A stretch of 64,000 bases of DNA. It comes from Anaeromyxobacteraceae bacterium. GTDB taxonomy: Bacteria; Myxococcota; Myxococcia; Myxococcales; Anaeromyxobacteraceae. The number at the start of each line of letters is the position of its first letter. Within the stretch, counting starts at the first letter, position 1. This document shows positions 1-64,000 of this stretch, piece by piece. The notes below the pieces were generated by a model. That model worked only from the letters and a program-made list of their open reading frames with translations. It made no database searches and was not told where the DNA came from. The position numbers and the translations under genes are program-made. The stretch is from NCBI GenBank assembly GCA_037443385.1, contig JBBIOL010000003.1, forward strand, positions 2,542 through 66,541, written 5' to 3'.

Positions 1-729
1 GGGCAGGGTGACCCCGAGCTGGCGGATGTTCTTCACCAGGATCGACTGGGCCGGCTCGATGGACCAGTTGAGCACGGCCTGCGCGTTCGAGCCCTTCAGC
101 TTGGTGGCCTCCGCCGAGAGGTCGGTGGCGGCCTTGTCGTAGACCTCGTCGAGCACCACCTGGATCCCGTACTCGGGGGCGAGCTTCGCGATCTGCTCCT
201 TGCCGGCCTTGCCGAAGCCGGTGTTGGAGGAGAAGACCGCGATGCGGGTGATCCCGCGCCGCTTCATGTCCTGGAAGACGAGCGCCGCCGCGTGGCTGTC
301 CTTCTGGGCGGTCTTGAAGACGTGGGCGGCCACCGGGTTCACGATCACCTCGGCGGCGGCGAGCGAGACGAGCAGCGTCCTGCCCTCCTCGGCGATGGCC
401 TTCACCGCCATGGTCTCGCCCGACGTGGAGGGGCCGAGGATGGCGAACACCTTCTCCTCGTCGATGAGCTGCCGCGCGAAGGAGACCGCCTTCTCCGGCG
501 AGCCGCCGGTGTCCTTCACGATGAGCCGCACCCGGTGTCCGGCCACGCCGCCCTTCGCGTTCGCCTGGTCGGCGAGCATCTCCAGCGTGCGGGCCTCCGG
601 GGCGCCCAGGAAGGCGGCCGGGCCGGTGACCGCGAGCAGCGCGCCGATCTTGAGCTCCTCGGCGGCGGCAGCGGTCGAGGCGAGCGCCAGGGTGGAGAGG
701 ACGGCGGCGGCGACGCGGGTGAGGCGCAT
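1..729 (-). CDS. ABC transporter periplasmic substrate-binding protein, LivJ/LivK (branched-chain amino acid) family; 3' end lies outside the window
   Basis: The minus-strand frame is open from ATG 729 (GGAGGA just upstream) to position 1. The product begins MRLTRVAAAVLSTLALASTAAAAEELKIGALLAVTGPAAFLGAPE... This is a signal peptide plus the type-I periplasmic-binding pattern of Liv-family SBPs. It is missing from the ORF track because it runs off the edge. Confidence 0.75.
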   Translation of the reverse strand, partial: MRLTRVAAAVLSTLALASTAAAAEELKIGALLAVTGPAAFLGAPEARTLEMLADQANAKGGVAGHRVRLIVKDTGGSPEKAVSFARQLIDEEKVFAILGPSTSGETMAVKAIAEEGRTLLVSLAAAEVIVNPVAAHVFKTAQKDSHAAALVFQDMKRRGITRIAVFSSNTGFGKAGKEQIAKLAPEYGIQVVLDEVYDKAATDLSAEATKLKGSNAQAVLNWSIEPAQSILVKNIRQLGVTLP

Positions 730-777
730 GGATCCTCCGGCTGCGGTGGAAGGCGGGACCCGGCAGGATACCCGATC

Positions 778-806
778 GGGAGGTGCCTCCGCAGCAGGGA
801 GGTGCC
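778..806. repeat. Exact 10-nt direct repeat GGGAGGTGCC (778-787 and 797-806) separated by 9 nt, in the paaK/SBP intergenic spacer
   Basis: Read directly from the sequence. The CCTCC/GGAGG halves could also pair as a short hairpin. Confidence 0.8.
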
Positions 807-828
807 GGAGCCCCCGCGGCGGGGTCCT

Positions 829-2154
829 TCAGGACGCGGCCGCGGAGCGCCGGTGGTCGATGACGCGCCGCGCCTTCCCCTCGCTGCGCTCCAGCGCGTG
901 GGGGGCCACGAGCTCCACCGTCATGCGGATGCCGGTGATGGAGTGGATCTCGTGGTCGATCCGGTCGCGGAGCGCCACCATCTGGCGCATCTCGTCGGAG
1001 AAGTCGCGGGGGCGGATCTCCACCCGGACCACCGCCTCGTCGAGGGTCCCGGGGCGCGCGATCTCGATCACGTAGTGGGGCGCGGCCCCCTCCACCCGGA
1101 GCAGGGCCTCCTCGATCTGGGAGGGGAAGACGTTCACCCCGCGCACGATGAACATGTCGTCGGAGCGGCCCACCACCCGGCTCATGCGGGCCCCGGTCCG
1201 GCCGCAGGGGCAGGGCGAGCGGTCGAGCGAGGCCAGGTCGCGGGTGCGGTAGCGCAAGACCGGCATGGCCTCCTTGGTGAGGCTCGTGAAGACCAGCTCG
1301 CCCACCGTGCCGTCCGGCACCGGCTCGAGCGTGCCCGGGTCCAGGCACTCCACCACGAAGTGGTCCTCGGCCACGTGCATGCCGCGCCGCGCCGGGCACT
1401 CGCCGGAGACGCCCGGGCCGATGACCTCGGAGAGGCCGTAGTTGTTGAAGGCCCGGATGCCGAGCTCGCGCTCGATCTCGACCCGCATCTCCTCGGTCCA
1501 GGGCTCGCCGCCGAAGTGGCCGATCGAGAGGCCGAGGCCGCGCGGGTCCACCCCGCCGGTGCGGGCCACCTCGGCGATGTGGAGCGCGTAGCTCGGCGTG
1601 CAGACGAGCACGTCCGGGCGCAGGTCGGAAAGCAGCATCACCTGGCGCGGGGTGTTGCCGCCGGCCACCGGGACGATGCCGGCGCCCACCCGCTCGATGC
1701 CCTGGTGCAGCCCGAACCCGCCGGTGAAGAGGCCGTAGCCGAAGGCCACGTGGACGAGGTGCTCCGGACGGAGCCCTCCCGAGAAGAGGAAGCGGGCGCA
1801 CAGGCCGGACCAGCGGTCCAGGTCACCCCGGGTGTAGGCGACGAAGGTGGGCTTGCCGGTGGTCCCGGAGGACCCGTGGATGCGGGCCACCTCGGCGCGC
1901 GGCACGGCGAGGAGCCCGAGCGGGTAGTGCGCCCGGAGGTCGTCCTTGGTGGTGACGGGGAGCCGCCGCAGGTCGTCGAGCCCGCGCACGTCGCCGGCCG
2001 CCACCCCGGCCTCGCGCAGGACCCGGCCGTAGAAGGGGGTGCCGGACACGCGCGCGAGCGTCTCGCGCAGCCGCTCGAGCTGCAGCGCGAGGAGCCGCTC
2101 CCGGGGGAGCAGCTCGGCCGGGTCCCAGGCGCGGCTCTCGACGGGGTCGGACAT
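829..2154 (-). CDS. paaK: Phenylacetate-CoA ligase (PaaK / coenzyme F390 synthetase family)
   Basis: 441-aa ORF with the adenylate-forming motif IHGSSGTTGKPT, plus YGLSE and SDDMFIVRGVNVFPSQIE. The full-length pattern fits the PaaK family. Confidence 0.9.
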   Translation of the reverse strand: MSDPVESRAWDPAELLPRERLLALQLERLRETLARVSGTPFYGRVLREAGVAAGDVRGLDDLRRLPVTTKDDLRAHYPLGLLAVPRAEVARIHGSSGTTGKPTFVAYTRGDLDRWSGLCARFLFSGGLRPEHLVHVAFGYGLFTGGFGLHQGIERVGAGIVPVAGGNTPRQVMLLSDLRPDVLVCTPSYALHIAEVARTGGVDPRGLGLSIGHFGGEPWTEEMRVEIERELGIRAFNNYGLSEVIGPGVSGECPARRGMHVAEDHFVVECLDPGTLEPVPDGTVGELVFTSLTKEAMPVLRYRTRDLASLDRSPCPCGRTGARMSRVVGRSDDMFIVRGVNVFPSQIEEALLRVEGAAPHYVIEIARPGTLDEAVVRVEIRPRDFSDEMRQMVALRDRIDHEIHSITGIRMTVELVAPHALERSEGKARRVIDHRRSAAAS

Positions 2155-2163
2155 CCGGACCGG

Positions 2164-2607
2164 TCAGGCCCCGACGGCGGTGAAGGCTTCCTCGCGGGTG
2201 AGCACGCGGATCCGCCGGCCGCCGAGGAGCGCCGCCGCCCGCTCCGGGTCCTCGACCCGGAGGATGAGCACCGCGGTCTTGCCGCGGTGGCCGGCGACGA
2301 GCGGGTAGATGTACTCGATGGAGAGCCCGGTTCCCTCGAACGCGCCCAGCATGTCGGCCAGGCCACCGGCCCGGTCGGGGACCTCGACGGCCAGCACGTC
2401 GGTGACCTTCACCACGCAGCCGGCGTCCTCGAGCACCTTGCGGGCCCGCACGTCGTCCTTCACGACGACGCGGAGGATGCCGAACTGCTGGGTGTCGGCG
2501 AGCGACAGGGTGAGGATGTCGATCCCGGCCTGGCCCAGCACCTGGCAGGGCAGGCGCAGCGCGCCGGGGCGGTTCTCCAGGAAGAGCGACAGCTGTCGGA
2601 GCTTCAT
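2164..2607 (-). CDS. ACT domain-containing (amino-acid-binding) protein, tandem ACT
   Basis: 147 aa. MKLRQLSLFLENRPGAL...ILTLSLADT... and a second VLAVEVPDRAGGLADM... have the beta-alpha-beta-beta-alpha-beta ACT signature twice. The gene is sandwiched between two paaK genes, as in known ior-paaK clusters. Confidence 0.8.
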   Translation of the reverse strand: MKLRQLSLFLENRPGALRLPCQVLGQAGIDILTLSLADTQQFGILRVVVKDDVRARKVLEDAGCVVKVTDVLAVEVPDRAGGLADMLGAFEGTGLSIEYIYPLVAGHRGKTAVLILRVEDPERAAALLGGRRIRVLTREEAFTAVGA

Positions 2608-2625
2608 GTGCGTTCCTCCGGTGCG

Positions 2626-3945
2626 TCAGATCTGCCGCTTGTCCTCGACCCGCCGGGCCTTGCCCTCGGAGCGCTGGATGGTGCGCGGGCCGACCAGCGT
2701 GACGCGGGCGCGGATGCCCAGGGTGTGGTCGAGCGACTGCTCCAGCTTGTGCTGCAGGGCCTCCAGCGCGCGGATCTGGTCGGAGAAGACCTCGGGGGTC
2801 ACCTCGACCTTCACCTCCATCTCGTCGAGCCCCTTCTCGCGGGTGAGCACGATCTGGTAGTGCGGCAGCGTGCCCTCCACGGCGAGCAGCGCCGTCTCCA
2901 CCTGGCTGGGGAAGACGTTCACGCCGCGGATGATGAACATGTCGTCGGAGCGGCGGCCGATGCGGCGGATGCGGCGGATGGTGCGCCCGCAGGCGCAGGG
3001 CTCGGGCAGGATGGAGGTCACGTCCCGCGTCCGGTAGCGGATCATGGGCATGGCGTCCTTGGAGAGGGTGGTGAGCACGAGCTCCCCCTCGGCGCCGTCG
3101 GGGAGCACCTCGCCCGAGGCCGGGTCGACGATCTCCGGGTAGAAGTGGTCCTCGAAGACGTGCAGGCCCGACTGGGCGAAGCACTCGATGCCCACGCCCG
3201 GCCCGATGATCTCGGAGAGGCCGTAGATGTCGTAGGCCGAGACCCCGGTGTCGGCCTGGATGCGGCGGCGCATGGCCTCGCTCCAGGGCTCGGCCCCGAA
3301 GATGCCGGCGCGCAGCCGGGAGAAGTCGGCGCCGAGCTCCCGGGCCCGCTCGGTGAGGTGCAGGAAGTAGCTCGGCGTGCAGCAGATGGCGGTGACCCCG
3401 AAGTCCTGCAGGACCATGATCTGGCGGTCGGTGTTGCCGCCGGAAATGGGGATGACGGTGGCCCCGAGCGCCTCGGCCCCGTAGTGCGCCCCCAGGCCGC
3501 CGGTGAAGAGGCCGTAGCCGTAGGCGTTCTGCACCACGTCGCCGCGGTGGAGACCGCAGGCGGCGAAGCTGCGCACCATCACCTCGGTCCAGACGTCGAG
3601 GTCGGACTGGGTGTAGGCCACCACGGTGGGCTTCCCGGTGGTGCCGGAGGAGGCGTGCAGGCGCACGATCTCCTCCATGGGCGAGGCGAAGAGGCCGAAC
3701 GGGTAGGTGTCGCGCAGGTCGGTCTTCAGCGTGAAGGGGAAGCGGGCCAGGTCCTCGAGGGAGCGCAGGTCGTCCGGCCGGGCCTGCCGCTCCTGGCAGC
3801 GGGTGCGGTAGAGCGGGACCCGGTCGTAGGCGCGGCGCACGATGCGCGCCAGCCTCTCGAGCTGCAGGTCGCGCAGCTGCTCGGCGGGGACGTAGTCGGG
3901 GGCGCTCGCCGGGTGGAAGCGGCGGGCCGCGTCAGGCGTGGCCAT
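2626..3945 (-). CDS. paaK: Phenylacetate-CoA ligase paralog (PaaK family)
   Basis: 439 aa with LHASSGTTGKPT, YGLSEIIGPGV and SDDMFIIRGVNVFPSQVE. It is clearly paralogous to 829-2154. Confidence 0.9.
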   Translation of the reverse strand: MATPDAARRFHPASAPDYVPAEQLRDLQLERLARIVRRAYDRVPLYRTRCQERQARPDDLRSLEDLARFPFTLKTDLRDTYPFGLFASPMEEIVRLHASSGTTGKPTVVAYTQSDLDVWTEVMVRSFAACGLHRGDVVQNAYGYGLFTGGLGAHYGAEALGATVIPISGGNTDRQIMVLQDFGVTAICCTPSYFLHLTERARELGADFSRLRAGIFGAEPWSEAMRRRIQADTGVSAYDIYGLSEIIGPGVGIECFAQSGLHVFEDHFYPEIVDPASGEVLPDGAEGELVLTTLSKDAMPMIRYRTRDVTSILPEPCACGRTIRRIRRIGRRSDDMFIIRGVNVFPSQVETALLAVEGTLPHYQIVLTREKGLDEMEVKVEVTPEVFSDQIRALEALQHKLEQSLDHTLGIRARVTLVGPRTIQRSEGKARRVEDKRQI

Positions 3946-4447
3946 GGGTTCCCTTTCCGGCGGCGCGGGCGCGCTCGGCGGCGCGACCGGCCTCGAAGGC
4001 CTCCAGGTTCACCGCGAGCAGGCGCTCCGGCAGCGAGGCCGAGATGGCCTCCCGCCAGTGCTCGTCGGAGATGTCGAGGTGGAAGGAGAGCGCGCCGAGG
4101 AGCGCCACGTTCAGGCTGCGCTTGTTGCGCAGCGCCGCGTCGGGCACGAGGTCCGGGGGGAAGAGCACGCCGGTCTCCCGGAGCTGGTGGAGGTTGTTCT
4201 CCACCTGGGTGGGCGCGAGCACGACCAGGAAGTCGGCGTGGCCGTCCGGGATCATGGGGGAGTGGACCGCGGGACCGAAGCGGACGTCGGAGGTGACCGA
4301 CCCCCCGCGCTGGCTCATGCCGTGGATCTCGGCCTTCTTCACGTCGTGCCCGGCGCGGAAGGCCGCGTCGGCCAGGACGTCGGAGGCCTTGATGACGCCC
4401 TGGCCGCCCAGGCCGGCGAAGACCACGTTCACCACCCTATGCGGCAT
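3932..4447 (-). CDS. iorB: Indolepyruvate:ferredoxin oxidoreductase, beta subunit
   Basis: 171 aa. The N-terminus VVFAGLGGQGVIKASDVLA...HGMSQRGGSV is typical of the 2-oxoacid:ferredoxin oxidoreductase gamma-type domain of IorB. It overlaps iorA (11 nt) and paaK (14 nt). Confidence 0.85.
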   Translation of the reverse strand: MPHRVVNVVFAGLGGQGVIKASDVLADAAFRAGHDVKKAEIHGMSQRGGSVTSDVRFGPAVHSPMIPDGHADFLVVLAPTQVENNLHQLRETGVLFPPDLVPDAALRNKRSLNVALLGALSFHLDISDEHWREAISASLPERLLAVNLEAFEAGRAAERARAAGKGTHGHA

Positions 4448-6104
4448 CGGGGCTCCCGCAGGCGGCGCAGGGGGGCGCGGCGGCGGCGGCCGCCTTCTCC
4501 GAGTTGAGCTTCTCGTAGTGGCGGATGTCGGCCGCGGCCAGGATGCAGGGGCGGCGCGCGACGATGACCGAGAGGTCGTTGCCGGCGAGGCGCCGGGAGA
4601 GCAGCTCCTCGAAGCCCTTCGGGTCCTTCACCGGGTCGACCACGTCGACGTTCTGCACGCCGGCCGCCCGGGCCATGCCCTCGATGGAGACGTGGCCGGT
4701 GGCCTCGTGCTCGAGCGTGCGGCCGGTGCCCGGGTGCTCCTGCTGCCCGGTCATGGCGGTGGTCCCGTTGTCGAGCACGATGAGCACGTGGCCGGTCGCG
4801 GGCGGGTTGTACACCATCTCCACGAGCCCGTTCAGCCCGGAATGGATGAAGGTGGAGTCGCCGATGATGGAGACCACCTTGCGGGCCTGCTCCTCCGGCA
4901 GCACGTGGCGCAGCCCGAGCCCCACCCCGACCGAGGCCCCCATGGCGACGCAGGTGTCCATGGCCTGGTAGGGCTCCATCACGCCCAGCGTGTAGCAGCC
5001 GATGTCCCCGGCCACGATGCAGCCCATGCGCTGGAGCGTCCCGTAGACCGGGTGGTAGGGGCAGGCCTCGCAGAGCTCGGGCGGCTTCTGCCGCGCCGGC
5101 GGCGGCTCGGGCGAGACGTCGCCCGCGAGGATGCGCCGCACCCGGGACACCGAGAGCTCGCCGAAGCGGTACATCTCCGGCTTGCCCTCCACCCGGATCC
5201 CGGCGGCGGAGAGCGCGTCGGCGACGACCGGGTCGCCCTCCTCGATCACCACGCAGCGTTCCACGCCGGCCGCGAAGCGGCGCAGCGCCTCGAGGGGGAG
5301 GGGATGGACCACCCCGAGCTGGAAGACGCTGGCCTCCGGGGCGGCCTCGCGCACATGCTGGAAGGAGATGCCGTTCACCACGATGCCGAGCGCCGGGCTG
5401 CCCGCGTGGACCCGGTTGAGGGTCGAGGTCTCGGCCCAGTCCTGGATGGCGGTGAGCTTCTCGCGCAGCTTCCGGTGGGCCGGCCGCGCGAAGGCGGGCA
5501 CCATGACCCGCCCGCGGATGTCGCGCACGAAGCGCGGGGGCGGCGCGGGCGGGAGCGGCCGCTCGCGGCGGACCACCACCGACTTCGAGTGGCAGACCCG
5601 GGTGGTCATGCGCAGGATCACCGGGATGTGGAAGCGCCCGGAGAGCTCGAGCGCCGCCACGGTGAAGTCGTAGGCCTCCTGGGACGACGCCGGCTCGAGC
5701 ATGGGGATGCCCGCGGCGACCGCGTAGCGCCGGTTGTCCTGCTCGTTCTGCGAGGAGGCCATGCCCGGGTCGTCGGCCGAGACCAGCACCAGCGCGCCGT
5801 CCACCCCGGTGTAGGCCGCGGTGAAGAGCGGGTCGGCGGCGACGTTCACCCCCACGTGCTTCATGGTGACGAGCACGCGAGCGCCGGCGAAGGCCGCGCC
5901 CAGGCCCACCTCGAGCGCCACCTTCTCGTTCGGGGCCCACTGGGCGCGCCCGCCCAGGGCGGCGAACGCCTCCAGGATCTCGGTGGAGGGGGTGCCGGGA
6001 TAGCCGGTGCCGAGCGCCACCTCGCCGTCCAGGGCCGCCATGGCCACCGCCTCGTCGCCGCTCCACAGCCCGCGAGCGGGCGCCTTCGTCGCTGCCGTCT
6101 GCAC
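4437..6104 (-). CDS. iorA: Indolepyruvate:ferredoxin oxidoreductase, alpha subunit (TPP-binding)
   Basis: This is the C-terminal 555 codons of the 1203-aa track ORF. Motifs seen are GYPGTPSTEILE, GDIGCYTLG, IGDSTFIHSG and CEACPYHP. The start is set at GTG 6104 (MQTAATKAPARGLWSGDEAV...) because the upstream part of the ORF is antisense to ptb/buk. The start is uncertain by a few codons. Confidence 0.85.
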   Translation of the reverse strand: MQTAATKAPARGLWSGDEAVAMAALDGEVALGTGYPGTPSTEILEAFAALGGRAQWAPNEKVALEVGLGAAFAGARVLVTMKHVGVNVAADPLFTAAYTGVDGALVLVSADDPGMASSQNEQDNRRYAVAAGIPMLEPASSQEAYDFTVAALELSGRFHIPVILRMTTRVCHSKSVVVRRERPLPPAPPPRFVRDIRGRVMVPAFARPAHRKLREKLTAIQDWAETSTLNRVHAGSPALGIVVNGISFQHVREAAPEASVFQLGVVHPLPLEALRRFAAGVERCVVIEEGDPVVADALSAAGIRVEGKPEMYRFGELSVSRVRRILAGDVSPEPPPARQKPPELCEACPYHPVYGTLQRMGCIVAGDIGCYTLGVMEPYQAMDTCVAMGASVGVGLGLRHVLPEEQARKVVSIIGDSTFIHSGLNGLVEMVYNPPATGHVLIVLDNGTTAMTGQQEHPGTGRTLEHEATGHVSIEGMARAAGVQNVDVVDPVKDPKGFEELLSRRLAGNDLSVIVARRPCILAAADIRHYEKLNSEKAAAAAAPPCAACGSPDAA

Positions 6105-6189
6105 GATCGATGAGCCTCTTCCGGAAATGGGTCGGCGATTCTCCCCTTTCGGGGGCCCTGCGGCAAGGGCTGGCGGCAGGGGCGAGGGC

Positions 6190-7128
6190 GTGGTCAAACC
6201 CGGGCCGGTGGATCCGGTCCGGACCCTCGACGATCTGGTGGAGCGCGCCCGCGCGCTCGGTCCGCGCGTGGTGGCGGTGCCCGCGGCCGAGAGCGACACG
6301 GCGCTCGCAGCGGTGGTGGAGGGGCGGCGGCGCGGCATCGCCCGGGGGCTCCTCGTCGGGGACCGGGAGGGGCTCGTGGACCGGCTCTGGAAGCTCGAGG
6401 AGGACCCGGCACACCACGAGATCGTCCACGAGCCGGACGACGCCCGGGCCGCCGCCCTGGCGGTGGAGCGGATCCGGGCCGGGGAGGCCTCGCTCCTCCT
6501 CAAGGGGCGACTCCCCACCGCCGACCTGCTCCGGGCGGTCCTCGACCGGGACCGGGGGCTGCGCACCGACCGCATCCTCTCCGACGTGATGGTGAGCGAG
6601 CACCCCACCGCGCCCCCGCGCCGCCTGGTCGGCATCACCGACGGGGGCGTCAACGTGGCCCCGCGCCTCGTCGAGAAGCGGGCCATCCTGGAGAACGCGG
6701 TCCGGGTCTTCCACCGGCTGGGCTTCGAGAAGCCGGTGGTGGCGCTGCTCTGCGCGGTGGAGACCCCGTCGCCGGCCATGCCCCACACCCAGGACGCCCG
6801 CGCGCTCGCCGAGATGGCCGGGCGCGGGGAGATCGCGGGCTGCCACGTGGTGGGACCGCTCGCGCTCGACAACGCGCTGCTGCCCTGGGCGGCCAAGGCG
6901 AAGGGGATCGCGCACCCGCTGGCCGGCCGGGCCGACGTGCTGCTCGTCCCCACCATCGAGGCCGGAAACATCCTCGGGAAGGCCTTCTCCTGGCTGGCGG
7001 GGAAGCCGGTGGCCCACGTGATCGAGGGGGCTCGCGCGCCGGTGCTCATCCCCTCGCGGGTGGAGCGGGCCGACGACAAGCTCCTCTCCATCGCGCTCGG
7101 GATCCTCTCGGCGGAGGGCGTGGCGTGA
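6190..7128 (+). CDS. ptb: Phosphate butyryltransferase / phosphate acyltransferase (PTA_PTB family)
   Basis: The product from GTG 6190 reads VKPGPVDPVRTLDDLVERA...GITDGGVNVAP...LLVPTIEAGNILGKAF..., matching the Ptb family pattern. The start could instead be GTG 6208. Confidence 0.8.
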   Translation: MVKPGPVDPVRTLDDLVERARALGPRVVAVPAAESDTALAAVVEGRRRGIARGLLVGDREGLVDRLWKLEEDPAHHEIVHEPDDARAAALAVERIRAGEASLLLKGRLPTADLLRAVLDRDRGLRTDRILSDVMVSEHPTAPPRRLVGITDGGVNVAPRLVEKRAILENAVRVFHRLGFEKPVVALLCAVETPSPAMPHTQDARALAEMAGRGEIAGCHVVGPLALDNALLPWAAKAKGIAHPLAGRADVLLVPTIEAGNILGKAFSWLAGKPVAHVIEGARAPVLIPSRVERADDKLLSIALGILSAEGVA

Positions 7129-8213
7129 CCGGCCCGCCGCCGCTCGTGCTCGCGGTGAACCCGGGCACGGGTTCGACCAAGCTGGGCCTCTTCCGGGGGT
7201 CCGACCCGGTGCGGGTCGAGACCCTCCGGCACGACGCCGCGGCCATCGCCTCGCCGCGCATGGCCGATCAGCTGCCCATGCGGCTCGCGGCGGTCCGCGA
7301 CTTCGTCTCCCGCGCGGCCGGGGGCGAGCGGCTCGACGCGGTGGTGGGGCGCGGGGGGCTCCTCGGCCCGGTCCCGGCCGGCACGCTCCTCGCCAGCCCC
7401 GCCATGGCCGACGAGCTGCTCCGGGCCCCGCGGGGAGAGCACGCCTCGAACCTGGGCGTGCCCGTCGCGCTCGCGGTGGCCGCCGATCACGGTTGCCCGG
7501 CCTTCACGGTGGACCCGGTCTCGGTGGACGAGCTCGCCCCCGAGGCGCGGATCACCGGCCTCGCCGGGGTGGAGCGGCGCAGCTTCACGCATGCCCTCAA
7601 CATCCGGGCCGCGGCCCGGCGCCACGCGCGCGCGGCGGGGCGGCGGCCGGAGGAGCTGCGCCTCGTCGTGGCCCACCTGGGCAGCGGGGTCTCGCTGGCG
7701 GCGCTCTCCGGCGGGCGCATGGTGGACGTGGTGAACCCGCAGGACGAGGGGCCCTTCGCCGGCGACCGGGCCGGGGGGGTGCCGGTGACCGCGGTGGTGG
7801 AGATGTGCTTCACCCCGGGTGCACGACGGGACGCCGTGCGCCGCCGGCTCTTCGGCGACGGCGGGCTCTTCTCGCTCCTCGGAACCCGCGACGCCCGCGA
7901 GGCGGTGGCCCGCGCCGCGGGGGGCGACGCGGCGGCGGCGCTCGCGGTGGAGGCCATGTGCCTCCAGGTGGCGAAGTCGGTGGGGGCGCTGGCGGCGGCG
8001 CTCGGGGGGCGGGTGGACGCGGTGATCCTCACCGGCGGCATGGCCCACGACCCGGCCGTGGTGGAGCCGGTGCGGCGGCGGGTGGAGTGGATCGCGCCGG
8101 TGGTGGTGCTGCCCGGGGAGGACGAGCTCCAGGCGCTCGTCGACGGGGCGCTGCGGGTGCTCTCCGGCGAGGAGGCGGCGCGCGCGTACGCGCCGCCCCC
8201 CTCCGGAGGGTGA
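7125..8213 (+). CDS. buk: Butyrate (branched-chain acyl) kinase
   Basis: 362 aa with LVLAVNPGTGSTKLGLF, HASNLG and VAHLGSGVSLAA, the acetate/butyrate kinase signatures. It has a GTGA stop-start overlap with ptb. Confidence 0.85.
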   Translation: MTGPPPLVLAVNPGTGSTKLGLFRGSDPVRVETLRHDAAAIASPRMADQLPMRLAAVRDFVSRAAGGERLDAVVGRGGLLGPVPAGTLLASPAMADELLRAPRGEHASNLGVPVALAVAADHGCPAFTVDPVSVDELAPEARITGLAGVERRSFTHALNIRAAARRHARAAGRRPEELRLVVAHLGSGVSLAALSGGRMVDVVNPQDEGPFAGDRAGGVPVTAVVEMCFTPGARRDAVRRRLFGDGGLFSLLGTRDAREAVARAAGGDAAAALAVEAMCLQVAKSVGALAAALGGRVDAVILTGGMAHDPAVVEPVRRRVEWIAPVVVLPGEDELQALVDGALRVLSGEEAARAYAPPPSGG

Positions 8214-8225
8214 GACCGGGAGCGG

Positions 8226-12257
<4,032 letters not shown>

Positions 12258-12276
12258 CGCCTCGTGTCGAAGGGGG

Positions 12277-12305
12277 TTGCATCCGTCGAACGGAGCAGGC
12301 TAGAT
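12277..12305 (+). promoter_or_regulatory. Candidate sigma-70-type promoter for etfBA (TTGCAT-17 nt-CTAGAT)
   Basis: The hexamers were read at 12277-12282 and 12300-12305, 39 nt upstream of the etfB ATG. This rests on sequence resemblance only. Confidence 0.3.
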
Positions 12306-12343
12306 CTGGCGTCCCCGGTTGATTCTGGAGTCAAGGAGCCGCA

Positions 12344-13147
12344 ATGCCCCTCAAGATCCTGGTCACGGCGAAGCGCGTCGAGGACCCCGAGTCGAAGATC
12401 AAGGTGAAGCCCGACGGCACGGGCATCGTCACCGACGGCGTGAACTACAAGATGAACCCGTTCGACGAGATCGCCGTCGAGGAGGGGCTGCGCCTCAAGG
12501 AGAAGCACGGCGGCGAGGTGGTGGTGGCGAGCATCGGCACCGACAGGTCGATGACCGAGATCCGCGCCGCGCTGGCCATGGGCGCCGACCGCGGCATCCT
12601 GGTGAAGCACGACGGCCCGCTCGACCCGGTGGTGGTCTCGGCCATCCTCGACAAGCTGCTCGAGAAGGAGAAGCCCGACCTCGTGCTCCTCGGCAAGCAG
12701 TCCATCGACGACGACCAGAACCAGGTCGGCCAGTACCTGGCCGAGCGGCGCGGGCTCGGGCAGGCCACCTTCGCCTCCAAGGTCGAGAGCCTGGAGAGCG
12801 AGGCCGAGCAGAAGAAGGTCCCGGGCGTGGCGCTCGCCGCCGACGGCAAGAGCGTGCGGGTGGTGCGCGAGGTGGATGGCGGCCTCGTCTTCCTGGACGT
12901 GGACCTGCCGGCCGTCGTCACCTGCGACCTGCGCCTCAACAAGCCCCGCTTCGCGTCGCTGCCCGGCATCATGAAGGCGAAGAAGAAGCCGGTGGAGGAG
13001 ATCGCCGCGGCCTCGCTGGGGGTGGACCTCGCCCCCCGGGTGGTGGTGAAGAAGCTCGCCGAGCCCCCCAAGCGCCAGGGCGGCCGCAAGGTCGCCGACG
13101 TCCCCGAGCTCTACGAGAAGCTCAAGGGCGAGGCCAAGGTCCTCTAG
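12344..13147 (+). CDS. etfB: Electron transfer flavoprotein, beta subunit
   Basis: 267 aa. [25 protein letters not shown]...[16 protein letters not shown] is a textbook EtfB N-terminus. Confidence 0.9.
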
Positions 13148-13156
13148 GAGAACGCC

Positions 13157-14119
13157 ATGTCGAACGTCCTCATCGTCGCGGAGCACCTGGGCGGTCACCT
13201 CAAGAAGGCCACCCTGCACGCGGTGGCCGCCGGCCAGGCGATCGCCGCCCGCACCGGAGGCAAGGTCCACGTCGCGGTCCTGGGTCAGGGCGTGGGCGCG
13301 GTGGCCACCGAGCTCTCCGGGTACGGCGTCACCGTCCACGCCGCCGACGCGGCCGGGCTCGCGCACTACCTCGCCGAGGCCTACGCGCCGGTGGTGGCCG
13401 CGCTCGCCAAGGAGGCCGGGGCCACCTTCGTGGGCGCCGCCGCCACCGCCTTCGGCAAGGACCTCGTCCCGCGCGTGGCGGCCCGCCTGGGCGCCGCCTG
13501 CGCCACCGAGGTGCTCGGCTTCGGCGGGTCGGGAGCCGCGGTCACCTTCCAGCGCCCCATGTGGGCCGGCAACGTGATGGCCGAGGTGGACCTGGCCACC
13601 CCGGTCAAGGCCTTCACCGTCCGTCCCACCGAGTTCCCGGCAGCGGCCCGGGCCGCGGGCGGCGAGGTGAAGCCGGCCGCCGCCGCGGTGGGCGCGCTGC
13701 CCACCCGCTTCGTCGAGTTCCGGGAGGTGAAGAGCGCCCGCCCCGAGCTCACCGAGGCGCGCGTGGTCGTCTCCGGAGGCCGCGGAACCAAGGGCGACTT
13801 CAAGGAGATCGAGGCCCTCGCCGACGAGCTCGGCGCGGCGGTCGGCGCCACCCGCGCCGCGGTCGACGCCGGCTGGGTGCCGAACGACCTGCAGGTGGGC
13901 CAGACCGGCAAGGTGGTGGCCCCCGAGCTGTACGTCGCGGCGGGCATCTCTGGCGCCATCCAGCACCTCGCCGGCATGAAGGGCTCGAAGGTCATCGTGG
14001 CCATCAACAAGGACCCCGAGGCCCCCATCTTCCAGCTGGCCGACTACGGCCTGGTCGCCGACCTGTTCAAGGCGGTCCCCGAGCTGCGCGAGAAGATCAA
14101 GGCCGGCAAGGGATCGTGA
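13157..14119 (+). CDS. etfA: Electron transfer flavoprotein, alpha subunit
   Basis: 320 aa. The C-terminal FAD-binding region VVSGGRG...[20 protein letters not shown]...[29 protein letters not shown] is present. Confidence 0.9.
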
Positions 14120-15117
14120 TCGCGGAGGCGGACCTCGCCGCGCTGGGGATCCACCGGATCTCCATCCCCATCCCGTTCCTCGAGGCCGGCGGGCCGGTGA
14201 ACGCCTACGCCATCGAGGACCGGGACGGCGGGATCTTCCTCTTCGACTCCGGGCTGGGCTCGCCGCAGGCCGCGGCGGCCATGGCCGACGGGCTGGCCCG
14301 CATCGGCCGATCGGCCCGGGACGTCACCCGGATCGTGGTCTCCCACGGCCACATCGACCACTACGGCGGCGCGGCGCTGCTCCTCGAGCAGGCCGGCCAC
14401 CCGGTGCCGGTGCACGCCCACCCCCGCGACGTGCACAAGATGGCCGAGGGGTACCCGCGCTGGATCGACGAGATGCCCACCTACGCGGGATTCTTCGCGC
14501 GCCTCGGCGTCCCCGCCGAGGTGATGGGGGAGGCCTGGCGCCAGGTGAAGGACGGCTTCACCCGGGCGCGGCGCATCCCCCGGGTGGAGGCGCTCGACCT
14601 CGACGAGCCCTTGCGGATGCGGCACGTGACGCTCGAGCCCATGCACATGCCCGGGCACACGCCCGGGCTCGTCTGCCTCTACGATCGGGAGCACCGGCTC
14701 TTCCTCTCCGACGACCACCTGCTCGAGCACGTCTCGCCGAACCCGCTCATCGAGCTCGGCCCGGACGGCCAGGAGGACTGGCGGCCGCTCGTGGCCTACC
14801 TGGAGTCGGTGATGCGGCTCCACGCGCTGGAGGTGGACCTCGTGCTGCCCGGCCACGCCACCCCGTTCTCCGGCCACCGCGCCGTCATCGAGCGCCTGCT
14901 CGCCTTCTACGAGAAGCGGCAGCGGAAGATCCGCGAGGAGCTGTGGAAGGGCCCGCTCGGCGGATGGGAGGTGACCACCCGCCTCTTCCCGCGGGCGCCG
15001 GCCGCCGCCATGTTCCTCACCGTGTCGGAGACGCTCGCCAACCTCGAGGTGCTCGAGGCCCGCGGCGAGGTGGAGCGGGCCGACGTGGACGGTGCCTGGC
15101 GCTTCCGCCTGCGGTAG
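14116..15117 (+). CDS. MBL-fold metallo-hydrolase
   Basis: The GTG 14116 start overlaps the etfA stop (GTGA). The HxHxDH motif [11 protein letters not shown] and the later HMPGHTPG and LPGH metal ligands are present. Confidence 0.8.
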
Positions 15118-15126
15118 GGTCGCCGC

Positions 15127-15924
15127 ATGCTCGAGATCTGGTCGCATCCCGAGACGTGGATCTCCCTCGCCACGCTGGCGGCGATGGAGATCGTCCTCGG
15201 GGTGGACAACATCGTCTTCCTCACCATCCTGGCCGGGAAGCTCCCGGCGGCGCAGCAGCCGCTGGCGCGGCGCCTGGGCCTGGGCGCGGCGCTCGTCACC
15301 CGCCTCGGGCTCCTCTTCGCCGTCACCTGGCTCATGGGGCTCACCGCCGACCTCTTCCGGGCCTTCGGGCAGGGGATCAGCGGGCGCGACCTCATCCTGG
15401 CCGGAGGCGGCCTGTTCCTCGTCGGCAAGGCCACCTTCGAGATCCACGACAAGCTCGAGACCGGGCACGAGGTCCCGGGCGCGGCCGGGCGGGCGCGGGC
15501 GACCTTCGGCTGGACCATCCTCCAGATCGCGCTCCTCGACGTCGTCTTCTCCCTCGACTCGGTGATCACCGCGGTCGGCATGGCCGGTCGCGTGGAGGTG
15601 ATGGTGGCGGCGATGGTCGTCGCGGTGGGGGTGATGCTCGTCTTCGCCGGTCCCATCGGGCGCTTCGTCGAGGCGCACCCCACCGTGAAGATGCTGGCGC
15701 TCTCCTTCCTCATCCTCATCGGCGTGATGCTCGTGGTGGAGGCCTTCGAGCGCCACATCCCGCGGGGCTACGTCTACTTCGCCATGGCCTTCTCGCTCGG
15801 GGTGGAGCTGCTCAACCTCCGGCTGCGCGGGGCGGCGGAGAGGCCGGTGAAGCTCCACAGCCGCTTCGAGGCCGATCCGCAGGCCCGCGCCACGGTGAAG
15901 GAGCAGCTCGAGTTCGACATCTGA
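15127..15924 (+). CDS. TerC-family integral membrane protein
   Basis: 265 aa and multi-TM. AAMEIVLGVDNIVFLTIL and DVVFSLDSVITAVG are the paired TerC repeats. Confidence 0.85.
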   Translation: MLEIWSHPETWISLATLAAMEIVLGVDNIVFLTILAGKLPAAQQPLARRLGLGAALVTRLGLLFAVTWLMGLTADLFRAFGQGISGRDLILAGGGLFLVGKATFEIHDKLETGHEVPGAAGRARATFGWTILQIALLDVVFSLDSVITAVGMAGRVEVMVAAMVVAVGVMLVFAGPIGRFVEAHPTVKMLALSFLILIGVMLVVEAFERHIPRGYVYFAMAFSLGVELLNLRLRGAAERPVKLHSRFEADPQARATVKEQLEFDI

Positions 15925-15950
15925 GGCGCGGGCTCGCCCGCCCGGCCTCC

Positions 15951-17852
15951 CTACGCCAGGCGCGAGAGCCGCCGGCTCGACCCGGGCAGGTCGACGCCCA
16001 TGGCCGCGGCGGTGACGGCGAAGGCCACCGCCGCGACCGCCAGCGCCTCCGGGCCCGGCGCAGCCAGCCGGACCGGCGGGACCGGCCCGAGCGTGGTGAC
16101 GACGGCTCCGGCCAGCGCCGAGGCCACCGCCGTCCACTGGTAGAGGCGGAGGCCGAGGACCACCGGCGTCTGGGGCTCTCCCCGGCAGGCCTCCTCGACG
16201 AAGCGCCCGCACCCACCCAGGAACAGGTACGCGCCCGCCACCAGCGCGGCCGGCGCGTGGAGGGTGGCGAGCCGGAGCAGCACCGCGCCGGTGGCGACGT
16301 TCCAGAGGATGGAGTAGAGCGCGGTGGGGTGGACCGGGACGCCGCCCAGGCCCGCCTTCACCACGCGTGACAGGGGCGTCGTGTGACGGATGCCGAGCCA
16401 CGCGGGCGCCGGCGCGCCGTGGCAGCATCCCTGCGCGAGGCAGCGCAGCCTGCCCACGCCCTGGACCACCGGGCCGGCCAGCGCTCCGGCGGCGAGCGCC
16501 GCGAGCCGGTCGAGGCCGAAGGCCGGGGCGAGGAGCACGCCCAGGATGCCGCCCAGCAGCCCGCCGTAGTAGCCGAAGGGGCGGGAGAGGCCGCGCCCCT
16601 CCAGGAGCTGGGCCCAGGCGCCGGCGCCGAGGAGGCCGAGGAGCCAGATGGTTCCGGCCAGCGGCGCGCCGCCCGGACCGAGCGCGGCGCAGAGCACGAG
16701 CACGCCCAGCCCGGCGCCCAGCCCCACGAAGAGCCCGTGGTGGAGGATGCGGAAGGGCCCCACCTGCCAGTCGTGCCAGCCGTTCGCGATCCGCTCGGCG
16801 CCCCGGCGCAGCGCCTCCCAGAGGCTCCCGGCGCGGCGGAGCACGATCACCACGAGGAGGCCGCCCGCCACGTCGGCGAGCGAATGAGCGCCCACCGCCA
16901 GGCAGGAGGTGGCCACGCCCCAGGCCCAGGCGCTCCAGGCGCGCGAGCGGGTGGCGAGCGCGTCCGCGGCCAGGAAGGCGAGGACCACGTGGTAGGAAGG
17001 GAAGGCGCAGGCCGGCGTGTCCCACGACCGCTCGAGCAGGATGGCCCGCCCGAGCGCCCCGCCGGGCTGGAACGGCCGCGGCGGCGCCCAGAGCGGGACG
17101 AGCAGGAAGAGCGGGAAGACGACCGCCATCGATCCCAGTGCACGGATCGTGAATGCCCGGAGCGCGTCGCGCGTCGGCGTCGCCAGGAAGGCGAGGCCCA
17201 CCACCGGGTAGGCGCTCGCGTAGAGGATCTCGGCCGGCTCGATCACCGGCCAGGCCCGCTCGAGCGGCAGGAAGGACGACCGCGCGTCGGGGGGCGCGCC
17301 CACGGCCGCGCAGCAGGCGTAGAGGAACGACCAGGGCCCGAGGACGAGCAGCGCTGCGCCGGTGCGCTCGGCGGACGACGGTGCGCCGCGTCCCGACGGC
17401 GGGACCGAGAGCCAGGGACGGGGGAGCCGGCCGAATCGCCGCAGCAGGTCGGGGCGCTCGTGGCCGAGGACGAGCGACGCCGAGGCGAGCGCCACGGACG
17501 GCGTGACGAGCCAGAGGCCCGCCGCGGACCCGGTCGCGACCGCCACGCCCGCGACGGCGAGGGTGAAGCCCACGTAGATGGGGTGCCCCACCACCGCGTA
17601 GGCGCCCCCCTCGACGAGGCGCGGCGGGGGGAAGGCGTTCATGGGGAGGCCGCCGCCCCGCCGCCAGAGGTCGAGCATGGCGGACGCGACGAGGAGGAGC
17701 CCGGAGAGGGCCGCCACCGCACCGGCGACCGGCGCGTGCACCGCGGGGATCCCCACCACCGGGGCCGCGCCGCGCGCCCAGAGGACGAGCAGCGCCGGGA
17801 GCGCCACGGTGAAGAGCGCGCCGTATAGGACGGGGCCGGTCCTCACGGCCAT
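15951..17852 (-). CDS. Polytopic membrane fusion protein: ICMT/PEMT-like methyltransferase + PAP2 phosphatase-like + Lgt (diacylglyceryl transferase)-like domains
   Basis: 633 aa from ATG 17852. The N-terminal part LVEGGAYAVVGHPIYVGFTL resembles the ICMT/PEMT RHPxY region. The middle part has PSYH...GAHSLADVAGG (PAP2 C2/C3-like). The C-terminal part has GYYGGLLGG..., VHPTALYSILWN and GRFVEEACRGEP (Lgt-like). Only the C-terminal part of track ORF 15951-18572 was used. Confidence 0.7.
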   Translation of the reverse strand: MAVRTGPVLYGALFTVALPALLVLWARGAAPVVGIPAVHAPVAGAVAALSGLLLVASAMLDLWRRGGGLPMNAFPPPRLVEGGAYAVVGHPIYVGFTLAVAGVAVATGSAAGLWLVTPSVALASASLVLGHERPDLLRRFGRLPRPWLSVPPSGRGAPSSAERTGAALLVLGPWSFLYACCAAVGAPPDARSSFLPLERAWPVIEPAEILYASAYPVVGLAFLATPTRDALRAFTIRALGSMAVVFPLFLLVPLWAPPRPFQPGGALGRAILLERSWDTPACAFPSYHVVLAFLAADALATRSRAWSAWAWGVATSCLAVGAHSLADVAGGLLVVIVLRRAGSLWEALRRGAERIANGWHDWQVGPFRILHHGLFVGLGAGLGVLVLCAALGPGGAPLAGTIWLLGLLGAGAWAQLLEGRGLSRPFGYYGGLLGGILGVLLAPAFGLDRLAALAAGALAGPVVQGVGRLRCLAQGCCHGAPAPAWLGIRHTTPLSRVVKAGLGGVPVHPTALYSILWNVATGAVLLRLATLHAPAALVAGAYLFLGGCGRFVEEACRGEPQTPVVLGLRLYQWTAVASALAGAVVTTLGPVPPVRLAAPGPEALAVAAVAFAVTAAAMGVDLPGSSRRLSRLA

Positions 17853-18607
17853 CGCACCACCTCGTGGATCGCGAGCCCGGGCGCGGCGCCGACCTCGCCG
17901 CGGGCGAGCCACTTCGTCTCGTGGAGGCCGAGCCCGACGCGGGGGAGCGACCGGCGCAGCGTGGCCGGCAGGGTCCGCGCGAGGATGGCGTCGCGCAGGG
18001 TCGCCTCGCGCGCGAGCGCGAACGGCGTGCCGTCCACCACCACCGCGTCGTCCCCGGCACGGTCGAGCCGGGCCTCGCGGCCGTCGCGCAGCGCGAGCCG
18101 GAGCGGCGCGGGGCCCTCCCAGTCGATCCAGGCGATGCCGCCCGCGGGGGAGAGCAGCCGTCCCCAGCGCAGCGTGCGGATGGGCAGCTCCCCGGGGAGG
18201 AGCGTGAGCCGGAGCCGTTCCGCGTAGCCCAGCCCCACGAGCGTCTCGCCCCCGACCCGGAGGTCGGCCCGGGCGCGCGGCACCCTGCACTCCCAGTCCA
18301 CGGCGCCGCCCGGGGCGTCGAGGAGACGGCGCGCGAAGGGCGGATCGAGGGCGTCGAGGCGCGCCGAGACGTCGAGGCCGGCCGAGGAGAAGCGGAGCCG
18401 CGCCCCGTCCGTCCGCGGCGAGGGCCCGGGCTGCAGCGAGAACCGGGTCCGGACGCGCCCGCCGGAGCGCAGCAGCAGCCCCTGGATGCGGAGCTCGAGC
18501 CGCCGGTACCGCAGCCGGGCGGCGTAGAGGACGGCGCAGCGCCCGTCCGCGCAGGCCACGTCGAGGTACCACTTGACGAGCTCCGCCGTCGGGCGCGCCC
18601 CGGTCAC
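17843..18607 (-). CDS. Hypothetical protein (possibly a CrtC/AttH-like lipocalin fold), translationally coupled to the fusion gene
   Basis: 254 aa with a GTG start, high GC3 and a 10-nt overlap with the downstream gene. The KWYLDVACADGRCAVLYAARL segment resembles the WWY..D..G start of AttH/CrtC-type domains. The family assignment is weak. Confidence 0.55.
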   Translation of the reverse strand: MTGARPTAELVKWYLDVACADGRCAVLYAARLRYRRLELRIQGLLLRSGGRVRTRFSLQPGPSPRTDGARLRFSSAGLDVSARLDALDPPFARRLLDAPGGAVDWECRVPRARADLRVGGETLVGLGYAERLRLTLLPGELPIRTLRWGRLLSPAGGIAWIDWEGPAPLRLALRDGREARLDRAGDDAVVVDGTPFALAREATLRDAILARTLPATLRRSLPRVGLGLHETKWLARGEVGAAPGLAIHEVVRWP

Positions 18608-18689
18608 TCCGGGAGTGTACCCGCCGGCGCCGGCCCGGATCGAGGGCCTGCCGGCCCGGGCCCCGGCGCGGTGGCGGGGCGGGCCGGAC

Positions 18690-20846
18690 TCAGCGTCGCG
18701 TCGCCCAGAGCGCGAAGGCCCACTCGTCGGCGTACTCCTCCACCGCGGCGCGCACCCGATCGCCCCCGCCGTGGCCGGCGTTCCGCTCCACCCGCAGGAG
18801 CACGGGCCCGCCGGTGGTGGCCCACTGCAGCTCGGCCGCGAACTTGCGCGCGTGCATCGGGTCGACCCGGTCGTCGGAGTCGGCCGAGAGGAGCAGGGTG
18901 GCCGGGTAGCGCGTGCCCTGCTTCACGTGGTGGTAGGGCGAGTAGCCGTGCAGAACCGGGAAGAGCGCCGGGTCGTCGGCCGAGCCGTACTCGGCGGTCC
19001 AGGTCTTGCCCGAGCCGAAGAGGTGGTAGCGCACCATGTCGAGCAGCGGGACCCCGCAGAGCACGGCGCCGAAGAGGTCGGGGCGCTGGGTCATGGCCGC
19101 CCCCACGAGCAGCCCGCCGTTCGAGCCGCCCCGGATGGTGATCCGCTCCGGGCTGGCCCAGCCCTTCGCCACGAGCCACTCGGCCGCCGCCACGAAGTCG
19201 TCGAAGACGTTCTGCTTGCGCGCGCGCATCCCCTCCTCGTGCCAGCGCTCGCCGTACTCGTTGCCGCCGCGCAGGTTCGGCATGGCGAAGATCCCCCCGC
19301 GCTCGAGCCACGGGTAGAGCGAGCCGCGGAAGAGCGGCTGCATGGGGACCTGGAAGCCGCCGTACCCCGCGAGCAGGAGCGGCGCCGAGCCGTCCGGCTT
19401 CTGGTCGCGCCGGTGCACGAGGAACATGGAGACCCGGGTGCCGTCCTTCGAGGGGTAGAAGACCTGCTCGACCACGAAGGCCGACGGCTCCACCGGGACC
19501 CGGGTCCGGTACCAGGTGGCGGTGGCCCCTCCGTCCAGCACGAGCGTGCGCACCTCGCTCGGGTCGGTGAACGACTGGAACGACCAGTAGGCCACCGGGT
19601 CGAGCGGGTCGCCGGAGGGCCCGCCCACCGTGCCCGGCCCGGGAAGCTGCACCTCGTAGCCCCCCTTGCCGTCGAGGTCGCGGACCAGGATCCGGTTCAC
19701 CGCCTTCTCGATGTAGCGGAGCACGAGCCGCCCGCCCTGCACGTCGGCCGCCTCCAGTGCCGCCTCCGGCCGCTCCGGGACGATCGCCGTCCAGCGCGCG
19801 GGATCGGGGAACGCCGGGTCGACCACCACCACCTTCCACATGGGCGCGCCGTCGTTCGTGAGCACGTAGAAGCGGTCCTTCCAGGCCACCGGCTGGAACT
19901 GCGCGTTCCGCCCCACGGCGAGCGGGAGCCACGGCCCGTCCCCGCGGGCGTCGCGGAACCAGACGTCGTTCGAGGTCCAGCCGTGGGAGACCGAGACGAA
20001 GAGCCACCGGCCGTCTCGCGAGATCGCCGCGCCGACGAAGGTGGAGGGGTCGCCGGTGCGCGGGTGGACGAGCGCGTCGGCCGAGGCCGGGGTGCCCACG
20101 CGGTGGAAGCGGACCTCGGCGTATCCGGGGCGGTCGGCGGTGGGGATGGCGGGATCGGTGGGAAGCCAGGTGTAGTAGAAGCCGGCCGAGTCGGGGGTCC
20201 AGGAGGGCTCGGCGTACTTGCCCCCCTCGATGCGGTCCACGTCGGAGACCTTCCCCGAGGCCACCTCGACGAGGTGCAGCACCGCCTCGTCCGAGTTGTT
20301 CTCCTTCACGCCGTAGACGAGCAGCTTCCCGTCCCAGGAGGGCGACCAGGCCCCGAGCGACGTGCTGCCGTCCTTCGACCAGCCGTTCGGGTCGAGGAGC
20401 ACCCTCTCCGGCCCGTCCCCGTCCCGGACGAAGAGGACCGCCTTCTCCTGCGCCGGCGCGCGCCGCTGGTAGAAGAGCCGGTCCCCCCGCTTCACCGGCA
20501 GTCCGACCACCTGCTCGACGTAGAGGACCTCCTCCAGGCGGCGGGCGATGGCGTCGCGGCCGGGAAGGCCGGAGAGGAACCGGCGCGCGAGCCGGTCCTC
20601 GGCGCCGACCCACTCCTGCGTGCGGGCCGCCTTCGCGTCCTCCAGCCACCGGTACGGGTCGGCGACCGGGACGCCGTGCAGGACGTCCACCACCGCGTCG
20701 CGCGGGGCCGGGGGGTACGGGAGGGGGAGGGTCATCGGTGCGGATCCGGTCGTGGTCGCGGCGCCCCCGGAGGTGGTGGCGCAGGCGGCGAGGAGGGACG
20801 CGGCGAGCGGCGCCGCCGAGGCGAGCGGGAAGGAGCGGAGGTTCAT
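18690..20846 (-). CDS. Prolyl oligopeptidase (S9A family), probable lipoprotein
   Basis: 718 aa with DPYRWLED at the N-terminal propeller entry, the nucleophile motif GGSNGGLL, SADSDDRV and NAGHGGG. The lipobox-like LLAAC lies near the N-terminus. Confidence 0.9.
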   Translation of the reverse strand: MNLRSFPLASAAPLAASLLAACATTSGGAATTTGSAPMTLPLPYPPAPRDAVVDVLHGVPVADPYRWLEDAKAARTQEWVGAEDRLARRFLSGLPGRDAIARRLEEVLYVEQVVGLPVKRGDRLFYQRRAPAQEKAVLFVRDGDGPERVLLDPNGWSKDGSTSLGAWSPSWDGKLLVYGVKENNSDEAVLHLVEVASGKVSDVDRIEGGKYAEPSWTPDSAGFYYTWLPTDPAIPTADRPGYAEVRFHRVGTPASADALVHPRTGDPSTFVGAAISRDGRWLFVSVSHGWTSNDVWFRDARGDGPWLPLAVGRNAQFQPVAWKDRFYVLTNDGAPMWKVVVVDPAFPDPARWTAIVPERPEAALEAADVQGGRLVLRYIEKAVNRILVRDLDGKGGYEVQLPGPGTVGGPSGDPLDPVAYWSFQSFTDPSEVRTLVLDGGATATWYRTRVPVEPSAFVVEQVFYPSKDGTRVSMFLVHRRDQKPDGSAPLLLAGYGGFQVPMQPLFRGSLYPWLERGGIFAMPNLRGGNEYGERWHEEGMRARKQNVFDDFVAAAEWLVAKGWASPERITIRGGSNGGLLVGAAMTQRPDLFGAVLCGVPLLDMVRYHLFGSGKTWTAEYGSADDPALFPVLHGYSPYHHVKQGTRYPATLLLSADSDDRVDPMHARKFAAELQWATTGGPVLLRVERNAGHGGGDRVRAAVEEYADEWAFALWATRR

Positions 20847-20896
20847 GGCCCGGGAGCCTAGTCCGGACTCGCCCCCTCTGCTACAACCGCCGCCCC

Positions 20897-21805
20897 GTGG
20901 CCGACCTGGCGCTCCTGCTCCTCACCCTGGTGTGGGGAACCACCTTCACGCTCGTGAAGCGCGTCCTCGACGCCGGCACGAGCCCCGGGGCGTTCCTGTC
21001 GCTCCGGTTCGGCCTGGCCACGGCGGTGCTCGCGCTGCTCTGGGCCTGGCGACGCCCCCGCCCGTCGCCGGGGATGTGGCGCGACGGGACGCTGCTCGGC
21101 CTCGCCATGTTCGCCGGCTTCGCGCTGCAGACCGTGGGGCTGCGCTTCACCACGCCGGCCCGCTCCGGCTTCATCACCGGGCTCGCGGTGGTGATCGTCC
21201 CGCTCATCGCGCGCTTCGTGCAAGGGCGCCGCGTCGGGGGCCCGGCCTGGACCGGCGTGGCGCTCGCGGTGGTGGGGCTCGCGCTCCTCACCCGACCCTT
21301 CGGTGGCGACGCCACGGCGCTGGTCCGGCTGGGCGACCTCCTCACGCTGGGTTGCGCGGTGGCCTACGCCTTCCAGATCGTCTGGACGAGCGAGTTCTCC
21401 CCCCGCCACCCGCTCGTCGGCCTCACCTTCGTCCAGATCGCCGTGACCTTCGCGGGCAGCCTGGTCCTGCTGGCCCTCGAGCCGGTGCGCGTCGCCCCGT
21501 CCGGCGAGCTCGCCGGGACCGTGCTCTTCACCGGGCTCGTCATGACGGTGGGCGCCTTCTTCGTCATGAACTGGGCGCAGCGCCACACCACCGCCGTCCG
21601 CGCCGCGATCCTGTACGCGCTCGAGCCGCCCGCAGCCGCCCTGTTCTCGCACCTCGTCACCGGCGAGGTGCTCCCGCCGCTGGGCATCGCCGGCGGCGCG
21701 CTCATCGGGGTGGGGATCGTGATCGCCGAGGTGGGTGGCGCGCTGCAGGCCCGGGCCGCCGCGCGACCGGGCGGGAGCGGGTCCGGCGAGCGCCAGGCGG
21801 AGTAA
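20897..21805 (+). CDS. DMT-superfamily transporter (EamA/RhaT type)
   Basis: From GTG 20897: VADLALLLLTLVWGTTFTLVK..., about ten TM segments and two EamA-like halves. The upstream part of the track ORF overlaps the peptidase gene and was discarded. Confidence 0.8.
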   Translation: MADLALLLLTLVWGTTFTLVKRVLDAGTSPGAFLSLRFGLATAVLALLWAWRRPRPSPGMWRDGTLLGLAMFAGFALQTVGLRFTTPARSGFITGLAVVIVPLIARFVQGRRVGGPAWTGVALAVVGLALLTRPFGGDATALVRLGDLLTLGCAVAYAFQIVWTSEFSPRHPLVGLTFVQIAVTFAGSLVLLALEPVRVAPSGELAGTVLFTGLVMTVGAFFVMNWAQRHTTAVRAAILYALEPPAAALFSHLVTGEVLPPLGIAGGALIGVGIVIAEVGGALQARAAARPGGSGSGERQAE

Positions 21806-21952
21806 AGAAGACCTACCGTGCGGCGTCCTGGATTCGAGGGACCCGGAACCTCCGCTTACGACCCAACTTGTGCGGGAAGCCGCCGGCGATCGAGGGCACT
21901 CTGTACGCCCGCCGGGGGTGGCCGGGGACCGCGGGCCGGGAGAGGAGCCAGG

Positions 21953-22429
21953 ATGCCGAAGAACGCCTCGCAGTGCCTCCGCTCGGCCGAGCGCGTGGAG
22001 CTGCTCGCGCAGGAGCTGTACACCTCGCTCGCCGAGCGCTTCCCGGAGGATTCGGGCCTGCGGCCGCTCTTCGCCCGCCTGGCGGCGGAGGAGGGGCAGC
22101 ACGTGATGCGCATCCGGCTGCTCGAGCGCCACCGGGGGCTCGCGCCGTGGCCCGCGGACGTCGTGGAGCGCTCCTGCGCGGACCTCGAGACGATGGCCGC
22201 CGAGATCGACGCCATGCGGCGCGAGTTCGAGCAGCTGCCCTCGCCCATCGACGCCGACGCCGTGCTCACCCGTCTCGTGTCGATGGAGGACCGCTTCCAC
22301 TCCATCCACGCCCAGGAGCTGGCCCGGTGCGCCGCGCCCGAGGTGGCGCGGCTCTTCACCTCGCTCGCCACCCAGGACGCCGCCCACCACGAGCTCCTGC
22401 GTGCGGCCATGACGTCGACCGCCGCGTAG
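21953..22429 (+). CDS. Ferritin-like/rubrerythrin-like di-iron domain protein
   Basis: ATG 21953 is preceded by GAGAGGAG. It has two ExxH-type motifs (AAEEGQHVMRI and ATQDAAHHELL) in a roughly 158-aa helical protein. Confidence 0.6.
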   Translation: MPKNASQCLRSAERVELLAQELYTSLAERFPEDSGLRPLFARLAAEEGQHVMRIRLLERHRGLAPWPADVVERSCADLETMAAEIDAMRREFEQLPSPIDADAVLTRLVSMEDRFHSIHAQELARCAAPEVARLFTSLATQDAAHHELLRAAMTSTAA

Positions 22430-22497
22430 CCGGCCCGCGACCCGGCGAGCACGCCGGGGGGGGGCGCCCGACAGCCCCGCCTGATAGATCAGGGCCC

Positions 22498-23487
22498 GTG
22501 CGCCGCTCCCCCATCGAGCTCGTCGCCGGTGAGCTCCGCGTCCGCGGGACCGGGCTGTACCTCGACGCGCGCCGGAAGCGCCCGTGCGGCTTCGTGTCCC
22601 ACGCGCACGCCGACCACCTGGGGCGGCACGAGCGCACCATCGCCACCCGCGCCACGGCGGCGCTCGCCCGCCACCGGCTCGGCGATCGCAAGACCGGGGA
22701 GGTGCTCCCCGTCGCCTACCGCGCGCCGTTCGGCCTCGGCGAGCTGACGCTCGAGCTCTTCCCGGCCGGTCACGTGCTCGGGTCGGCCCAGCTGCGCATC
22801 ACCCTGCCGGGTGGGCTCACCGTGGGCTACACCGGCGACCTGTGCACCGAGCCTACCCGGACCGCCGAGCCGGCGGAGGTCATGCCCTGCGACGTGCTCC
22901 TCACCGAGTCCACCTTCGGGATGCCCCGCTACGTCTTCCCGCCCAAGGAGGAGGTGCTGGCCGCGGTCCGCGGCTTCGTCGACGGCGCGCTCTCCGACGG
23001 CGCCACGCCGGTGCTGCTCGGCTACGCGCTCGGCAAGGCCCAGGAGATCCTGAAGCACCTCGGCGAGCTCGGTTACGCCTGCCGCGCCCACCCCGCCGTC
23101 CACGCCGTGAACGAGGTCTACGAGGCGGAGGGCGTGCCGCTCCCCAACGTGCGCCCGCTCGGCCCGGAGGGGCCGTCGGCGGGCGAGGTGGTGGTGGCGC
23201 CCCCGCAGCTCGCCCGGTCGGCGATCATCGCGCGCATCCGCCCCCGGCGCACCGCGGTCCTCACCGGCTGGGCCGTCGACGGCGCGCGCTGGTTCGGCGG
23301 GGTGGACGCGTCCTTCCCGCTCTCCGACCACGCCGACTTCCCGTCGCTCGTCCGCTACGCCCGGGCCACCGGCGCGTCCCGCGTCTTCACGCTGCACGGG
23401 CACGCCGCCGAGCTCGCGAAGGAGCTCCGCCGCGAAGGGCTGCGCGCCGAGCCGCTCGTCGAGTCCCCGCAGATGGAGCTCTGGTGA
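22498..23487 (+). CDS. MBL-fold beta-CASP-type metallo-hydrolase (putative nuclease)
   Basis: From GTG 22498: HAHADHLG, AGHVLGSA, TGD, LTESTFG and a C-terminal LSDHAD...TLHGH. This is the pattern of short beta-CASP exonucleases. It is the last 329 codons of track ORF 20548-23487. Confidence 0.75.
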   Translation: MRRSPIELVAGELRVRGTGLYLDARRKRPCGFVSHAHADHLGRHERTIATRATAALARHRLGDRKTGEVLPVAYRAPFGLGELTLELFPAGHVLGSAQLRITLPGGLTVGYTGDLCTEPTRTAEPAEVMPCDVLLTESTFGMPRYVFPPKEEVLAAVRGFVDGALSDGATPVLLGYALGKAQEILKHLGELGYACRAHPAVHAVNEVYEAEGVPLPNVRPLGPEGPSAGEVVVAPPQLARSAIIARIRPRRTAVLTGWAVDGARWFGGVDASFPLSDHADFPSLVRYARATGASRVFTLHGHAAELAKELRREGLRAEPLVESPQMELW

Positions 23488-24488
23488 TCGAGATCGAGGT
23501 CAGCGCCGACGCCGCCGGCCAGCGGCTCGACAAGTACGTGCGCCGCGCGCTGCGCGACGTTCCGCTCTCCCACGTCTACAAGATGTTCCGCACCCGCAAG
23601 ATCCGGGTGAACGGCGCCCGCGGCCGCCCCGAGCAGCTGCTCGCGCCCGGCGACCGCATCGCCATCCGGGGCGACGAGGAGCGGCTGCGCGCGCCGGCCG
23701 AGGACGCCGGCCCGGGCCGGCGCCCGGCGCGGCGCACCTTCGGCATCCTGCTCGAGGACGAGCACCTGCTCGTGGTGGACAAGCCGGCCGGCCTGGCCGC
23801 GCACCCCGGCAGCGGCATCGAGGGGGCCACGCTCGTGGACGAGGTGCGCGACTACCTGCGCGTGCCCGCCGACGCGCCGTCCGGCGAGTTCCGCCCGAGC
23901 CCCGCCCACCGGCTCGACCGGGAGACCTCGGGCGTGGTGCTCGTGGCGAAGACCCGTCGGGCCATGGTGCGGCTGGGGGAGCTCTTCACCGAGGGAGACG
24001 ACCTGCGCAAGGCCTACCTGGCGCTCGCCAAGGGCAAGTTCGCGAAGGGAGCGGGCGTCATCGACCTGCCGCTCTCCGAGCACGAGCAGACCGCCCGCTC
24101 GAAGGACCGGCACGGGGTCAAGTTCCAGGAGGCGCTCACCCGCTGGCAGGTCTGCTCGGCCAACCACGACGCCTCGCTGCTCCGGGTGACCATCGAGACC
24201 GGACGCACCCACCAGATCCGGCGCCACCTGCAGGCGGCCGGCCACCCGGTGGCCGGGGACCGCCGCTACGGCGACTTCGGCTTCAACCGGGAGGCCCGCG
24301 CCCGCTGGGGGCTCCGGCGCATGTTCCTGCACGCCTGGCGGCTCGAGATCCCCCACCCGGTCACCGGCGCGCCCATGCGCCTCGAGGCCCCGGTCCCGGC
24401 CGAGCTCGAGGACGTCCTCTCCCGGGCGAACCTCGATCCCCCCCCCGGGACGGCGCCGCGGGCCGCCGCTCCGGCGAAGCGGAATTGA
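23484..24488 (+). CDS. RluA-family 23S rRNA pseudouridine synthase (S4 domain + catalytic domain)
   Basis: It has a GTGA overlap with the upstream gene, an S4-like N-terminus (RLDKYV...KIRVNG), the catalytic HRLDRETSG motif and TGRTHQIRRHL. Confidence 0.88.
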   Translation: MIEIEVSADAAGQRLDKYVRRALRDVPLSHVYKMFRTRKIRVNGARGRPEQLLAPGDRIAIRGDEERLRAPAEDAGPGRRPARRTFGILLEDEHLLVVDKPAGLAAHPGSGIEGATLVDEVRDYLRVPADAPSGEFRPSPAHRLDRETSGVVLVAKTRRAMVRLGELFTEGDDLRKAYLALAKGKFAKGAGVIDLPLSEHEQTARSKDRHGVKFQEALTRWQVCSANHDASLLRVTIETGRTHQIRRHLQAAGHPVAGDRRYGDFGFNREARARWGLRRMFLHAWRLEIPHPVTGAPMRLEAPVPAELEDVLSRANLDPPPGTAPRAAAPAKRN

Positions 24489-24521
24489 TCCGGGCCCGGC
24501 GCCTGCCTACAGTCACCCCGG

Positions 24522-27071
24522 ATGGCGGCGGAGCCCGGACCACACGAGGAGCGGCACGCGCCGGACGACGTCCCGCCGCGCCGCCCCGTGCTCCGGACCG
24601 CGCTGCGCTGGTCGGTCTTCCTCCTCCTGCTCCTCGCCAACCTGGCGCTCGTCGCCGCGGTGGCGGGCTACGCCTGGCTCTCCCGCGGCCTGCCGTCGGT
24701 GGAATCCCTCGCCACCTACCGGCCGCCGGTGGTCACCGAGGTGACGAGCGCCGACGGCCAGGTCGTCGGCGAGCTCTTCGCCGAGCGGCGCCGGGTGGTC
24801 CCCTACGACCGCATCCCGGCCCACGTGGTGCAGGCCTTCCTGGCGGCCGAGGACAAGAACTTCTTCCAGCACCACGGGGTGGACTGGCTGGGCACGCTGC
24901 GGGCCGGGGTGAACACCTACGTCCGGCGCAGGAAGGTCCAGGGCGGCTCGACCATCACCCAGCAGACCGCCAAGGCGCTTCTCGTCTCGGCCGAGGGCTT
25001 CGCCGAGGGCACCCGCAAGAACCTCCGCCGCAAGGCCCGCGAGGCCATCCTGGCGGCGCGCCTCGAGCAGGCCTTCGGCAAGCGGGAGCTGCTCTGGCTG
25101 TACCTGAACGGCGTCTACCTCGGCCACCACAGCTACGGGATCGAGTCGGCCTCCGAGAACTACTTCCGCAAGACCGTCTCCGAGCTCGACGTGGCCGAGG
25201 CCGCCCTGCTCGCCGGGTTGCCGCAGGCTCCCAGCCGGTACTCCCCGGTCCTCCATCCGGAGGAGGCCCGGAAGCGGCGCTCCTACGTGCTGCGGCGCAT
25301 GCGGGAGGACGGCGCCATCACCGAGGCCGAGCGCCAGGCCGCCGACGCGTCGCCGGTGCGGGTGCACGCCATCGACGACCCGTTCCGGGAGGTGGCCCCC
25401 TTCTACGCCGAGGCGGTGCGACGGCGGGTGGTCGAGCGCCTGGGCGGCCCCCGGGTCCTGCGCGACGGCCTGCGCATCGAGACCTCCATGGACCTCGACG
25501 AGCAGCGGGCCGCGCAGCGGGCCATGCTGGAGGGGCTGCTCGACGTCGATCGCCGGCAGGGCTTCTGGGGGCCGGTTGCGCGGGTGTCCGGGGGCGACCG
25601 GGAGGCGCTGCGCGCGCGGCTCGGCCGGGCCTGGCCGGCCGGGACGCTGCGGCCCGGCGACTACGCGGTGGGGATCGTCACGGCGGTGAACGACGGGAGC
25701 GGCCAAGTGCGCGTCGAGGTGGGGGACGAGGTGGGCGTGCTTCCCGTGGCCGGGATGCGCTGGGCCCGCGCTCCCAACCCCCAGGTACACTGGGAGTATG
25801 CGATGCAGGCCCGGCCCTCGGCGGCGCTCCACGTGGGCGACGTGGTGCTGGTGCGGAGGACCACCCGCGAGGAGCTGCAGGCCGCGGAGCGGCAGTGGAA
25901 GGCGGGGAGGCCGGCCGAGGTCCCCGACCTCCCGGTGCTCCTCGCGCTCGAGCAGGAGCCCCGGCTGCAGGGCGCGCTCGTTGCCGTCGACCCGGGGACC
26001 GGCTACGTCCCGGCGCTGGTGGGGGGCTACGACTTCGAGGCCTCCGAGTTCGACCGGGCCCACCAGGCCTGCCGCCAGCCGGGCAGCGCCTTCAAGCCCA
26101 TCCTCTATGCGGCGGCCATCGAGAAGCTCGGCTTCACCCCGTCCACGCTGCTCACCGACGCACCGGTGGTCTTCCGGGACTCGGAGCGGTCCTGGAAGCC
26201 GCAGAACTTCGGCGAGGACTTCAAGGGGGAGGTCCCGCTCCGTTCCGCGGTGATCTCCTCCATGAACATCCCGGCCGTGAAGACCGCCGAGCTGCTCGCC
26301 CGGAAGATGGGCCCGGCCTTCCTGGGGCAGTGGGCGGCCGCGCTCGGGCTCGGCACGCCGGTGAAGGAGGAGCTGGGGAGCGCGCTCGGGAGCTCGTGCA
26401 CCCACCTCGTCGACCTGGTCGAGGTCTACGCGCTGCTCGACCGCCAGGGCACCCGGCGCCCCTCGCTGCTCGTGAAGCGGGTGGTGGACCGGGACGGGGG
26501 GCTGCTCGAGGACCGGGTGGCGCCGTCCGATCCCTGGGCGCCGCTCTCCGAGCGGCTGGCCGGGGCCTACGCCGAGGTCCGGGAGGAGCCGGAGCGGGTG
26601 GTGGACCGGCGGGCCGCCTTCGTGCTCCAGCACCTCATGCAGGAGGTGGCCACGGTGGGGACCGGCGCCCAGGCGGCCCGGCTCGGCAAGCCGGTGGCCG
26701 GCAAGACCGGCACCACGAACGACTCCTTCGACACCTGGTTCCTGGGCTACACGGTGGACCGGGTGGCCGGGGTCTGGCTCGGCTTCGATCGCAACGAGCA
26801 GCCGCTCGGGCGCGCCGAGACCGGCGGCAGGGCGGCGCTCCCCATCTGGCTCGCCTACATGCAGGCGGCCCTGCGCGACCGGCCCCAGCCCGACTTCCCC
26901 ATCCCGGAGGGCATCGTCTTCGCGCGGATCGACCCCAGGACCGGCGAGGCGGTGGAGCCCTTCGGCGCGGGCGTGCTCGAGCCCTACCTGGAGGGAACCG
27001 AGCCGCGCCTTCGGGAGCCGGGGGAGGCCGGGGCCACCCGGGTCGAGGTGCGCGACCTCTTCTCGGAATGA
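24522..27071 (+). CDS. mrcA: Penicillin-binding protein 1A (bifunctional transglycosylase/transpeptidase)
   Basis: 849 aa with the glycosyltransferase motifs EDKNFFQHHGVD and GGSTITQQ, and the transpeptidase motifs SAFKP (SxxK) and KTGTTN. Confidence 0.9.
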   Translation: MAAEPGPHEERHAPDDVPPRRPVLRTALRWSVFLLLLLANLALVAAVAGYAWLSRGLPSVESLATYRPPVVTEVTSADGQVVGELFAERRRVVPYDRIPAHVVQAFLAAEDKNFFQHHGVDWLGTLRAGVNTYVRRRKVQGGSTITQQTAKALLVSAEGFAEGTRKNLRRKAREAILAARLEQAFGKRELLWLYLNGVYLGHHSYGIESASENYFRKTVSELDVAEAALLAGLPQAPSRYSPVLHPEEARKRRSYVLRRMREDGAITEAERQAADASPVRVHAIDDPFREVAPFYAEAVRRRVVERLGGPRVLRDGLRIETSMDLDEQRAAQRAMLEGLLDVDRRQGFWGPVARVSGGDREALRARLGRAWPAGTLRPGDYAVGIVTAVNDGSGQVRVEVGDEVGVLPVAGMRWARAPNPQVHWEYAMQARPSAALHVGDVVLVRRTTREELQAAERQWKAGRPAEVPDLPVLLALEQEPRLQGALVAVDPGTGYVPALVGGYDFEASEFDRAHQACRQPGSAFKPILYAAAIEKLGFTPSTLLTDAPVVFRDSERSWKPQNFGEDFKGEVPLRSAVISSMNIPAVKTAELLARKMGPAFLGQWAAALGLGTPVKEELGSALGSSCTHLVDLVEVYALLDRQGTRRPSLLVKRVVDRDGGLLEDRVAPSDPWAPLSERLAGAYAEVREEPERVVDRRAAFVLQHLMQEVATVGTGAQAARLGKPVAGKTGTTNDSFDTWFLGYTVDRVAGVWLGFDRNEQPLGRAETGGRAALPIWLAYMQAALRDRPQPDFPIPEGIVFARIDPRTGEAVEPFGAGVLEPYLEGTEPRLREPGEAGATRVEVRDLFSE

Positions 27072-27478
27072 GGGCCGGCCGCGGCCAGCGCGAGCACCGC
27101 CTTCCACTGGCTCCCGGTGAGCGGCAGCACCGAGAGGCGTCCCTGGCGGAGGAGCGGCGATCCCGCGAAGGCCCGCGCGCTGCGGAGCGCCTCGAGCGGC
27201 ACCGGCGCGGGGAGCGGGCGATCGGCGGACAGCGCGACGGCGACCCGCCGGCCGCTCGCGTCCCCGGGATCGGGGACTGGCAGGGCGGCGACCCGCGCCA
27301 GGCCGACCGCGACCCTGTCCCCCGAGTGGTAGACGAGCACCGCATCGCCGGGGCGCATGGCCCTCAGGCTGGCCTGGGCCTGCGGGTTGGAAACGCCGTC
27401 CCAGAGCGTCTTCCGATCGCGCGACAGGTCGGCGAACGCGTACGTGGACGGCTCCGTCTTGACGAGCCAGAAGGGCAT
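26984..27478 (-). CDS. EVE (PUA-like) domain protein
   Basis: 164 aa. MPFWLVKTEPSTYAFADL...WDGVSNPQA...PGDAVLVYHS is the EVE pattern. The last roughly 30 codons overlap the 3' end of the PBP1A gene in antisense. Confidence 0.75.
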   Translation of the reverse strand: MPFWLVKTEPSTYAFADLSRDRKTLWDGVSNPQAQASLRAMRPGDAVLVYHSGDRVAVGLARVAALPVPDPGDASGRRVAVALSADRPLPAPVPLEALRSARAFAGSPLLRQGRLSVLPLTGSQWKAVLALAAAGPHSEKRSRTSTRVAPASPGSRRRGSVPSR

Positions 27479-27502
27479 GCCGTGTTATAACCACGCCTTC
27501 CC

Positions 27503-27901
27503 ATGTTCGGCCTCGGCTTCGGCGAGATCGTCATCATCCTCGTGCTCGCGCTCGTGCTCCTCGGGCCGCAGAAGCTGCCCGAGGTGGCGAAGCAGCTCGG
27601 CAAGGGGCTGCGGGATTTCAAGAAGGCCACCGACGACCTGAAGGGCCAGTTCGAGCGGGAGCTCTACGCCGAGGAGCAGAAGGCGCCGCGTCCCCGCATC
27701 GCCCCGCCCACCGGGGCCGAGCCGGTGCCCGCCGGCCCGCCGCAGCCCGTGCCGCCCCCCACCGCCGAGAACGTCCCCGGACTCGACGCCGCGCTCGCCG
27801 AGCCGGTGCCGGTCCCGGTCGCCGCGGCCCCGGTGGCCGCCGCCGCGCCCGGCCCTGCGGCCGAGCCCGACCCCGCGTCCGGCCCCTCCCGGCTCTCATG
27901 A
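27503..27901 (+). CDS. tatA: Twin-arginine translocase TatA/TatB-family protein
   Basis: The N-terminus MFGLGFGEIVIILVLALVLLGPQKLPE is followed by an amphipathic helix. The long Pro/Ala-rich tail (132 aa total) makes a TatB-like role possible. Confidence 0.85.
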   Translation: MFGLGFGEIVIILVLALVLLGPQKLPEVAKQLGKGLRDFKKATDDLKGQFERELYAEEQKAPRPRIAPPTGAEPVPAGPPQPVPPPTAENVPGLDAALAEPVPVPVAAAPVAAAAPGPAAEPDPASGPSRLS

Positions 27902-28707
27902 GCGAGCCCGGCGACACGCCCCCCGCCGGGGAGAGCGAGCCTCCCGCGCCGGAAGGCGAGGTCCGGGCCTCCTTCTTCGACCACCTCACCGAGCTCCGCG
28001 TCCGGCTGGTCCGGGCGCTCCTCGGCGTGGCGGTGGGCGTGGCGGTGGCCGGCTGGTTCTCCGACCGGATCTTCCGCTGGGTGATGGAGCCGGTGCTGGC
28101 CTCGCTGCCGGAGGGGCAGCGGGCGCTCAACTACACGAGCTACCTCGAGCCCTTCCTGGTCTACCTCAAGGTCGCGCTCTACGGCGGCACCTTCCTCGCG
28201 GCGCCCTGGGTGCTGTTCCAGCTGTGGCTCTTCGTGGCGCCCGGGCTCTACAAGCGGGAGAAGTCGCTCGTCATCCCCTTCGTCGCCATCGGGACGCTGC
28301 TCTTCTACTGCGGCGTGGCCTTCACCTACTTCGCGGTCATGCCCTTCGCCTTCCCGGCGCTCGCCTCCATCGCCGGGCCGGACATGCGCCCCATCCTCAC
28401 CATGCGGGAGCAGCTCACGCTGGTTCTCGCCATGATGCTCGGGTTCGGCGTGGTCTTCGAGATCCCGGTGATCATCGCCTTCCTGGCCATGATCGGGCTC
28501 GTGACCCCCGAGTTCCTGGCCAAGTACCGGCGCCACGCCATCATCGTGAACGTGATCCTGGCGGCGATCCTCACGCCCACCGGCGATCCCTTCAACCTCT
28601 TCCTCATGGCCGCGCCCATGGTCGTCTTCTACGAGGTGGGGATCCTGGCGGCGCGCCTGGTGCGGAAGCGCAAGAAGGCCCCCGACCCGGTCGAAGCGGC
28701 CTCGTGA
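27898..28707 (+). CDS. tatC: Twin-arginine translocase subunit TatC
   Basis: 269 aa with six TM segments. FFDHLTELRVRL, PGLYKREK and LTPTGDPFN are TatC signatures. It has an ATGA overlap with tatA. Confidence 0.92.
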   Translation: MSEPGDTPPAGESEPPAPEGEVRASFFDHLTELRVRLVRALLGVAVGVAVAGWFSDRIFRWVMEPVLASLPEGQRALNYTSYLEPFLVYLKVALYGGTFLAAPWVLFQLWLFVAPGLYKREKSLVIPFVAIGTLLFYCGVAFTYFAVMPFAFPALASIAGPDMRPILTMREQLTLVLAMMLGFGVVFEIPVIIAFLAMIGLVTPEFLAKYRRHAIIVNVILAAILTPTGDPFNLFLMAAPMVVFYEVGILAARLVRKRKKAPDPVEAAS

Positions 28708-29366
28708 CCGTCCTCCTCGCGCTGGCCGGCTTCTACGCCGCCATGATGGTGCTGCGCTACGGCCGGCGGGGCCTGCTCGCCGTGGTCCCCGGGCTCGTCT
28801 CCTCCCGCTCCACGCCTGCGGGACCGCCGCCCACCGATGCCCAGCGCGCCGCGTCCGACCTGCTCCTCCCCCTGGGGTTCCGCCGGCTGGGCAGCCGGGT
28901 GGAGGACGGGCCGCTGCGCGGGCTCGGGCTCCGCTCCGAGGCCTTCGCCGAGGAGGGCGGAACGGCGTTCGCCGACGCCTTCGAGATGGGGCCGCGCCCC
29001 GGCGAGGTCGCGCGGGTGCAGCTCCTCACCACCTTCCCCGACGGGGCGGCGGTCCTCACCGCCAACCACGCCCGCGCCCCGCGGTCGGGCGCGCGCGGCG
29101 AGGTGACCGGCCTCCCCGGGGCCGCCCTCGACCAGGTGCTCGCCGTGCACGCGCGGGCCGTCTCCCGCCAGGCCCGCTCCCACGGGGCGCCGGACCCGGC
29201 ACGGGACCTCGCCGCCCGCGACGCCGCGGCGCGCGCCTGGTACGGCGGGCTGGGCGGCAGCGAGCTGCGCCGCCGCTTCGCGATCTACCTCGTGAACACG
29301 CTCGTCGCCCTGGGCATCCTGGCCTACTGCGTGGCCTCGCTCGCCCGGTCCCGCGCCGCGCCCTGA
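28704..29366 (+). CDS. Hypothetical membrane protein coupled to tatC
   Basis: GTG 28704 overlaps the tatC stop (GTGA). It has N- and C-terminal hydrophobic helices, high GC3 and no recognisable family. Confidence 0.5.
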   Translation: MTVLLALAGFYAAMMVLRYGRRGLLAVVPGLVSSRSTPAGPPPTDAQRAASDLLLPLGFRRLGSRVEDGPLRGLGLRSEAFAEEGGTAFADAFEMGPRPGEVARVQLLTTFPDGAAVLTANHARAPRSGARGEVTGLPGAALDQVLAVHARAVSRQARSHGAPDPARDLAARDAAARAWYGGLGGSELRRRFAIYLVNTLVALGILAYCVASLARSRAAP

Positions 29367-29390
29367 AGCCGCCCGAACCCGGAGGTCCGC

Positions 29391-30587
29391 ATGCGTTCCG
29401 CCACATCCCAGGACGTCGTCCTCGTCGCCGGTCGCCGCACCCCGTTCGGCACCTACGGCGGGAGCCTGAGAGATCTCGGCGCGACCGACCTCGCGGTACA
29501 CGCCGCCGGGGCCGCGCTGCGCGACGCCGGGCTCCCCCCCGACGCCATCGGCCACGTGGTGGTGGGCAACGTGCTGCAGACCTCCGCCGACGCCATCTAC
29601 CTGGCCCGTCACGTCGGCCTGCGCGTGGGCGTGCCGGTGGAGACGCCGGCGCTCATCGTGAACCGGCTGTGCGGCTCCGGCTTCGAGGCGGTGGTCCAGG
29701 GCGTGCTCCAGATCGCCACCGGTCAGGCCGAGGCGGTGCTGGTGGGCGGGACCGAGTCGATGAGCCAGGCTCCCTACGTGCTCCGCGGCGGCCGCTTCGG
29801 CGTGCCGCTCGGGAAGACCCCGGCGCTCGAGGATTCGCTCTGGACCGCGCTCACCGACACCCAGGCCCGCATGCCCATGGCGCTCACCGCCGAGAAGCTG
29901 GCCGAGCAGTACCGCATCACCCAGGACGAGGTGGACGCGTTCAGCGTGCTCTCGCAGCGCCGCACCGCCGAGGCCCAGGCGGCGGGGCGCCTCGACGCGG
30001 AGATCACGCCGGTGGAGATCGAGACCCGCAAGGGCAAGGTGGTCTTCGCGCGCGACGAGCACCCGCGCCCCGACACCACCGTGGAGGGGCTGCGCAAGCT
30101 GCCCCGGATCTTCAAGAAGGACGGCGTCATCCACGCCGGCGCGGCGAGCGGCGTGGCCGACGGCGCGGCCATGATGGTGCTCATGGGCCGGGAGGCGGCC
30201 GAGAGGCGCGGCCTCGCGCCGCTCGCCCGCATCGTCAACTGGGGGGTGGCCGGCGTCGACCCCACCGTGATGGGGATCGGGCCGGTGCCGGCCTTCCGGA
30301 ACGCCATGGCCCGCGCCGGGGCGAAGCTCTCCGACTTCGATCTCTTCGAGGTGAACGAGGCCTTCGCGCCGCAGTACCTGGCGGTGGAGAAGGAGCTCGG
30401 CCTCCCCCGCGACCGGACCAACGTCGACGGGGGCGCCATCGCGCTGGGCCACCCGCTGGGGGCGAGCGGCGCCCGGCTCACGCTTCACGTCGTGCAGGCG
30501 CTCCGGCAGCGGCGCGGGCGGTTCGGCCTGGCCGGGGCGTGCATCGGCGGCGGGCAGGGTATCGCGGTCGTGGTCGAGGCGCTGTAG
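29391..30587 (+). CDS. Acetyl-CoA C-acetyltransferase (thiolase II)
   Basis: 398 aa with the active-site NRLCGSG, NEAFA, GHPLGASG and CIGGGQG motifs. Confidence 0.92.
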   Translation: MRSATSQDVVLVAGRRTPFGTYGGSLRDLGATDLAVHAAGAALRDAGLPPDAIGHVVVGNVLQTSADAIYLARHVGLRVGVPVETPALIVNRLCGSGFEAVVQGVLQIATGQAEAVLVGGTESMSQAPYVLRGGRFGVPLGKTPALEDSLWTALTDTQARMPMALTAEKLAEQYRITQDEVDAFSVLSQRRTAEAQAAGRLDAEITPVEIETRKGKVVFARDEHPRPDTTVEGLRKLPRIFKKDGVIHAGAASGVADGAAMMVLMGREAAERRGLAPLARIVNWGVAGVDPTVMGIGPVPAFRNAMARAGAKLSDFDLFEVNEAFAPQYLAVEKELGLPRDRTNVDGGAIALGHPLGASGARLTLHVVQALRQRRGRFGLAGACIGGGQGIAVVVEAL

Positions 30588-30599
30588 GCTCGGGGCGAG

Positions 30600-30803
30600 G
30601 TGGCGACCATGGAGAGGTTCACGGGGTGCAAGGTCTTCTCGGCGACGCTGGCGCGCGACCGGGACGCCATGAGCGACACCATCAACGCCTGGCTGGCGAA
30701 GCACCCCGACCTGGACATCGTCGACAAGACGGTGACGCTCTCGTCCGACAAGCAGTTCCACTGCCTGACCATCATCCTCTTCTTCCGCGAGCGGAAGGCG
30801 TAG
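30600..30803 (+). CDS. Small hypothetical protein (64-67 aa)
   Basis: High-GC3 ORF. ATG 30609 with GAGGTGG 6 nt upstream is the more likely start than GTG 30600. No family is recognised. Confidence 0.5.
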   Translation: MATMERFTGCKVFSATLARDRDAMSDTINAWLAKHPDLDIVDKTVTLSSDKQFHCLTIILFFRERKA

Positions 30804-30806
30804 GTC

Positions 30807-31520
30807 GTGGCGCGCGGCCGCCCCGGAAACCCCCTCGACTTCGGGGGTCGCGTCCCCGCCGCGGTGGGTGGCCTGCTCGTCGCCACGGGGGTGGTGAGCC
30901 TGGCGGCCGCGGTGGGCGACCGCAACGGTCTCCCGCTCGGCAACCTGCTCGCGCTCCGGACCGGGGCGGTGTGGGAGGGCGAGGTCTGGCGGCTCCTCAC
31001 CTGGGTCCTCGTCGAGGGCGACCCGCTCAACCTCCTCTTCGGAGGCCTCGTCCTCTACTGGTTCGGCCGCGACCTCGTCCTGGCCTGGGGGGAGCGGCGC
31101 TTCCTCGTCACCTGGTTCGCCGTCCCGGCCGTCGCGGCGGGGCTCGCCACCCTGCTCACGCTGGCCTGGCCGTCGCTCGGTGCCTACCGCTTCGGCGGGT
31201 TCTGGGTGGCCCTCGACGCCATCGTCGTGGCCTGGGGGCTCCTCCACCCCTTCCGCCAGATCCTGCTCTTCTTCGCGGTGCCGGTCTCCGGCCGGGCGCT
31301 CGTCCTCGTCACCGTCGGCGGCACCGTGCTCTTCGCGCTCTTCCTCGGCGTCGCGGCCTTCGTGCCGCACCTCCTCGCCGAGGGGCTCTCCTGGCTGCAC
31401 GCGAGCGGGAACGGTCCGGGGCGGTGGCTGCGCCGGCTGCGCATGCCGCGGCTGCGCCGGCGCGGACGCTTCGAGGTGATCCACGTCGACCGGGATCCGG
31501 ACCGGCGCTGGCTGAACTGA
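30807..31520 (+). CDS. Rhomboid-like polytopic membrane protein lacking the canonical catalytic Ser/His motifs
   Basis: 237 aa. VWRLLTWVL...NLLFGGLVLYWFG mirrors the rhomboid WRLxT...HxxxN segment but without the His residues, and GGFW replaces GxSG. Confidence 0.6.
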   Translation: MARGRPGNPLDFGGRVPAAVGGLLVATGVVSLAAAVGDRNGLPLGNLLALRTGAVWEGEVWRLLTWVLVEGDPLNLLFGGLVLYWFGRDLVLAWGERRFLVTWFAVPAVAAGLATLLTLAWPSLGAYRFGGFWVALDAIVVAWGLLHPFRQILLFFAVPVSGRALVLVTVGGTVLFALFLGVAAFVPHLLAEGLSWLHASGNGPGRWLRRLRMPRLRRRGRFEVIHVDRDPDRRWLN

Positions 31521-31544
31521 GCGCGCCCGCCGGGAGCCCGGCGC

Positions 31545-32570
31545 CTACCCGACCGTGAGCTGCCGGACCGCCGCGCGGAAGACCCAGACGCGGGCGGTGT
31601 GGGTGCGGGTGTCGAGCGGCAGCACGAAGAACCCCGGCGAGTCGGGCGCGTAGTCCGGCGAGAGGCCGGAGAGCTGCCGGCCGTCGCCGAAGGTGAGCCG
31701 GACGCGGGTACCGGCGGCCTGGACCGGGCGCTCGTCCGGGGGGAGCATGAAGAAGATCGCCTTCACCTGCTCGGCGGGCACGCGGGCCACCGCGCCGTTG
31801 GGCTGGAGCAGCGGGAGCTCGACGTCGGCGAGGTCGGCGTTGGCGAGCGACCCGCGCAGCACCTGCCCCTCGACGGTGTGGAGCACCACCCGGTGCTCCC
31901 CCGAGACGAACGACGGGGACGCCGCGAAGGCGCCCGCCGCGGACGGCGCCGGCGGGGGGACGACCGGGGGCGGCCCGGCCGACGGAGGGGCGGGGGGCAG
32001 CGGGGGCGGCAGCGGCGGGGCGAGCGACTCTGCGGCCGGGGGTGGGGGCGTGGCGAGCAGCGCGTCGAGCGAGACCACGTCCTCGACCGGGCCCTCCTCG
32101 TCCAGGAAGGAGACGGTGGCGACCTCGACGGTCGGCGCCGGGACCTCGTCGACGATCTCCTCCAGGTCCTCGGCGAGCACCTCCGGGACGTGCTCCTCCG
32201 CGTCCTCCACCACGACGCCGGCGAAGGCGGGGTCGGGGGGCGGGAGCGGCGGCGGGCCCGGATCCTCCGCGTCGACGGCCGGTCCGGGCGCGTCCGGCGG
32301 GGCGTCCCAGGTGGCGAGCTCGGCCGGGCTCCCGGCCACGAGGTCCGCGAGCGGCGCCGCGGGCTCCTCGACCGGGCCGGCCTCCCAGAGGACGGCGGTG
32401 GGCTCCTCGGGGGCGGGAGCGGGGGAATCGCCGCCCGGCGCCGGAACGGACGGCGGGGAGGCATTGCGCAGCTCCTCCAGCCGTGCCGCCTCGGCGGCGG
32501 TGAGCCCGTCGGTGCGGAGCCGGGCCTCGAGCTCGCGGAGTTCGTCTGTCGGTTCCAGGATGTCGGTCAT
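31545..32570 (-). CDS. Hypothetical protein with a long Pro/Ala/Glu-rich linker and a conserved-looking C-terminal domain
   Basis: 341 aa with high GC3. It has an N-terminal helix, about 190 aa of low-complexity P/A/E/D sequence and a roughly 115-aa C-terminal globular part (HRVVLHTVEGQVLRG...VKAIFFM...). No family is recognised. Confidence 0.6.
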   Translation of the reverse strand: MTDILEPTDELRELEARLRTDGLTAAEAARLEELRNASPPSVPAPGGDSPAPAPEEPTAVLWEAGPVEEPAAPLADLVAGSPAELATWDAPPDAPGPAVDAEDPGPPPLPPPDPAFAGVVVEDAEEHVPEVLAEDLEEIVDEVPAPTVEVATVSFLDEEGPVEDVVSLDALLATPPPPAAESLAPPLPPPLPPAPPSAGPPPVVPPPAPSAAGAFAASPSFVSGEHRVVLHTVEGQVLRGSLANADLADVELPLLQPNGAVARVPAEQVKAIFFMLPPDERPVQAAGTRVRLTFGDGRQLSGLSPDYAPDSPGFFVLPLDTRTHTARVWVFRAAVRQLTVG

Positions 32571-32649
32571 GGGTGCGGGCCGGGTCGACGCTCGATCATA
32601 CCGCCGGTAACGGAACGGTCAAAAAGGACCGGACCTTGATCGCCGGCCC

Positions 32650-34548
32650 ATGCGGGTCCATGTATGTCCCGTGGAGCCATCCGCCCGATACCTGCCCATG
32701 TACCCCGAGGAGGTCGCCGCCCGCGGCTGGGACGCGATCGACGTCCTCGTCGTGACCGGGGACGCCTACGTGGATCACCCGGCCTTCGGCGCCGCGGTGA
32801 TCGGGCGGGTGCTCGAGGCCCGGGGATTCCGGGTGGGGATCGTGGCCCAGCCCCGCTGGGACGACCCGTCCGATCTCCTGCGTCTGGGGCGCCCGCGCCT
32901 CCTCGTCGGCATCACCGCCGGTGCGATGGACTCGCTCGTCAACCACTACACCGCGCAGAAGCGCCCCCGCTCCGACGACGCCTACACGCCGGGAGGCGTT
33001 CCGGGCCGGCGTCCGGACCGGGCGGTGACGGTCTACGCGCGGCTGGCGCGCCGGGCCTTCGGCGACGCGATGCCCATCGTGATCGGCGGGGTCGAGGCCT
33101 CCCTGCGGCGGATCTCCCACTACGACTACTGGGAGGACCGGGTCCGCCCGTCGGTCCTCCTGGGAAGCGGCGCCGACCTGCTCGTGTACGGCCAGGGGGA
33201 GAAGCCCGTGGTCGAGATCGCGCGCCGGCTCGCCTCGGGCGAGGACGTCTGCGGCCTCGTCGACGTCCCGGGCACGGCGGTGGCGGTGGCCGATCCCGGC
33301 CTGGCCGGGCTTAAGGGGCGCAGCCGCGGGACGCTCGTCCTGCCCAGCCACGAGGAGGTGGCCGGGGACCGGCGGACCTTCGCGCTTTTCTCGCGCCTGT
33401 ACCACCTCGAGCACAACCACGAGAACGCCCGGGTACTGGTGCAGCGGGCCGGCCGGGGCGAGGCCCAGCGCCACGTGGTGGTGAACGAGCCCATGCCGCC
33501 CCCCACCACCGGGGAGCTCGACGCCGTGCACGAGCTCCCCTTCGTCCGGGACGCCCACCCCTCCTACGGCGGCGCGCACATCCCGGCCCTGGAGCAGATC
33601 CGCTGGAGCGTGGCCATCCTGCGCGGCTGCGCGGCCGGCTGCGCCTTCTGCTGCATCACCGAGCACCAGGGGCGCGACGTCTCCTCCCGCTCCCACGCGA
33701 GCGTGATCCGGGAGATCGAGACCCTGACCCGCCACCCGGCCTTCCGGGGCACCGTCACCGACCTGGGGGGCGCCACCGCCAACATGTGGCAGATGGGGTG
33801 CACCAGCGCCGAGGCCCACGCCGCCTGCCGCCGGGCCTCCTGCGTCCACCCGTCGGTGTGCCCGTTCTTCGCCGTCGACCACGGCCCGCTCGTGGACCTG
33901 TACCAGGCCGCACGGAAGGTGAAAGGCGTGAAGCACGCCTTCGTCGGCTCCGGCCTGCGCTACGACCTGGCCCACCACGACCGGAGGAACGGGCAGCGCT
34001 ACCTGGAGGAGCTCGTCACCCACCACGTCTCCGGCCAGCTCAAGGTCGCCCCGGAGCACGTCTGCGAGGACGTGCTCCGGATCATGAAGAAGCCCGGGCC
34101 GGAGGCGTTCGAGCGCTTCCGCGGCGAGTTCGAGCGCTATTCCCGGAAGGCCGGCAAGGAGCAGTACCTCGTCCCCTACTTCATCTCCGCGCACCCCGGC
34201 GCCACCACCGAGCACGCGGTCCAGCTCATGGAGTACCTGAAGCGGAACCGCTGGCGGCCGCAGCAGGTGCAGGACTTCATGCCCACACCCATGACGCTGG
34301 CGAGCGACATCCACTGGTCGGGGTTCCACCCCATGAGCGGGAAGCCGGTGCACGTGGTGCGCGACATGAAGGAGAAGCGCACCCAGAAGGCGCTCATCCG
34401 CTGGGGGGAGCCCCGCAACCGGCCGCTCATCGAGGAGGCCCTGCGACGCACCGGCCGCCTCCGCCCCGGGGAGCGGCTCGACGCGGGGCCGCGCCCGGCC
34501 GGCGGCCGGCGGCGGCGCCCGCGCTGGGGCGAGGGAGGCCGGTCCTAG
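32650..34548 (+). CDS. ygiQ: YgiQ-family radical SAM protein (UPF0313)
   Basis: 632 aa. YLPMYPEEVAARGWDAIDVLVVTGDAYVDHPAFG matches the YgiQ N-terminal domain. The radical-SAM cluster motif CAAGCAFC is present. Confidence 0.88.
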   Translation: MRVHVCPVEPSARYLPMYPEEVAARGWDAIDVLVVTGDAYVDHPAFGAAVIGRVLEARGFRVGIVAQPRWDDPSDLLRLGRPRLLVGITAGAMDSLVNHYTAQKRPRSDDAYTPGGVPGRRPDRAVTVYARLARRAFGDAMPIVIGGVEASLRRISHYDYWEDRVRPSVLLGSGADLLVYGQGEKPVVEIARRLASGEDVCGLVDVPGTAVAVADPGLAGLKGRSRGTLVLPSHEEVAGDRRTFALFSRLYHLEHNHENARVLVQRAGRGEAQRHVVVNEPMPPPTTGELDAVHELPFVRDAHPSYGGAHIPALEQIRWSVAILRGCAAGCAFCCITEHQGRDVSSRSHASVIREIETLTRHPAFRGTVTDLGGATANMWQMGCTSAEAHAACRRASCVHPSVCPFFAVDHGPLVDLYQAARKVKGVKHAFVGSGLRYDLAHHDRRNGQRYLEELVTHHVSGQLKVAPEHVCEDVLRIMKKPGPEAFERFRGEFERYSRKAGKEQYLVPYFISAHPGATTEHAVQLMEYLKRNRWRPQQVQDFMPTPMTLASDIHWSGFHPMSGKPVHVVRDMKEKRTQKALIRWGEPRNRPLIEEALRRTGRLRPGERLDAGPRPAGGRRRRPRWGEGGRS

Positions 34549-34566
34549 GGAACTCCGGGGCCGCCT

Positions 34567-35532
34567 TCACCGTCCGTCGAGGTACTCGATCCGCGCCGCG
34601 GACCGGAGGTCGTCGACGAGGTCCCGGACGGCGGCCTCGCGCCTCTCCTGGAGGAGCCGGGCGCGGATCCCCGGGGCCACCCGTTCCTCGGGCATGGGCT
34701 CGCCGCCCCGCCGGGCCTCGACCCGGATCACGTGGAAGCCGAAGACCGTCTCGACCACCGGCGAGGTCCCGCCGTCCGCCAGCGCGAAGGCGGCGGCCTC
34801 GAACTCGGGGACCATCTTCCCGCGCGGGACCCAGCCCAGGTCGCCGCCGGAGGCGGCGCTCGCGTCCTGCGAGCGCCGGTGCGCCAGCCCGGCGAAGTCC
34901 GCGCCCGCGGCCGCGCGCCGCCGGATCTCCTCGGCCTCGGACCGGGCCCGGACCCGCTCCGGCTCCGGTGCGGTCGCCTCGGCCTTGCGGAGAACGTGGC
35001 GGACCCGGAGCTCGAGCGGGGTGGTGTACCGCTCCAGGTGGGCGAGGCGGTAGGCCTGCACGTCGGCGTCGTCCACCCGGACCGCGTCGAGCACCGGGGC
35101 GAGCAGGTTCTGGATGGAGGCCTGCCGCCGGGCCCAGTCGGGGAGCGTGGCCTCGGTGAGCCCGGCCCGCTCGAGCCTGCGGGCCAGCTCGCCCGGCGCG
35201 GCGTTCCGGGCGCGCAGCCCGGCGACGAGCGCGTCCACCTGGGCGGGGGTGGCCACCACCCCGCGGCGCACGGCCTCCTGCCAGAGCAGCTCGTCCTCCA
35301 CCAGCCGCTCGAGCGCCTCCCGCCGGTACTGCCGGTAGGCCTCCGGGTGGCGGATGCCCTGGGTGTTGCGCCCCTTCTGCACGAGGTAGTCCTCGAGGAA
35401 GCGGTCGGCGCGCTCGTTCGAGATGGCGGCGCCGTTCACGCGCACCGCGTCGCCGGCGTGCTGGGCCGGGACCGTGCAGGGGAGGGCGGCGAGCGCGAGC
35501 CCGGCGACCGCCGCCGAAAACCGCCGGATCAT
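34567..35532 (-). CDS. Exported parvulin-type peptidyl-prolyl cis-trans isomerase (PpiC/SurA-like); last gene of the MCO operon
   Basis: 321 aa from ATG 35532 (ATGA overlap with the upstream gene). It has the signal peptide MIRRFSAAVAGLALAAL and the parvulin motif GGDLGWVPRGKMVPEFEAAAF...FGFHVIRVE. Confidence 0.85.
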   Translation of the reverse strand: MIRRFSAAVAGLALAALPCTVPAQHAGDAVRVNGAAISNERADRFLEDYLVQKGRNTQGIRHPEAYRQYRREALERLVEDELLWQEAVRRGVVATPAQVDALVAGLRARNAAPGELARRLERAGLTEATLPDWARRQASIQNLLAPVLDAVRVDDADVQAYRLAHLERYTTPLELRVRHVLRKAEATAPEPERVRARSEAEEIRRRAAAGADFAGLAHRRSQDASAASGGDLGWVPRGKMVPEFEAAAFALADGGTSPVVETVFGFHVIRVEARRGGEPMPEERVAPGIRARLLQERREAAVRDLVDDLRSAARIEYLDGR

Positions 35533-37139
35533 TCGAGCGACCTCCAGGGCCCCACCGTGGCGAGCGAGCCCTTCGCCCCGTCCGGCTCCACGATCCAGCC
35601 GCCCAGCGCGCCGATGCGCCGGACCGGGCCGTAGGTGAGCGGGTGGGTGAGCCCGGTGGGGAAGTCGTAGAGCCCCTCCAGCGCGGCCACGAACCGCTCC
35701 CGGGAGAGCTGCCGCCCGCTGCGGCGCAGCCCCTCGACGAGCACGTCGAGGGCCACCAGCGCAGCCACCTGCGAGGTGCGGTTGCGGTCGGGGAGGCCCG
35801 CGGCCTCGCGGAGGCGGGAGAGCCCGGCCGCGCCCTCGGCGGACTCGTCGGCGGGCGAGCCGGGGAAGGCGAGCCGGATCCTCCCGCGGAACGCGGCCGG
35901 CGCCCGGGCCGCCGCGCGCGACGCCAGCGTCCCCGGGGCGAGGAGCCAGGGCGTGAAGCCGATCCCGGTCGCGGCGCGGGTGAAGGCCTCGAGCGCAGCG
36001 TCGCCACCCAGGAAGAGGACCGCGCGCACCCCCGTCGCCGCGAGGGCCCGGACCCGGTCGGCGTCGGGCACGGCGCCGGCCCAGGTGACCTCCCGGAGCG
36101 CCGCCCCGGCCTTGCCGAGCTCCTCGCGGGCCCCGGCGGCGGCGTCGGCGGCGCGGGGATCGTCGGGACGGACCACCGCGATCCGCGCCGGGTCGAGGGC
36201 GAGGTCGCGCACCGCGTGGGCGGCGAGGAGCCGGGCCTGCTCGCGCGGGCCCGACTGGAGGTGAAAGACCCACGGATTCGGCGGGTCCGCCTGCCGCGCG
36301 AGCAGCGTGAACGGGCCCACGACCGGGACCTTGCGCTCCTCGGCCGCCGTGGCGACGGCGTCCTCGGCGCCCGGGAAGAGGCCGGAGACGAGCGCGAAGA
36401 CCTCCCCGCCGGCGACGAGCCGCTCCGCCTCCGCCCGGCCGTCGCCCGCGTCGGAGTCGTAGCCCGCGACGACGAGCTCGAGCCTCCGGCCGTGGACGCC
36501 TCCCAGCCGGTTGCGCTCGTCGGCACGCGCGCGCAGGAGCCGGAGCATGCCCGCTCCGGTCTCGGCGAGGCGCCCCCGGTCGGGCAGGACCACCCCCAGG
36601 CGCACGGCCGCGGGCTCGATGCCGGGATCGAGGTCCCGGTCCACGACGCGCAGGTAGGCGAGGAGGCTCGCCAGGTCCGCGTCGGAGATGCGGTAGCGCG
36701 GCATGACCGGATCGAGCGGGTTCCCGGCGGGGTCGCGCCCCTCCCGGACGGCCCGTGCGAAGGTCCGCTCGTCGAAGGCCGGGTGGGACCGTCCGCCCGG
36801 GTGGGCGTGGCCGTAGGGCTTCGTGAGCGCGGTCCAGGTGACCTCGGTGGGGACCACGCCCCCCTCCGGACGCCCGAGCCCGTCGGCGCCGTGGCAGCTG
36901 CCGCAGGGAGCCGCCGATCCGGGGAGGACCGATCCCTCCCGGCCGATGCGCGCCTCGATCTCCCCGCCGGACGGGCTCTCGCCGGCGAGGAAGACCCGCT
37001 TGCCGTCCCGCTCCCGGGCCTCGAGCTCGAGGCCTGGCGCCGGTCGGGCGAGGGCGGCGAGGAGCAGCGCCGTGGCGAGCGCCACCCGGCGGGCGAAGGG
37101 CGGGCTCCGGCGGCACCGGGACCGATCTTCCGGGATCAT
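35529..37139 (-). CDS. Exported fusion of a mono-haem cytochrome c domain and a type-I periplasmic binding protein (Liv-like) domain
   Basis: 536 aa from ATG 37139. It has a signal peptide, CGSCHG (CxxCH; DNA 36891-36905) followed by MPRY, then about 380 aa with a Liv-type PBP pattern (RLGVVLP...VVAGYDS...VFALVSG...VPVVGP...). Confidence 0.75.
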   Translation of the reverse strand: MIPEDRSRCRRSPPFARRVALATALLLAALARPAPGLELEARERDGKRVFLAGESPSGGEIEARIGREGSVLPGSAAPCGSCHGADGLGRPEGGVVPTEVTWTALTKPYGHAHPGGRSHPAFDERTFARAVREGRDPAGNPLDPVMPRYRISDADLASLLAYLRVVDRDLDPGIEPAAVRLGVVLPDRGRLAETGAGMLRLLRARADERNRLGGVHGRRLELVVAGYDSDAGDGRAEAERLVAGGEVFALVSGLFPGAEDAVATAAEERKVPVVGPFTLLARQADPPNPWVFHLQSGPREQARLLAAHAVRDLALDPARIAVVRPDDPRAADAAAGAREELGKAGAALREVTWAGAVPDADRVRALAATGVRAVLFLGGDAALEAFTRAATGIGFTPWLLAPGTLASRAAARAPAAFRGRIRLAFPGSPADESAEGAAGLSRLREAAGLPDRNRTSQVAALVALDVLVEGLRRSGRQLSRERFVAALEGLYDFPTGLTHPLTYGPVRRIGALGGWIVEPDGAKGSLATVGPWRSLE

Positions 37140-37954
37140 CGACGCAGCGTAAGCGTTCGCGTGCCGGTCTGCACCGGTTGCGTCGGCGGGTGGCGGTCCA
37201 GGATCTCGCCCAGCACCCCACCGGCGCAGTCGAGGGCCTCGAGGGGCAGGTCGGACGACTGCCGGTAGCTGTAGCCCGAGCTGTCGAGCGTGATCGTGAA
37301 GTCGACGCTCCCGGTGGCGCCGATGCGGCTCAGGCACTGCCGGATCTCGGTGGAGGTCCGGAAGTCCTCCTCGACCGCGTCGAGGACCGACGCCGAGGAG
37401 GACGCACCGGCCGGGAGCAGGACCAGGAAGGCGGCCGTCGCGACGCCGTCCGGGTCCACCACGACGCGCTCGGCGATCGCCTTCACCCCCGGGTCGGTGG
37501 AGAGCTGCTCGTGCCAGGCGGAAGCCGGGGCCGGTCCGTCCACCCGGCAGAGCATGCCGGAGCAGGCCCCCCTCCAGGGCACGCTGCCGGCGGGCCAGAG
37601 CGCGGACAGCGCCGACGAGAGGCGGGAGAGGGCCGGCGGCGAGGGCGGGCTGCCGGCGCCGAACGCGTTCCGGAGCGAGAGGTAGCGACCGCGCCGCTCC
37701 TCGAGCTCGGAGAGGCGACGCTGCTCGGCCGGGTCGGAGACCTCGGTGGCGGTGCGCTCCCGGGCGCCGAGCGACCCGGGCGCGACGGCGGGAGCGGGCG
37801 CCGGAGCGGCGGTCTCCCCGCCTCCCGACCCGAACCAGGCCCAGGCGAGCACGAGCACGGCACCGAGCGCGGCGGCGACCCACCAGCCCCGGCGGGAGTG
37901 GCGCGATCCGGCCGGGTCAGTTCGCGGGGCGCGGGGTGGGGGCGCCTTCGCCAT
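37136..37954 (-). CDS. Hypothetical N-terminally anchored protein with four Cys in its exported domain
   Basis: 272 aa, overlapping both neighbours (38 nt and 4 nt). It has a basic N-terminus plus the TM segment WWVAAALGAVLVLAWAWF. No family is recognised. Confidence 0.55.
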   Translation of the reverse strand: MAKAPPPRAPRTDPAGSRHSRRGWWVAAALGAVLVLAWAWFGSGGGETAAPAPAPAVAPGSLGARERTATEVSDPAEQRRLSELEERRGRYLSLRNAFGAGSPPSPPALSRLSSALSALWPAGSVPWRGACSGMLCRVDGPAPASAWHEQLSTDPGVKAIAERVVVDPDGVATAAFLVLLPAGASSSASVLDAVEEDFRTSTEIRQCLSRIGATGSVDFTITLDSSGYSYRQSSDLPLEALDCAGGVLGEILDRHPPTQPVQTGTRTLTLRR

Positions 37955-38570
37955 GGCCCGGATCCTCGTCCGCGAGCCGCCGCAGCGTGTCGGCGATGGC
38001 GGCCGCCGGCATGTCGGGGCGGATCTTGGTCCAGTGGCCGGTGCGGACGTTGCCGGCCAGGAAGGCGGTGGTGTGGTCGCCCGGCTCCTCCGGCCACTCG
38101 CCGAGCCGCCTCGCCACGAAGGAGACGTTCTCCCTCTTCCCGCCCAGGAAGGACCAGTTCGAGTACACGGCCTCGTTCCGCCGCGCGAAGCGGGAGAGCT
38201 CGGCCGGCGTGTCGAAGTCCGGGTCCACCGACAGCGAGACGAGGCGGACCTCCCGGAAGCGGTCCCCGAGCGCGCGGCGCACTCCGTTCAGCTTCTGGCA
38301 GATGAGGGGGCAGGCGCTCTCGCAGCGGGTGAAGATGAAGCTCACGAGGACCACCTGGCCGTCGAGTACGTCGGAGAAGAAGCGCACGTTCTTCCCGTCC
38401 TGGTCCACGAGCACGGTGTCGGTGAACCAGTCGCGCGCCTTCTGGCGGCGCGCCTCCGGGCTCGCACGGGGCGACGGGCCGGCGGGCGGCGCCGGATCGG
38501 CGGCCCCGGCCGGGAGGGCGGCGGCCGCGGCAACCGCGGCGAGGAGGAGGGCGGGGATCCGGCGGCTCAC
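37917..38570 (-). CDS. SCO1/SenC-family copper chaperone (thioredoxin fold)
   Basis: 217 aa with a signal peptide, CxxxC in FIFTRCESACPLIC and a downstream conserved His (GDHTTAFL). Confidence 0.85.
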   Translation of the reverse strand: MSRRIPALLLAAVAAAAALPAGAADPAPPAGPSPRASPEARRQKARDWFTDTVLVDQDGKNVRFFSDVLDGQVVLVSFIFTRCESACPLICQKLNGVRRALGDRFREVRLVSLSVDPDFDTPAELSRFARRNEAVYSNWSFLGGKRENVSFVARRLGEWPEEPGDHTTAFLAGNVRTGHWTKIRPDMPAAAIADTLRRLADEDPGHGEGAPTPRPAN

Positions 38571-38571
38571 G

Positions 38572-39216
38572 TCACTGCACCCCGGCCGGGCCCGGGACGC
38601 GGGACGCGCCGATCGCGTCCACGCGGGCCAGGATGAGCTTCGCGTCGGGGAAGCCGTTGTAGCGGGTCCAGGTCCCCGTGCGCGCGTCCCCCACGAGCAC
38701 CATGGGCGGGTGATCGGTGAAGTTCGGCGTGTAGGCGCCCATGTCGCGCAGCACCCGCTCGACCACGTCCTTCGAGCCGGTGAGCCAGACCCAGCCCGGT
38801 CGCGCCTTCCAGCGCCTCGCGTAGGCCTTGAGCTTCGCCGGGGTGTCGCGGGCCGGGTCGAGCGTCACCGAGACCAGGAGCACGTCCTTGCCGAGGTGGT
38901 CGCCGAGCCGGTCCTGCATCCGGGAGAGGATCCCGGAGAGCACCGGGCACACCGTGGTGCAGGTGGTGAAGACGAAGTCGGCGATGACCGTCCGGTCTCC
39001 GGAGAGGAGCTCGCGCAGCCGGACCGGCCGGCCGTCCTGGTCCACGAGCTCGACGTCGGGCACGGTGACGCGGGCCTCGGCCACCGGGGGCGCCTTCTCA
39101 GCCCGGGTCACCTCGGCGGGGTGGCAGGGCGGCGCGGCGTCCTCGGCGGCGCCGGCCTGCGGGAGGGCGAGGAGCGCGGCGGCGACGAGCGCGGCGCGGG
39201 TTCGGGAACGGTTCAT
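38572..39216 (-). CDS. SCO1/SenC-family copper chaperone, second paralog
   Basis: 214 aa from ATG 39216, with a signal peptide, CxxxC in FVFTTCTTVCPVL and a conserved His (FTDHPPMVLV). Confidence 0.85.
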   Translation of the reverse strand: MNRSRTRAALVAAALLALPQAGAAEDAAPPCHPAEVTRAEKAPPVAEARVTVPDVELVDQDGRPVRLRELLSGDRTVIADFVFTTCTTVCPVLSGILSRMQDRLGDHLGKDVLLVSVTLDPARDTPAKLKAYARRWKARPGWVWLTGSKDVVERVLRDMGAYTPNFTDHPPMVLVGDARTGTWTRYNGFPDAKLILARVDAIGASRVPGPAGVQ

Positions 39217-41153
39217 GGAGCTCTCCCCGGGGGGGCCTCGACCACGACCCCCCGGTAGGGCACGTCGTTGCTCTTCACCTGGAGCGAAGGAACGGCGGCG
39301 AAGAAGTACCAGGCCCCGGCGCGGTCCACGAGCGCCTCGGCCTCGTAGACGCCTCCCCCGGCGCCGCGGGCCACCACCTCGTGGCGCGGTCCGCCGGGCA
39401 CCGCGTGGTAGAGCAGGGTGAGGTCGGCGACGCCGTCGCGCGGCTCGCGGGTGGCGGCGTCGGCGATGCGGAGCCGGATCGGGACCTTCGCGCCCACCGG
39501 GGCGCGGGACGGCACGTCGACGAACTCGACCAGCACGCCGCCCCGCTCCCTGCGCAGGGCCGCGTCGGGCAGGACCTCCGTGCCGAAGCAGTGCAGCACG
39601 CGCGGGTTGTCGAGCAGGAAGGCCACGTCGTAGCGCCCGGCGACCGGGAGGCGCACCTTGCCGGCGTAGACCCCCGGCTCGACCTCCGTCAGGCTCCGGT
39701 CCACCACCGTGGCCGCGAGCACGCGGTGCCCGTACCCGCCGTAGCTGCCCATGGGGGCGTTCATGCCCTCCATGTAGAAGTAGGTGTTCCCGTCGGCGGG
39801 GCTGGCCACGAAGACCGCGGCCTCGGTGGAGGCCTGGGCCACGGCGTCGGCCAGGGCCAGCTCGCCCGCGTCCTGCGGCGCGCCGGTCCCGGCGCCGAAC
39901 CCCTGGACGATGGGCTTCCTGCCCGCGCCCAGGCTCCCCAGGTTCACCATCTTCACCTGCGGGGAGTCGAGGAGCCGGACGTAGGCGAAGGCGCGGGTCA
40001 TCCCCACCTGGTAGGGCTTGCCCTCGAGCGGGATGGTGTGGACGGGCTGGTTGTCGGAGGCGTCGACGACGAGCACGGAACGCTCCGACGGGTTCACGAC
40101 GAAGGCGAACCGCCCGTCCTGGGTGAAGCGCAGCGGCCCCAGCCCGGGCTTCCCCTGGACGCGGGCCGTGACCTCCAGCCGGACCGGGTCCAGGACCGAG
40201 ACCGTGCCCGCCTTCCCGTCGGCCACGTAGACCGACTGGGAGAGGGAGGAGGTGGCGACGGCGATGGGGAGCGGCCCGGTCGGGAGGTCGGCGAGCTTGC
40301 GCAGCGTGGCCACGTCCACGACCGAGACCGTGCCCTCGTCCCGGTTGGTGACGAAGGCCCGGGCGCCGTCGGCGGAGAAGGCGATCTCGTGATGGCCGCG
40401 GCCGGTGACGACGAAGGCCACCTTTCCGCGGGTGGCGGTGTCGATCACGGTGACGCCGCTCCGGGCCGCGTCGGAGGCGTCGTTCGCCACCCACAGGTAC
40501 CGGCCGTCGGGCTGGATGGCGAGCCGCAGCGGGTCGGACCCCGCCGGCACCGACGCCGCGAGCCGGAAGGTCCCGGTGTCCACCACCGCCACCTCGCCGG
40601 CGCGGGGGAGGGAGACGTAGAGGAAGCGCCCGTCGGGGCTGCGGGTCCAGTCGCCGCCCGGGCGCTTCAGGACCACGCTGGCGAGCAGGCTGGTGTTGCC
40701 GGTCATGCTCACCACCGGGTCGATCACCGACAGGCTCGCGTCCCGGTTCAGGAGCACGAGGTAGTAGCTGTTCAGGTCGACGAGCGGACGGATGCCCACG
40801 CTGCCCTGGAGGTAGAGCGCCACCTTGTCCTTGCAGGCCCGTTCCTGCCCGGGCTTGCCGGCCACCACCGCGGCCATGTCCATCCAGGCGGCCGGCTTGG
40901 CGCCGGGAACGGGGCGGCCGCTCGCGACGTCGGTCATGCGGAAGCGGACCTCGGCGATCTCCCCCTCCCGGACCGGTCCGGGCTCGCCGGCCCGGACCAG
41001 CGAGAAGTCGATGGCCACGCCGTCGCGGACCACGCGCCGGTCCGGGTCCGGAGCCGCGGCGGGCTCGGACGCGGAGGCGGTGACGGCGGCGAGCAACGCC
41101 ACCGCCACCGCGACCGCCCCCGTCCCCACCCCCCCGCAGATGCCACGCGCCAC
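39213..41153 (-). CDS. Exported YVTN-type beta-propeller protein flanked by Ig-like (FixH/YtkA-like) domains
   Basis: 646 aa from GTG 41153 (GGGGAGG 8 nt upstream). It has a signal peptide and repeated blades such as PDGRFLYVSLPRAGEVAVVD, PDGRYLWVAND, ADGARAFVTNRDEGTVSVVD and QDGRFAFVVNPSERSVLVVD. The domain calls for the termini are tentative. Confidence 0.75.
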   Translation of the reverse strand: MARGICGGVGTGAVAVAVALLAAVTASASEPAAAPDPDRRVVRDGVAIDFSLVRAGEPGPVREGEIAEVRFRMTDVASGRPVPGAKPAAWMDMAAVVAGKPGQERACKDKVALYLQGSVGIRPLVDLNSYYLVLLNRDASLSVIDPVVSMTGNTSLLASVVLKRPGGDWTRSPDGRFLYVSLPRAGEVAVVDTGTFRLAASVPAGSDPLRLAIQPDGRYLWVANDASDAARSGVTVIDTATRGKVAFVVTGRGHHEIAFSADGARAFVTNRDEGTVSVVDVATLRKLADLPTGPLPIAVATSSLSQSVYVADGKAGTVSVLDPVRLEVTARVQGKPGLGPLRFTQDGRFAFVVNPSERSVLVVDASDNQPVHTIPLEGKPYQVGMTRAFAYVRLLDSPQVKMVNLGSLGAGRKPIVQGFGAGTGAPQDAGELALADAVAQASTEAAVFVASPADGNTYFYMEGMNAPMGSYGGYGHRVLAATVVDRSLTEVEPGVYAGKVRLPVAGRYDVAFLLDNPRVLHCFGTEVLPDAALRRERGGVLVEFVDVPSRAPVGAKVPIRLRIADAATREPRDGVADLTLLYHAVPGGPRHEVVARGAGGGVYEAEALVDRAGAWYFFAAVPSLQVKSNDVPYRGVVVEAPPGRAP

Positions 41154-41179
41154 GTCGTTCGCCTCCCCGGAACGCACCG

Positions 41180-44100
41180 CTACGGCGTCGCCCGGAGGAT
41201 ACCCCAGACCCCGGCCAGCCCCCCGAAGCCCGACCGGTCCATGAGCAGGTAGTCGCCGGTGATCGCGTTCGACCCGCCCACCCGCGGCAGCCGCAGCGTG
41301 AAGTGGGACGCCGGCTGGATCTGGTCCTGGGCCCCCATGGCGATGCTCGGGCCGTAGTCCCCGATCATCCGCGAGGCGACCTCCAGCGGGCCGATCCCGG
41401 TCGTGCTGGGATCGCCGGGGGTCGCTCCGGGGACGACCGCCGTTCCGGAGATGGTCGGGTAGAAGCCGGTGGGGTTGCAGTTGCCCGGGATGCCCATGTA
41501 GGACGAGTTGCACACGTAGGGCGACCGCTGCCAGACGTGGCCGTGGAGCGTGATCACGCTGGCCCGGTTGGCGCCGGTGGGCTCGAGGAGGTGGATGCGG
41601 GCCTCGGTCCCGGCCCTGGCGGTGAAGATGGGCGCGGACGGCTCGCCGCCCACGAGCGCGTTCGAGTAGGCGTCGCCCGCGTTCGACACCGTGCGGAAGC
41701 TGTTCGGCCCGGTGAAGGGCGTGTTGGGCGGCAGCCCGAAGCGGAACCAGAGCGGGTCGGTGCGGTAGTTGAGCGCCATCTCGCCCGAGTCCTCCGCGTC
41801 CTCGGCCACCGAGAACTCGGCCGCGATCTGCTCGACCGGCTCGCCGTCGCCGTAGCGGTGGGCCATGCCCTTCTGGATCACCGCCACGAAGTCGCGGATC
41901 GTCCCGTTCACCGTGGCCGAGACGCGCGTCTCGCGGCAGGCCGGGTTCGCGGCGGCGGTCTTCGGGGTGACGGCGGTGCAGTTCGCCACCACGCGGGCCT
42001 GGTTGTCCTGGACGTAGTCGGTCTCGGTCCAGGTGGAGCCCCGGGGAAGGACGACCAGCGCCCCTCCCGCGCCCTTCTGTCCGTGCTTGATGGGGTCGGC
42101 GGGCATGAGGTTCGTGCCGCCGTACTCGACCGGGGTCGCCACCAGGTTGAACGACGTGCCGGTGGCGGGGGACAGGCTGACGTCCCCGGCGTACCAGCGG
42201 TAGTTCACCGTCGCGCCCGGTGCGGCGATGTTGGCGTTCGGGTTCGAGCCCACCACCACGCCGGTGTCCTGCCGGACGTTGTGCGAGACGAGCGCCGGCC
42301 GGATGCCCACGTACGAGGACGGGCGCACGTTGTTGTTGTTGAAGGTGGTGAGGTCGCCGGTGCCGGTGGTGGTCGAGGGCACCGCTCCGCCGTCGCGGGT
42401 GATGGACGGCGGGAGGTGCTTCCAGCTCGGCAGATCGGGCATGGCGGCGGGCAGCTTGTTGCGCAGCTTCACCACCACGCAGTCGCCGGCCGCGGCGCGG
42501 AGCACGATCGGCTCCACCGGGGCCTGCGGGCGCAGCTTCACCGGGCAGGTGTAGTTCGTGGGCGTGAGCTTCCCGCTCGTGAGGCAGCGGGCGTCGGTGG
42601 CGCTCCGGGCCACGAGGTCGGCGGTCTTCACGTACAGGATGGCCGTCGGGTCGTGGAGCACGCCGCCCAGGTGGGCCGCCTGCGCGAAGGTCCCGCCGCC
42701 GTCGAGCACCTTGTTGAGCGCCGCGACGTTCGTGGCGCGCGGGTTGTAGACCAGCGTCCCGCCGGTCGAGACCAGCGGTCCGCCCGCGTGTTCCTTGGCG
42801 AGGTCGGGGTCGGCGGGGACGATGGTGGCGGCCACGGCGTTGTCGAGCACGTCGTTCGCGAGCACGGCGGTGAGGTCGTAGTTGCGGACCGGGGCCGTGG
42901 ACGGGCAGATGCCGGTGAACGCCTTGGTGTTGGCGAGCGAGATGGGCACGGTGGTGTTGGGCAGCTTGAAGAGGTCGGTCTGGGCGGAGTTGTAGGTGCG
43001 GAGCAGGCCCCAGGCGCCGTTCCAGTAGCCGTCCATCGAGGTGTTGATGGAGTACAGGTAGTCCGCCGTGGTGGCGGCGCCGAGCACCGGGAGGGCCGGG
43101 GTCGCGAAGGCGAACTGCTCGGAGATGCCGGCGTGCTGCGCGTTGCGCCAGCCGGAGTTGGGCGAGAACCCGTAGCCCGATCCTCCCTGCAGCCACTTCA
43201 TGCCGCCGATGCTGACGGTGTGCGACTCCTCGTCGCCGCCGGCCTGGATGCGCATGCGGATCCGGTCGCCGTAGTAGGCGCGCATCATGGGGGTGAACGG
43301 GTCGCCGGCCCTGAGGGCGGTGGGCTGGTTCAGCGGGGGCGGGAAGCGGGTCCCGTTGATCACGGTCTTGGCGTTGGGCTGCACGTTCAGGGCGGCGATG
43401 GCGCGATCGGTGCGGCTGTCGAACGCGAAGGCCAGGTCGCCGGCCAGGCCGGCGGTCTGGGCGCCCGGGCGGCCGTCGGGGCCGACGGCGGCCGGGTTGT
43501 AGACGCGGTAGCCGATGGGCTCGTTGCGGTAGTTCACCACGAAGAAGCCCGGGTCGTCGGCCGAGATGGCCTCCGGGCAGGGGCGGGGCACGCCGCCGAA
43601 GCAGCCCTGGGCGATGACGATGGTGTCGGGGAAGGCGCCCTGCTTGCCGAACCGGCCGGTGGCCTGCTCCTTCGTCGAGGCGTTCACCGCCAGGCGGAAG
43701 GTGTCGGTGGTGGGATCCTGCCCGCGCTCGCCGTCCTGGCCACGGCCGACGTAGACGCCCGGCTTGTAGGCGTGCTGGAAGTCCGTGTACTCGAAGTAGA
43801 ACTCGCGGTAGCTGTCGTTCTTGCCGTCGCCGTCGACGTCGCCGGTGAGGATGGCCGCCTGCCAGCTGGTCGGGCCGCCATCCTGCCGGCCGCCGTCGCC
43901 CACGCGGGTGCGGTCGCCGAGCTGGAGCCCGGTCTCGTTGTGCGCCCACTGGGAGTTGGGCGGCTCCACCAGGACGGTGGCGTACAGGCCGATCTGCTGG
44001 TGCGTGGACGGGCCGAAGTGGTCATGGGTGAAGATGGTGCCGAGGCCGCGGTGCACGCCGGCCACGTTCACCACCGGGTCGGAGAACCAGCGCTCCAGCG

Positions 44101-47100
44101 TGGTCCGGGCGCCCTTCCAGGCCGGCGCCCCGTCCGCGGACCAGATCTTGGCGGGCTGCAGCGGCCCGAAGTACGGGTGGTCCTCGGCCTGCAGGGGGGC
44201 GTTGAGGGCGTTGCCCTTGCTGTTCGCCGGGTTGCCCGCGCCGGTGGGGTTGAAGGCGTTGATGGCGCGGATGCGCTCGCGCACCGCGTCGGGGGAGAGC
44301 GTGCCGTCCTCGTAGTTCCAGCCATTGGCCGACCCGTCGGTGGTGGTGAGGTCCCACTTGGGCAGGTGGATGTGCTGGCCGATGATGTCGGTGGTGGTGC
44401 GGATCTGGTAGTCGTCGAGCTCGTACACCGACGGCACCAGGTTCGTGTGCTGGTACATCACGCAGTCGAAGGTGTTCATCCGCATCACGAACGGCTCGGG
44501 CGGCTTCTTCTTGGTGATGACCGGGAGCGCGTCCCCCCAGAGCACGCCGATGCGCTCCTGCGGGTAGTGGAACCCGAGCTTGTTGAGCACCGCGTCGAAC
44601 TGGATGTTGGCGCCCTTGTAGATGCGCGGGCTGTCGGCGTGGAAGGCGGAGGTGCCGGTGGTCGAGGTGCCGCCGCGGCCGTCGAAGAAGTTCCCGCCGG
44701 CGCTGCGGAAGACCTTTCCGGTGTCGTCGATGCAGGGCTCGTGGAACGGGGCCCCCGCGACGGGGCGCCCGGAGCCGTTGGTGACGAAGCCCGCCTGCCG
44801 GACCGACCGGTCGAGGCCGAGCGCGAAAGTGGGGTGGGTGCGCACCGAGTGGAAGGCCATGGCCGACTGCTCCACGTCGGTCCCGGTCTCCGGGTACCAG
44901 ACCGCCTTCGCCTTCTTGAGCTCCTTCGTCATGTCGAGCCGCGACTCGACGCTGTGCGCGCAGGCGGCGCGCGCCTGGGCGGGGGACTGGCCCTGCGTCG
45001 GCGTGCAGCCCGAGGCGGCGAAGCCGTCGAGGGCGTGGCGCGGGAGGCCGCCGTCGAAGCCGCCGGCGCGGGTGTCCATGTCGAGCGGGGGAGACGGCAT
45101 GCGCTGCCCGACGGTGTCCTCCAGGCCGGCGAGCCAGAAGGGGAAGCCGGGGTTCTTCACCGGCTTGAAGCCCGGGGTGTAGGAGCCCGGCGGGGCGCTC
45201 GCCACCGCCGAGACGATCCCGGGGTCGGTCTCGGGCGTACGGGCCACGCGGGCCACGCTGCCGAGCACGGTCGCGCCGTCCGGGGCCAGCTTGGGAACCA
45301 CCGCGACCGAGCCGGGCATGGGGGCCATGGGCTTGCCGGGCAGCGGCACGAGCGCCGGGATGGGGGTTCCGACCGCGATCTCGCCGTCGGGCAGGGAGCG
45401 GGCGCGGGCGTTCGTGAGGCCCGCCACGGTCACCGGCGCCGGGGTGCCGTCCTGCAGCGCCCAGGGCGAGGCGTGGAAGCCGCCCTTGCTCACCGCGAGC
45501 GGCGTGCCCAGCTCCATCACGTCGTGGTTGCGCCAGAGCTCCCACATGCCCTGGGCGAAGTGCGGGTAGAAGTGGCAGTGGAAGATGGCGTCGCCGGCGC
45601 TCTTGTTGCGGTTGCCGGACCCGCCGAAGTTGATCTCGTAGGTGTAGCCGGCGCCGGGGCCGATGCCCTGGGCGTCGAGGTAGTTGGAGTTGTCGTCGTT
45701 GGGGTTGAAGAGCCACTGGTGGTTGTGCAGGTGGAAGATGTGGTGCTCCTTCCCCGTGTGCACGTTGCGGAACTTGACGTGGTCGCCGATGTAGCTGTGG
45801 TGCACGTTGGACGGGTCGTCGGGATAGAAGGCCCGGGTGGCCTTGGGACCCACCGCCGTGCACGGACCCACCGTGAAGCCGGGAGGCGCGCAGGCCTCGA
45901 GACCGGTGGTGGCGGGCACGTCCACCACCATGGCCGGGTCGCCCACCGCCGGGGAGGTGAGGAAGAACTCCTCGTAGGCGCAGTCCAGGCAGTCGTGCAT
46001 GGGGCCCACGCCGAGCCGGTTGGCGATCACCTCGGGGCCGATGGCGCCCGAGCCGTAGTTCACCTGGAACACGTCGCCCACGGCGTGCAGCGTGTGGGCG
46101 AGCGGGTTCTGGACGCCGTTGATGAGCCTCGCGAACCAGAGCGGGAAGGCGTTGGCGACCGCCATCTCGTCGTGGAACACCACCGTGTACTCGCGGAAGG
46201 GCTCGAGCCGGTTGGGCAGCGTGGGGTTGGTGTAGCCGAGCGACTCGAGCGGGTAGGTGGAGGGCGGGAAGTTCCCGTCGGGAGAGCCGGGGGGCCCGGC
46301 GATGATGGCGTTCAGGTCGGAGTGCGCCAGGGTCGCCCCGTCGAGCATGTTGAGCACCGGCGCGCCGGCCTTGCCCTCGCGGACCCAGACGCTCGGGCTC
46401 GTGACGGTCACGACCGCCCCGGTGGCGTCCAGGGCCTGGACCGTGGTGCCCGAGGGCCAGGCCTGTGCGAGGACCCGGGGAACGGTGACGGGCGCGCCCA
46501 GGTCGGTGGTGGCGGTGATGGTGGCTCCGGCGAGCCAGCTCCGCGTGGTGCCGGTCGCGAGCAGGAACCCGTTCGGGGTCGCGGGGTCGAGGGTGTAGGC
46601 GAGCGTCTCGGTGGCCGTTCCGTCGGAGAGGGTGAGGAATCCGGCGCCGGCGAAGGGCGCCGACTGGCGGGTGGGATCGGTGGCGGTGACGAGGGCGGTC
46701 GCGCCGGCGGCGACGTCGGCCGAGGCGGCGATGGTCGGCGTGCCGGTGCCGGTCAGGGTGAATCCGGTCGCGGTCGCCGTGTAGGAGAAGGTCTCGGCGG
46801 TTCCGGCGCCGGCCGGGACGATCTTCAGGGTGCCCGTGGCTGCGAAGGGCGGCGTGAGCGTGGTCGGATCGCTCGCCGTGGCGAGGATGGCGGTCCCGGC
46901 CGCGGCGGCGGCGCTCGTGGTGGTGGCGACGGGGGTCGAGGTGGTGGCCGGGTAGCGGGCCTCGTAGTCCAGGATGGGGTGGCCGCTGCAGGTGTAGCCG
47001 GGGGTGCCCGGGCAGGAGGCGGCGTTGCCCACGTCCACGGCGAGGCGCAGCTCCTCCTCGGTGACCTGGCTGCGGTAGAAGCGGGCGCCGGGCGGCTCCA

Positions 47101-47779
47101 CGTTCACCACCGCGAACATGCCGTTGGCGCTGTTGCCGGCCGCGCCGTCGGAGCCGAACACGGCGCCGTGGCTGGTGACGAGGAAGGTGCCCTCCTTGGG
47201 CGCGTAGTACTGGTAGGTGGTGCTCGCCCCCGGGCCCACGAGGCCCGACGACGTGGCGGCGCCGACGAGCGACCCGTCGTCCTTCATGGAGGTGAGGAGC
47301 TCGAGCCCCTGGGCGTGGAACGAGGCACGCCGATCCACCACCTGGTTGTCGACGAGCAGGTTCGGGTGGGGGGCGTTGGCCGGGTTGGCGCCGGGGGCGA
47401 GGAGGTTCTGGAAGGCCACCTCCAGGCAGTCGCCGGCCGCCACGCGCAGGACGAGCGGGCGCGGGCGCTTGTCCGGGCGGAGCGTCACCGCTCCGGCGGC
47501 GCAGGCGGTCCCGCACGCCTGCTGCGTGGTGCGCGAGACCACGTCGCGCCGCAGCGCGTACATGATCCCGTTCACGTTCTGCGACCCGAGGCGGTTGAAC
47601 ATGATGGGCTGGTCGAAGACCACCACGTCGGCCTTGACGGTCCGCGTGCAGGTGACCTGCGCGCCGGCGTCGAGGGGGGCCAGGAGCGCGATCCCGGCCG
47701 CTCCGATGACCACCAGTGAAAGGCGCGCGTTCCGTCCGGCGCCGCCTGCCCGCTTCCGCATCGCGTTGTCGCCCTGCAT
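41180..47779 (-). CDS. Giant (2,199-aa) exported multicopper-oxidase-like protein
   Basis: ATG 47779 has GGAGG 7 nt upstream, and the product has a Sec-type signal peptide. Copper-ligand motifs are HHIFHLHNH (45719-45745), HCHFYPHFAQGM (45545-45580), HIH (44366-44374), THDHFGPSTH (44000-44029) and LHGH (41537-41548). Confidence 0.85.
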   Translation of the reverse strand: MQGDNAMRKRAGGAGRNARLSLVVIGAAGIALLAPLDAGAQVTCTRTVKADVVVFDQPIMFNRLGSQNVNGIMYALRRDVVSRTTQQACGTACAAGAVTLRPDKRPRPLVLRVAAGDCLEVAFQNLLAPGANPANAPHPNLLVDNQVVDRRASFHAQGLELLTSMKDDGSLVGAATSSGLVGPGASTTYQYYAPKEGTFLVTSHGAVFGSDGAAGNSANGMFAVVNVEPPGARFYRSQVTEEELRLAVDVGNAASCPGTPGYTCSGHPILDYEARYPATTSTPVATTTSAAAAAGTAILATASDPTTLTPPFAATGTLKIVPAGAGTAETFSYTATATGFTLTGTGTPTIAASADVAAGATALVTATDPTRQSAPFAGAGFLTLSDGTATETLAYTLDPATPNGFLLATGTTRSWLAGATITATTDLGAPVTVPRVLAQAWPSGTTVQALDATGAVVTVTSPSVWVREGKAGAPVLNMLDGATLAHSDLNAIIAGPPGSPDGNFPPSTYPLESLGYTNPTLPNRLEPFREYTVVFHDEMAVANAFPLWFARLINGVQNPLAHTLHAVGDVFQVNYGSGAIGPEVIANRLGVGPMHDCLDCAYEEFFLTSPAVGDPAMVVDVPATTGLEACAPPGFTVGPCTAVGPKATRAFYPDDPSNVHHSYIGDHVKFRNVHTGKEHHIFHLHNHQWLFNPNDDNSNYLDAQGIGPGAGYTYEINFGGSGNRNKSAGDAIFHCHFYPHFAQGMWELWRNHDVMELGTPLAVSKGGFHASPWALQDGTPAPVTVAGLTNARARSLPDGEIAVGTPIPALVPLPGKPMAPMPGSVAVVPKLAPDGATVLGSVARVARTPETDPGIVSAVASAPPGSYTPGFKPVKNPGFPFWLAGLEDTVGQRMPSPPLDMDTRAGGFDGGLPRHALDGFAASGCTPTQGQSPAQARAACAHSVESRLDMTKELKKAKAVWYPETGTDVEQSAMAFHSVRTHPTFALGLDRSVRQAGFVTNGSGRPVAGAPFHEPCIDDTGKVFRSAGGNFFDGRGGTSTTGTSAFHADSPRIYKGANIQFDAVLNKLGFHYPQERIGVLWGDALPVITKKKPPEPFVMRMNTFDCVMYQHTNLVPSVYELDDYQIRTTTDIIGQHIHLPKWDLTTTDGSANGWNYEDGTLSPDAVRERIRAINAFNPTGAGNPANSKGNALNAPLQAEDHPYFGPLQPAKIWSADGAPAWKGARTTLERWFSDPVVNVAGVHRGLGTIFTHDHFGPSTHQQIGLYATVLVEPPNSQWAHNETGLQLGDRTRVGDGGRQDGGPTSWQAAILTGDVDGDGKNDSYREFYFEYTDFQHAYKPGVYVGRGQDGERGQDPTTDTFRLAVNASTKEQATGRFGKQGAFPDTIVIAQGCFGGVPRPCPEAISADDPGFFVVNYRNEPIGYRVYNPAAVGPDGRPGAQTAGLAGDLAFAFDSRTDRAIAALNVQPNAKTVINGTRFPPPLNQPTALRAGDPFTPMMRAYYGDRIRMRIQAGGDEESHTVSIGGMKWLQGGSGYGFSPNSGWRNAQHAGISEQFAFATPALPVLGAATTADYLYSINTSMDGYWNGAWGLLRTYNSAQTDLFKLPNTTVPISLANTKAFTGICPSTAPVRNYDLTAVLANDVLDNAVAATIVPADPDLAKEHAGGPLVSTGGTLVYNPRATNVAALNKVLDGGGTFAQAAHLGGVLHDPTAILYVKTADLVARSATDARCLTSGKLTPTNYTCPVKLRPQAPVEPIVLRAAAGDCVVVKLRNKLPAAMPDLPSWKHLPPSITRDGGAVPSTTTGTGDLTTFNNNNVRPSSYVGIRPALVSHNVRQDTGVVVGSNPNANIAAPGATVNYRWYAGDVSLSPATGTSFNLVATPVEYGGTNLMPADPIKHGQKGAGGALVVLPRGSTWTETDYVQDNQARVVANCTAVTPKTAAANPACRETRVSATVNGTIRDFVAVIQKGMAHRYGDGEPVEQIAAEFSVAEDAEDSGEMALNYRTDPLWFRFGLPPNTPFTGPNSFRTVSNAGDAYSNALVGGEPSAPIFTARAGTEARIHLLEPTGANRASVITLHGHVWQRSPYVCNSSYMGIPGNCNPTGFYPTISGTAVVPGATPGDPSTTGIGPLEVASRMIGDYGPSIAMGAQDQIQPASHFTLRLPRVGGSNAITGDYLLMDRSGFGGLAGVWGILRATP
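46558..46890 (-). repeat. In-frame tandem duplication (about 65-aa period) of a Thr/Ala-rich segment inside the MCO gene
   Basis: The copies are ILATASDPTTLTPPFAATGTL...GTAETFSYT...GFTL (about 46754-46890) and LVTATDPTRQSAPFAGAGFL...GTATETLAYT...GFLL (about 46558-46693). Confidence 0.6.
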
Positions 47780-48256
47780 GAGACCTCCGACTCCGGCCCT
47801 TCCGGGCCATCTGCGCGTCCCCGGTGCCCCGGTGCCCTGCTTGCGACCGCCGGCCCGCCCGCGAAAAGAAAACTGGACCGCGTCGCTCCACTTCGTCCCG
47901 GGAACGACTGGTACTCGCTTCGATCTGGGACCGCCCGTCCCTTCATCGAGTGACACTCGCGTGACCCAACTTCTTGGAATCACGAAAGTAAACGTGAATC
48001 GGAATTTTAGGGCTCGACCGAGCAAGCGCGGGTGGATCCCCTCAACCGCGCCCGGTTCCACCGGAAAGGAAAAGTTGACCCTGATCAATGATTAGAGGAG
48101 ATCAAGAAACCAGGGGCGCCCCGCCACGTTCACCATGAGTAAATGCGGCACCCGACGTCCCAGATGGGTGGTGGGTGGAAGAGTACCGGGGTCGCGGGAC
48201 GGGACGGGCCATCGCGGAGCGCGATCCCGTCCGTCCTGGGCTAGCTTCGTGCTGCG
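47780..48256. promoter_or_regulatory. 477-bp divergent intergenic control region with a markedly lower-GC core (about 47860-48130)
   Basis: I found no credible ORF here. It contains A/T runs (GAAAAGAAAACTGG, GAAAGTAAACGTGAATCGGAATTTTAG, GGAAAGGAAAAGTTGACC). It also has repeated GATCAA motifs and a tandem CCGGTGCC CCGGTGCC at 47821-47836. Confidence 0.6.
48196..48236 (+). promoter_or_regulatory. Long imperfect GC-rich hairpin (about 17 bp in three helices) 20 nt upstream of the LssY-like gene
   Basis: GGGACGGGACGGGCCATCGCG-GAG-CGCGATCCCGTCCGTCC. The ATCGCG/CGCGAT core is perfect and the outer arms pair with two small bulges. Confidence 0.45.
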
Positions 48257-49516
48257 ATGACACGACTGGAAACCGCGAGGCGGAGCGATCGGAACCGGGT
48301 CGGCGTGGGCGTCGGCATCGCGCTCCTGCTCGCGGGATGCGCCGGCTTCGCGCCCGAGCCGCACGAGCGGGCCGACTTCCACCTGCGCACCGAATCGCAG
48401 GAGGACGGCGCGTTCCGCGTCGCCACCGCGGCGCTCTCCAGCGACGAGACCCGCCGCTTCCTCGGCGTGGACCTGGAGTCGAAGGGGATCCAGCCGGTCT
48501 GGATCGAGATCGAGAACCGGACCGGGCGCACGGCCTGGTACCTCCCCATCGGCACCGACCCGGCCTACTTCGCGCCCTACGAGGTGGCCTACGGCTTCCA
48601 CACCTGGTGGGCGCCGGACCGGAGCCGCCGGATCGCCGAGCACCTGCTCTCCTCCGCGGTGCCGCTCGAGCTCCCCGCCGGGAAGGCGGTGCGGGGCTTC
48701 GTCTACACCCATGCCGGGCAGGGCGCGCGCTACCTCCGGGTCCAGATCCTCGACGACCGGCAGCTGCGCGAGTTCCGCTTCGTCGCCACCGTCCCGGGGA
48801 CCCGCTTCGACTTCCAGCGGGTGGACTTCGGCCGGCTCTACCCGGCCTCCGCCGTGCGCGACCTCGAGCTGCCCGCGCTGCTCGCCGAGATCGAGAAGCT
48901 CCCCTGCTGCGCGGCCGACGCGGAGGGCCGACCGCTCGCCGATCCGCTCAACCTGGTGCTGGTGGGCTCGCCCGTCGACGTGGCCTTCCCGCTCGTCCAG
49001 CGCGGCTGGAACCTCACCGAGCCCTTCGACGCCGGATCGGCCTGGCGGAGCGTGAAGGCCTTCCTGCTCGGGTCGTCCTACCAGACCTCGCCGGTGAGCC
49101 CGCTCCACCTCTTCGGGCGGCCCCAGGACGCGGCGCTGCAGAAGCCGCGCAACGACATCGACCGGCGCAACCACCTGCGGCTCTGGCTCGCCCCGTTCAC
49201 GCTGCGCGGGGTCCCGGTGTGGGTCGGCCAGGTGAGCCGCGACATCGGCGTCCGCTTCACCACCCGTTCCTGGTACCTCACCACCCACAAGATCGACCCC
49301 GACGTGGACGAGGATCGCGACTACCTCCTCCAGGACCTCGTGATGACCGGCCACGTGGCCGGCGTCGGGCTGGTCCCCGGCGTCGGACCCGCGCCGCGGG
49401 ACCGGCCCCGCCACAACCTCACCGGCGACCCCTACTTCACCGACGGCAGGCGGCTGCTCCTCGTCACCTCCCCGACCCCCTTCCCGGTGGACCGGATCCA
49501 GGTCATCGAGCGCTGA
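48257..49516 (+). CDS. LssY C-terminal domain-containing lipoprotein
   Basis: 419 aa with the lipobox LLLAGC. The C-terminal NHLRLWLAPFTLRGVPVWVGQVSRDIGVRF matches the LssY_C pattern as I recall it. The function is unknown. Confidence 0.65.
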   Translation: MTRLETARRSDRNRVGVGVGIALLLAGCAGFAPEPHERADFHLRTESQEDGAFRVATAALSSDETRRFLGVDLESKGIQPVWIEIENRTGRTAWYLPIGTDPAYFAPYEVAYGFHTWWAPDRSRRIAEHLLSSAVPLELPAGKAVRGFVYTHAGQGARYLRVQILDDRQLREFRFVATVPGTRFDFQRVDFGRLYPASAVRDLELPALLAEIEKLPCCAADAEGRPLADPLNLVLVGSPVDVAFPLVQRGWNLTEPFDAGSAWRSVKAFLLGSSYQTSPVSPLHLFGRPQDAALQKPRNDIDRRNHLRLWLAPFTLRGVPVWVGQVSRDIGVRFTTRSWYLTTHKIDPDVDEDRDYLLQDLVMTGHVAGVGLVPGVGPAPRDRPRHNLTGDPYFTDGRRLLLVTSPTPFPVDRIQVIER

Positions 49517-49565
49517 CCGCGGGCGGCTTCCCCGCCGGGGCCCCCTGCGCTAGCTTGTGCGCCCC

Positions 49566-50954
49566 ATGCCCCAGGACCGAGATCCGGGAGAGGCCTCCCG
49601 CGCCCGCCACGAGCGGCTGGTGGCCGCCGACCACCGCCACCTCTGGCACCCGTTCACCCAGATGCAGGAGTGGATGGCCGAGGACCCGGTGGTCATCGAG
49701 TCGGGCGAGGGGTCGTACCTCGTCGATACGCTCGGGCGCCGCTATCTCGACGGGGTCTCGTCGCTCTGGTGCAACGTCCACGGCCACCGGGTGCCGGAGA
49801 TCGACCGGGCCGTGGTGGAGCAGCTCGGCCGCATCGCCCACACCACGCTGCTGGGCCTCGCCTCCACCGCCTCCATCGCCTGCGCGGAGGAGCTCGTCCG
49901 CGTCGCGCCGCCGGGCCTCACCCGGGTCTTCTTCTCCGACGCCGGAGCCACCGCCGCCGAGATCGCCCTCAAGATGGCCTACCAGCACTTCCAGCTCCGC
50001 GGGGACGTGGAGCGCAAGGAGTTCGTGGCCATCCGCGGCGGCTACCACGGCGACACCATCGGCTCGGTCTCGGTGGGAGGCATCGACCTCTTCCACCGGA
50101 TCTTCAAGCCGCTGCTCTTCCCGGTCCGGCACGCGCCGCAGCCCTACTGCTACCGCTGCCCGCTCGGGAAGGAGTGGCCGGGCTGCGCCATGGCCTGCGC
50201 GGACGAGGTCGAGCGGATCTTCGAGGCCCACGCCGGCAAGGTGGCGGCGCTGGTCCTCGAGCCGCTCGTCCAGGGCGCCGACGGGATGATCGTGCAACCC
50301 CCGGGCTACCTCCGGCGCATGCGCGAGATCTGCGACCGGCACGGCGCGCTGCTCGTCTGCGACGAGGTGGCCACCGGGTTCGGACGCACCGGGACGCTCT
50401 TCGCGGTGGAGCAGGAGGGGGTGCGCCCCGACATCCTCACCGTGGCGAAGGGGCTCACCGGGGGCTACCTGCCGCTCGCGGCGACGCTCACCACCGAGGA
50501 GGTCTTCGCGTCCTTCCTCGGGACCTTCGCGTCCCGGCGGACCTTCTTCCACGGCCACACCTACACCGGGAACCCGCTCGCCTGCGCGGCGGCGGTGGCC
50601 AGCCTGCGCCTCTTCCGCGATCGCGGGCTCGTGGCCCGGCTCCCGGTCATGGGCGAGACGCTGGCCGCCGCGCTGGCCCCGCTCGCCGACCACCCGCACG
50701 TGGGGGAGATCCGGCGCCGAGGCCTGATGGTGGGGATCGAGCTGGTCCGCGACCGGCGGACGAGGGAGGAGTACGCCTACGAGGTCCGCGCCGGCCACCG
50801 GGTCACGCTCGAGGCCCGCTCCCGCGGCGCCATCCTCCGGCCGCTCGGGAACGTGGTGGTGCTCATGCCCCCGCTCTGCATGACCGACGACGAGCTCGGG
50901 ACGCTGGGCCGGATCACCCGCGAGTCGATCGAGGCGGCCACCGCCCGGATCTGA
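49566..50954 (+). CDS. bioA: Adenosylmethionine-8-amino-7-oxononanoate aminotransferase
   Basis: It has HLWHPFTQM, class-III aminotransferase motifs, the PLP lysine in TVAKGLTGG and HGHTYTGNPLACAAA. ATG 49566 is preferred; the track starts at GTG 49557. Confidence 0.9.
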   Translation: MPQDRDPGEASRARHERLVAADHRHLWHPFTQMQEWMAEDPVVIESGEGSYLVDTLGRRYLDGVSSLWCNVHGHRVPEIDRAVVEQLGRIAHTTLLGLASTASIACAEELVRVAPPGLTRVFFSDAGATAAEIALKMAYQHFQLRGDVERKEFVAIRGGYHGDTIGSVSVGGIDLFHRIFKPLLFPVRHAPQPYCYRCPLGKEWPGCAMACADEVERIFEAHAGKVAALVLEPLVQGADGMIVQPPGYLRRMREICDRHGALLVCDEVATGFGRTGTLFAVEQEGVRPDILTVAKGLTGGYLPLAATLTTEEVFASFLGTFASRRTFFHGHTYTGNPLACAAAVASLRLFRDRGLVARLPVMGETLAAALAPLADHPHVGEIRRRGLMVGIELVRDRRTREEYAYEVRAGHRVTLEARSRGAILRPLGNVVVLMPPLCMTDDELGTLGRITRESIEAATARI

Positions 50955-51625
50955 TGCGCGGCCTCCTCGTCACCGGGACCGACACCGGCGTCGGGAAGAC
51001 CGAGGTCGCCTGCGCTCTCGTGGCCGGCGCGCGCGCGCGCGGGCTCGACGTGGGCGCCATGAAGCCGGCCCAGTCGGGCGTTGAGGACGGAGTGCCCACC
51101 GACGCCGACCGGCTCCGGGCCGCGGCGGGCGGGGGCGATCCACCCGGCCTGGTTTGCCCGTACGCGTTCCCGGCCCCGCTCGCTCCCGCCGTGGCGGCGC
51201 GCCTCGCCGGGGTGGAGATCGACCTCGACCACGTCCTCGCCTGCGCGCGCGACCTCTCCCGTCGCCACGCGGCGCTGGTGGTGGAGGGGGCCGGAGGCCT
51301 GCTCGTCCCCCTCACCGGGCGTCACACCTACGCCGACCTGGCGGTGGCGCTCGGCCTGCCGGTGCTGGTGGTGGCGCGCGCCGGGCTCGGCACGGTGAAC
51401 CACACCGCGCTCACCTGCGAGGCCCTGCGCGCCCGCGGCCTCGCCGTGGCCGGGGTGGTGCTGAACCGCGCCACCGCCGCGGCCGATCCGTCCGAGCCGC
51501 ACAACGCCGCCGAGATCGAGCGGCTCGCCGGGGTGCGCGTGCTCGACTCGCTGCCGTACGTGCCCGATGCGCCGCTCCGCGCCCGCCTGCTCGCGGATCG
51601 GCTCGCTGGCGCTGTCCAGTTTTGA
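50954..51625 (+). CDS. bioD: Dethiobiotin synthase
   Basis: 223 aa. The ATG overlaps the bioA stop (TGATG). It has the P-loop VTGTDTGVGKT, and EGAGGLLVP. Confidence 0.9.
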   Translation: MRGLLVTGTDTGVGKTEVACALVAGARARGLDVGAMKPAQSGVEDGVPTDADRLRAAAGGGDPPGLVCPYAFPAPLAPAVAARLAGVEIDLDHVLACARDLSRRHAALVVEGAGGLLVPLTGRHTYADLAVALGLPVLVVARAGLGTVNHTALTCEALRARGLAVAGVVLNRATAAADPSEPHNAAEIERLAGVRVLDSLPYVPDAPLRARLLADRLAGAVQF

Positions 51626-51679
51626 GCCCGCCGGGCCGGAAATTGGATCGATCCGGCGATCGATCCTAGAGATCGGTGC

Positions 51680-51949
51680 GTGGCCGACATCGTCGATCTC
51701 ACCCTCACCGCGGAGGCGCGGCGCTCGCTGCACCGCGTCCTCGACCAGCGCGGGATCGGATTCTTCCTGAAGCGGCGCCGGCGCGAGCCCGCCCGCCTCG
51801 ACCCCCGGCGGATCGCCTGGGTGGTGGAGGCGGCCGCGCGCCGCACCCGCCCGTCGCGCGACCCCGACGCCCTCTCCCGCACCCGCCGGGTGATCCGGCG
51901 CGAGCTCATCCGCCGGCTGGCCGAGTCGCTCGTGGAGGCCGGGCTGTAG
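51680..51949 (+). CDS. Small Arg-rich hypothetical protein (89 aa)
   Basis: GTG start and very high GC3 throughout. No family is recognised. Confidence 0.4.
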   Translation: MADIVDLTLTAEARRSLHRVLDQRGIGFFLKRRRREPARLDPRRIAWVVEAAARRTRPSRDPDALSRTRRVIRRELIRRLAESLVEAGL

Positions 51950-51961
51950 CGCCGCCCGGCC

Positions 51962-54592
51962 TCAGGGCTTGAAGCTCGTCACCCCCGACGTCGCCGACCC
52001 GCCCAGGCTGGACGTCACCGTGACCTGGAACGGAGCCGGCACGCCCACCAGCACCGCCGTGTAGTTGCCCTTGCCGAGGTTGGTCATCACCACCGGCGCC
52101 AGGTTGGGGACGGTGAGCGTGAGCACCGCCGCTCCGGAGGTGACGGACGAGCTCGCGTTCACCGTGAGCCGCTGCTTGGAGGTGCGGTACTCGACGAGCG
52201 TGAGGGTGACGAGGTCCGGACCGGCCTGGACCGTGACCGTGACCTGGGAGGGCGTCGAGGCGATGAGCCCGTTCGAGACGGTGAGCGCGAGCACCACCGT
52301 GGCGACGCCCGTGCCCGGGCCCACGTTGGGTGCGGTGAAGGTCGGGTGCGCCGTGGTCGCGCCGGAGAGGGTCACCTTGGGTCCGGACACCTGCGTCCAC
52401 GCGTAGGTGATGGGGAGCGCCTGGGGATCGAAGCTGGCCGAGCCGTCCAGGGTCACCGCCCCGCCGCTGCGCACGGCCTGGGCTGGCCCCGCCATCGCGG
52501 TCGGGGCGCCGGCGGCGGCCACGTTCACGGTCGCGAGCGCCGAGGAGCGGAGGCCCGCCGCGTTCGTGACCTGCAGCGAGAAGGCGAGCGACTGCGGGCT
52601 GGTCGCGGCGGGCGAGATGAACACCGGTCGGGAGGTGGTGGCGCCGGTGAGCGACACCGGCGGGCCGGAGGACTGGCTCCAGAAGTAGGTGAGGGCGAGC
52701 GGCGGCGAGTTCGGGTCCACCGAGGCCGATCCGTCGAGCGTGACCCGCGCGTTCGCTCCCACCGACTGGGGCAGGCCGGCGTCGGCCACCGGCGCGGAAG
52801 GGGCCGGTGGCGCCGGGTTCACCGTGACCGCGACCGTGGACGCGGTGGAGACCGCGAAGGCGTCCCGGACGGTGAGTGAGAAGACCAGCGTCGCGGGCGA
52901 CGCACCGGACGGGACGAGCGGCGCCGTGAACGATGGCCGGGCCACCGAGGCGCTGGAGAGGGTCACGCCGGTCCCGCTCGACTGCTGCCAGGCGTAGGTG
53001 AGCGACTGGCCGTTCGGGTCGGTGGAGAGGCTCCCGTCGAGCGTGACGAGCGCGCCGGAGGGGACGGTCTGGGGAAGGCCGGCGTTCGCGGTGGGTGGCA
53101 CGGGCGCGGCGCCGGAGCAGGAGGGCGCAGTCGGGACCGGGCTGCCCGGCCAGGGCGAGAGCTGGCCCACGATCCCGCCGGGGATGGGGCTGGGCCCGCC
53201 GCCCGCCCACGGGCCGGAGCCGTTCGCCAGGAAGGGGAACTCCTGGAAGTTGAGCGGCACGGGCGGACTGCCGGCGGCCAGGTTCTCCGGGAAGAGGTAC
53301 TCGGTGATGGGCGCGCGGTACTGGCCGGCGAGGAGCCCGTTCGCGGTGGTGACGGGCTGCGCCCCCACGATGCGGGCGCGCAGCTCGCGGGTGGCGGGCA
53401 GGAAGACGCCCACGGGTGGCATGGAGAGGACCTTGGTGGGCGGCCGGAAGCGCCAGCGCCCGAGCACGGCGCCCACCGGCGGTCCGGGGTCGACCGCCAC
53501 CGATCCCCACGAGCGCTCCGTCTGCGCGCCGGTGCAGGGATCCACGTCGATGCCGTAGAGATCCACGTTCCGCGTGGGGTCGGTGGTGAACCCCTCGAAG
53601 CGGGTGCGGACCGTGGCCTCCTGCGGCACGCCGGCGATGGGCGCGCCGCCCACGCCCAGGATGGTGACCTCGATGGCGATGTAGGCCGGGTCGGTGCCGT
53701 ACGCGGTGAAGATGCCCAGGTTGGCGACCAGGGAGTAGGCGGCCACGTAGGACGAGGCGACCGCGCCGGACGGCCCCGCGGTGGGAGACGCTCCGTCCTT
53801 CACCAGGATCCCGGAGTAGGTGACGAAGTCGCCGACCTCGACGGGCGCCGCGCGCCGGGCGTCGGGGAGCACGCCCAGCGCGGGGTCGGGCGTGTGGAAG
53901 ATGGACTGGTACGCCCCGGTGACCGGGTCACGCGGGCGGTTGCCCTGCGGGCAGAGGGCGTCGTCCAGGGCGGCCGGATCGGTGCGCGGCACGCAGAGCG
54001 GGTAGCCGGTCGTCGCGCGGACGGTGGGATTCTCCTCGTCGACGGTGAACCGGACGTCGGGGCTCGTGACCCGGCCGAACCGGCCGAGGGGATCGTTGAG
54101 CCGCACGCGCTGGCCGGTTCCCGGGTCGCCGATGACGCCCCCCACCCGGAGCTCGCCGGTGGCGTAGTCGATGAAGTTCACGAAGCCCTGGCCGGCGTTG
54201 AGCTCGTCCTGCGCGATCGAGACCAGGCCGGCGACGTACTGGTCGCCCACCCGGTTGCCGATCACGTGGACCTGCCAGGTGGTCGTGGGCGCGGGCAGGT
54301 CGGCCTGGGCCATCCCGGTCTGTCCCGGACCGTACGGCGGCGGGGCGAGCGCGAAGAGCTCCTGCCAGGTGAGCGCGGTGGCCGGCATGAGCACGATGGT
54401 GTTCCGCGGGACGGTGACGACCTGCCCGTGGACGGTGAGCGTGCCCCCGGCGAGCGAGTCGGTCCCGGAGAGGGTCGCCGCCTGGAGGATCCCGATCATG
54501 TCGAACGGCGAGACCGGCTCGGGCGGCGGGAGCGCCGGGGCGGGCGCCGCCGGGAGCGCGAGGGCGAGCAGGAGGACCATGCGTGCGTTCAT
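51962..54592 (-). CDS. Secreted 876-aa protein: unknown roughly 500-aa N-terminal domain + three PKD-like repeats + C-terminal Ig-like tail
   Basis: ATG 54592 with the signal peptide MNARMVLLLALALPAAPAPA. It is paralogous to the partial gene at 62567-64000 (shared segments TRN..LYG.D.DP.TG, GRWRFRPP, EY.FPEN, EYRT.KQRL.VNASSSVTS). Confidence 0.75.
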   Translation of the reverse strand: MNARMVLLLALALPAAPAPALPPPEPVSPFDMIGILQAATLSGTDSLAGGTLTVHGQVVTVPRNTIVLMPATALTWQELFALAPPPYGPGQTGMAQADLPAPTTTWQVHVIGNRVGDQYVAGLVSIAQDELNAGQGFVNFIDYATGELRVGGVIGDPGTGQRVRLNDPLGRFGRVTSPDVRFTVDEENPTVRATTGYPLCVPRTDPAALDDALCPQGNRPRDPVTGAYQSIFHTPDPALGVLPDARRAAPVEVGDFVTYSGILVKDGASPTAGPSGAVASSYVAAYSLVANLGIFTAYGTDPAYIAIEVTILGVGGAPIAGVPQEATVRTRFEGFTTDPTRNVDLYGIDVDPCTGAQTERSWGSVAVDPGPPVGAVLGRWRFRPPTKVLSMPPVGVFLPATRELRARIVGAQPVTTANGLLAGQYRAPITEYLFPENLAAGSPPVPLNFQEFPFLANGSGPWAGGGPSPIPGGIVGQLSPWPGSPVPTAPSCSGAAPVPPTANAGLPQTVPSGALVTLDGSLSTDPNGQSLTYAWQQSSGTGVTLSSASVARPSFTAPLVPSGASPATLVFSLTVRDAFAVSTASTVAVTVNPAPPAPSAPVADAGLPQSVGANARVTLDGSASVDPNSPPLALTYFWSQSSGPPVSLTGATTSRPVFISPAATSPQSLAFSLQVTNAAGLRSSALATVNVAAAGAPTAMAGPAQAVRSGGAVTLDGSASFDPQALPITYAWTQVSGPKVTLSGATTAHPTFTAPNVGPGTGVATVVLALTVSNGLIASTPSQVTVTVQAGPDLVTLTLVEYRTSKQRLTVNASSSVTSGAAVLTLTVPNLAPVVMTNLGKGNYTAVLVGVPAPFQVTVTSSLGGSATSGVTSFKP
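52217..53098 (-). repeat. Three tandem PKD-like coding repeats (96-102 aa each)
   Basis: The repeated pattern is AxAG.PQ.V..G..VTLDGS.S.DP....L.Y.W.Q.SGP.V.L....T..P.F.AP. Confidence 0.7.
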
Positions 54593-54773
54593 GCGCCGGA
54601 AGCTCCGTCCGGCCCCGGGGGGCACCCAGTCGCGGGAGGAAGGGACGCGGCGGTCTCCGGATGGGGCGCAAGGAAGAATTCGTCCGTAAATCGCGCGACA
54701 GGGCGACGGCGAGCCCGGATCCCAACCTCCCTCCCGGACGGCGCGAACCCACCCGTCCCACGGGGGGAAGCGA

Positions 54774-57194
54774 ATGACGACGACGAGGCTGACATGGCTC
54801 CGCGCCCGGACCGCGGCGGTCCTGGCGCTCGCGGCCGGAGGCGCCGCCGCCCAGACCACGGTGACGACCCCGCTCTCGCCCGCGGAGCTCCGCTTCGCGG
54901 CGCAGAACCTCGGCGTCACCTCGCTCGCCGCCGTGGCGGCGCCGGTGCCGCCCGAGCTCGCCCGCTTCGTGCAGGACCGTACGAGGCTGCTCCAGCTCGG
55001 CAAGGCGCTCTTCTGGGACCAGCAGCTCGGCAGCGACGGCCAGGCCTGCGCCTCGTGCCACTTCCACGCCGGCGCCGACAACCGGTCGAAAAACCAGGTG
55101 AACCCCGGCTTCCGCAGCACCGTGGTCCCCGGCGGGGACACGACCTTCGGCAACGGCACGGGCGCGCCCGGGCCGAACCCTCCCTTCGGGCCCAACCGGC
55201 AGCTCACCGCCGCCGATTTCCCCAAGCACCGCCTCGCGGACCCCTTCGACCGGACCTCCGCCGTTCTCTCCGACACGAACGACGTCGTCTCCTCGCAGGG
55301 CGTCTTCGGGGCCGTGCTCGTGAAGACCGGCATCCCCTACGACTCGGGCGTGCCGTCCTCGGGGTCCGGACCCGGGGCCACCTTCAACGTGAACGGCGTG
55401 CTCGTTCGCAGCGTGGAGCCTCGCAACACGCCCTCGGTGGTGAACGCGGTCTTCAACGACCGGAACTTCTGGGACTCGCGCGGGCGCCAGGAGTTCAACG
55501 GCGTCGATCCCATCGGCGTGCTCGACCCCGGCGCGCAGGTGGTCGAGATGGTCCGGCTCCCGGGGCTCAAGACCGGCGCCTTCCTCCATCCGGCGGGCAT
55601 CACGCTCGCCTCCACGGCCTCGCAGGCGGTCGGCCCGCCGACGAGCGACCTGGAGATGTCCTTCGGGGGGCGGCGCAATGCCGACCTGGGGCGGAAGATG
55701 CTCGCGGGCGCGCTCCGGCCGCTCGCGCTCCAGCTCGTCGCGGTCGACGACTCGGTGCTCGGCCCGCTCTCGGCCCAGAAGAAGAAGAAGTCCACTCCCG
55801 GGCTCACGACCACCTACCTCGATCTCGTGAAGGCGGCCTTCCTGCCCCAGTGGTGGGACGGGGGCAAGTGGGTGGTCGACCTCACGACCGGGACCCCGGT
55901 CCTTCGCCAGGCGTCGCAGACCGGCCCGAACGTCTTCACCGTCGCGGAGTACAACTTCACGCTCCTCTTCGGGCTCGCCATCCGCGAGTACGAGGCGACG
56001 CTCGTCGCCGACGCCTCCCCGTTCGACCGCTTCATGGAGGGGGACGGGTCGGCGCTCTCGCCCGCGGCCGTGCGCGGGCTGCAGACCTTCCTCGGGAAGG
56101 GCGGCTGCGTGCGCTGCCACGGAGGACCCGAGCTCACCAACGCCGGCGTGACGAGCATCCAGCGGCGCGGCCAGCTGGTCGCGCCCGGGACCGGCACCCA
56201 CGACCTCCTCGAGCGCATGGTGATGGGGGACGGCGGCGTCGCGGTCTACGACGCCGGTCACTACAACATCGGCGTGCGCCCCACGGCCGAGGACCTGGGG
56301 CTGGGTGCCTCGATCGGCCCGGCGAACCTGCCGCTCGCGAACGCGCGGCGGATGCAGGACTGCCTGCGTCGGCGCGTGGCGGCCGGTGACGGGCTCGCCG
56401 CCGCCAGCGCGGCCTGTGGCGTGCCCCGCATCCTGGCGAGGCCGGGCGAGGCGTCGCCGCTCGTTCGCCGCGCCGCCGCGCGGGTCGGGAACCCGCCCGA
56501 CGTGATCGCGCTCCTGGACCTGGCCGACGGGTTCCTCGGCCCGGACGACACGCTCCTCTTCACGAGCCCGTCGCCCATGGCGGCCGCCGGGTTGCTCGCG
56601 CAGGCCCGCGACCAGATCGCCGCGCTCGCCCCCGGGGACGGGGAGGTGGCACGCCTGCTCGCGTCCGCGACCAGCCTCCTGCCCGACCCGCTCGACCCGG
56701 GCCTCGACGAGGAGTTCCCGCTCGCGCCCCCGCTCACGCCCGACGAGCGGCTCGCCGTGGACGGTGCCTTCAAGGTGCCGGGCCTGCGGAACGTGGCGCT
56801 CACCGCCCCCTACTTCCACGACGGCGGCCAGGCCACGCTCGCCCAGGTGGTCGAGTTCTACAACCGGGGGGGCGACTTCCTCCTCGAGAACGCCGCGACC
56901 GCCGACCCGGTGATCCGGCCGCTCGGGCTCTCGGCCGACGAGCGATCCGACCTCGTCGCATTCCTGGAGTCGCTCACCGACGAGCGAACGCGGTGGGATC
57001 GCGCACCGTTCGACCACCCCGGCCTCTCGGTGCCGAACGGCGGCACGCCCGGCGTCCTCGACCTGGCGCTCTTCCCGGGCTACCGGGTCCTCGACGACCG
57101 CGTGTCCCTTCCCGCCGTCGGTGCGGGCGGCAGCGCGGTCCCCCTCGGCACGCCGCGGACGCCGTTCGCAACCTTCCTCGATCCGCTGCGATAG
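54774..57194 (+). CDS. Dihaem cytochrome c peroxidase family protein (CCP/MauG superfamily), 806 aa, exported
   Basis: It has a signal peptide and two CxxCH motifs: CASCH (55047-55061) and CVRCH (56106-56120). It also has FKVPGLRNVALTAPYFHDGGQATL and the C-terminal DLVAFLESLTD. Confidence 0.88.
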   Translation: MTTTRLTWLRARTAAVLALAAGGAAAQTTVTTPLSPAELRFAAQNLGVTSLAAVAAPVPPELARFVQDRTRLLQLGKALFWDQQLGSDGQACASCHFHAGADNRSKNQVNPGFRSTVVPGGDTTFGNGTGAPGPNPPFGPNRQLTAADFPKHRLADPFDRTSAVLSDTNDVVSSQGVFGAVLVKTGIPYDSGVPSSGSGPGATFNVNGVLVRSVEPRNTPSVVNAVFNDRNFWDSRGRQEFNGVDPIGVLDPGAQVVEMVRLPGLKTGAFLHPAGITLASTASQAVGPPTSDLEMSFGGRRNADLGRKMLAGALRPLALQLVAVDDSVLGPLSAQKKKKSTPGLTTTYLDLVKAAFLPQWWDGGKWVVDLTTGTPVLRQASQTGPNVFTVAEYNFTLLFGLAIREYEATLVADASPFDRFMEGDGSALSPAAVRGLQTFLGKGGCVRCHGGPELTNAGVTSIQRRGQLVAPGTGTHDLLERMVMGDGGVAVYDAGHYNIGVRPTAEDLGLGASIGPANLPLANARRMQDCLRRRVAAGDGLAAASAACGVPRILARPGEASPLVRRAAARVGNPPDVIALLDLADGFLGPDDTLLFTSPSPMAAAGLLAQARDQIAALAPGDGEVARLLASATSLLPDPLDPGLDEEFPLAPPLTPDERLAVDGAFKVPGLRNVALTAPYFHDGGQATLAQVVEFYNRGGDFLLENAATADPVIRPLGLSADERSDLVAFLESLTDERTRWDRAPFDHPGLSVPNGGTPGVLDLALFPGYRVLDDRVSLPAVGAGGSAVPLGTPRTPFATFLDPLR

Positions 57195-58181
57195 CTAGGG
57201 GTCGCCCGCCGCCGCGGCTGCGAGCCGCTCGAGCGCGCGATCGAGCGCGGACCCGGGCCCTCCCTCCACCGGCGAGGGCCCGGCGGCGCCGCCTCCCGGG
57301 TGCACCGTGCGGGTGGCCTCGACCCGGGAGGCGCCTTCCCCGGTCGAGATGCGGAAGAGGACCTCCTCCACGGCCGGCCGGGGCAGGTCGGAGACCAGTT
57401 CCACCTCGACGTGGTCCGGCCCCGCGTCGAGGATGGTGACCCGCCCGGCCGACCCCCCGCCGGTCCAGTGAAGGGTCGTCCCCGGGCCGGTGGCCCCGTC
57501 ACCGGGGGTCCGGGCGTGGACCAGCACGACGTCGGGAGGCAGCGCGGCGGGCGACCACCACCGCTCCCAGCGGCGCAGGTCGACGAGCCAGGGCAGGAGG
57601 TCGGCGGGGAGGGCCCGCACGCGGACGGCGTGCGTCTCGCGGCGTGCACCGGCGTCCAGGCCGGCCTCCGCCACCACCCGCAGACGCGCGAGCGCCAGAT
57701 CCAGGGACGCCGTGAGCGGCTCGTCTCCTCGCCCCAGGAGGCGGGAGACCCGGTCCGGGAGGGAGAGCTCGCCCGACTGGGCCCACGAGACCCGGAGGCC
57801 GTCTCCATCGCGCGAGAGGCGCACCTCCACGTCGGCGAGGCCGGCGTACGGCGCGAGGGTCTCCCGCTCGAGCTCGACCCGCCCGGACGCGACCTCGAGC
57901 ACGGTGAGCCGCCCGCGCCGCGTGGCGCTCGACCAGTGGTAGCTCGAGCCAGGGCCCGACGCCGGTCCGCCGTAGTCGCGCCGCGCTCCGGGGTCGCCGG
58001 CCTCCTCCGGCCACCAGGCGAGCCAGCGGCGGGGCTCGGCGATCTCCGCCAGGACCGAGCGCGAATCCGCGTCGACGTGGATCGATCGCTCTACCCGGTA
58101 CCGCCCCGGCGAGACCGCGACGGCCGTGGCGGCCGCCGTCGCCCCGGCGAGGGCTCCCCAGGCGAGCCTGCTCCGCCGCAC
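57195..58181 (-). CDS. N-terminally anchored protein with two SRPBCC (START/polyketide-cyclase-like) domains
   Basis: The start is set at GTG 58181, 13 nt after the sigma-gene stop, by alignment with the paralog at 61526-62470 (TM helix, then YRVERS...). W.AWWP and GRGRLTV-type motifs occur twice. Confidence 0.65.
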   Translation of the reverse strand: MRRSRLAWGALAGATAAATAVAVSPGRYRVERSIHVDADSRSVLAEIAEPRRWLAWWPEEAGDPGARRDYGGPASGPGSSYHWSSATRRGRLTVLEVASGRVELERETLAPYAGLADVEVRLSRDGDGLRVSWAQSGELSLPDRVSRLLGRGDEPLTASLDLALARLRVVAEAGLDAGARRETHAVRVRALPADLLPWLVDLRRWERWWSPAALPPDVVLVHARTPGDGATGPGTTLHWTGGGSAGRVTILDAGPDHVEVELVSDLPRPAVEEVLFRISTGEGASRVEATRTVHPGGGAAGPSPVEGGPGSALDRALERLAAAAAGDP

Positions 58182-58194
58182 GCCATCGACCCGG

Positions 58195-59172
58195 TCAGCC
58201 GGCCTGGCGGAGCCGCCGCTGGGCGATCTGCCGCCGGACGATCTGCCGCCGGATGGGGACGAGCCGCGTGGCCTCGCACGCCCCGCCCCGGCCGCAGCCG
58301 GCGAGGCAGGCGCGCAGCTTCCGCCGCGCCCGCTCCTCGAGCTGCCGCGCCCGCTCGCGGCCACAACCCAGCCGCTCGCCCACCGCCTGCAGCGTGAGCG
58401 GGGGCTCGCTCATCACCCGGAGCTCGATGACCAGCCGCTCCCGCTCGTCCAGGCAGGAGAGCGCGGCCCGCACGCGACGGCAGTCGATGGCGCTCTCCTC
58501 GGCGATGCTGAGCTGGTCGTCCTGGCGGGCCTCCCCGGAGGGGATGACCTCCTGGACCGGCGCGCCGCCCTGGGTCGCCGGCGCGTCGAGCGAGACGTCC
58601 CGGGAGTCGAGCCGGCGCCGCATCTCCTCCACCGCGGCCGGCTTCACCCCCAGGCAACGGGCCAGGAGCGGGACCATCCGCGCCGCGGCCTCGTCGGTGG
58701 AGTCGCCGAGCTCGTGGGCCAGCGCGGCCTCGGTCCGGTGCAGGGAGTAGAAGAGCTTCCGCTGCCCGACCGTCGTGCCGACCCGCACCATCGACCAGGA
58801 GCGCAGGATGTGGTTCAGGATGCGCGCCCGGATCCAGGTGACGGCGTAGGAGATGAGGCGGACCTTCCGGTCGGGGTCGAACCGCTCGACCGCCTGGACG
58901 AGCCCGAGGTTCCCCTCCTGGACGAGGTCGGCCAGCCGGACGTTTCCGGAGGCGTACTCCCGGGCCACCCGGACGACGAAGCGCAGGTTTCCGCGGACGA
59001 GCCGCTGCGCGATGCGCGGGTCCCGGGTCCGGCGGTAGGCCTCTGCGAGCGCGAGCTCCTCCTCCGGCGTGAGCAGCGGGATCTGCCGGATCTGGGAAAG
59101 GTAGAGGTCGAACGGGTCGACCGCGCGCGACGCGGTGGCGGTCATGGCGAACCCGGGACGGGATTCGTGCAC
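58195..59172 (-). CDS. Sigma-70-family RNA polymerase sigma factor, RpoH-like, with a Cys/Arg-rich C-terminal extension
   Basis: It has regions 2-4 (LVQEGNLGLVQAVERFDP, ISYAVTWIRA, LDERERLVIELR...LQAVGERLG.GRERARQLE) and an RpoH-box-like GQRKLFYSL. The start is GTG 59172 or ATG 59145. Confidence 0.85.
   Translation of the reverse strand: MHESRPGFAMTATASRAVDPFDLYLSQIRQIPLLTPEEELALAEAYRRTRDPRIAQRLVRGNLRFVVRVAREYASGNVRLADLVQEGNLGLVQAVERFDPDRKVRLISYAVTWIRARILNHILRSWSMVRVGTTVGQRKLFYSLHRTEAALAHELGDSTDEAAARMVPLLARCLGVKPAAVEEMRRRLDSRDVSLDAPATQGGAPVQEVIPSGEARQDDQLSIAEESAIDCRRVRAALSCLDERERLVIELRVMSEPPLTLQAVGERLGCGRERARQLEERARRKLRACLAGCGRGGACEATRLVPIRRQIVRRQIAQRRLRQAG
58225..58254. repeat. Tandem 15-bp duplication GATCTGCCGCCGGAC/GATCTGCCGCCGGAT inside the 3' end of the sigma gene
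   Basis: Read directly from the sequence. It encodes the duplicated RRQIV/RRQIA peptide. Confidence 0.9.
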
Positions 59173-59361
59173 GGTGGGCCTGCGGTTGCGGGCATTGCCG
59201 ACATGGGTCTCCCCCTGCGGCCCGCGTTTCCCGGGGATCCGGGTGCGACAAATCGCCGCAGGCCTGACCCCCCAGATCTGAACATTTGACGTGCATCAAG
59301 CCAGTACCGTAAATGAGCGAAAAATAATTGTATTTGTTGTCCCTGGAACGGGGGATGCGCT

Positions 59362-59398
59362 CCGCCCCTGGACGCCGGGTCCGGCGCGCCAGGGGCGG
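59362..59398 (-). terminator. Perfect 10-bp inverted repeat (CCGCCCCTGG ... CCAGGGGCGG, 17-nt loop) immediately after the stop of the PKD lipoprotein gene
   Basis: Read directly from the sequence. It is terminator-like but has no adjacent U-tract; a T-run lies about 45 nt downstream on the minus strand. Confidence 0.45.
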
Positions 59399-59402
59399 GG
59401 TC

Positions 59403-61469
59403 TCACCTCGCGTAGGTGAAGCGCTTCACGAGCCCGCAGAAGCCGCCGGACTCGCCGTCGACCACCCACGTGCCCGGCCAGCGCAGGTCCATGAGGTAGC
59501 CACCGGCGGTGGTCGCGGCCACCGGCACGTCCAGGCTCACCGGGCCGGGCGGGATGTTCTGCGGCGAGCCCGACGCAACGAGGGCGCGGGTGGCGGGCTC
59601 GTAGCCGTACAGGATCGCGCGCGGGTAGATCCCGATCATCGGCGCGATGCCCACGTTCAGCGTCAGGTCGGCCGTGGTGGAGAGGTGAAGCGGCGCCGCC
59701 GGTGGCGCGGCCGGGACGAGCACCGATCCCATGGCGGGGCTGGAGGTGACGACCACGTCGGTGGGGCAGGGGAAGACGAGCGTGCGCTGCTCGAGCTTCC
59801 CGTTCACCGTGGCCGTGGCGACGAGGACGATCCGGCCGCCGCTGCCGACGACCGGCTGCGGACCGGCCGGGTCGACGCGGAAGTACGCGCCGTTCAGGGC
59901 CGGATCGCGGAGCAGCGCGACGCCGTTCAGCGTCACCACCGTGCCGGCCGGCGGGATGAAGTTGCCGCTGCTCACCGATCCGAACGTGACCACGACGAGC
60001 CCCTGCACCGTGGGCTCCCCGAGCGCCGGATCGACGACGTAGAGCCCCTGCGCCGCCCCCATCTGCCAGCGGTTGCTGCCCGATCCGCCGGTCGGGGGCG
60101 GGTTCGGGTCGAACGGCGCCGGCGCGGGGGTCCCCGGCGGCGGTGGGAAGCTCGCGCCGGCGGGGTTCACCGTGACGGTCACCGTCGCCGGGGCCGACGC
60201 GGCGCTCGCGTCGGCGACCACGAGCGCGAAGACCAGCGTGGCCGGAGGGGAGCCCGAGGCCACCGCCGGCGCGGTGAAGACCGGGCGCGCGGCGACCGTG
60301 GACGAGAGCGCGACGGTCGGGCCGGAGAGCTGGGACCAGGCGAAGGAGATGGCCTGCCCGTCGGGGTCGGCGCTCCGGCTGCCGTCGAGCGTGACCGACG
60401 CGCCGGAGGCGACCGCCTGCGCGGCGCCGGCGTCGGCGATCGGGGCGGGGTTCGCCGCCGGCGGTGCGCTCACCGTCACCGAGACGGTGGCCGGCGCCGA
60501 CGCTCCGCCCGCGCCCGTCACCACGAGCGAGAACCCGAGCACCACCGGGGCCTGCCCGGCGCCGAGCACCGGCGCCACGAACGACGGGTGGACGGTCGCG
60601 GCACCGGCCAGGGTCACCGGCGGTCCGGCCGACTGGCTCCAGGCGTAGGAGAGGGGCGACGCCGCTGGATCGCTGCTCCCGCTGCCGTCGAGCGTGACCG
60701 TGGCGCCCGAGGCGACCGCCTGGTCCGGGCCGGCGCTCGCGAGCGGCGGGAGGACGGGCGGTGGCGGCGGGGGTGGGCCCGCACCGGGCAGGACGGTGAT
60801 CGACACCGTGGCGGGAACGGAGGTCCCGCCCGTGCTCGTGACCACGAGCGAGAAGGCGAGCACGGCCGCCGGCTGCCCGGAGGCGACCGCGGGAGCGGCG
60901 AAGGAGGGGTGGGCCGTGGCGCCGCCGGAGAGCGCCACCGCCGACCCGGCGACCTGCACCCACTGGAAGAGGAGCGGGAGCCCCGCCGGGTCGGTGCTGG
61001 CCGAGCCGTCGAGCGCGACGGTCGCGCCCGAGTCCACGGTCCGGTCGGCGCCGGCGTTCGCCACCGGCGGAAGGACCGCCGCCGGTGCCGGCGGGTTCAC
61101 GGTCACGGTCTCGGCCGCCGGGTCCGAGGTCCCGTTCTGGCTCGTCACCACCAGGGAGAAGGAGAGGGAGGCAGCCGGCTGGCCGGCGGCCACGGTCGGA
61201 GCGGTGAAGGTCGGTCGTGCGCTGGCCGCGTCGGAGAGCGCGACCGCCGGCCCGGCCGACTGGGTCCACCGGTAGGAGACGGGCATGCCCGCGGGGTCGC
61301 TGCTTCCGCTTCCGTCGAGCGCCACCCGGCTGCCCGAGTCGACGGCGAGATTCGGCCCGACGCGCGCCACGGGAGGCTGGGAGCCGCCGCCGCCGGTGGC
61401 GGGCGGGGTGGATCCCCCGCAGGCGAGGCACAGGATCGGGACGAGGAGCGCGAGGTGGAACGGCCTCAT
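59403..61469 (-). CDS. Exported (probable lipo)protein with four PKD-like repeats and an unknown roughly 250-aa C-terminal domain
   Basis: 688 aa from ATG 61469 (GGAGG upstream), with the signal peptide MRPFHLALLVPILCLACGG. It has four repeats of ..VALDGSGSSDP.....SY.W.QSAGP.V.L... Confidence 0.75.
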   Translation of the reverse strand: MRPFHLALLVPILCLACGGSTPPATGGGGSQPPVARVGPNLAVDSGSRVALDGSGSSDPAGMPVSYRWTQSAGPAVALSDAASARPTFTAPTVAAGQPAASLSFSLVVTSQNGTSDPAAETVTVNPPAPAAVLPPVANAGADRTVDSGATVALDGSASTDPAGLPLLFQWVQVAGSAVALSGGATAHPSFAAPAVASGQPAAVLAFSLVVTSTGGTSVPATVSITVLPGAGPPPPPPPVLPPLASAGPDQAVASGATVTLDGSGSSDPAASPLSYAWSQSAGPPVTLAGAATVHPSFVAPVLGAGQAPVVLGFSLVVTGAGGASAPATVSVTVSAPPAANPAPIADAGAAQAVASGASVTLDGSRSADPDGQAISFAWSQLSGPTVALSSTVAARPVFTAPAVASGSPPATLVFALVVADASAASAPATVTVTVNPAGASFPPPPGTPAPAPFDPNPPPTGGSGSNRWQMGAAQGLYVVDPALGEPTVQGLVVVTFGSVSSGNFIPPAGTVVTLNGVALLRDPALNGAYFRVDPAGPQPVVGSGGRIVLVATATVNGKLEQRTLVFPCPTDVVVTSSPAMGSVLVPAAPPAAPLHLSTTADLTLNVGIAPMIGIYPRAILYGYEPATRALVASGSPQNIPPGPVSLDVPVAATTAGGYLMDLRWPGTWVVDGESGGFCGLVKRFTYAR
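60162..61376 (-). repeat. Four tandem PKD-like coding repeats (about 100-aa period)
   Basis: These are residues about 32-436 of the lipoprotein. The repeats are mutually similar at both the protein and DNA level. Confidence 0.7.
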
Positions 61470-61525
61470 GGAGGACCTCCGGGAACTCGAATGGGCGTGG
61501 CGAAGCGTCGCTCCGGGTGCCGGGG

Positions 61526-62470
61526 TCACGGGAGCCTCCCCTCGGCGAGCGACTTCAGGCGGGAGAGCCCCGCGTCGAGCTGGCTCGCCTCCAGGCCCTG
61601 GTCGCCGGATGCGGTCCAGGTGACCCGCGTGTGGTCCCCGTCGGGATGGAGCTGGAAGCGGAGGTCGTGGGTCCGGGGCGAGGGCCCCCCCGTGCCCAGC
61701 TCGAGCTCGAGGTCGACCGAGTCCGGGCCGAGCGCCACGACCGTCATGCGCGCCTGGCGCTCGCCGTCCGGCCAGTAGAGGCTCGCGCCCACGCCCGACG
61801 CCGCGCCTCCGGGCCGGGCGGACCCCTTGGCAGTGCCAGCCCAGGGAGACCACGCCCACCATCCGGCGGGGTCGGCGATGCGGTCCCGGAGCGCGCCGGC
61901 CGGGGCCGCCACCACCGTGGTCGCCTCGGCCCGGCGGATCTCGGTCCGCGGGAGCGCCTCGGTGGCGGAGCGGAACCGATCGAGCTGCTGCTCCAGCGTG
62001 CGGACCAGGGCGTGGCGCCGCGAGAGGACCCACAGCGCCCGGTCGAGCGGGCCGTTCTCTCCGAGCACCGTCCAGGTGAGCCGGGAGCCCGAGCCGGACG
62101 GGACGACCCGCAGCTCGAGGTCGGACGCGGAGCGGCGGGGCGCCTCGGTCTCCAGCTCCAGGTCGAGCCGCCCGGGGCCGATGCCCACCACGGTCATGCG
62201 CCCCCTTCCGACCGCCGGGCCGCCCGACCAGTAGTAGGTCGCCCCCGGGCTGCCCGGCCTGCCGCCGTAGCTCCGGGAGATGCGTGGGTCACGCGACTCC
62301 GTCGGTGTCCACGCCACCCAGCGCTGCAGGTCGGAGAGCTGCTCCAGGACCGTCTCGGGAGGCGCCGCCACCAGGACCGACCGCTCGACGCGGTAACCGG
62401 CCGGTACGGCCAGGACGCCGGCGGCGCCCAGGAGGAGGGGTACGGCCACTGCGAGCGCGAACTTCCACAT
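61526..62470 (-). CDS. N-terminally anchored protein with two SRPBCC domains (paralog of 57195-58181)
   Basis: 314 aa. A TM helix is followed by YRVERSVLVAAPPETVLEQLSDLQRWVAWTP...GRGRMTVV... and a second copy WWAWSPW...ARMTVVALG. Confidence 0.7.
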   Translation of the reverse strand: MWKFALAVAVPLLLGAAGVLAVPAGYRVERSVLVAAPPETVLEQLSDLQRWVAWTPTESRDPRISRSYGGRPGSPGATYYWSGGPAVGRGRMTVVGIGPGRLDLELETEAPRRSASDLELRVVPSGSGSRLTWTVLGENGPLDRALWVLSRRHALVRTLEQQLDRFRSATEALPRTEIRRAEATTVVAAPAGALRDRIADPAGWWAWSPWAGTAKGSARPGGAASGVGASLYWPDGERQARMTVVALGPDSVDLELELGTGGPSPRTHDLRFQLHPDGDHTRVTWTASGDQGLEASQLDAGLSRLKSLAEGRLP

Positions 62471-62524
62471 GACGGCTCCCGGGGCGGGCGAAGGACACGG
62501 GTGCGGTTCGAGGACGACGGGACG

Positions 62525-62551
62525 CCGGGGGGTGGAGGGAGCACCCCCCGG
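62525..62551 (-). terminator. Perfect 8-bp GC hairpin (CCGGGGGG-11 nt-CCCCCCGG) 16 nt after the stop of the partial PKD-family gene
   Basis: Read directly from the sequence. There is no U-tract. Confidence 0.35.
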
Positions 62552-62566
62552 CGGCCGCGGCCGGGC

Positions 62567-64000
62567 CTACTGACGGATCTTGTCCAGTCCGTGCGGTGGG
62601 CTCGTGCCGTTCAGGTTCGACTTCACCGTGAGGGGCGTGGCCTGGCAGGGCGTCGCGAAGGCGCCGCTCGGCGGGTTGCAGGCGGGCGGCGGAGCGCCCA
62701 CCAGCGTGATGACGTAGAGGCCGCCGCCGTTGTTGGTGAGCGTGTTCCCGAGCGCGGTCGGGTCGAAGGTGCCGCTGGGAGGACACGCCACCTGCCCGGC
62801 CACGGTCTGGCAGGCGTAGGGCTGCAGCGTGAGCACCACGTTCGGGCTGGTCACCGACGAGCTGGCGTTCACGATGAGCCGCTGCTTGCCGGTGCGGTAC
62901 TCGGTGGCGGTGATGGCCACGTTGTCCGGGACCGGCTTCACGGTGACGGTGGTAGTCGCCGGCGCGGAGGTCGCTCCGCCGGTGTTGGTCGCGGTGACCG
63001 ACACCGTGACCGTGGAGGGCGTGACCTGGCCGATGGGCAGGGTCGGGGCGGTGAAGGTGACCTGCGCCGTGCAGGTGTTCGCGCTCACCACGCCGCAGGA
63101 GGCGCTTCCCACCTTGAGGTTCAGGAGCGCCGGGGTGCCGGTCTGGGTGACCGCGAAGGTGAGCTTCTGCGGGGGGGCGTTCGGATCGGTGGCCGAGACG
63201 GTGAAGGCCGCGTTGATGGCCCCGGAGAAGACCGCGACCGGGCCGATGGGCGCCACGGTGGGCGTGCCGGCGGCGTTCACGGTCACCGAGGTGGAGGCGG
63301 TGCTGGTCCCGCAGGCGTTCGTCACCGTGAGCGACACCGTCACCGGCGGCGTCGCGCCGAGGGCCGAGTAGGTGGCCACGGCCAGGTTGGCGTTCGCGAT
63401 CGACCCGCTGCTCGCCGTCCAGGCGTAGGTGAACGGCGCCGTGCCGCTCGCGCTACCGGTCAGGTTGACGGTGCCGCCGGAGGCGACGGTGTACGGGCCC
63501 CCGGGGATGGCGGTGGGCGCCACGCAGGCCGGCGTGGGCACCACGTTGCTCGGCCAGGGGTCGAGCACCTTCGCGAGCGTGCCGCCCGAGGAGACGTAGC
63601 CGCCCTTGGTGAGGAAGTCGATGCTGTTGAAGTTGTTCTCGACGATGGGAGCGCCGGGGATGTTCTCCGGGAAGATGTACTCGCCGATGGGTGCGTGGTA
63701 CTGGCCGTAGAAGATCCCGTTCGCCGACGTCTTCGCGGTGACGAGCCCTGGCACCTGCGACTGCTGTCCCTCGATCACCGCCCGCACCTCGCGGGCCGGC
63801 GGCAGGAAGGTGCCCGCCGGGGGCGGCGTGCAGGACTTCTGGTCGGCGACGGTGGCCGTGCAGGGCGGCCGGAAGCGCCAGCGCCCCTTCACCGCGCCGG
63901 TCGGAGCGCCAGGATCCACGCCGATGGTGCCCCAGTCGCGATCGGTGGTGTTGCCCGTGGCCGGATCGAGGTCCACGCCGTAGAGGTGGATGTTGCGGGT
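62567..64000 (-). CDS. Secreted PKD/Ig-repeat protein, paralog of 51962-54592; 5' end lies outside the window
   Basis: The frame stays open to position 64000 (…TRNIHLYGVDLDPATGN…). The track's 'M' at 63976 is an internal GTG. Confidence 0.7.
   Translation of the reverse strand, partial: TRNIHLYGVDLDPATGNTTDRDWGTIGVDPGAPTGAVKGRWRFRPPCTATVADQKSCTPPPAGTFLPPAREVRAVIEGQQSQVPGLVTAKTSANGIFYGQYHAPIGEYIFPENIPGAPIVENNFNSIDFLTKGGYVSSGGTLAKVLDPWPSNVVPTPACVAPTAIPGGPYTVASGGTVNLTGSASGTAPFTYAWTASSGSIANANLAVATYSALGATPPVTVSLTVTNACGTSTASTSVTVNAAGTPTVAPIGPVAVFSGAINAAFTVSATDPNAPPQKLTFAVTQTGTPALLNLKVGSASCGVVSANTCTAQVTFTAPTLPIGQVTPSTVTVSVTATNTGGATSAPATTTVTVKPVPDNVAITATEYRTGKQRLIVNASSSVTSPNVVLTLQPYACQTVAGQVACPPSGTFDPTALGNTLTNNGGGLYVITLVGAPPPACNPPSGAFATPCQATPLTVKSNLNGTSPPHGLDKIRQ

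Follow-up and report, generated by a model that had tools for sequence, protein, structure and literature searches.

Seven tightly packed minus-strand genes, g1 to g7, occupy positions 34567-47779 of the window, the 64,000-nucleotide stretch of Anaeromyxobacteraceae DNA analysed here (Table 1). Since the window has a G+C content of ~74%, raw ORF lists are crowded with spurious frames. The per-frame GC3 plot gives exactly one minus-strand coding frame for each segment of the cluster, and the products of 2,199 and 646 residues were also called independently on the identical public contig. The initial annotation had described seven tightly coupled genes, and every junction that it gave is exact in the sequence; two related contigs (L081 and L082) repeat the 1-nt gap and the 38-nt overlap. 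It had also claimed that every product is exported or anchored. All seven have a hydrophobic 12-mer (Kyte-Doolittle ≥2.1) within the first 40 residues, an N-terminal export or anchor segment from which we infer, as a prediction, that the whole set is extracytoplasmic. We found no promoter-like sites within the cluster (34567-47779), and terminator-like sites occur there at chance frequency, which is consistent with a single transcript for the seven genes.

Among the Pfam profiles that the initial annotation had named, we found matches to Cu-oxidase_3 (g1), SCO1-SenC (twice, g3 and g4), Cytochrom_C and Peripla_BP_6 (g6), and Rotamase (g7, with SurA_N); g2 matches a YVTN/cytochrome-D1-type propeller and YtkA. 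These domains and the motifs described below agree with its proposal of a putative exported, copper-dependent, metal-oxidising multicopper oxidase (MCO) system in which copper chaperones, a catalyst of folding, and a haem protein accompany the enzyme.

Table 1. Genes, features, and junctions of the cluster (positions in the window).
Feature	Positions	Strand	Description	Basis
g1	41180-47779	-	2,199 aa; predicted exported MCO, Pseudomonas-type MnxG family; putative Mn(II) oxidase	NCBIfam, Pfam, PDB matches
g1 insertion	46397-46945	-	~185 aa, residues ~279-461, Thr/Ala/Gly-rich	alignment A1
g1 copper motifs	45545-45742	-	H680-x-x-H683-x-H685, H734-C735-H736-x3-H740-x4-M745; type 1 copper and part of trinuclear cluster	
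g1 copper motifs	44018-44374	-	H1136-I-H1138, H1252-D-H1254; rest of trinuclear cluster	
g2	39213-41153	-	646 aa, GTG start; predicted exported seven-bladed YVTN beta-propeller with flanking beta-sandwich (YtkA/FixH-like) domains	Pfam, NCBIfam, AF2
g3	38572-39216	-	214 aa; predicted exported SCO1/SenC copper chaperone, C86-x3-C90 and H169	Pfam SCO1-SenC 7e-19
g4	37917-38570	-	217 aa, GTG start; second predicted exported SCO1/SenC copper chaperone, C83-x3-C87 and H166	Pfam SCO1-SenC 3e-16
g5	37136-37954	-	272 aa; predicted N-terminally membrane-anchored periplasmic protein	four invariant Cys (131, 136, 207, 243)
g6	35529-37139	-	536 aa; predicted exported mono-haem cytochrome c domain and type I periplasmic binding-protein domain, MofC-like	Pfam Cytochrom_C plus Peripla_BP_6
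g7	34567-35532	-	321 aa; predicted exported SurA-N and parvulin-type peptidyl-prolyl isomerase/chaperone	Pfam Rotamase 2.5e-23, SurA_N_3
g1/divergent LssY_C-family gene	47780-48244	.	465-nt intergenic region	
Junction g1/g2			26-nt gap, GGGGAGG inside	read from sequence
Junction g2/g3			ATGA overlap	read from sequence
Junction g3/g4			1-nt gap	read from sequence
Junction g4/g5			38-nt overlap	read from sequence
Junction g5/g6			ATGA overlap	read from sequence
Junction g6/g7			ATGA overlap	read from sequence

The large oxidase g1

The protein g1 matches the NCBIfam model NF041487 (copper_ox_MnxG, "manganese-oxidizing multicopper oxidase MnxG") with 2,169.8 bits (E = 0). This is below the equivalog cut-off of the model (3,100 bits), so g1 is a homologue of the family, yet one that cannot be named MnxG automatically. 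Model positions 239-1893 of 1,894 align with residues 463-2197 of g1, and the stretch 1-277 is conserved in every family member of our 12-sequence alignment (A1). The protein is collinear from end to end with named MnxG proteins, residues 279-461 being the sole insertion, and is 49% identical over 1,815 alignment columns to a protein named MnxG by NCBI (P0116). It is also collinear with the structure of Bacillus MnxG (PDB 9bxa_A, E = 3.6e-61), and exceeds the Pfam cut-off for Cu-oxidase_3 (29.1 bits versus 21). Among the candidates scored, 491 homologues had E ≤ 1e-10; the database name of the relative in A. oryzae is just 'cupredoxin domain-containing protein'. The names of the nearest homologues point to Anaeromyxobacteraceae as the host lineage.

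The insertion separates the first cupredoxin-like region from the remainder of the protein. Within A1 it is shared only with P0003 and P0006, and is missing from the homologues of A. oryzae, Pseudomonas, Geobacteraceae, and others. A BLASTP search for internal repeats in the insertion gave nothing significant.

All four copper-ligand motifs are invariant in A1, and the signatures of the multicopper oxidase superfamily (HxH, HxH, HxxHxH, and HCHxxxHxxxxM) are all present. The motifs starting at H680 and H734 align with their counterparts in Bacillus MnxG and with the C-terminal copper site of two-domain laccases, and those at H1136 and H1252 with the HIH and HDH of 9bxa_A. The score of g1 is below the MnxG equivalog cut-off, and at 49% identity Mn(II) cannot be transferred to it as substrate with certainty; we treat its Mn(II) oxidase activity as putative.

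The partner proteins

Across 71 orthologues, the propeller protein g2 conserves C107, H254-H255-E256, M464, and H521-C522. Its AF2 model (pLDDT 84.6) has as best Foldseek match a YVTN propeller plus PKD (1l0q, E = 4e-23). We considered and rejected an N2O-reductase-like copper enzyme: the TM-score to N2O reductase is only ~0.4, the family keeps just two propeller His, and the likeness is that of a generic propeller plus beta-sandwich. Both g3 and g4 have the thioredoxin-like domain (PF02630), the CxxxC, and the distal His of SCO1/SenC proteins, with the Cys/Cys/His triad at least 90% conserved in 66 and 64 orthologues, respectively. The same level of conservation applies to the haem motif C79-x-x-C82-H83 and to M146 of g6 (61 orthologues). 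[quoted passage not shown]

The protein encoded by g5 had no match in Pfam, NCBIfam, or the PDB sequences. Its family is small: a word index retrieved 17 homologues, and there are 54 representatives among 1.84 billion. The AF2 model has a pLDDT of 81, exceeding 90 across most of residues 80-270. Searched with Foldseek against the PDB, it gave nothing at E ≤ 1e-3; the best match, to a TonB C-terminal domain (6sly), is weak (E = 0.036; target TM 0.56, query TM 0.25), and Pfam TonB_C does not match g5. We saw neither a haem motif nor a CxxC nor any other redox signature in g5. Two further candidate leads were discarded. A fusion of g5 with SCO1 (P0161), considered as Rosetta-stone evidence, is an Arg/Pro-rich out-of-frame translation and probably a frameshift artefact spanning the g4/g5 overlap. 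The resemblance to a domain on two ECF sigma factors (P0179 and P0189) is too weak (E ~1e-4 to 1e-3 over ~100 residues).

Conservation and upstream region of the operon

Relatives of the oxidase are encoded in no fewer than 586 stretches of GTDB species-representative genomes. We took as informative the 66 loci with at least 6.5 kb downstream of the oxidase gene. The order g2-g3-g4-g6-g7 occurs in 55 of them, and in 3 more with the addition of g5. The arrangement MnxG, propeller, SCO1, SCO1, fusion, PPIase is hence found in 58/66 loci, which come from Gamma- and Betaproteobacteria and from Myxococcota, and the cluster has been kept together as a unit. A g2-type gene lies directly downstream of MnxG in 62 of these loci, a g7-type gene closes the operon in 55, and nearly every operon encodes the conserved haem c protein. 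In the window, the stop of g7 is 18 nt from that of a convergent radical-SAM gene.

The distribution of g5 is different. Among the fetched loci its family HMM matched only in the window, L002, L004, L005, and L006. The contig L082, from an Anaeromyxobacteraceae MAG, carries g5 at the same position as the window, and also agrees with it in the order of all seven genes, in the g4/g5 overlap, and in the genes that flank the cluster downstream. L081, which ends just within g5, has the upstream LssY_C gene of the window, its gene order through g5, and both the 1-nt g3/g4 gap and the 38-nt g4/g5 overlap. The family is confined to Anaeromyxobacter-type operons, in which its position varies. By these comparisons g5 is a lineage-specific addition, and the sole gene of the window operon missing from the Pseudomonas operon.

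The intergenic region upstream of g1 presumably holds the operon promoter and a 5' leader. It contains a GGAGG (47784-47788), a hairpin GGCCC-GGAA-GGGCC (47795-47808), and a conserved island CGTTTACTTTC (47984-47994), and the islands are conserved at the corresponding place in L081, a relative with 83% identity. Within 47780-48244 we found neither a sigma-70-like site nor a sigma-54 -24/-12 promoter (≤2 mismatches allowed), and sigma-54-like matches across the whole window are fewer than expected by chance. No Rfam family, riboswitches for Mn or otherwise included, matched the 465-nt leader (best match sub-threshold, E = 0.66, 16 bits). For Pseudomonas mnxG an MnxR-dependent sigma-54 promoter has been inferred. 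The lack of such a promoter upstream of g1, and of MnxS/MnxR-type regulator genes among the part of the window ORFs screened against Pfam, suggests that regulation differs from Pseudomonas.

Interpretation and comparison with known systems

The cluster is, with high probability, the orthologue of the mnxG operon of the Pseudomonas putida GB-1 type. This reading rests on homology, copper motifs, synteny, gene coupling, and the conservation of chaperone and haem motifs. The six-gene operon of GB-1 is published (PMC11409713 Table 4, Fig. 3; PMC8218464 Fig. 2c), with the order mnxG, YVTN beta-propeller, SCO1/SenC, SCO1/SenC, cytochrome c/substrate-binding-protein fusion, and SurA-domain protein (PMC11409713). 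The context expected of a Pseudomonas-type MnxG (propeller, two SCO1/SenC, fusion, SurA-type protein) is what lies downstream of g1. Homologues of PpMnxG in Deltaproteobacteria had previously been noted by bioinformatics (bioRxiv 10.1101/2022.11.10.515945). Either of MnxG and McoA is reported to suffice for the oxidation of Mn(II) by GB-1 (PMC13631088); the assignment of its MnxG rests on knockouts cited in PMC11409713 and PMC13631088. The latter also cites a need for c-type cytochrome maturation genes in P. putida Mn oxidation, which fits with a haem protein within the operon. Our literature search on the mnxG operon found no tested function for the accessory genes.

In the following scheme we infer which substrate is used, which way electrons flow through g6, and what g2 and g5 do. 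The oxidase would be a Sec-exported MCO of the six-cupredoxin type that takes single electrons from a metal, most likely Mn(II). Electrons would enter at the type 1 copper (His, Cys735, His740, Met745) and pass to the trinuclear copper cluster, where O2 would be reduced to water, leaving Mn(III/IV) oxides outside the cytoplasm. The partners g2-g7, translated together with the oxidase, would most likely serve its maturation in the periplasm. Both SCO1/SenC proteins may bind Cu with their CxxxC and His and insert it into the apo-oxidase, and g7 may act as folding chaperone for the very large polypeptide. The propeller, with its Ig-like domains, could be a scaffold or a metal-handling partner. 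The MofC-like fusion could supply or remove electrons, e.g., keeping chaperones and copper reduced, or sense a ligand, and g5 would be a clade-specific accessory anchored in the inner membrane.

The same machinery might act on a substrate other than Mn(II), such as Fe(II), Cu(I), or humic/phenolic compounds, or help to attach to or reduce metal oxides, a role proposed for OmpB, a large outer-surface MCO of Geobacter. Anaeromyxobacter and its family are known for reducing metals, Mn(IV) and Fe(III). This speaks for such a substrate, as do the score of g1 short of the equivalog cut-off, a literature search that gave no report of Mn(II) oxidation by Anaeromyxobacter, and the fact that Fe(II) oxidisers and Geobacter have clusters of the MofA/OmpB type that include MofC-like and SCO1 genes (PMC5566968). 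However, the closest genetically characterised relative is an Mn(II) oxidase, to whose operon the cluster is orthologous gene by gene, g5 aside, and MofA/OmpB are regarded as an MCO family separate from PpMnxG (bioRxiv 10.1101/2022.11.10.515945). We consider a different substrate unlikely.

The haem c protein found in nearly every operon could instead indicate an energy-conserving module, in which electrons leave the MCO via g6, and perhaps g5, to the respiratory chain rather than all to O2. The four invariant motifs of g1 make up a complete O2-reducing copper centre, so that an external acceptor is not needed; g5, moreover, has no redox motif and is missing from most operons. These points make such a module very improbable. 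The reading of the initial annotation, a seven-component oxidising system of the periplasm not described before, draws on a very small unannotated family (g5) and on an exact composition that our literature search did not find, but deserves hardly any credence now that g1 falls in the Pseudomonas-type MnxG family, at least 586 stretches hold oxidase relatives, and all genes but g5 match, in the same order, the published GB-1 operon (PMC11409713, PMC8218464).

That reading is refuted for the core, and just the addition of g5 remains undescribed. The statement that no characterised system has this composition fails for six genes and stands for g5 as an extra. The initial annotation had named beforehand, as counting against novelty, an identical cluster already described; one that is near-identical, g5 excepted, is in the literature.

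Returning to the mnxG-type operon, new here is one unannotated clade-specific gene in a kind of system already known. It is tempting, if rather doubtful, to suppose that a clade of Anaeromyxobacteraceae carries a working Mn(II) oxidase system in which g5 is a new component that tethers the periplasmic MnxG maturation/electron-transfer machinery to the inner membrane, or regulates it. If so, one Mn(IV)/Fe(III)-reducing organism could carry out the oxidative as well as the reductive half of the manganese cycle where oxic and anoxic zones meet. Bacterial manganese oxides control trace-metal and carbon cycling, and the Pseudomonas MnxG operon is among the few genetically defined routes to them. 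The window shows that a lineage studied as metal reducers has kept the complete mnxG operon by vertical descent, and provides comparative material for the accessory genes (propeller, two SCO, MofC-like cytochrome, SurA-type protein).

Three known systems can be compared with the cluster. The Leptothrix discophora mofABC and the OmpB/MofA clusters share its logic of a large exported MCO, a PPIase, and a cytochrome c/periplasmic-binding-domain protein. They often include an SCO1-type copper chaperone (PMC5566968; PMC8218464), and the parallel with mofABC drawn in the initial annotation agrees with the literature (PMC5566968). However, MofB is a PPIase of the Mip (macrophage infectivity potentiator) type (PMC8218464), whereas g7 is of the SurA/parvulin type, and no YVTN propeller is described for mofABC. 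The cluster accordingly does not appear to be of the mofABC type, g7 not being a Mip and g1 matching the model of MnxG, from which the literature sets the MofA family apart.

Bacillus MnxG works with the small subunits MnxE and MnxF, on the spore surface. It is a homologous, collinear multi-cupredoxin MCO whose four copper motifs align with those of g1, but it has 1,227 aa versus 2,199, with large insertions between the conserved blocks of g1, and none of the accessory genes of the window is known from the Bacillus Mnx system.

[quoted passage not shown] The window differs from it in the g5 inserted between g4 and g6, in the ~185-aa insertion of the oxidase, in the sigma-54-type promoter and MnxS/MnxR not found in the region and ORFs screened, and in a host from the Myxococcota. 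Identities to a P. putida locus (L011) are 50% for the oxidase, 46% for g2, 45% for g3, 43% for g4, 38% for g6, and 36% for g7. The copper, SCO, and haem motifs are common to both operons, and, g5 aside, gene families and order are the same.

Gene structure and surroundings of the cluster

The window has a G+C content of ~74% and long ORFs in every frame, and we told the coding frames apart using a position-specific GC plot. At every point from 34.6 to 47.8 kb, one frame on the minus strand combines a GC3 of ~0.95–1.0 with a low GC2, and the switches of this high-GC3 frame coincide exactly with the proposed boundaries of seven genes, g1 to g7 (see table). Start codons and junctions read off the sequence agree with those listed in the initial annotation, which is thereby confirmed. 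Gene calls on a public contig of identical sequence and on two related ones reproduced these products as well as the 1-nt gap and the 38-nt overlap. The overlapping or nearly abutting stop and start codons suggest that the chaperone genes are translationally coupled. Each of the seven products starts with basic residues and continues into a hydrophobic segment.

Features of the cluster, of its leader, and of g5 homologues at other loci
Feature	Locus	Coordinates	Strand	Remarks
g1, MnxG-type oxidase	window	41180-47779	-	26-nt gap to g2, containing GGGGAGG
g2, YVTN propeller	window	39213-41153	-	ATGA overlap with g3
g3, first SCO1/SenC	window	38572-39216	-	1-nt gap to g4
g4, second SCO1/SenC (SCO2)	window	37917-38570	-	38-nt overlap with g5
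g5	window	37136-37954	-	ATGA overlap with g6
g6, cytochrome c/binding-protein fusion	window	35529-37139	-	ATGA overlap with g7
g7, SurA/parvulin	window	34567-35532	-	last gene of the cluster
Perfect hairpin GGCCC-GGAA-GGGCC	window	47795-47808		directly upstream of the g1 ribosome-binding site
CGTTTACTTTC island	window	47984-47994		~205 nt upstream of the g1 start
g5 homologue	L004	~21170-21748		after the SurA gene
g5 homologue	L005	17887-18672		after the SurA gene
g5 homologue	L006	~21927-22553		after the SurA gene

The cluster is bordered upstream by a divergent LssY_C-family gene and an aminotransferase gene and downstream by a convergent radical-SAM gene; the remaining genes of the window belong to ordinary metabolism. 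In the stop-to-stop frames, the ORF of a large PKD-domain protein (51962–55336, minus strand) overlaps by ~650 nt a CCP_MauG ORF encoding a di-haem cytochrome c peroxidase (54690–57194, plus strand). One of the two is certainly shorter at its start than drawn, and neither appears linked to the operon.

The 465-nt region upstream of g1 gave no match to the sigma-54 or sigma-70 consensus and contains no Rfam element. Short islands of this region are kept in the related contig L081: both the hairpin and the CGTTTACTTTC island persist in its leader, which has diverged elsewhere, and a role as regulatory or leader elements is possible. The window ORFs that were screened included no regulator of the MnxS/MnxR type.

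The oxidase and its accessory proteins

Pfam recognises only a Cu-oxidase_3 fragment in g1; the full-length NCBIfam model NF041487 ("manganese-oxidizing multicopper oxidase MnxG") matches residues 463–2197 with 2,170 bits. A protein search returned 491 homologues (E ≤ 1e-10), of which the nearest (76–83% identity) are unnamed or Anaeromyxobacteraceae metagenome proteins. Identity is 64% with the homologue of Anaeromyxobacter oryzae, 51–58% with those of Myxococcota, Geobacteraceae, Methylococcaceae, and Acidobacteriota, and 49% with the Pseudomonas/Zestomonas proteins named MnxG by NCBI. In an alignment of 12 sequences, the N-terminal 277 residues are kept family-wide, residues ~279–461 are an insertion that two close relatives share, and four copper motifs are invariant (H680xxH683xH685, H734-C735-H736xxxH740xxxxM745, H1136xH1138, and H1252xH1254). 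These line up with the same motifs of the Bacillus MnxG structure (9bxa_A, E = 3.6e-61), which is collinear with g1 but ~1,000 residues shorter. Some genomes carry tandem mnxG-type genes: two copies in locus L007 (4375–9342 and 10676–15661), three in Pseudomonas jinjuensis (10001 to 26979 of L032), and two in L071 (10835–16162 and 17510–22894), where the downstream accessory order is altered to propeller, SurA, and then two SCO genes.

Family searches identified g2 as a YVTN/cytochrome-D1-type propeller with a C-terminal YtkA/FixH-like domain, g3 and g4 as SCO1/SenC, g6 as Cytochrom_C plus Peripla_BP_6, and g7 as SurA_N plus Rotamase. The AF2 model of g2 (pLDDT 84.6) has a beta-sandwich at the N-terminus, a propeller of seven blades, and two more beta-sandwich domains at the C-terminus. 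The closest structure is an archaeal protein combining a YVTN propeller with PKD (E = 4e-23); the resemblance to N2O reductase, hydrazine synthase beta, and cytochrome cd1 reflects the generic propeller-plus-sandwich layout. Several g2 residues are at least 90% conserved across orthologues (C107, H254-H255-E256, M464, and H521-C522), which suggests putative metal handling. The same level of conservation is seen for the CxxxC and His triads of the SCO proteins and for the haem CxxCH and downstream Met of g6. The parvulin domain of g7 is not among the columns conserved at this level, and in many Pseudomonas loci (e.g., L019, L026, and L033) the tblastn matches of g7 often cover SurA-N only (query residues ~29–165); part of the family may have a degenerate PPIase domain or none.

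The leader of g1 is of the Sec type, not twin-arginine, and folding and copper loading of the oxidase thus probably take place in the periplasm. Such maturation would give a rationale for the genes downstream, with two periplasmic copper chaperones and the SurA/parvulin chaperone serving it. Since g1 has the full set of O2-reducing copper ligands, it requires no external electron acceptor. It is therefore more likely that g6 serves maturation, redox poising, or sensing than that it is an indispensable exit for electrons; respiratory coupling, an idea from the literature (PMC13631088), is the less likely alternative.

Conservation of the operon and the additional gene g5

Scanning a single genome for each GTDB species gave at least 586 stretches encoding a g1 relative. 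We fetched 79 loci, searched them by tblastn with the seven window proteins, and tallied the 66 with at least 6.5 kb downstream of the oxidase. The expectation that the cluster is conserved as a unit is borne out: g2-g3-g4-g6-g7 follow the oxidase in 55 of these loci. The order is g2-g3-g4-g6-g7-g5 in three and g2-g3-g4-g5-g6 in one (A. oryzae); the others are truncated variants. The tallied loci come from Pseudomonas, Oceanisphaera, Motiliproteus, Ramlibacter, Piscinibacter, Rubrivivax, Hyphomonas, and Myxococcota.

One MAG contig from Anaeromyxobacteraceae, L082, has all seven genes in exactly the order of the window, with the same 38-nt overlap and, on the downstream side, the same radical SAM, DUF6982, rhomboid, and thiolase genes. 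L081 matches the order up to the contig end and also has the upstream LssY_C gene. Because order, overlap, and flanking genes recur, the locus belongs stably to the chromosome in a clade and is not a recent mosaic. The nearest cultured relative, A. oryzae Red232 (NZ_AP025591.1; 10001–21508 of locus L002), carries g1-g2-g3-g4-g5-g6. No SurA/parvulin gene was detected after its g6 by tblastn (E ≤ 10) or in the GC3-filtered ORF list, so the PPIase is either dispensable at that locus or encoded elsewhere.

The product of g5 matches no family in Pfam or NCBIfam. It is built of a short tail in the cytoplasm, a single transmembrane helix, a linker of low complexity, and a periplasmic region of ~200 residues, helical and alpha/beta, with four invariant cysteines. 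The family is very small: a word-index search gave 17 homologues, all unnamed or from Anaeromyxobacteraceae, and 54 representatives came out of an exhaustive profile search of 1.84 billion proteins. With a family HMM run on the six-frame ORFs of all fetched loci, we found it only in the window and at four other loci, all Anaeromyxobacter-type or 'Deltaproteobacteria'. The A. oryzae copy separates SCO2 from the cytochrome fusion; in the other three, all MAGs, the gene follows the SurA gene instead. The gene has moved inside the operon and retained its linkage to it, and this linkage is solid. The periplasmic part of the AF2 model is confident (pLDDT >90) and has no significant neighbour in the PDB (best, a TonB C-terminal domain, E = 0.036). 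C131 and C136 lie on adjacent hairpin strands and C207 and C243 on two helices, for which two structural disulfides would be the simplest reading.

Comparison with known manganese oxidase systems

The initial annotation noted that mofABC pairs a large multicopper oxidase (MCO) with a PPIase and a c-type cytochrome. This was accurate: MofB is a PPIase, MofC-like proteins combine a cytochrome c domain with a periplasmic binding domain, and SCO1-type chaperone genes often adjoin MofA/OmpB oxidases (PMC5566968). The mofABC locus is a parallel system with an MCO of another family at its centre, and the mnxG operon is the closer match. The Mn-oxidising strain Rubrivivax sp. A210 has a full MnxG-type operon (g1, g2, g3, g4, g6, g7; NZ_CAJGBN010000003.1, 10001–22682 of locus L070); the single MCO candidate highlighted in its genome paper is a MofA-like oxidase encoded within an operon of five genes (PMC8218464).

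The proposal that the system was undescribed did not hold. The putative mnxG operon of Pseudomonas putida GB-1 consists of mnxG, a 40-residue YVTN beta-propeller repeat protein, two successive SCO1/SenC genes, an ABC substrate-binding protein carrying a cytochrome c domain, and a protein with a SurA domain (PMC11409713 Table 4, Fig. 3), and is shared by strain OF001 (PMC8218464 Fig. 2c). It matches g1-g2-g3-g4-g6-g7 in the same order. The two MCO Mn(II) oxidases reported for GB-1 are MnxG and McoA, either of which is reported to suffice for oxidation (PMC11409713, PMC13631088), and homologues of P. putida MnxG were already noted among Deltaproteobacteria in a preprint (bioRxiv 10.1101/2022.11.10.515945). 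From orthology to the GB-1 enzyme, we infer that the substrate of g1 is Mn(II). Judged by sequence and gene order, the cluster is the known MnxG-type manganese oxidase operon in a new lineage, and what is novel relative to GB-1 is one added uncharacterised gene, g5, and the oxidase insertion.

Follow-up and report, generated by a model that had tools for sequence, protein, structure and literature searches.

MnxG of Pseudomonas putida GB-1 (PputGB1_2447; NF041487 copper_ox_MnxG) is the prototype of a group of giant multicopper oxidases (MCOs), and deletion of its gene makes Mn(II) removal by strain GB-1 tenfold slower (PMC11930936). The GB-1 mnxG operon comprises six genes, encoding MnxG, a YVTN beta-propeller protein, two SCO1 proteins, a cytochrome c-binding protein and SurA (PMC11409713). 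A smaller MnxG of 1,227 aa is part of the Mnx complex of Bacillus sp. PL-12 (PDB 9bxa). The eukaryotic blue copper proteins ceruloplasmin, hephaestin and coagulation factors V/VIII have a six-cupredoxin fold composed of three two-domain units, and in small laccases (SLAC-type, 3cg8, 4n8u) the trinuclear site lies between the chains of a trimer. In Fox1, the eukaryotic (algal) ferroxidase of Chlamydomonas, the trinuclear ligands are reported in domains 2 and 3, as in bacterial six-domain oxidases (PMC3600357).

The window analyzed here is a stretch of 64,000 nucleotides from an Anaeromyxobacteraceae-like bacterium of 73-75% GC, in contrast to the pseudomonad that hosts GB-1 MnxG. It encodes a giant MCO that we regard, with a probability of about 0.72, as an exported six-cupredoxin-domain enzyme of the P. 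putida MnxG type, first in a seven-gene operon and likely a Mn(II) oxidase. The MCO gene is the first of the following seven genes.

41180..47779, (-) strand: six-domain multicopper oxidase CDS (Pseudomonas-type MnxG family), 2,199 aa (GC3, NF041487, P0001 identity)
39213..41153, (-) strand: gene 2, periplasmic beta-propeller (cytochrome D1/YncE-like) with a C-terminal YtkA-like domain, 646 aa (Pfam)
38572..39216, (-) strand: gene 3, SCO1/SenC copper chaperone with CxxxC (Pfam PF02630, E 7e-19)
37917..38570, (-) strand: gene 4, second SCO1/SenC copper chaperone (Pfam PF02630, E 3e-16)
37136..37954, (-) strand: gene 5, membrane-anchored protein of unknown family, 272 aa
35529..37139, (-) strand: gene 6, cytochrome c and periplasmic binding protein fusion (Pfam Cytochrom_C and Peripla_BP_6)
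34567..35532, (-) strand: gene 7, SurA-N and PpiC-type peptidyl-prolyl isomerase (Pfam)

The codon-position GC of the MCO frame (0.65/0.54/0.96) indicates that the coding frame is real, and an identical 2,199-aa protein (P0001) is already present in public collections. Gene 2 begins 26 nt past the MCO stop codon, and a beta-propeller gene lies downstream of the oxidase gene in 70 of 80 related loci. Synteny extends to each of the two SCO1/SenC genes (63/80), gene 6 (61/80) and gene 7 (53/80). This gene order matches that of the published GB-1 mnxG operon, as well as those of Zestomonas and A. oryzae, with the 272-aa gene 5 as an addition relative to GB-1. The product of gene 5 has no match in Pfam or PDB; it is 36% identical to the product of the A. 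oryzae gene in the same position and occurs in 3/80 related loci, being restricted to the Anaeromyxobacter lineage. When the operon products were compared with the chains of 9bxa, none but MnxG resembled one, and the accessory families differ.

Judged from its sequence, the giant MCO is a Pseudomonas-type MnxG multicopper oxidase belonging to a large, already described family. The NCBIfam model NF041487 matches it over nearly its full length with 2169.8 bits, the best stretch covering profile positions 239-1893, a score that falls short of the equivalog cut-off of 3,100 bits. All four non-Pseudomonas relatives tested likewise fall under this cut-off (2131-2551 bits), and the homolog P0116 passes it (3869 bits). 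Identity to P0116 is 55% overall, 78% in the domain-2 copper core (residues 654-760) and 68% in domain 3; conservation peaks in the copper-bearing domains. A 172-aa insert that separates domain 1 from domain 2 makes the protein some 250 aa longer than GB-1 MnxG, and this lineage-specific insert and the one additional operon gene are the minor novelties of the locus. An earlier note on this DNA placed the protein among a few giant MCOs; the counts contradict this: a relative is encoded in at least 567 GTDB species genomes, and at E<=1e-30 there are 627 matching representative clusters. Physiologically the relatives are very diverse, with nitrifiers and a Methanoperedens MAG among them.

The motifs that had been listed for this protein were all recovered at their positions in the translation of 41180-47779 (-): HHIFHLHNH (residues 679-687), HCHFYPHFAQGM (734-745), HIH (1136-1138), THDHFGPSTH (1251-1260), LHGH (2078-2081), DGDGKND (1316-1322), and the strands LVLRVAAGDCLEVAFQNLL (109-127; DNA 47455-47399) and IVLRAAAGDCVVVKLRNKL (1758-1776; DNA 42508-42452). 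Given the composition of the protein, HCHxxxHxxxxM is expected by chance 5e-6 times per protein. Profile-profile comparison with hhalign divides the cupredoxin domains into two kinds: the odd domains are related to one another (1~5, 99.2%; 3~5, 94.9%; 1~3, 66-81%), as are the even ones (4~6, 96.8%; 2~6, 70.5%), whereas odd-versus-even pairs stay below 4%. Since odd domains relate to odd and even to even, the protein is composed of three tandem two-domain units, each with an odd-type and an even-type cupredoxin, giving six cupredoxin domains.

47657..47779, (-) strand: N-terminal signal peptide, residues 1-41, MQGDNAMRKRAGG...LLAPLDAGA/QV (translation)
47060..47656, (-) strand: domain 1, odd-type cupredoxin without copper ligands, ~residues 42-240 (Pfam, hhalign, AF2)
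45515..46387, (-) strand: domain 2, even-type cupredoxin, ~residues 465-755 (alignment to Bacillus MnxG and two-domain laccases)
43895..44749, (-) strand: domain 3, odd-type cupredoxin, ~residues 1011-1295 (alignment to Bacillus MnxG 451-616, hhalign)
42980..43579, (-) strand: domain 4, even-type cupredoxin without copper ligands, ~residues 1401-1600 (hhalign d4~d6 96.8%)
42035..42916, (-) strand: domain 5, odd-type cupredoxin with an inserted beta subdomain, ~residues 1622-1915 (hhalign, AF2 model B)
41183..41962, (-) strand: domain 6, even-type cupredoxin with degenerate sites, ~residues 1940-2199 (hhalign d2 vs d6)

The signal peptide is Sec-like, without a twin-arginine motif. Domain 1 is matched by Pfam Cu-oxidase_3 at 143-224, is beta-rich in AF2 model A (pLDDT about 90), and holds the strand LVLRVAAGDC (109-118) and the pair C44-C118. 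This xVxRxxxxDC ('GDC') strand has one copy in each odd domain (1, 3 and 5), with FVMRMNTFDC (1097-1106) and the pair C1016-C1106 in domain 3, and IVLRAAAGDC (1758-1767) and the pair C1625-C1767, present in 64/64 homologs, in domain 5. Domain 2 aligns with Bacillus MnxG 254-361 and, at 662-748, with two-domain laccases, and its helical insert carries an invariant CxxC (C597/C600). Domain 4 aligns to Bacillus MnxG 690-818 (AF2 pLDDT >90). AF2 models A and B reached pLDDT 77 and 85 and pTM 0.81 and 0.90; model A ends without the last strands of domain 3, and its T1 loops 686-702 and 735-745 have pLDDT <50. Foldseek ranks Bacillus MnxG first for both models (E 1.5e-19 and 3.4e-48), with ceruloplasmin and factors V/VIII next. 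That the C-terminal unit is related to cupredoxins is borne out by the model of residues 1000-2199, which matches Bacillus MnxG (E 3.4e-48, TM 0.50, structurally aligned residues about 17-18% identical) and, with hephaestin and factors V/VIII at comparable levels (TM 0.35-0.40), ceruloplasmin (E about 1e-16). By sequence, homology to Bacillus MnxG extends across all six domains (E 3.6e-61).

Ligand conservation points to a single catalytic copper set, with ligands kept only in the domain 2/domain 3 pair, at four motifs.

45719..45742, (-) strand: HxxHxH (H680 T1; H683 and H685 trinuclear) and invariant H687 (64/64 homologs; aligns with solved small laccases)
45545..45580, (-) strand: HCHxxxHxxxxM (H734 and H736 trinuclear; C735, H740 and M745 T1) (64/64 homologs; aligns with Bacillus MnxG HCH)
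44366..44374, (-) strand: HIH 1136-1138, first HxH of odd-type domain 3, trinuclear (64/64 homologs; Bacillus MnxG HIH)
44018..44026, (-) strand: HDH 1252-1254, second HxH of odd-type domain 3, trinuclear, in GTIFTHDHFGPSTHQQIGLYA (64/64 homologs; Bacillus MnxG FFHDHLF)

The T1 copper would have as ligands H680, C735, H740 and M745, all in domain 2, and the trinuclear cluster H683, H685, H734 and H736 of domain 2 together with H1136, H1138, H1252 and H1254 of domain 3. None of the 12 canonical ligands, the same as in GB-1 MnxG, varies among the homologs (64/64, with identities as low as 55%), and the ligand motifs of 9bxa and of solved small laccases align with them. In both MnxG proteins the T1 HCH lies in domain 2, and the H340A mutation site of 9bxa aligns to H740; the two also share HIH and HDH in domain 3, and LHGH and GDYL in domain 6. 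C735 is the sole T1 cysteine, as the proposal of a single Cys-containing type-1 site implied, and the other 24 cysteines form 12 co-varying pairs. HDH had been taken for an HCH with Asp in place of Cys, which the alignments overturn: it is the second HxH of a Cu-oxidase_3-like odd domain, aligned to HDH of Bacillus MnxG, and with HIH would give the trinuclear cluster its domain-3 ligands. The Asp at the T1-Cys position is D2181 in domain 6 (GDYLLMD), not D1253, according to hhalign of domain 2 against domain 6. The same comparison matches H2079 and H2081 of LHGH to H685 and H687, and domain 6 aligns with domain 6 of Bacillus MnxG (LHGHYW), which retains HxxHxHxH where the present protein retains only the last two His. 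LHGH is a relic, and H1520 in domain 4 is one of the T1 His; domains 1, 4, 5 and 6 keep only ligand relics (e.g., H1520, H2079). H2081, D2176 and D2181 are invariant in the 64 homologs. This arrangement, in which domains 2 and 3 supply the cluster ligands and domain 2 alone has a T1 site, contrasts with that of ceruloplasmin-type proteins. The C-terminal half of domain 2 (HxxHxH and HCHxxxHxxxxM) is also matched by small laccases (E about 1e-6); the two-domain unit is presumably the building block of the MCO, which, unlike the laccase trimer, joins three units in a single chain and has kept only one of three potential sites.

On the model of the earlier note, a single internal duplication at a distance of ~1,650 residues would have produced a fusion of two MCO-like units, of which the first would be active and the second degenerate, with HDH as a degenerated HCH. 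The self-match at offset 1649 is indeed real and the strongest 19-residue one in the protein (12/19 identical; 60 shuffles gave <=10), true homology links the strand at 109 to that at 1758 (domain 1 versus domain 5, hhalign 99.2%), and domains 5 and 6 are copper-degenerate. The degeneracy of several domains holds; the two fused oxidases give way to three two-domain units, as the mutual relations among three odd and three even domains, the third strand copy at 1097-1106, and a fold matching six-domain MnxG and ceruloplasmin all contradict a fusion of two. With HDH aligned to Bacillus MnxG HDH in an odd-type domain, where it and HIH supply four invariant trinuclear His, and with the T1-Cys-position Asp at D2181, we consider this reading highly improbable. 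Even harder to credit is a non-catalytic structural or adhesive protein of cupredoxin domains, like factors V and VIII, for which the lack of copper ligands in four of six domains, the long insertions and the Thr/Ala-rich module would speak; the invariance of the 12 catalytic ligands, the conservation peak in the copper-bearing domains and the copper chaperone genes of the same operon argue against it.

The substrate deserves closer weighing. Copper ligands do not tell which substrate a multicopper oxidase is specific for. The same architecture and copper chemistry might serve Fe(II), Cu(I) or an organic/phenolic substrate, in which case the MnxG label would not be transferable. This is rather unlikely in our estimate, although the 2170 bits against NF041487 lie under the equivalog cut-off, the extra operon gene and the protein insert are lineage-specific, relatives occur in such diverse physiologies, and metal reduction is what the host lineage is known for, with Anaeromyxobacter described as reducing rather than oxidizing Mn (PMC12569786). 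Opposed to it are the 78-80% identity with Pseudomonas-type MnxG in the catalytic core, where the acidic loop NPNDDNSNYLDAQ beside the T1 motifs is shared as well, conservation of the entire accessory operon, and a homolog in the Mn-oxidizing Rubrivivax strain A210 (PMC8218464). The statement that substrates of giant MCOs are mostly unresolved was also too strong in view of the GB-1 deletion phenotype. We infer Mn(II) oxidation for the present protein. The MCO would cross the membrane unfolded via the Sec route, and outside the cytoplasm about 12 disulfides would form and copper would be loaded, possibly helped by the two SCO1/SenC proteins, the YtkA-like domain of the beta-propeller protein and the SurA/PpiC-type factor, roles suggested by family names alone. 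Single electrons would be taken from the metal substrate at the T1 site, most likely from Mn(II) and then Mn(III), with Mn oxide precipitating; the H734-C735-H736 triad would link the T1 copper to the trinuclear cluster, where O2 would be reduced to water.

The long insertions previously pointed out do exist, as does the calcium-loop-like motif, present as D1314-x-D-x-D-G-x-x-D1322.

46427..46942, (-) strand: Thr/Ala-rich lineage-specific insert, residues 280-451 (172 aa), two ~65-aa units (homolog alignment, AF2)
44750..45514, (-) strand: family-wide ordered linker between domains 2 and 3, ~residues 756-1010 (AF2, conservation)
43814..43840, (-) strand: DxDxDGxxD loop, D1314-D1322, possible Ca2+ site (pattern in translation)

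The insert is missing from >70% of the 64 homologs, has one unit in P0002 and two in P0003 and P0006, and is modeled with short strands (AF2 pLDDT 33-76). Pfam scans of the insert and of the linker gave no match. The linker has pLDDT mostly 85-95 with little secondary structure and many columns invariant among homologs (e.g., P877 to R914), and Bacillus MnxG, at 1,227 against 2,199 aa, is without a counterpart of equal length. From homolog to homolog, 24 of the 25 cysteines come and go as 12 pairs. At the calcium-like loop, an FG-GAP match is sub-threshold, AF2 pLDDT is 83-90, and each Asp is kept in 37-43 of 64 homologs (about 60-70%).

The reading frame of the 2,199-aa multicopper oxidase (giant MCO; window 41180-47779, minus strand) is real, since GC at its codon positions 1, 2 and 3 is 0.65, 0.54 and 0.96; the long ORFs in other frames are shadow ORFs, expected at 73-75% GC. 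Translation recovered all the motifs listed in an earlier note on this DNA at the residues and DNA positions reported there, and public collections already hold an identical protein (P0001). Neither the HCHxxxHxxxxM motif (5e-6 occurrences expected per protein of this composition) nor the best 19-residue self-match (offset 1649, 12/19 identical, against at most 10 in 60 shuffles) is due to chance. The sole match in an NCBIfam search was NF041487, "manganese-oxidizing multicopper oxidase MnxG", at 2169.8 bits, which does not reach the curated cut-off (3,100 bits) of this Pseudomonas-type equivalog model of 1,894 positions. Relatives from Anaeromyxobacter, Archangium and Geobacteraceae scored 2131-2551 bits and a Zestomonas protein (P0116) 3869 bits; all four non-Pseudomonas relatives tested fall below the cut-off. 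The model is collinear end to end with the giant MCO in two stretches, the better of which joins residues 463-2197 to profile positions 239-1893, and the break between them coincides with an insert at residues 280-451. A sequence search of the PDB matched MnxG of Bacillus sp. PL-12 (9bxa_A) in collinear pieces (E 3.6e-61) and two-domain laccases at residues 662-748. Pfam Cu-oxidase_3 in domain 1 and Foldseek matches to MnxG, ceruloplasmin and laccases place the protein among the multicopper oxidases, which are built of cupredoxin-fold domains.

The giant MCO very probably (above 90%) consists of three tandem units, each combining an odd-type (domains 1, 3 and 5) and an even-type (domains 2, 4 and 6) cupredoxin domain, a plan as in MnxG and ceruloplasmin. 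When a 64-sequence family alignment was split into segments and compared profile to profile (hhalign), the odd domains resembled one another (probability 99.2% for domains 1 and 5, 94.9% for 3 and 5, and 66-81% for 1 and 3), as did the even domains (96.8% for 4 and 6, and 70.5% for 2 and 6), and any odd domain compared with any even domain stayed below 4%; the protein is therefore read as three two-domain units. Run on ten segments one by one, Pfam gave nothing beyond Cu-oxidase_3 in domain 1 and an FG-GAP match under the threshold, so the domain assignment rests on hhalign and structure prediction. AlphaFold2 model A (residues 41-1240; pLDDT 77.3, pTM 0.81) and model B (residues 1000-2199; pLDDT 85.4, pTM 0.90) both had 9bxa_A as the top Foldseek match (E 1.5e-19 for A; E 3.4e-48 and TM 0.50 for B), followed for model B by ceruloplasmin (E about 1e-16) and factors V and VIII. 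The reading in the earlier note would have fallen had the C-terminal unit been unrelated to cupredoxins; in model B this unit is cupredoxin-built. The note had also read a cupredoxin-like strand recurring at residues 109 and 1758 as the trace of a duplicated oxidase unit; the recurrence stands, and the copies number three, not two.

Copies of the cupredoxin-like strand in the giant MCO
Residues 109-118, domain 1, LVLRVAAGDC
Residues 1097-1106, domain 3, FVMRMNTFDC
Residues 1758-1767, domain 5, IVLRAAAGDC

In each copy, the conserved Cys has a partner Cys close to the domain start (C44-C118, C1016-C1106 and C1625-C1767). Six tandem cupredoxins in three odd/even units are likewise the plan of the bacterial six-domain multicopper blue proteins (PMC3600357); Romano 2017 contains no domain or ligand description. 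The protein represents no new kind of biology: its six-domain architecture has been in print since 2013, there is already a curated model, and the structure of a homolog came out in 2024. The new points, a 172-aa insert and a lineage-specific extra operon gene, are minor. A DxDxDGxxD loop is also present and is common to only about two-thirds of the family (64 homologs).

The twelve predicted canonical copper ligands belong to domains 2 and 3, and they are the same in all 64 homologs compared. They comprise a type-1 (T1) site in domain 2 (H680, C735, H740 and M745) and a trinuclear site shared by domain 2 (H683, H685, H734 and H736) and domain 3 (H1136, H1138, H1252 and H1254); in sequence, the T1 set falls in HxxHxH...HCHxxxHxxxxM and the eight trinuclear His in four HxH motifs, as the superfamily demands. 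In domain 2, each residue of the motifs has its counterpart in HxxHxH and HCHxxxHxxxxM of solved small laccases and Bacillus MnxG, the position aligned to H740 being an engineered H340A mutation in 9bxa. In laccases, the odd-type domain (Pfam Cu-oxidase_3) holds the two N-terminal HxH motifs. The HDH at 1252-1254 had been taken for a degenerate HCH with Asp in place of Cys; because it sits in an odd-type domain and, like the HIH of domain 3, aligns with its counterpart in domain 3 of Bacillus MnxG, it is not a degenerate HCH. In model A, the T1 loops are poorly predicted and the model ends before the last strands of domain 3. Alignments of the even domains indicated that domain 4 retains only H1520, matching H680, and that domain 6 retains H2079 and H2081 at the positions of H685 and H687, with the invariant D2181 of "GDYLLMD" occupying the T1 Cys position. 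This map agrees with a 2013 analysis of bacterial six-domain oxidases including PputGB1_2447 (PMC3600357), in which domain 2 likewise holds the only T1, domains 2 and 3 have the trinuclear site between them, and residual ligands occur elsewhere. A ceruloplasmin-type six-domain oxidase does not fit, as domains 1, 4 and 6 are without ligands and keep only the relics H155, H1520 and H2079. The analysis provides a residue-level map for a large, little-studied family: 12 predicted catalytic residues, four scaffold domains, structural Cys and operon partners.

Outside the canonical copper sites, H2079, H2081, H2159, D2176 and D2181 of domain 6 (window 41183-41545) are invariant or nearly so across the family, and domain 6 of Bacillus MnxG also retains LHGH and GDYL. 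These five residues could make up another metal site where domains 1 and 6 meet, possibly a relic of an ancestral domain 1/6 cluster that serves Mn binding or oxide nucleation. Directly after HxxHxH, residues 689-701 (WLFNPNDDNSNYL, window 45677-45715) form a highly conserved acidic loop with pLDDT <50, a candidate metal-substrate binding loop adjoining T1.

The distribution of Cys residues agrees with a single T1 Cys. Of 25 Cys, 24 fall into 12 sequence-local pairs that are gained or lost together across the 64 homologs: both members, one or neither are present in 35, 1 and 28 sequences for C630-C640, in 46, 0 and 18 for C1732-C1745, and in 47, 0 and 17 for C2090-C2101. C735 is the sole unpaired Cys, which upholds the earlier proposal of a single Cys-containing T1 site. 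The pairing pattern, read from sequence, supports a single T1 Cys and a probably extracytoplasmic, disulfide-bonded protein, and a Sec-like N-terminal signal peptide is consistent with the predicted location. C597-L-D-C600 (window 45980-45991) forms a CxxC invariant in 64/64 homologs within the conserved PMHDCLDCAYEEFFL, in a helical insertion into domain 2; the stretch holding this insertion has 84 residues in the giant MCO versus 34 in Bacillus MnxG, and the CxxC may form a disulfide or handle metal.

The lineage-specific Thr/Ala-rich insert of 172 aa lies between domains 1 and 2 (residues 280-451, window 46427-46942), which is absent from >70% of the family (64 homologs). By inspection and from copy-number differences among homologs, it is read as two units of ~65 aa with the consensus DPTxxxxPFxxxGxLxxxxxGxAETxxYTxxxxxGFxLxGTGT; among the closest relatives, P0002 has one unit and P0003 and P0006 have two. 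The insert had no Pfam match, its AlphaFold2 confidence is low, and BLAST self-comparison found no significant repeat in it.

Six same-strand genes follow the giant MCO gene, separated by gaps or overlaps from a few bases to 38 nt.

Genes downstream of the giant MCO gene
39213-41153, minus strand, beta-propeller with YtkA-like domain
38572-39216, minus strand, SCO1/SenC
37917-38570, minus strand, second SCO1/SenC
37136-37954, minus strand, 272-aa membrane-anchored protein of no known family
35529-37139, minus strand, cytochrome c and periplasmic-binding-protein fusion
34567-35532, minus strand, SurA-N/PpiC isomerase

The mnxG operon of Pseudomonas putida GB-1 (PMC11409713, Table 4) has the same gene list minus the 272-aa gene. 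The giant MCO gene takes the place of mnxG as the first gene, with one extra gene inserted, and the gene order is the same in Zestomonas carbonaria. The operon is also present in a cultured strain, Anaeromyxobacter oryzae Red232. Among 80 related loci, the beta-propeller gene is found downstream in 70, each SCO1/SenC gene in 63, the cytochrome c-binding-protein gene in 61 and the SurA-like gene in 53, most misses being truncated contigs. The 272-aa gene occurs in only 3/80 loci; A. oryzae has it at the same position (36% identity). The giant MCO is homologous to MnxG of the Bacillus Mnx complex (MnxE3F3G), whereas the other operon products have Pfam identities different from MnxE/MnxF; searched against the PDB, the giant MCO and the 272-aa protein matched no 9bxa chain other than MnxG.

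Identity to P0116, the protein that passes the NF041487 cut-off, is 78% in the domain-2 copper core, 68% in domain 3 and 43-48% in domains 5 and 6; selection thus concentrates on the catalytic pair. In P. putida GB-1, the only source of genetic evidence for Mn(II) oxidase activity of Pseudomonas-type MnxG, Mn(II) removal becomes about tenfold slower when mnxG is deleted (PMC11930936). Given this effect and the conservation relative to P0116, the giant MCO would somewhat more probably than not oxidize Mn(II). Against this assignment stand the score below the equivalog cut-off and the description of Anaeromyxobacter as a Mn reducer (PMC12569786). A more specific proposal, that this member of a group described as Mn(IV) reducers has a working Mn(II)-oxidase operon, fitted to the lineage by the variable-copy Thr/Ala module and the extra membrane-anchored subunit, appears rather unlikely; if true, one organism could drive the manganese cycle in both directions.

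The earlier description of the protein as one of a few giant MCOs understates the family. With one genome scanned per species, at least 567 genomes have a relative, an exhaustive search with residues 1000-2199 gave 627 representative clusters at E<=1e-30, and at least 491 relatives are present in the protein database, most of them 1,900-2,000 aa long and the closest of those listed from Anaeromyxobacteraceae. The genomes from the scan include those of Pseudomonas, Burkholderiales (including Rubrivivax sp. A210), Hyphomonas, Nitrosomonas, Nitrospira, Acidobacteriota, Chloroflexota and one Methanoperedens MAG. mnxG-type operons are thus common far outside Pseudomonas, in Myxococcota, Acidobacteriota, nitrifiers and even a Methanoperedens MAG, which matters when manganese-cycling potential is inferred from metagenomes. 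In the Candidatus Methanoperedens nitroreducens MAG (locus L075), Nitrospira (L073) and Nitrosomonas (L071), the MnxG-type gene has a beta-propeller gene downstream; its presence in an archaeal methanotroph MAG and nitrifiers may reflect horizontal transfer or contamination during binning.

The giant MCO operon is not read as part of a mobile element or horizontal island, since housekeeping genes of uniform GC flank it. Inspection by eye of the upstream region (47780-48250) revealed no convincing sigma-54 promoter, which would be expected under GB-1 MnxR-like regulation. GC at 47960-48090, upstream of the gene, is markedly below the rest of the window, and this stretch may hold a promoter. A few kb upstream (51962-57194), a 1,124-aa PKD-repeat protein and an 834-aa di-haem cytochrome c peroxidase (MauG-like) protein are encoded on opposite strands, with maximal ORFs overlapping by ~650 nt. 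Three Pseudomonas loci lack the downstream accessory genes, and none of them is N-masked: in two pseudomonads (L059 and L083), the 9 kb downstream of the oxidase contain none of these genes, and Pseudomonas jinjuensis (L024, 9001-24977) instead has three giant oxidase genes in tandem.

Follow-up and report, generated by a model that had tools for sequence, protein, structure and literature searches.

The gene neighbourhood at the end of the window (the whole stretch of DNA that was analysed, 64,000 nucleotides) is composed of a widespread core, encoding a di-haem CCP/MauG-superfamily enzyme (CCP) and partner proteins of the PKD_A/PKD_B family, together with a clade-specific layer. Judging from the homologous loci compared here, the pairing of CCP with the PKD_A/PKD_B family is the only part conserved beyond this lineage. 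The array and its protein families were confirmed as a real feature. The gene order, strands and families claimed in an earlier note on this DNA all match the gene calls and the Pfam/NCBIfam assignments, as does the stop-to-stop junction at 57192-57197, where the CCP stop codon TAG (57192-57194) directly abuts the reverse-strand stop CTA (57195-57197). Since the window has a G+C content of 71-78 %, genes were called by third-position GC. The features referred to below are as follows.

34567-47761: neighbouring multicopper oxidase (MCO) operon, encoding MCO, a beta-propeller protein, two SCO1/SenC proteins, a hypothetical protein, a periplasmic-binding protein with cytochrome c and a SurA-like PPIase
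51962-54592, minus strand: PKD_A, 876 aa
53108-54520, minus strand: PKDA_N domain of PKD_A, residues 25-495
54593-54773: divergent PKD_A/CCP intergenic region
54774-57194, plus strand: CCP, giant di-haem CCP/MauG-superfamily enzyme, 806 aa
57195-58181, minus strand: SRP1, N-terminally anchored double-SRPBCC protein, 328 aa
58195-59145, minus strand: RpoH-like (group 3) sigma factor, 316 aa
59270-59345, minus strand: AT-rich island upstream of the sigma gene
59403-61469, minus strand: PKD lipoprotein, 688 aa, frame set from third-position GC
61526-62470, minus strand: SRP2, second anchored double-SRPBCC protein, 314 aa
62567 to beyond 64000, minus strand: PKD_B, partial (C-terminal 477 aa), continuing past the window end

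Hydrophobic N-termini, read as export signals from sequence alone, were found in PKD_A, CCP, SRP1 and SRP2. Both duplications proposed previously were borne out, as PKD_B is 40 % identical to PKD_A over 402 aligned positions (BLASTP, E = 9e-56) and SRP1 and SRP2 share 35 % identity.

CCP matched the Pfam family CCP_MauG (PF03150) with 68 bits, compared with a cutoff of 25.6, and carries the haem motifs CASCH (residues 92-96) and CVRCH (residues 445-449). Relative to CCPs of 300-390 aa, CCP contains two ~160-aa insertions between aligned blocks, and its phmmer matches in the PDB were confined to four short blocks. Residues 659-703 align without gaps to residues 257-301 of MauG, making Y696 the counterpart of the axial haem ligand Tyr294 of MauG; Y696 also aligns with the corresponding Tyr of BthA, a position at which N. 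europaea CCP has a Met. Among 14 diverse CCP homologues, Y696, W233 and both CXXCH motifs were invariant, and the family search returned 5974 matches, including the CCP-SCO1 fusion proteins P0052, P0054 and P0055. The second haem of CCP is predicted to exhibit MauG/BthA-type His/Tyr ligation. The previous designation as a CCP/MauG-family dihaem peroxidase stands with regard to the superfamily and the two haems, but the ligand pattern is MauG-like and unlike that of a peroxide-detoxifying bCCP.

MauG is the maturation enzyme of tryptophan tryptophylquinone. MauG and the Burkholderia di-haem enzyme BthA (PDB 6E1C) have PF03150, two c-type haems, a conserved FWD Trp block and an axial Tyr at the second haem in common with CCP. 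However, CCP is more than twice their size, owing to two large insertions, and scored far under the MauG equivalog cutoff (89.5 bits versus 443.85), while its best NCBIfam match, TIGR04039 (MbnH), was likewise under its cutoff (118 bits versus 362.85). Unlike the MauG system, the CCP locus has no methylamine dehydrogenase genes nearby, and its partner belongs to a new all-beta/PKD family. MbnH is a di-haem enzyme acting on the copper protein MbnP, in which it turns a Trp into kynurenine. The MbnH/MbnP pair follows the same logic as CCP and PKD_A: a MauG-like enzyme adjoins its periplasmic partner, and the surroundings are copper-related. PKD_A and PKD_B gave no MbnP-family match in the NCBIfam scan, and PKDA_N is devoid of a conserved copper-binding His. 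The BthA gene follows that of a putative extracellular phosphatase (PMC6405878) and so adjoins the gene of a secreted partner, as CCP adjoins PKD_A.

PKD_A has a signal-peptide-like N-terminus and an N-domain of ~470 aa (PKDA_N), followed by three PKD repeats of the K319L-like type and, at the C-terminus, a beta domain of ~90 aa; Pfam recognised the PKD repeats only (residues ~495-790). PKDA_N has no Pfam model, and its AF2 model (pLDDT 92.8, pTM 0.91) is all-beta and gave no match in the PDB at E<=1e-3 using Foldseek. Based on this model, PKDA_N appears to represent a new, uncharacterised all-beta domain family, for which 560 word-indexed matches and, at E<=1e-30, 318 clusters (50 % identity) among 1.84 billion representatives were obtained. 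The alignment contains an invariant Trp76 and an invariant Trp380, the latter inside the motif GRWRFRPP, and no invariant His or Met, and therefore no obvious copper site. PKD_A and PKD_B are true paralogues that constitute one partner family of CCP: the last part of the N-domain, the PKD repeats and the C-terminal domain are common to both. PKD_B showed weaker PKD_4 matches (Pfam/NCBIfam), and its orthologue in locus L037 extends into a full PKDA_N-type N-domain. The PKD lipoprotein, with four K319L-like PKD repeats (Pfam) and a C-terminal domain of ~250 aa, has solely the repeats in common with PKD_A and PKD_B; its C-terminal domain had no PDB sequence match at E<=1 and no recognisable relatives. 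Its N-terminus reads ...ILCLAC, followed by GG, and the orthologues in L037, where the protein is 74 % identical and an extra copy is present, possess the canonical lipoboxes LALAC and LAGAC.

PKDA_N was found to adjoin CCP in 10 of 80 genome loci, distributed across Myxococcota, Acidobacteriota, Methylomirabilota, and Beta- and Alphaproteobacteria; in the other 70 no PKDA_N lies closer than 10 kb, which means that the enzyme family also occurs without that partner. Conversely, CCP adjoins PKDA_N in each of the four contexts that were examined starting from PKDA_N (one from Cupriavidus, two from Paraburkholderia species and one from an unplaced 638-kb contig), and the divergent layout of PKD_A and CCP was observed in six of six relatives with upstream sequence present. 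One or two partner copies lie beside CCP, together with a ~740-aa multicopper oxidase and SCO1/SenC, in loci from Burkholderiales, Methylomirabilis, Methylotenera (MAG L017), Hyphomicrobium (MAG L078) and one unplaced contig. The SCO1/SenC protein beside the core in other phyla is a SCO1/SenC-cytochrome c copper chaperone, and MCO and SCO1 genes accompany CCP in 13 loci. Type II secretion genes are located alongside the core in Burkholderiales, and YcnI and a TonB-dependent receptor are encoded nearby in the P. largidicola locus. The company of MCO, SCO1/SenC and type II secretion genes points to secreted or cell-surface copper/haem oxidase chemistry, and not to generic peroxide stress; oxidative stress was one of several functions suggested earlier.

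The mtoX operon reportedly has the layout mtoX-SCO1/SenC-mauG. The mtoX (methanethiol oxidase) system is a known analogue of this copper link (PMC5739008), and the iox cluster encodes an iodide-oxidising MCO, SCO1/SenC proteins and unknown subunits, with flanking gsp genes (PMC9415286). Both combine a secreted or periplasmic copper oxidase and SCO1/SenC chaperones with further parts, namely a MauG-like enzyme (mtoX) or uncharacterised accessory proteins and adjacent type II secretion genes (iox). These components also occur in the module as it is found in Burkholderiales and L102, a likeness at the level of component lists. The cluster of the window and its clade differs from both, in that neither the ~740-aa MCO nor the SCO1-cytochrome c gene adjoins the CCP/PKD_A pair.

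We consider that there is about an even chance that the neighbourhood encodes an extracytoplasmic protein-oxidising module surrounded by a lineage-specific regulatory and accessory shell. CCP, like MauG, would react with H2O2 to form a high-valent bis-Fe(IV)-type state, and would then oxidise a macromolecular partner over distance, rather than simply detoxify peroxide. PKDA_N would be the most likely target or docking partner of CCP, with Trp76 and Trp380 as candidate sites; alternatively, the PKD proteins may present an extracellular substrate to CCP. Metal oxidation (e.g. Mn), phenolic oxidation and matrix cross-linking are candidate chemistries. The sigma factor may drive expression of the cluster when an envelope or hydrophobic-ligand signal is received, with possible involvement of the SRPBCC proteins.

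The sigma factor contains Sigma70 regions r1.2, r2 and r4 (Pfam) and passes the sigma-32 subfamily model NF005143 (245.3 bits versus a cutoff of 241), in agreement with the RpoH-like sigma previously placed amid the array. Group 3 affiliation and regions 1.2, 2 and 4 are common to RpoH, and the sequence QRKLFYSLH resembles the RpoH box. Compared with proteobacterial RpoH, the protein falls below the rpoH equivalog cutoff (TIGR02392; 252.8 bits versus 323.1) and belongs to a narrow orthologue group tied to the cluster, with an SRPBCC gene following it. Members of this group are 60-71 % identical, the next sigma matches reach at most 58 %, and a 58 % paralogue is located elsewhere, outside this cluster. 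RpoH-like sigmas of Myxococcus xanthus include SigB, SigC and SigE. SRP1 and SRP2 each contain two Polyketide_cyc2 stretches (Pfam; 71.7 bits for SRP2), and residues 1-26 of SRP2 form a strongly hydrophobic segment. SRP1 begins 13 nt past the sigma stop, the sigma-to-SRPBCC gap being 13-19 nt in the window and two JGI contigs. Orthologues of SRP1 were identified in L037, L088 and L089, and one of SRP2 in L037. A role of SRP1 as a classical anti-sigma factor was ruled out, because only ~5 residues precede its hydrophobic segment.

With regard to regulation, the footprint TCGCGCGACAGG is located at 54691-54702 in the PKD_A/CCP intergenic region, ~75 bp upstream of the CCP start; it is kept in the window, L099 and L037, and with one change (TCACGCGACAGG) in L087. 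Elsewhere in the window it was neither enriched nor shared (5 matches with <=1 mismatch versus 3.0 expected), and no promoter motif was found that the regions upstream of sigma, of CCP/PKD_A and of the remaining genes have in common. The AT-rich island contains a block, ACGGTACTGGCTTGAT, conserved in an alignment of the window, L037, L088 and L089, and is the likely sigma promoter region. It had no Rfam match, and the predicted fold of the leader is unremarkable (z = -0.49). Control of the neighbouring genes by the sigma factor is plausible.

The whole gene order was also found in L037 and in a 17-kb JGI contig (P0248), and partially in four further contigs; the sigma gene, two double-SRPBCC genes and PKD lipoprotein gene(s) are present in seven contigs, either completely or, on short contigs, up to the contig end. 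In the CCP tree, the five array contigs whose CCP could be placed group in one monophyletic sub-clade. Four CCP orthologues just outside it (63-73 % identity) have no sigma or SRPBCC genes alongside, and are instead neighboured by a Ser/Thr kinase, a lactonase/NrsF-ECF set, CsgG and a histidine kinase. The shell (sigma, SRPBCC and PKD lipoprotein) is specific to one small myxobacterial lineage, and the notion of a self-contained system is not supported by these orthologues or by the recurrence of the core alone outside the lineage. Co-conservation of the array, which the earlier note had proposed to check by synteny and co-occurrence, holds within the one CCP sub-clade, but the five families are not indivisible: in L089, the sigma and SRPBCC genes follow an ECF sigma gene and have no PKD lipoprotein gene upstream, and L099 has the sigma gene but no SRP1.

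These incomplete arrays, the different neighbours of the 63-73 % orthologues, the many RpoH-like paralogues in Anaeromyxobacteraceae and Myxococcales, and a CCP footprint that is not common to other promoters are consistent with a mosaic of functionally unrelated neighbours, i.e. the PKD_A/CCP pair, a sigma-SRPBCC bicistron, and the PKD lipoprotein, SRP2 and PKD_B, in which the sigma factor would be a general RpoH-like stress or developmental sigma, one among several in myxobacteria, and synteny would reflect recent common ancestry. Conservation of the shell could indeed be inherited synteny in a young clade and not selection. We nevertheless regard such a mosaic as rather unlikely, since the order of eight genes on both strands is kept in three contigs, despite only 36-45 % identity of the SRPBCC proteins and 62-63 % of the sigma factors, and since sigma remains convergent on CCP in L099. 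Furthermore, all contexts recovered for the sigma orthologue group include this cluster, and PKD_B, a paralogue of the CCP partner, is situated beyond the sigma array as seen from CCP, and the array is thereby bracketed by core-family genes.

The protein-oxidising module must also be weighed against the MCO operon, which was said to lie about 4 kb away and is indeed separated by 4.2 kb (MCO start at 47761, PKD_A stop at 51962). In gene content and order, this operon, with its giant MCO, equals the mnxG (manganese oxidase) operon of Pseudomonas putida GB-1 (PMC11409713, Table 4), bar one extra hypothetical gene in the window. The P. putida operon has no CCP, PKDA_N, SRPBCC or sigma gene, unlike the cluster described here, and the mnxG likeness belongs to the neighbouring operon, not to the CCP array. 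Genes for an LssY_C protein, bioA and bioD intervene on the other strand, so the MCO operon and the CCP cluster do not form one operon. CCP and the PKD proteins might represent an accessory system of this MnxG-type oxidase, removing or using H2O2 or templating oxide at the cell surface, with the oxidase replacing the ~740-aa MCO found with the pair elsewhere. The shared operon content and the recurrent location of the CCP family beside MCO and SCO1 genes would fit this scenario, which we consider improbable, given the separate operons, the absence of any MCO, bioA or LssY match within 7 kb of PKD_A in L037 (a flank not syntenic with the window), the absence of a tblastn match of the window MCO in CCP-linked loci, and an MnxG comparison drawn from operon content. 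Plain periplasmic peroxide defence by an H2O2-detoxifying CCP under an RpoH-type stress sigma, with the PKD proteins as unrelated adhesins, is very improbable: RpoH-type sigmas are stress sigmas, homologues are named 'cytochrome c peroxidase' in source records and the best PDB sequence matches include canonical CCPs, but the second haem has an invariant Tyr instead of Met at its axial position, the enzyme comprises 806 aa (canonical CCPs, 300-350 aa) with two ~160-aa insertions, and CCP is accompanied by PKDA_N, MCO and SCO1 in different phyla.

Genes were called from third-position GC and stop-to-stop frames in DNA of 71-78% G+C, with start codons, which are provisional, being chosen afterwards. 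The cluster was resolved into the following genes:

51962-54592, minus strand, PKD_A, secreted PKD-repeat protein, 876 aa
54774-57194, plus strand, CCP, di-haem enzyme of the CCP/MauG family, 806 aa
57195-58181, minus strand, SRP1, anchored double-SRPBCC protein, 328 aa
58195-59145, minus strand, RpoH-like sigma factor, 316 aa
59403-61469, minus strand, PKD lipoprotein, 688 aa
61526-62470, minus strand, SRP2, anchored double-SRPBCC protein, 314 aa
62567 to beyond 64000, minus strand, PKD_B, secreted PKD-repeat protein, partial

Each protein family named in the earlier note was matched by Pfam and NCBIfam, and the convergent stop-to-stop junction (TAG/CTA) of the CCP and SRP1 genes was located exactly at 57192-57197. 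Two SRPBCC stretches were identified by Pfam in both SRP1 and SRP2 (Polyketide_cyc2, 31.7 and 71.7 bits, respectively; cutoff 27.4), while K319L-like PKD/PKD_4 repeats were found in PKD_A (n=3, 119.7 bits) and in the lipoprotein (n=4, 189.3 bits); PKD_B fell below the PKD_4 threshold (24 bits vs 27), yet is homologous to PKD_A. The duplications that had been claimed were borne out, as PKD_A and PKD_B are true paralogues (40% identity, E = 9e-56) and SRP1 and SRP2 are 35% identical; the PKD repeats are the sole part that the lipoprotein has in common with PKD_A and PKD_B. The proposal that all products except the sigma factor are exported or anchored agrees with the hydrophobic N-termini or lipobox read from the sequence of every non-sigma protein with a visible N-terminus, and the lipoprotein orthologues of L037, a delta-proteobacterial MAG, carry canonical lipoboxes. 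PDB sequence searches with the lipoprotein C-domain and with SRP2 gave no useful match. The cluster is a real feature, beyond chance.

In L037, whose CCP is 65% identical and whose sequence is error-rich with many frameshifts, the complete order was retained, i.e. PKD_A (-), CCP (+), SRP1 (-), sigma (-), lipoprotein (-), an extra lipoprotein-like gene, SRP2 (-) and PKD_B (-), the last with a complete N-domain. All eight of these genes were also present on a 17-kb JGI contig with a 62% identical sigma factor. Most of the metagenome contigs compared were short, and partial arrays were observed as follows:

P0003 contig: CCP convergent with SRPBCC, then sigma and one further gene
L088: sigma and SRPBCC, convergent with CCP (78% identity)
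L099: PKD_A divergent from CCP, which converges on sigma; SRP1 absent
L089: sigma and SRPBCC, with an ECF sigma gene in front instead of the lipoprotein

The sigma and SRPBCC genes were absent beside four CCP orthologues, L087 (73%), L085 (65%), L086 (63%) and L100 (65%), in which the divergent PKD_A was retained wherever upstream DNA was present. In a neighbour-joining tree of CCP (310 columns; a distance method, indicative only), the five array-bearing contigs that could be placed formed a single sub-clade, with these four orthologues outside it. Taken together with the distribution of the sigma factor, this topology and the array-less orthologues indicate that the shell, consisting of the sigma, SRPBCC and PKD lipoprotein genes, would have been put together a single time, around a PKD_A/CCP pair that already existed, and retained since. 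The view that the region is a mosaic of functionally unrelated neighbours is considered the leading rival reading, at less than even odds. Of the expected co-conservation of five families, the part concerning the array as a unit in one lineage was upheld, but conservation across phyla was limited to CCP and the N-domain family of PKD_A and PKD_B.

The sigma factor passed the cutoff of the sigma-32 subfamily model NF005143 (245.3 bits vs 241) and did not pass that of the proteobacterial RpoH equivalog TIGR02392 (252.8 bits vs 323.1), and its sequence QRKLFYSLH agrees at six of nine positions with the RpoH box, the consensus of which we take to be Q(R/K)(K/R)LFFNLR. Searches with this protein revealed a drop in identity from 60-71% (14 clusters) to 58% or less; the orthologue group was seen in the array context only, and the one 58% identical out-group paralogue examined had bipA, a ribosomal protein gene and two-component genes as its neighbours. 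The factor thus looks private to the array. SRP1 begins 13 nt past the sigma gene (15 and 19 nt in two relatives), and the two are almost certainly co-transcribed. A role of SRP1 as a classical anti-sigma factor was rejected, as approximately five residues precede its hydrophobic segment, leaving no room for an anti-sigma domain in the cytoplasm, and no anti-sigma Pfam match was obtained.

Two upstream regions were shown to be conserved in four contigs, namely a block within an AT-rich island preceding the sigma gene, which gave no convincing fit to the sigma-32 or sigma-54 consensus, and a footprint, TCGCGCGACAGG, ~75 bp upstream of CCP; within the window, neither was common to the other upstream regions of the cluster. 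Conservation of a sequence facing PKD_A, CCCCATCC, was not seen in L037. Between 51500 and 64000, scanning for sigma-70 promoters and terminators found none, an Rfam scan returned no match, and, with z = -0.49, folding of the sigma leader supported no RNA element. As no upstream motif was shared and these scans were empty, it is from synteny that we infer a possible control of the neighbouring genes by the sigma factor. The sigma leader does contain an inverted repeat at 59230-59262 (minus strand), CTGCGGCG-ATTT-GTCGCA, with a perfect counterpart in L037 at ~14440-14470 (CTGCGGC-GGATT-GCCGCAG); it is kept in the window and L037, and not in L088 or L089, and could represent an operator or a leader hairpin.

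To assess conservation beyond this lineage, the window proteins were compared by tblastn and custom HMM with the best 80 of 578 CCP loci, within +/-10 kb. PKDA_N, the ~470-aa N-domain family represented by PKD_A residues 25-495, was found to adjoin CCP in 10 of these 80 loci (L004, L006, L016, L017, L029, L037, L056, L076 and L078, with L012 weak), which span five groups at phylum level; the two genes are often immediate neighbours in the same orientation. An apparent presence of the partner family in 61 loci, obtained by all-against-all ORF clustering, was discarded as an artefact of antisense ORFs inside the CCP gene in favour of the HMM count of 10. Among the 80 CCP-anchored loci, the sigma factor, SRPBCC proteins and lipoprotein C-domain were detected in L037 only. 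In L004 (7328-20780), an Anaeromyxobacteraceae MAG locus, three PKDA_N paralogues surround one CCP without sigma or SRPBCC genes, and the partner gene has been multiplied repeatedly in several lineages.

When PKDA_N was used as the anchor, the same module was present in all four contexts inspected (Cupriavidus sp. 2TAF22, Paraburkholderia caribensis, P. largidicola and an unplaced 638-kb contig), in which two PKDA_N paralogues and a CCP of 686-726 aa are accompanied by a multicopper oxidase (MCO) of ~740 aa and by a fusion of SCO1/SenC with cytochrome c. The operon, conserved and entirely unannotated, occupies L082 (2611-17731), L083 (10001-22306), L098 (13935-26129) and L102 (7164-18584) in these contexts. 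The Burkholderiales loci only were shown to include also a DUF5666 protein, a 161-163-aa protein and, directly upstream, type II secretion genes that form a dedicated cluster. The module of P. largidicola, all genes of which are annotated as 'hypothetical protein', is followed by a TonB-dependent receptor and YcnI. Across all loci compared, CCP was accompanied by MCO and SCO1 in 13, eight of which also encode PKDA_N. Outside the lineage of the window, the core pair is thus part of a secreted multicopper-oxidase/SCO1 module, and the functional core is predicted to be the cross-phylum pair of a MauG-like giant di-haem enzyme and its PKDA_N protein(s). The earlier note's picture of a self-contained, sigma-controlled system consequently holds in part, for the array as a conserved unit of one lineage with an apparently private sigma factor, but not for this core, which extends across phyla.

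No description of a CCP/PKDA_N gene cluster was found in the literature. The mbnPH genes are a published analogue among the closest in logic, as reportedly is the mtoX-SCO1-mauG cluster (PMC5739008). A further analogue in logic is the iox (iodide-oxidase) cluster, which consists of MCO, SCO1/SenC proteins and subunits of unknown function, with flanking gsp genes (PMC9415286).

The window itself contains an MCO operon, separated from PKD_A by the genes listed after it:

34567-47761, minus strand, MCO operon of seven genes, for a multicopper oxidase of 2193 aa, a beta-propeller protein, SCO1/SenC proteins (two genes), a hypothetical protein, a periplasmic-binding protein that carries a cytochrome c domain, and a SurA-like PPIase
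48257-49516, plus strand, lipoprotein-like LssY_C protein (PF14067, E = 2.7e-47), divergent from the giant MCO gene
49566-51625, plus strand, bioA (class III aminotransferase), then a bioD-like dethiobiotin synthetase gene (AAA_26), both housekeeping genes
51626-51949, 107-aa ORF with coding-like GC3 and no Pfam match

As judged from Pfam assignments, this operon matches in gene content and order the mnxG manganese-oxidase operon of P. putida GB-1 (gene list in PMC11409713, Table 4), except for one additional hypothetical gene. Its host is an Anaeromyxobacteraceae-like genome of ~74% G+C. The recurrence of the CCP-MCO-SCO1 linkage elsewhere makes a functional connection possible; an accessory role of the cluster to the neighbouring MnxG-type oxidase is nevertheless improbable, given that the LssY_C, bioA and bioD genes lie between the MCO operon and PKD_A and that the adjacency was not seen in L037. 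In tblastn comparisons with the CCP-linked loci, the giant MCO, LssY_C protein and bioA of the window yielded no meaningful match.

The CCP protein was assigned to the bCCP/MauG superfamily by Pfam (CCP_MauG, PF03150; 68.0 bits vs a gathering cutoff of 25.6) and carries two CXXCH haem motifs, CASCH at residues 92-96 and CVRCH at 445-449. Compared with canonical CCPs, BthA and MauG in the PDB, it was matched in four short blocks only, and it is the long insertions between them (~110-200 unmatched residues) that account for its length of 806 aa. Residues 659-703 can be aligned with MauG 257-301 in one ungapped stretch, in which Tyr696 corresponds to MauG Tyr294, a residue serving as axial ligand to the six-coordinate haem; BthA likewise presents a tyrosine at this position. 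Both haem motifs, Tyr696 and the FWD tryptophan W233 were invariant among 14 homologues from Myxococcota, Beta-proteobacteria and Acidobacteriota.

Known members of the superfamily were considered in turn. A canonical peroxide-reducing bCCP, whose electron-transfer haem has His/Met ligation, was rejected, as the methionine of the Nitrosomonas europaea CCP (...VETMGR block) corresponds to the invariant Tyr696, and also by size, canonical enzymes being compact two-domain proteins of ~300-350 aa vs 806 aa here; simple peroxide defence is very improbable beside this invariant tyrosine. MauG proper was rejected on the equivalog TIGR03791 (89.5 bits vs a cutoff of 443.85) and by the neighbours of CCP, which are PKD, SRPBCC and sigma genes and not a mau (methylamine dehydrogenase) cluster, none being found in the related loci either. 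The same holds for MbnH (TIGR04039, 118.1 bits vs 362.85), the MbnP model matching none of the seven window proteins, and for a RoxA-like oxygenase, as the CCP of the window lacks PF21419 (RoxA-like_Cyt-c) at E<=0.01 and RoxA was missing from its PDB sequence matches; some CCP homologues displayed weak RoxA-like_Cyt-c matches. With scores that fall far short of the equivalog cutoffs for MauG, MbnH and the His-Xaa-Ser system, CCP is, on sequence grounds, a distinct sub-family of the CCP/MauG superfamily.

Residues 1-495 of PKD_A had no match in Pfam or NCBIfam. The family that they define is nevertheless well conserved. Word-indexed searches returned 560 matches to PKDA_N, 50-55% identical, whose sources include Cupriavidus, Paraburkholderia, Herbaspirillum, Acidobacteriia and Methylomirabilis, and 318 clusters (50% identity) reached E<=1e-30 in a search of 1.84 billion representatives. 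AlphaFold2 (117-sequence alignment) predicted a confident all-beta structure (pLDDT 92.8, pTM 0.91), for which Foldseek found nothing in the PDB at E<=1e-3; with full-length PKD_A, generic Ig and cadherin repeats dominated, and the search was uninformative. This family of ~320 clusters is therefore without a Pfam model and without a solved homologue. In the alignment, Trp76 and Trp380 (GRWRFRPP) are invariant, Cys200 and Cys214 form a pair that is nearly so, and Asp, Asn, Arg, Gly and Pro are conserved at many positions; a conserved His was not found, hence no obvious copper site is present. PKDA_N and the DUF5666 protein encoded in the Burkholderiales operon are unrelated (hhalign probability 0.4%).

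Di-haem enzymes of the MauG type oxidise proteins over a long range, which is unusual. To our knowledge, few of their partner systems have been described, i.e. those of MauG (pre-methylamine dehydrogenase) and of MbnH (MbnP), and we know of no substrate for BthA. The mechanism considered most likely for the present cluster, to which we give about an even chance, is protein-directed or partner-assisted oxidative chemistry by the putatively Tyr-ligated di-haem enzyme. A wider and more speculative reading, on balance unlikely to hold in all its parts, is that PKDA_N would serve a new subfamily of giant MauG-like di-haem enzymes as dedicated protein partner or substrate and that the two, together with the ~740-aa MCO and a SCO1-cytochrome c chaperone, would form a widespread, undescribed secreted oxidase machine. 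This machine might contain a protein-derived cofactor or cross-link, and one myxobacterial lineage would have brought it under the control of a private RpoH-type sigma factor with SRPBCC sensor or accessory proteins. The conserved cross-phylum pairing of this enzyme with one secreted protein family provides a concrete candidate enzyme-substrate pair, in a context of co-located multicopper oxidase, SCO1 and secretion genes, and is directly testable because cultivable Paraburkholderia and Cupriavidus carry the module. As a manganese-oxidase-type operon adjoins, the module may bear on extracellular metal or polymer oxidation, and the RpoH-like factor, if private, would exemplify a group 3 sigma factor dedicated to one envelope system.

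The two paralogues of the window are not equivalent, as the family Cys pair is retained in PKD_B (62567-63997; RPPCTATVADQKSCTPP) and lost in PKD_A (53400-53480; RPPTKVLSMPP); a neighbour-joining tree of the PKD_A/PKD_B paralogues (150 columns) was too weak for dating the duplications.

An exact look-up of the window CCP sequence found no identical record. The CCP sub-family is large, with 5974 matches at E<=1e-10 and with 578 loci confirmed in a collection of species-representative genomes. Its members include proteins of 1300-1372 aa fused to a SCO1/SenC domain (P0052, P0054 and P0055) and proteins of ~950-990 aa with an N-terminal Big_1 domain (PF02369; P0017-P0019, P0027 and others). In Verrucomicrobiaceae (L028, L032-L034 and L051), the CCP gene is preceded by a gene for a conserved ~385-aa protein without Pfam match and followed by one for a giant ~3260-aa protein, representing a different conserved context of the same enzyme family.
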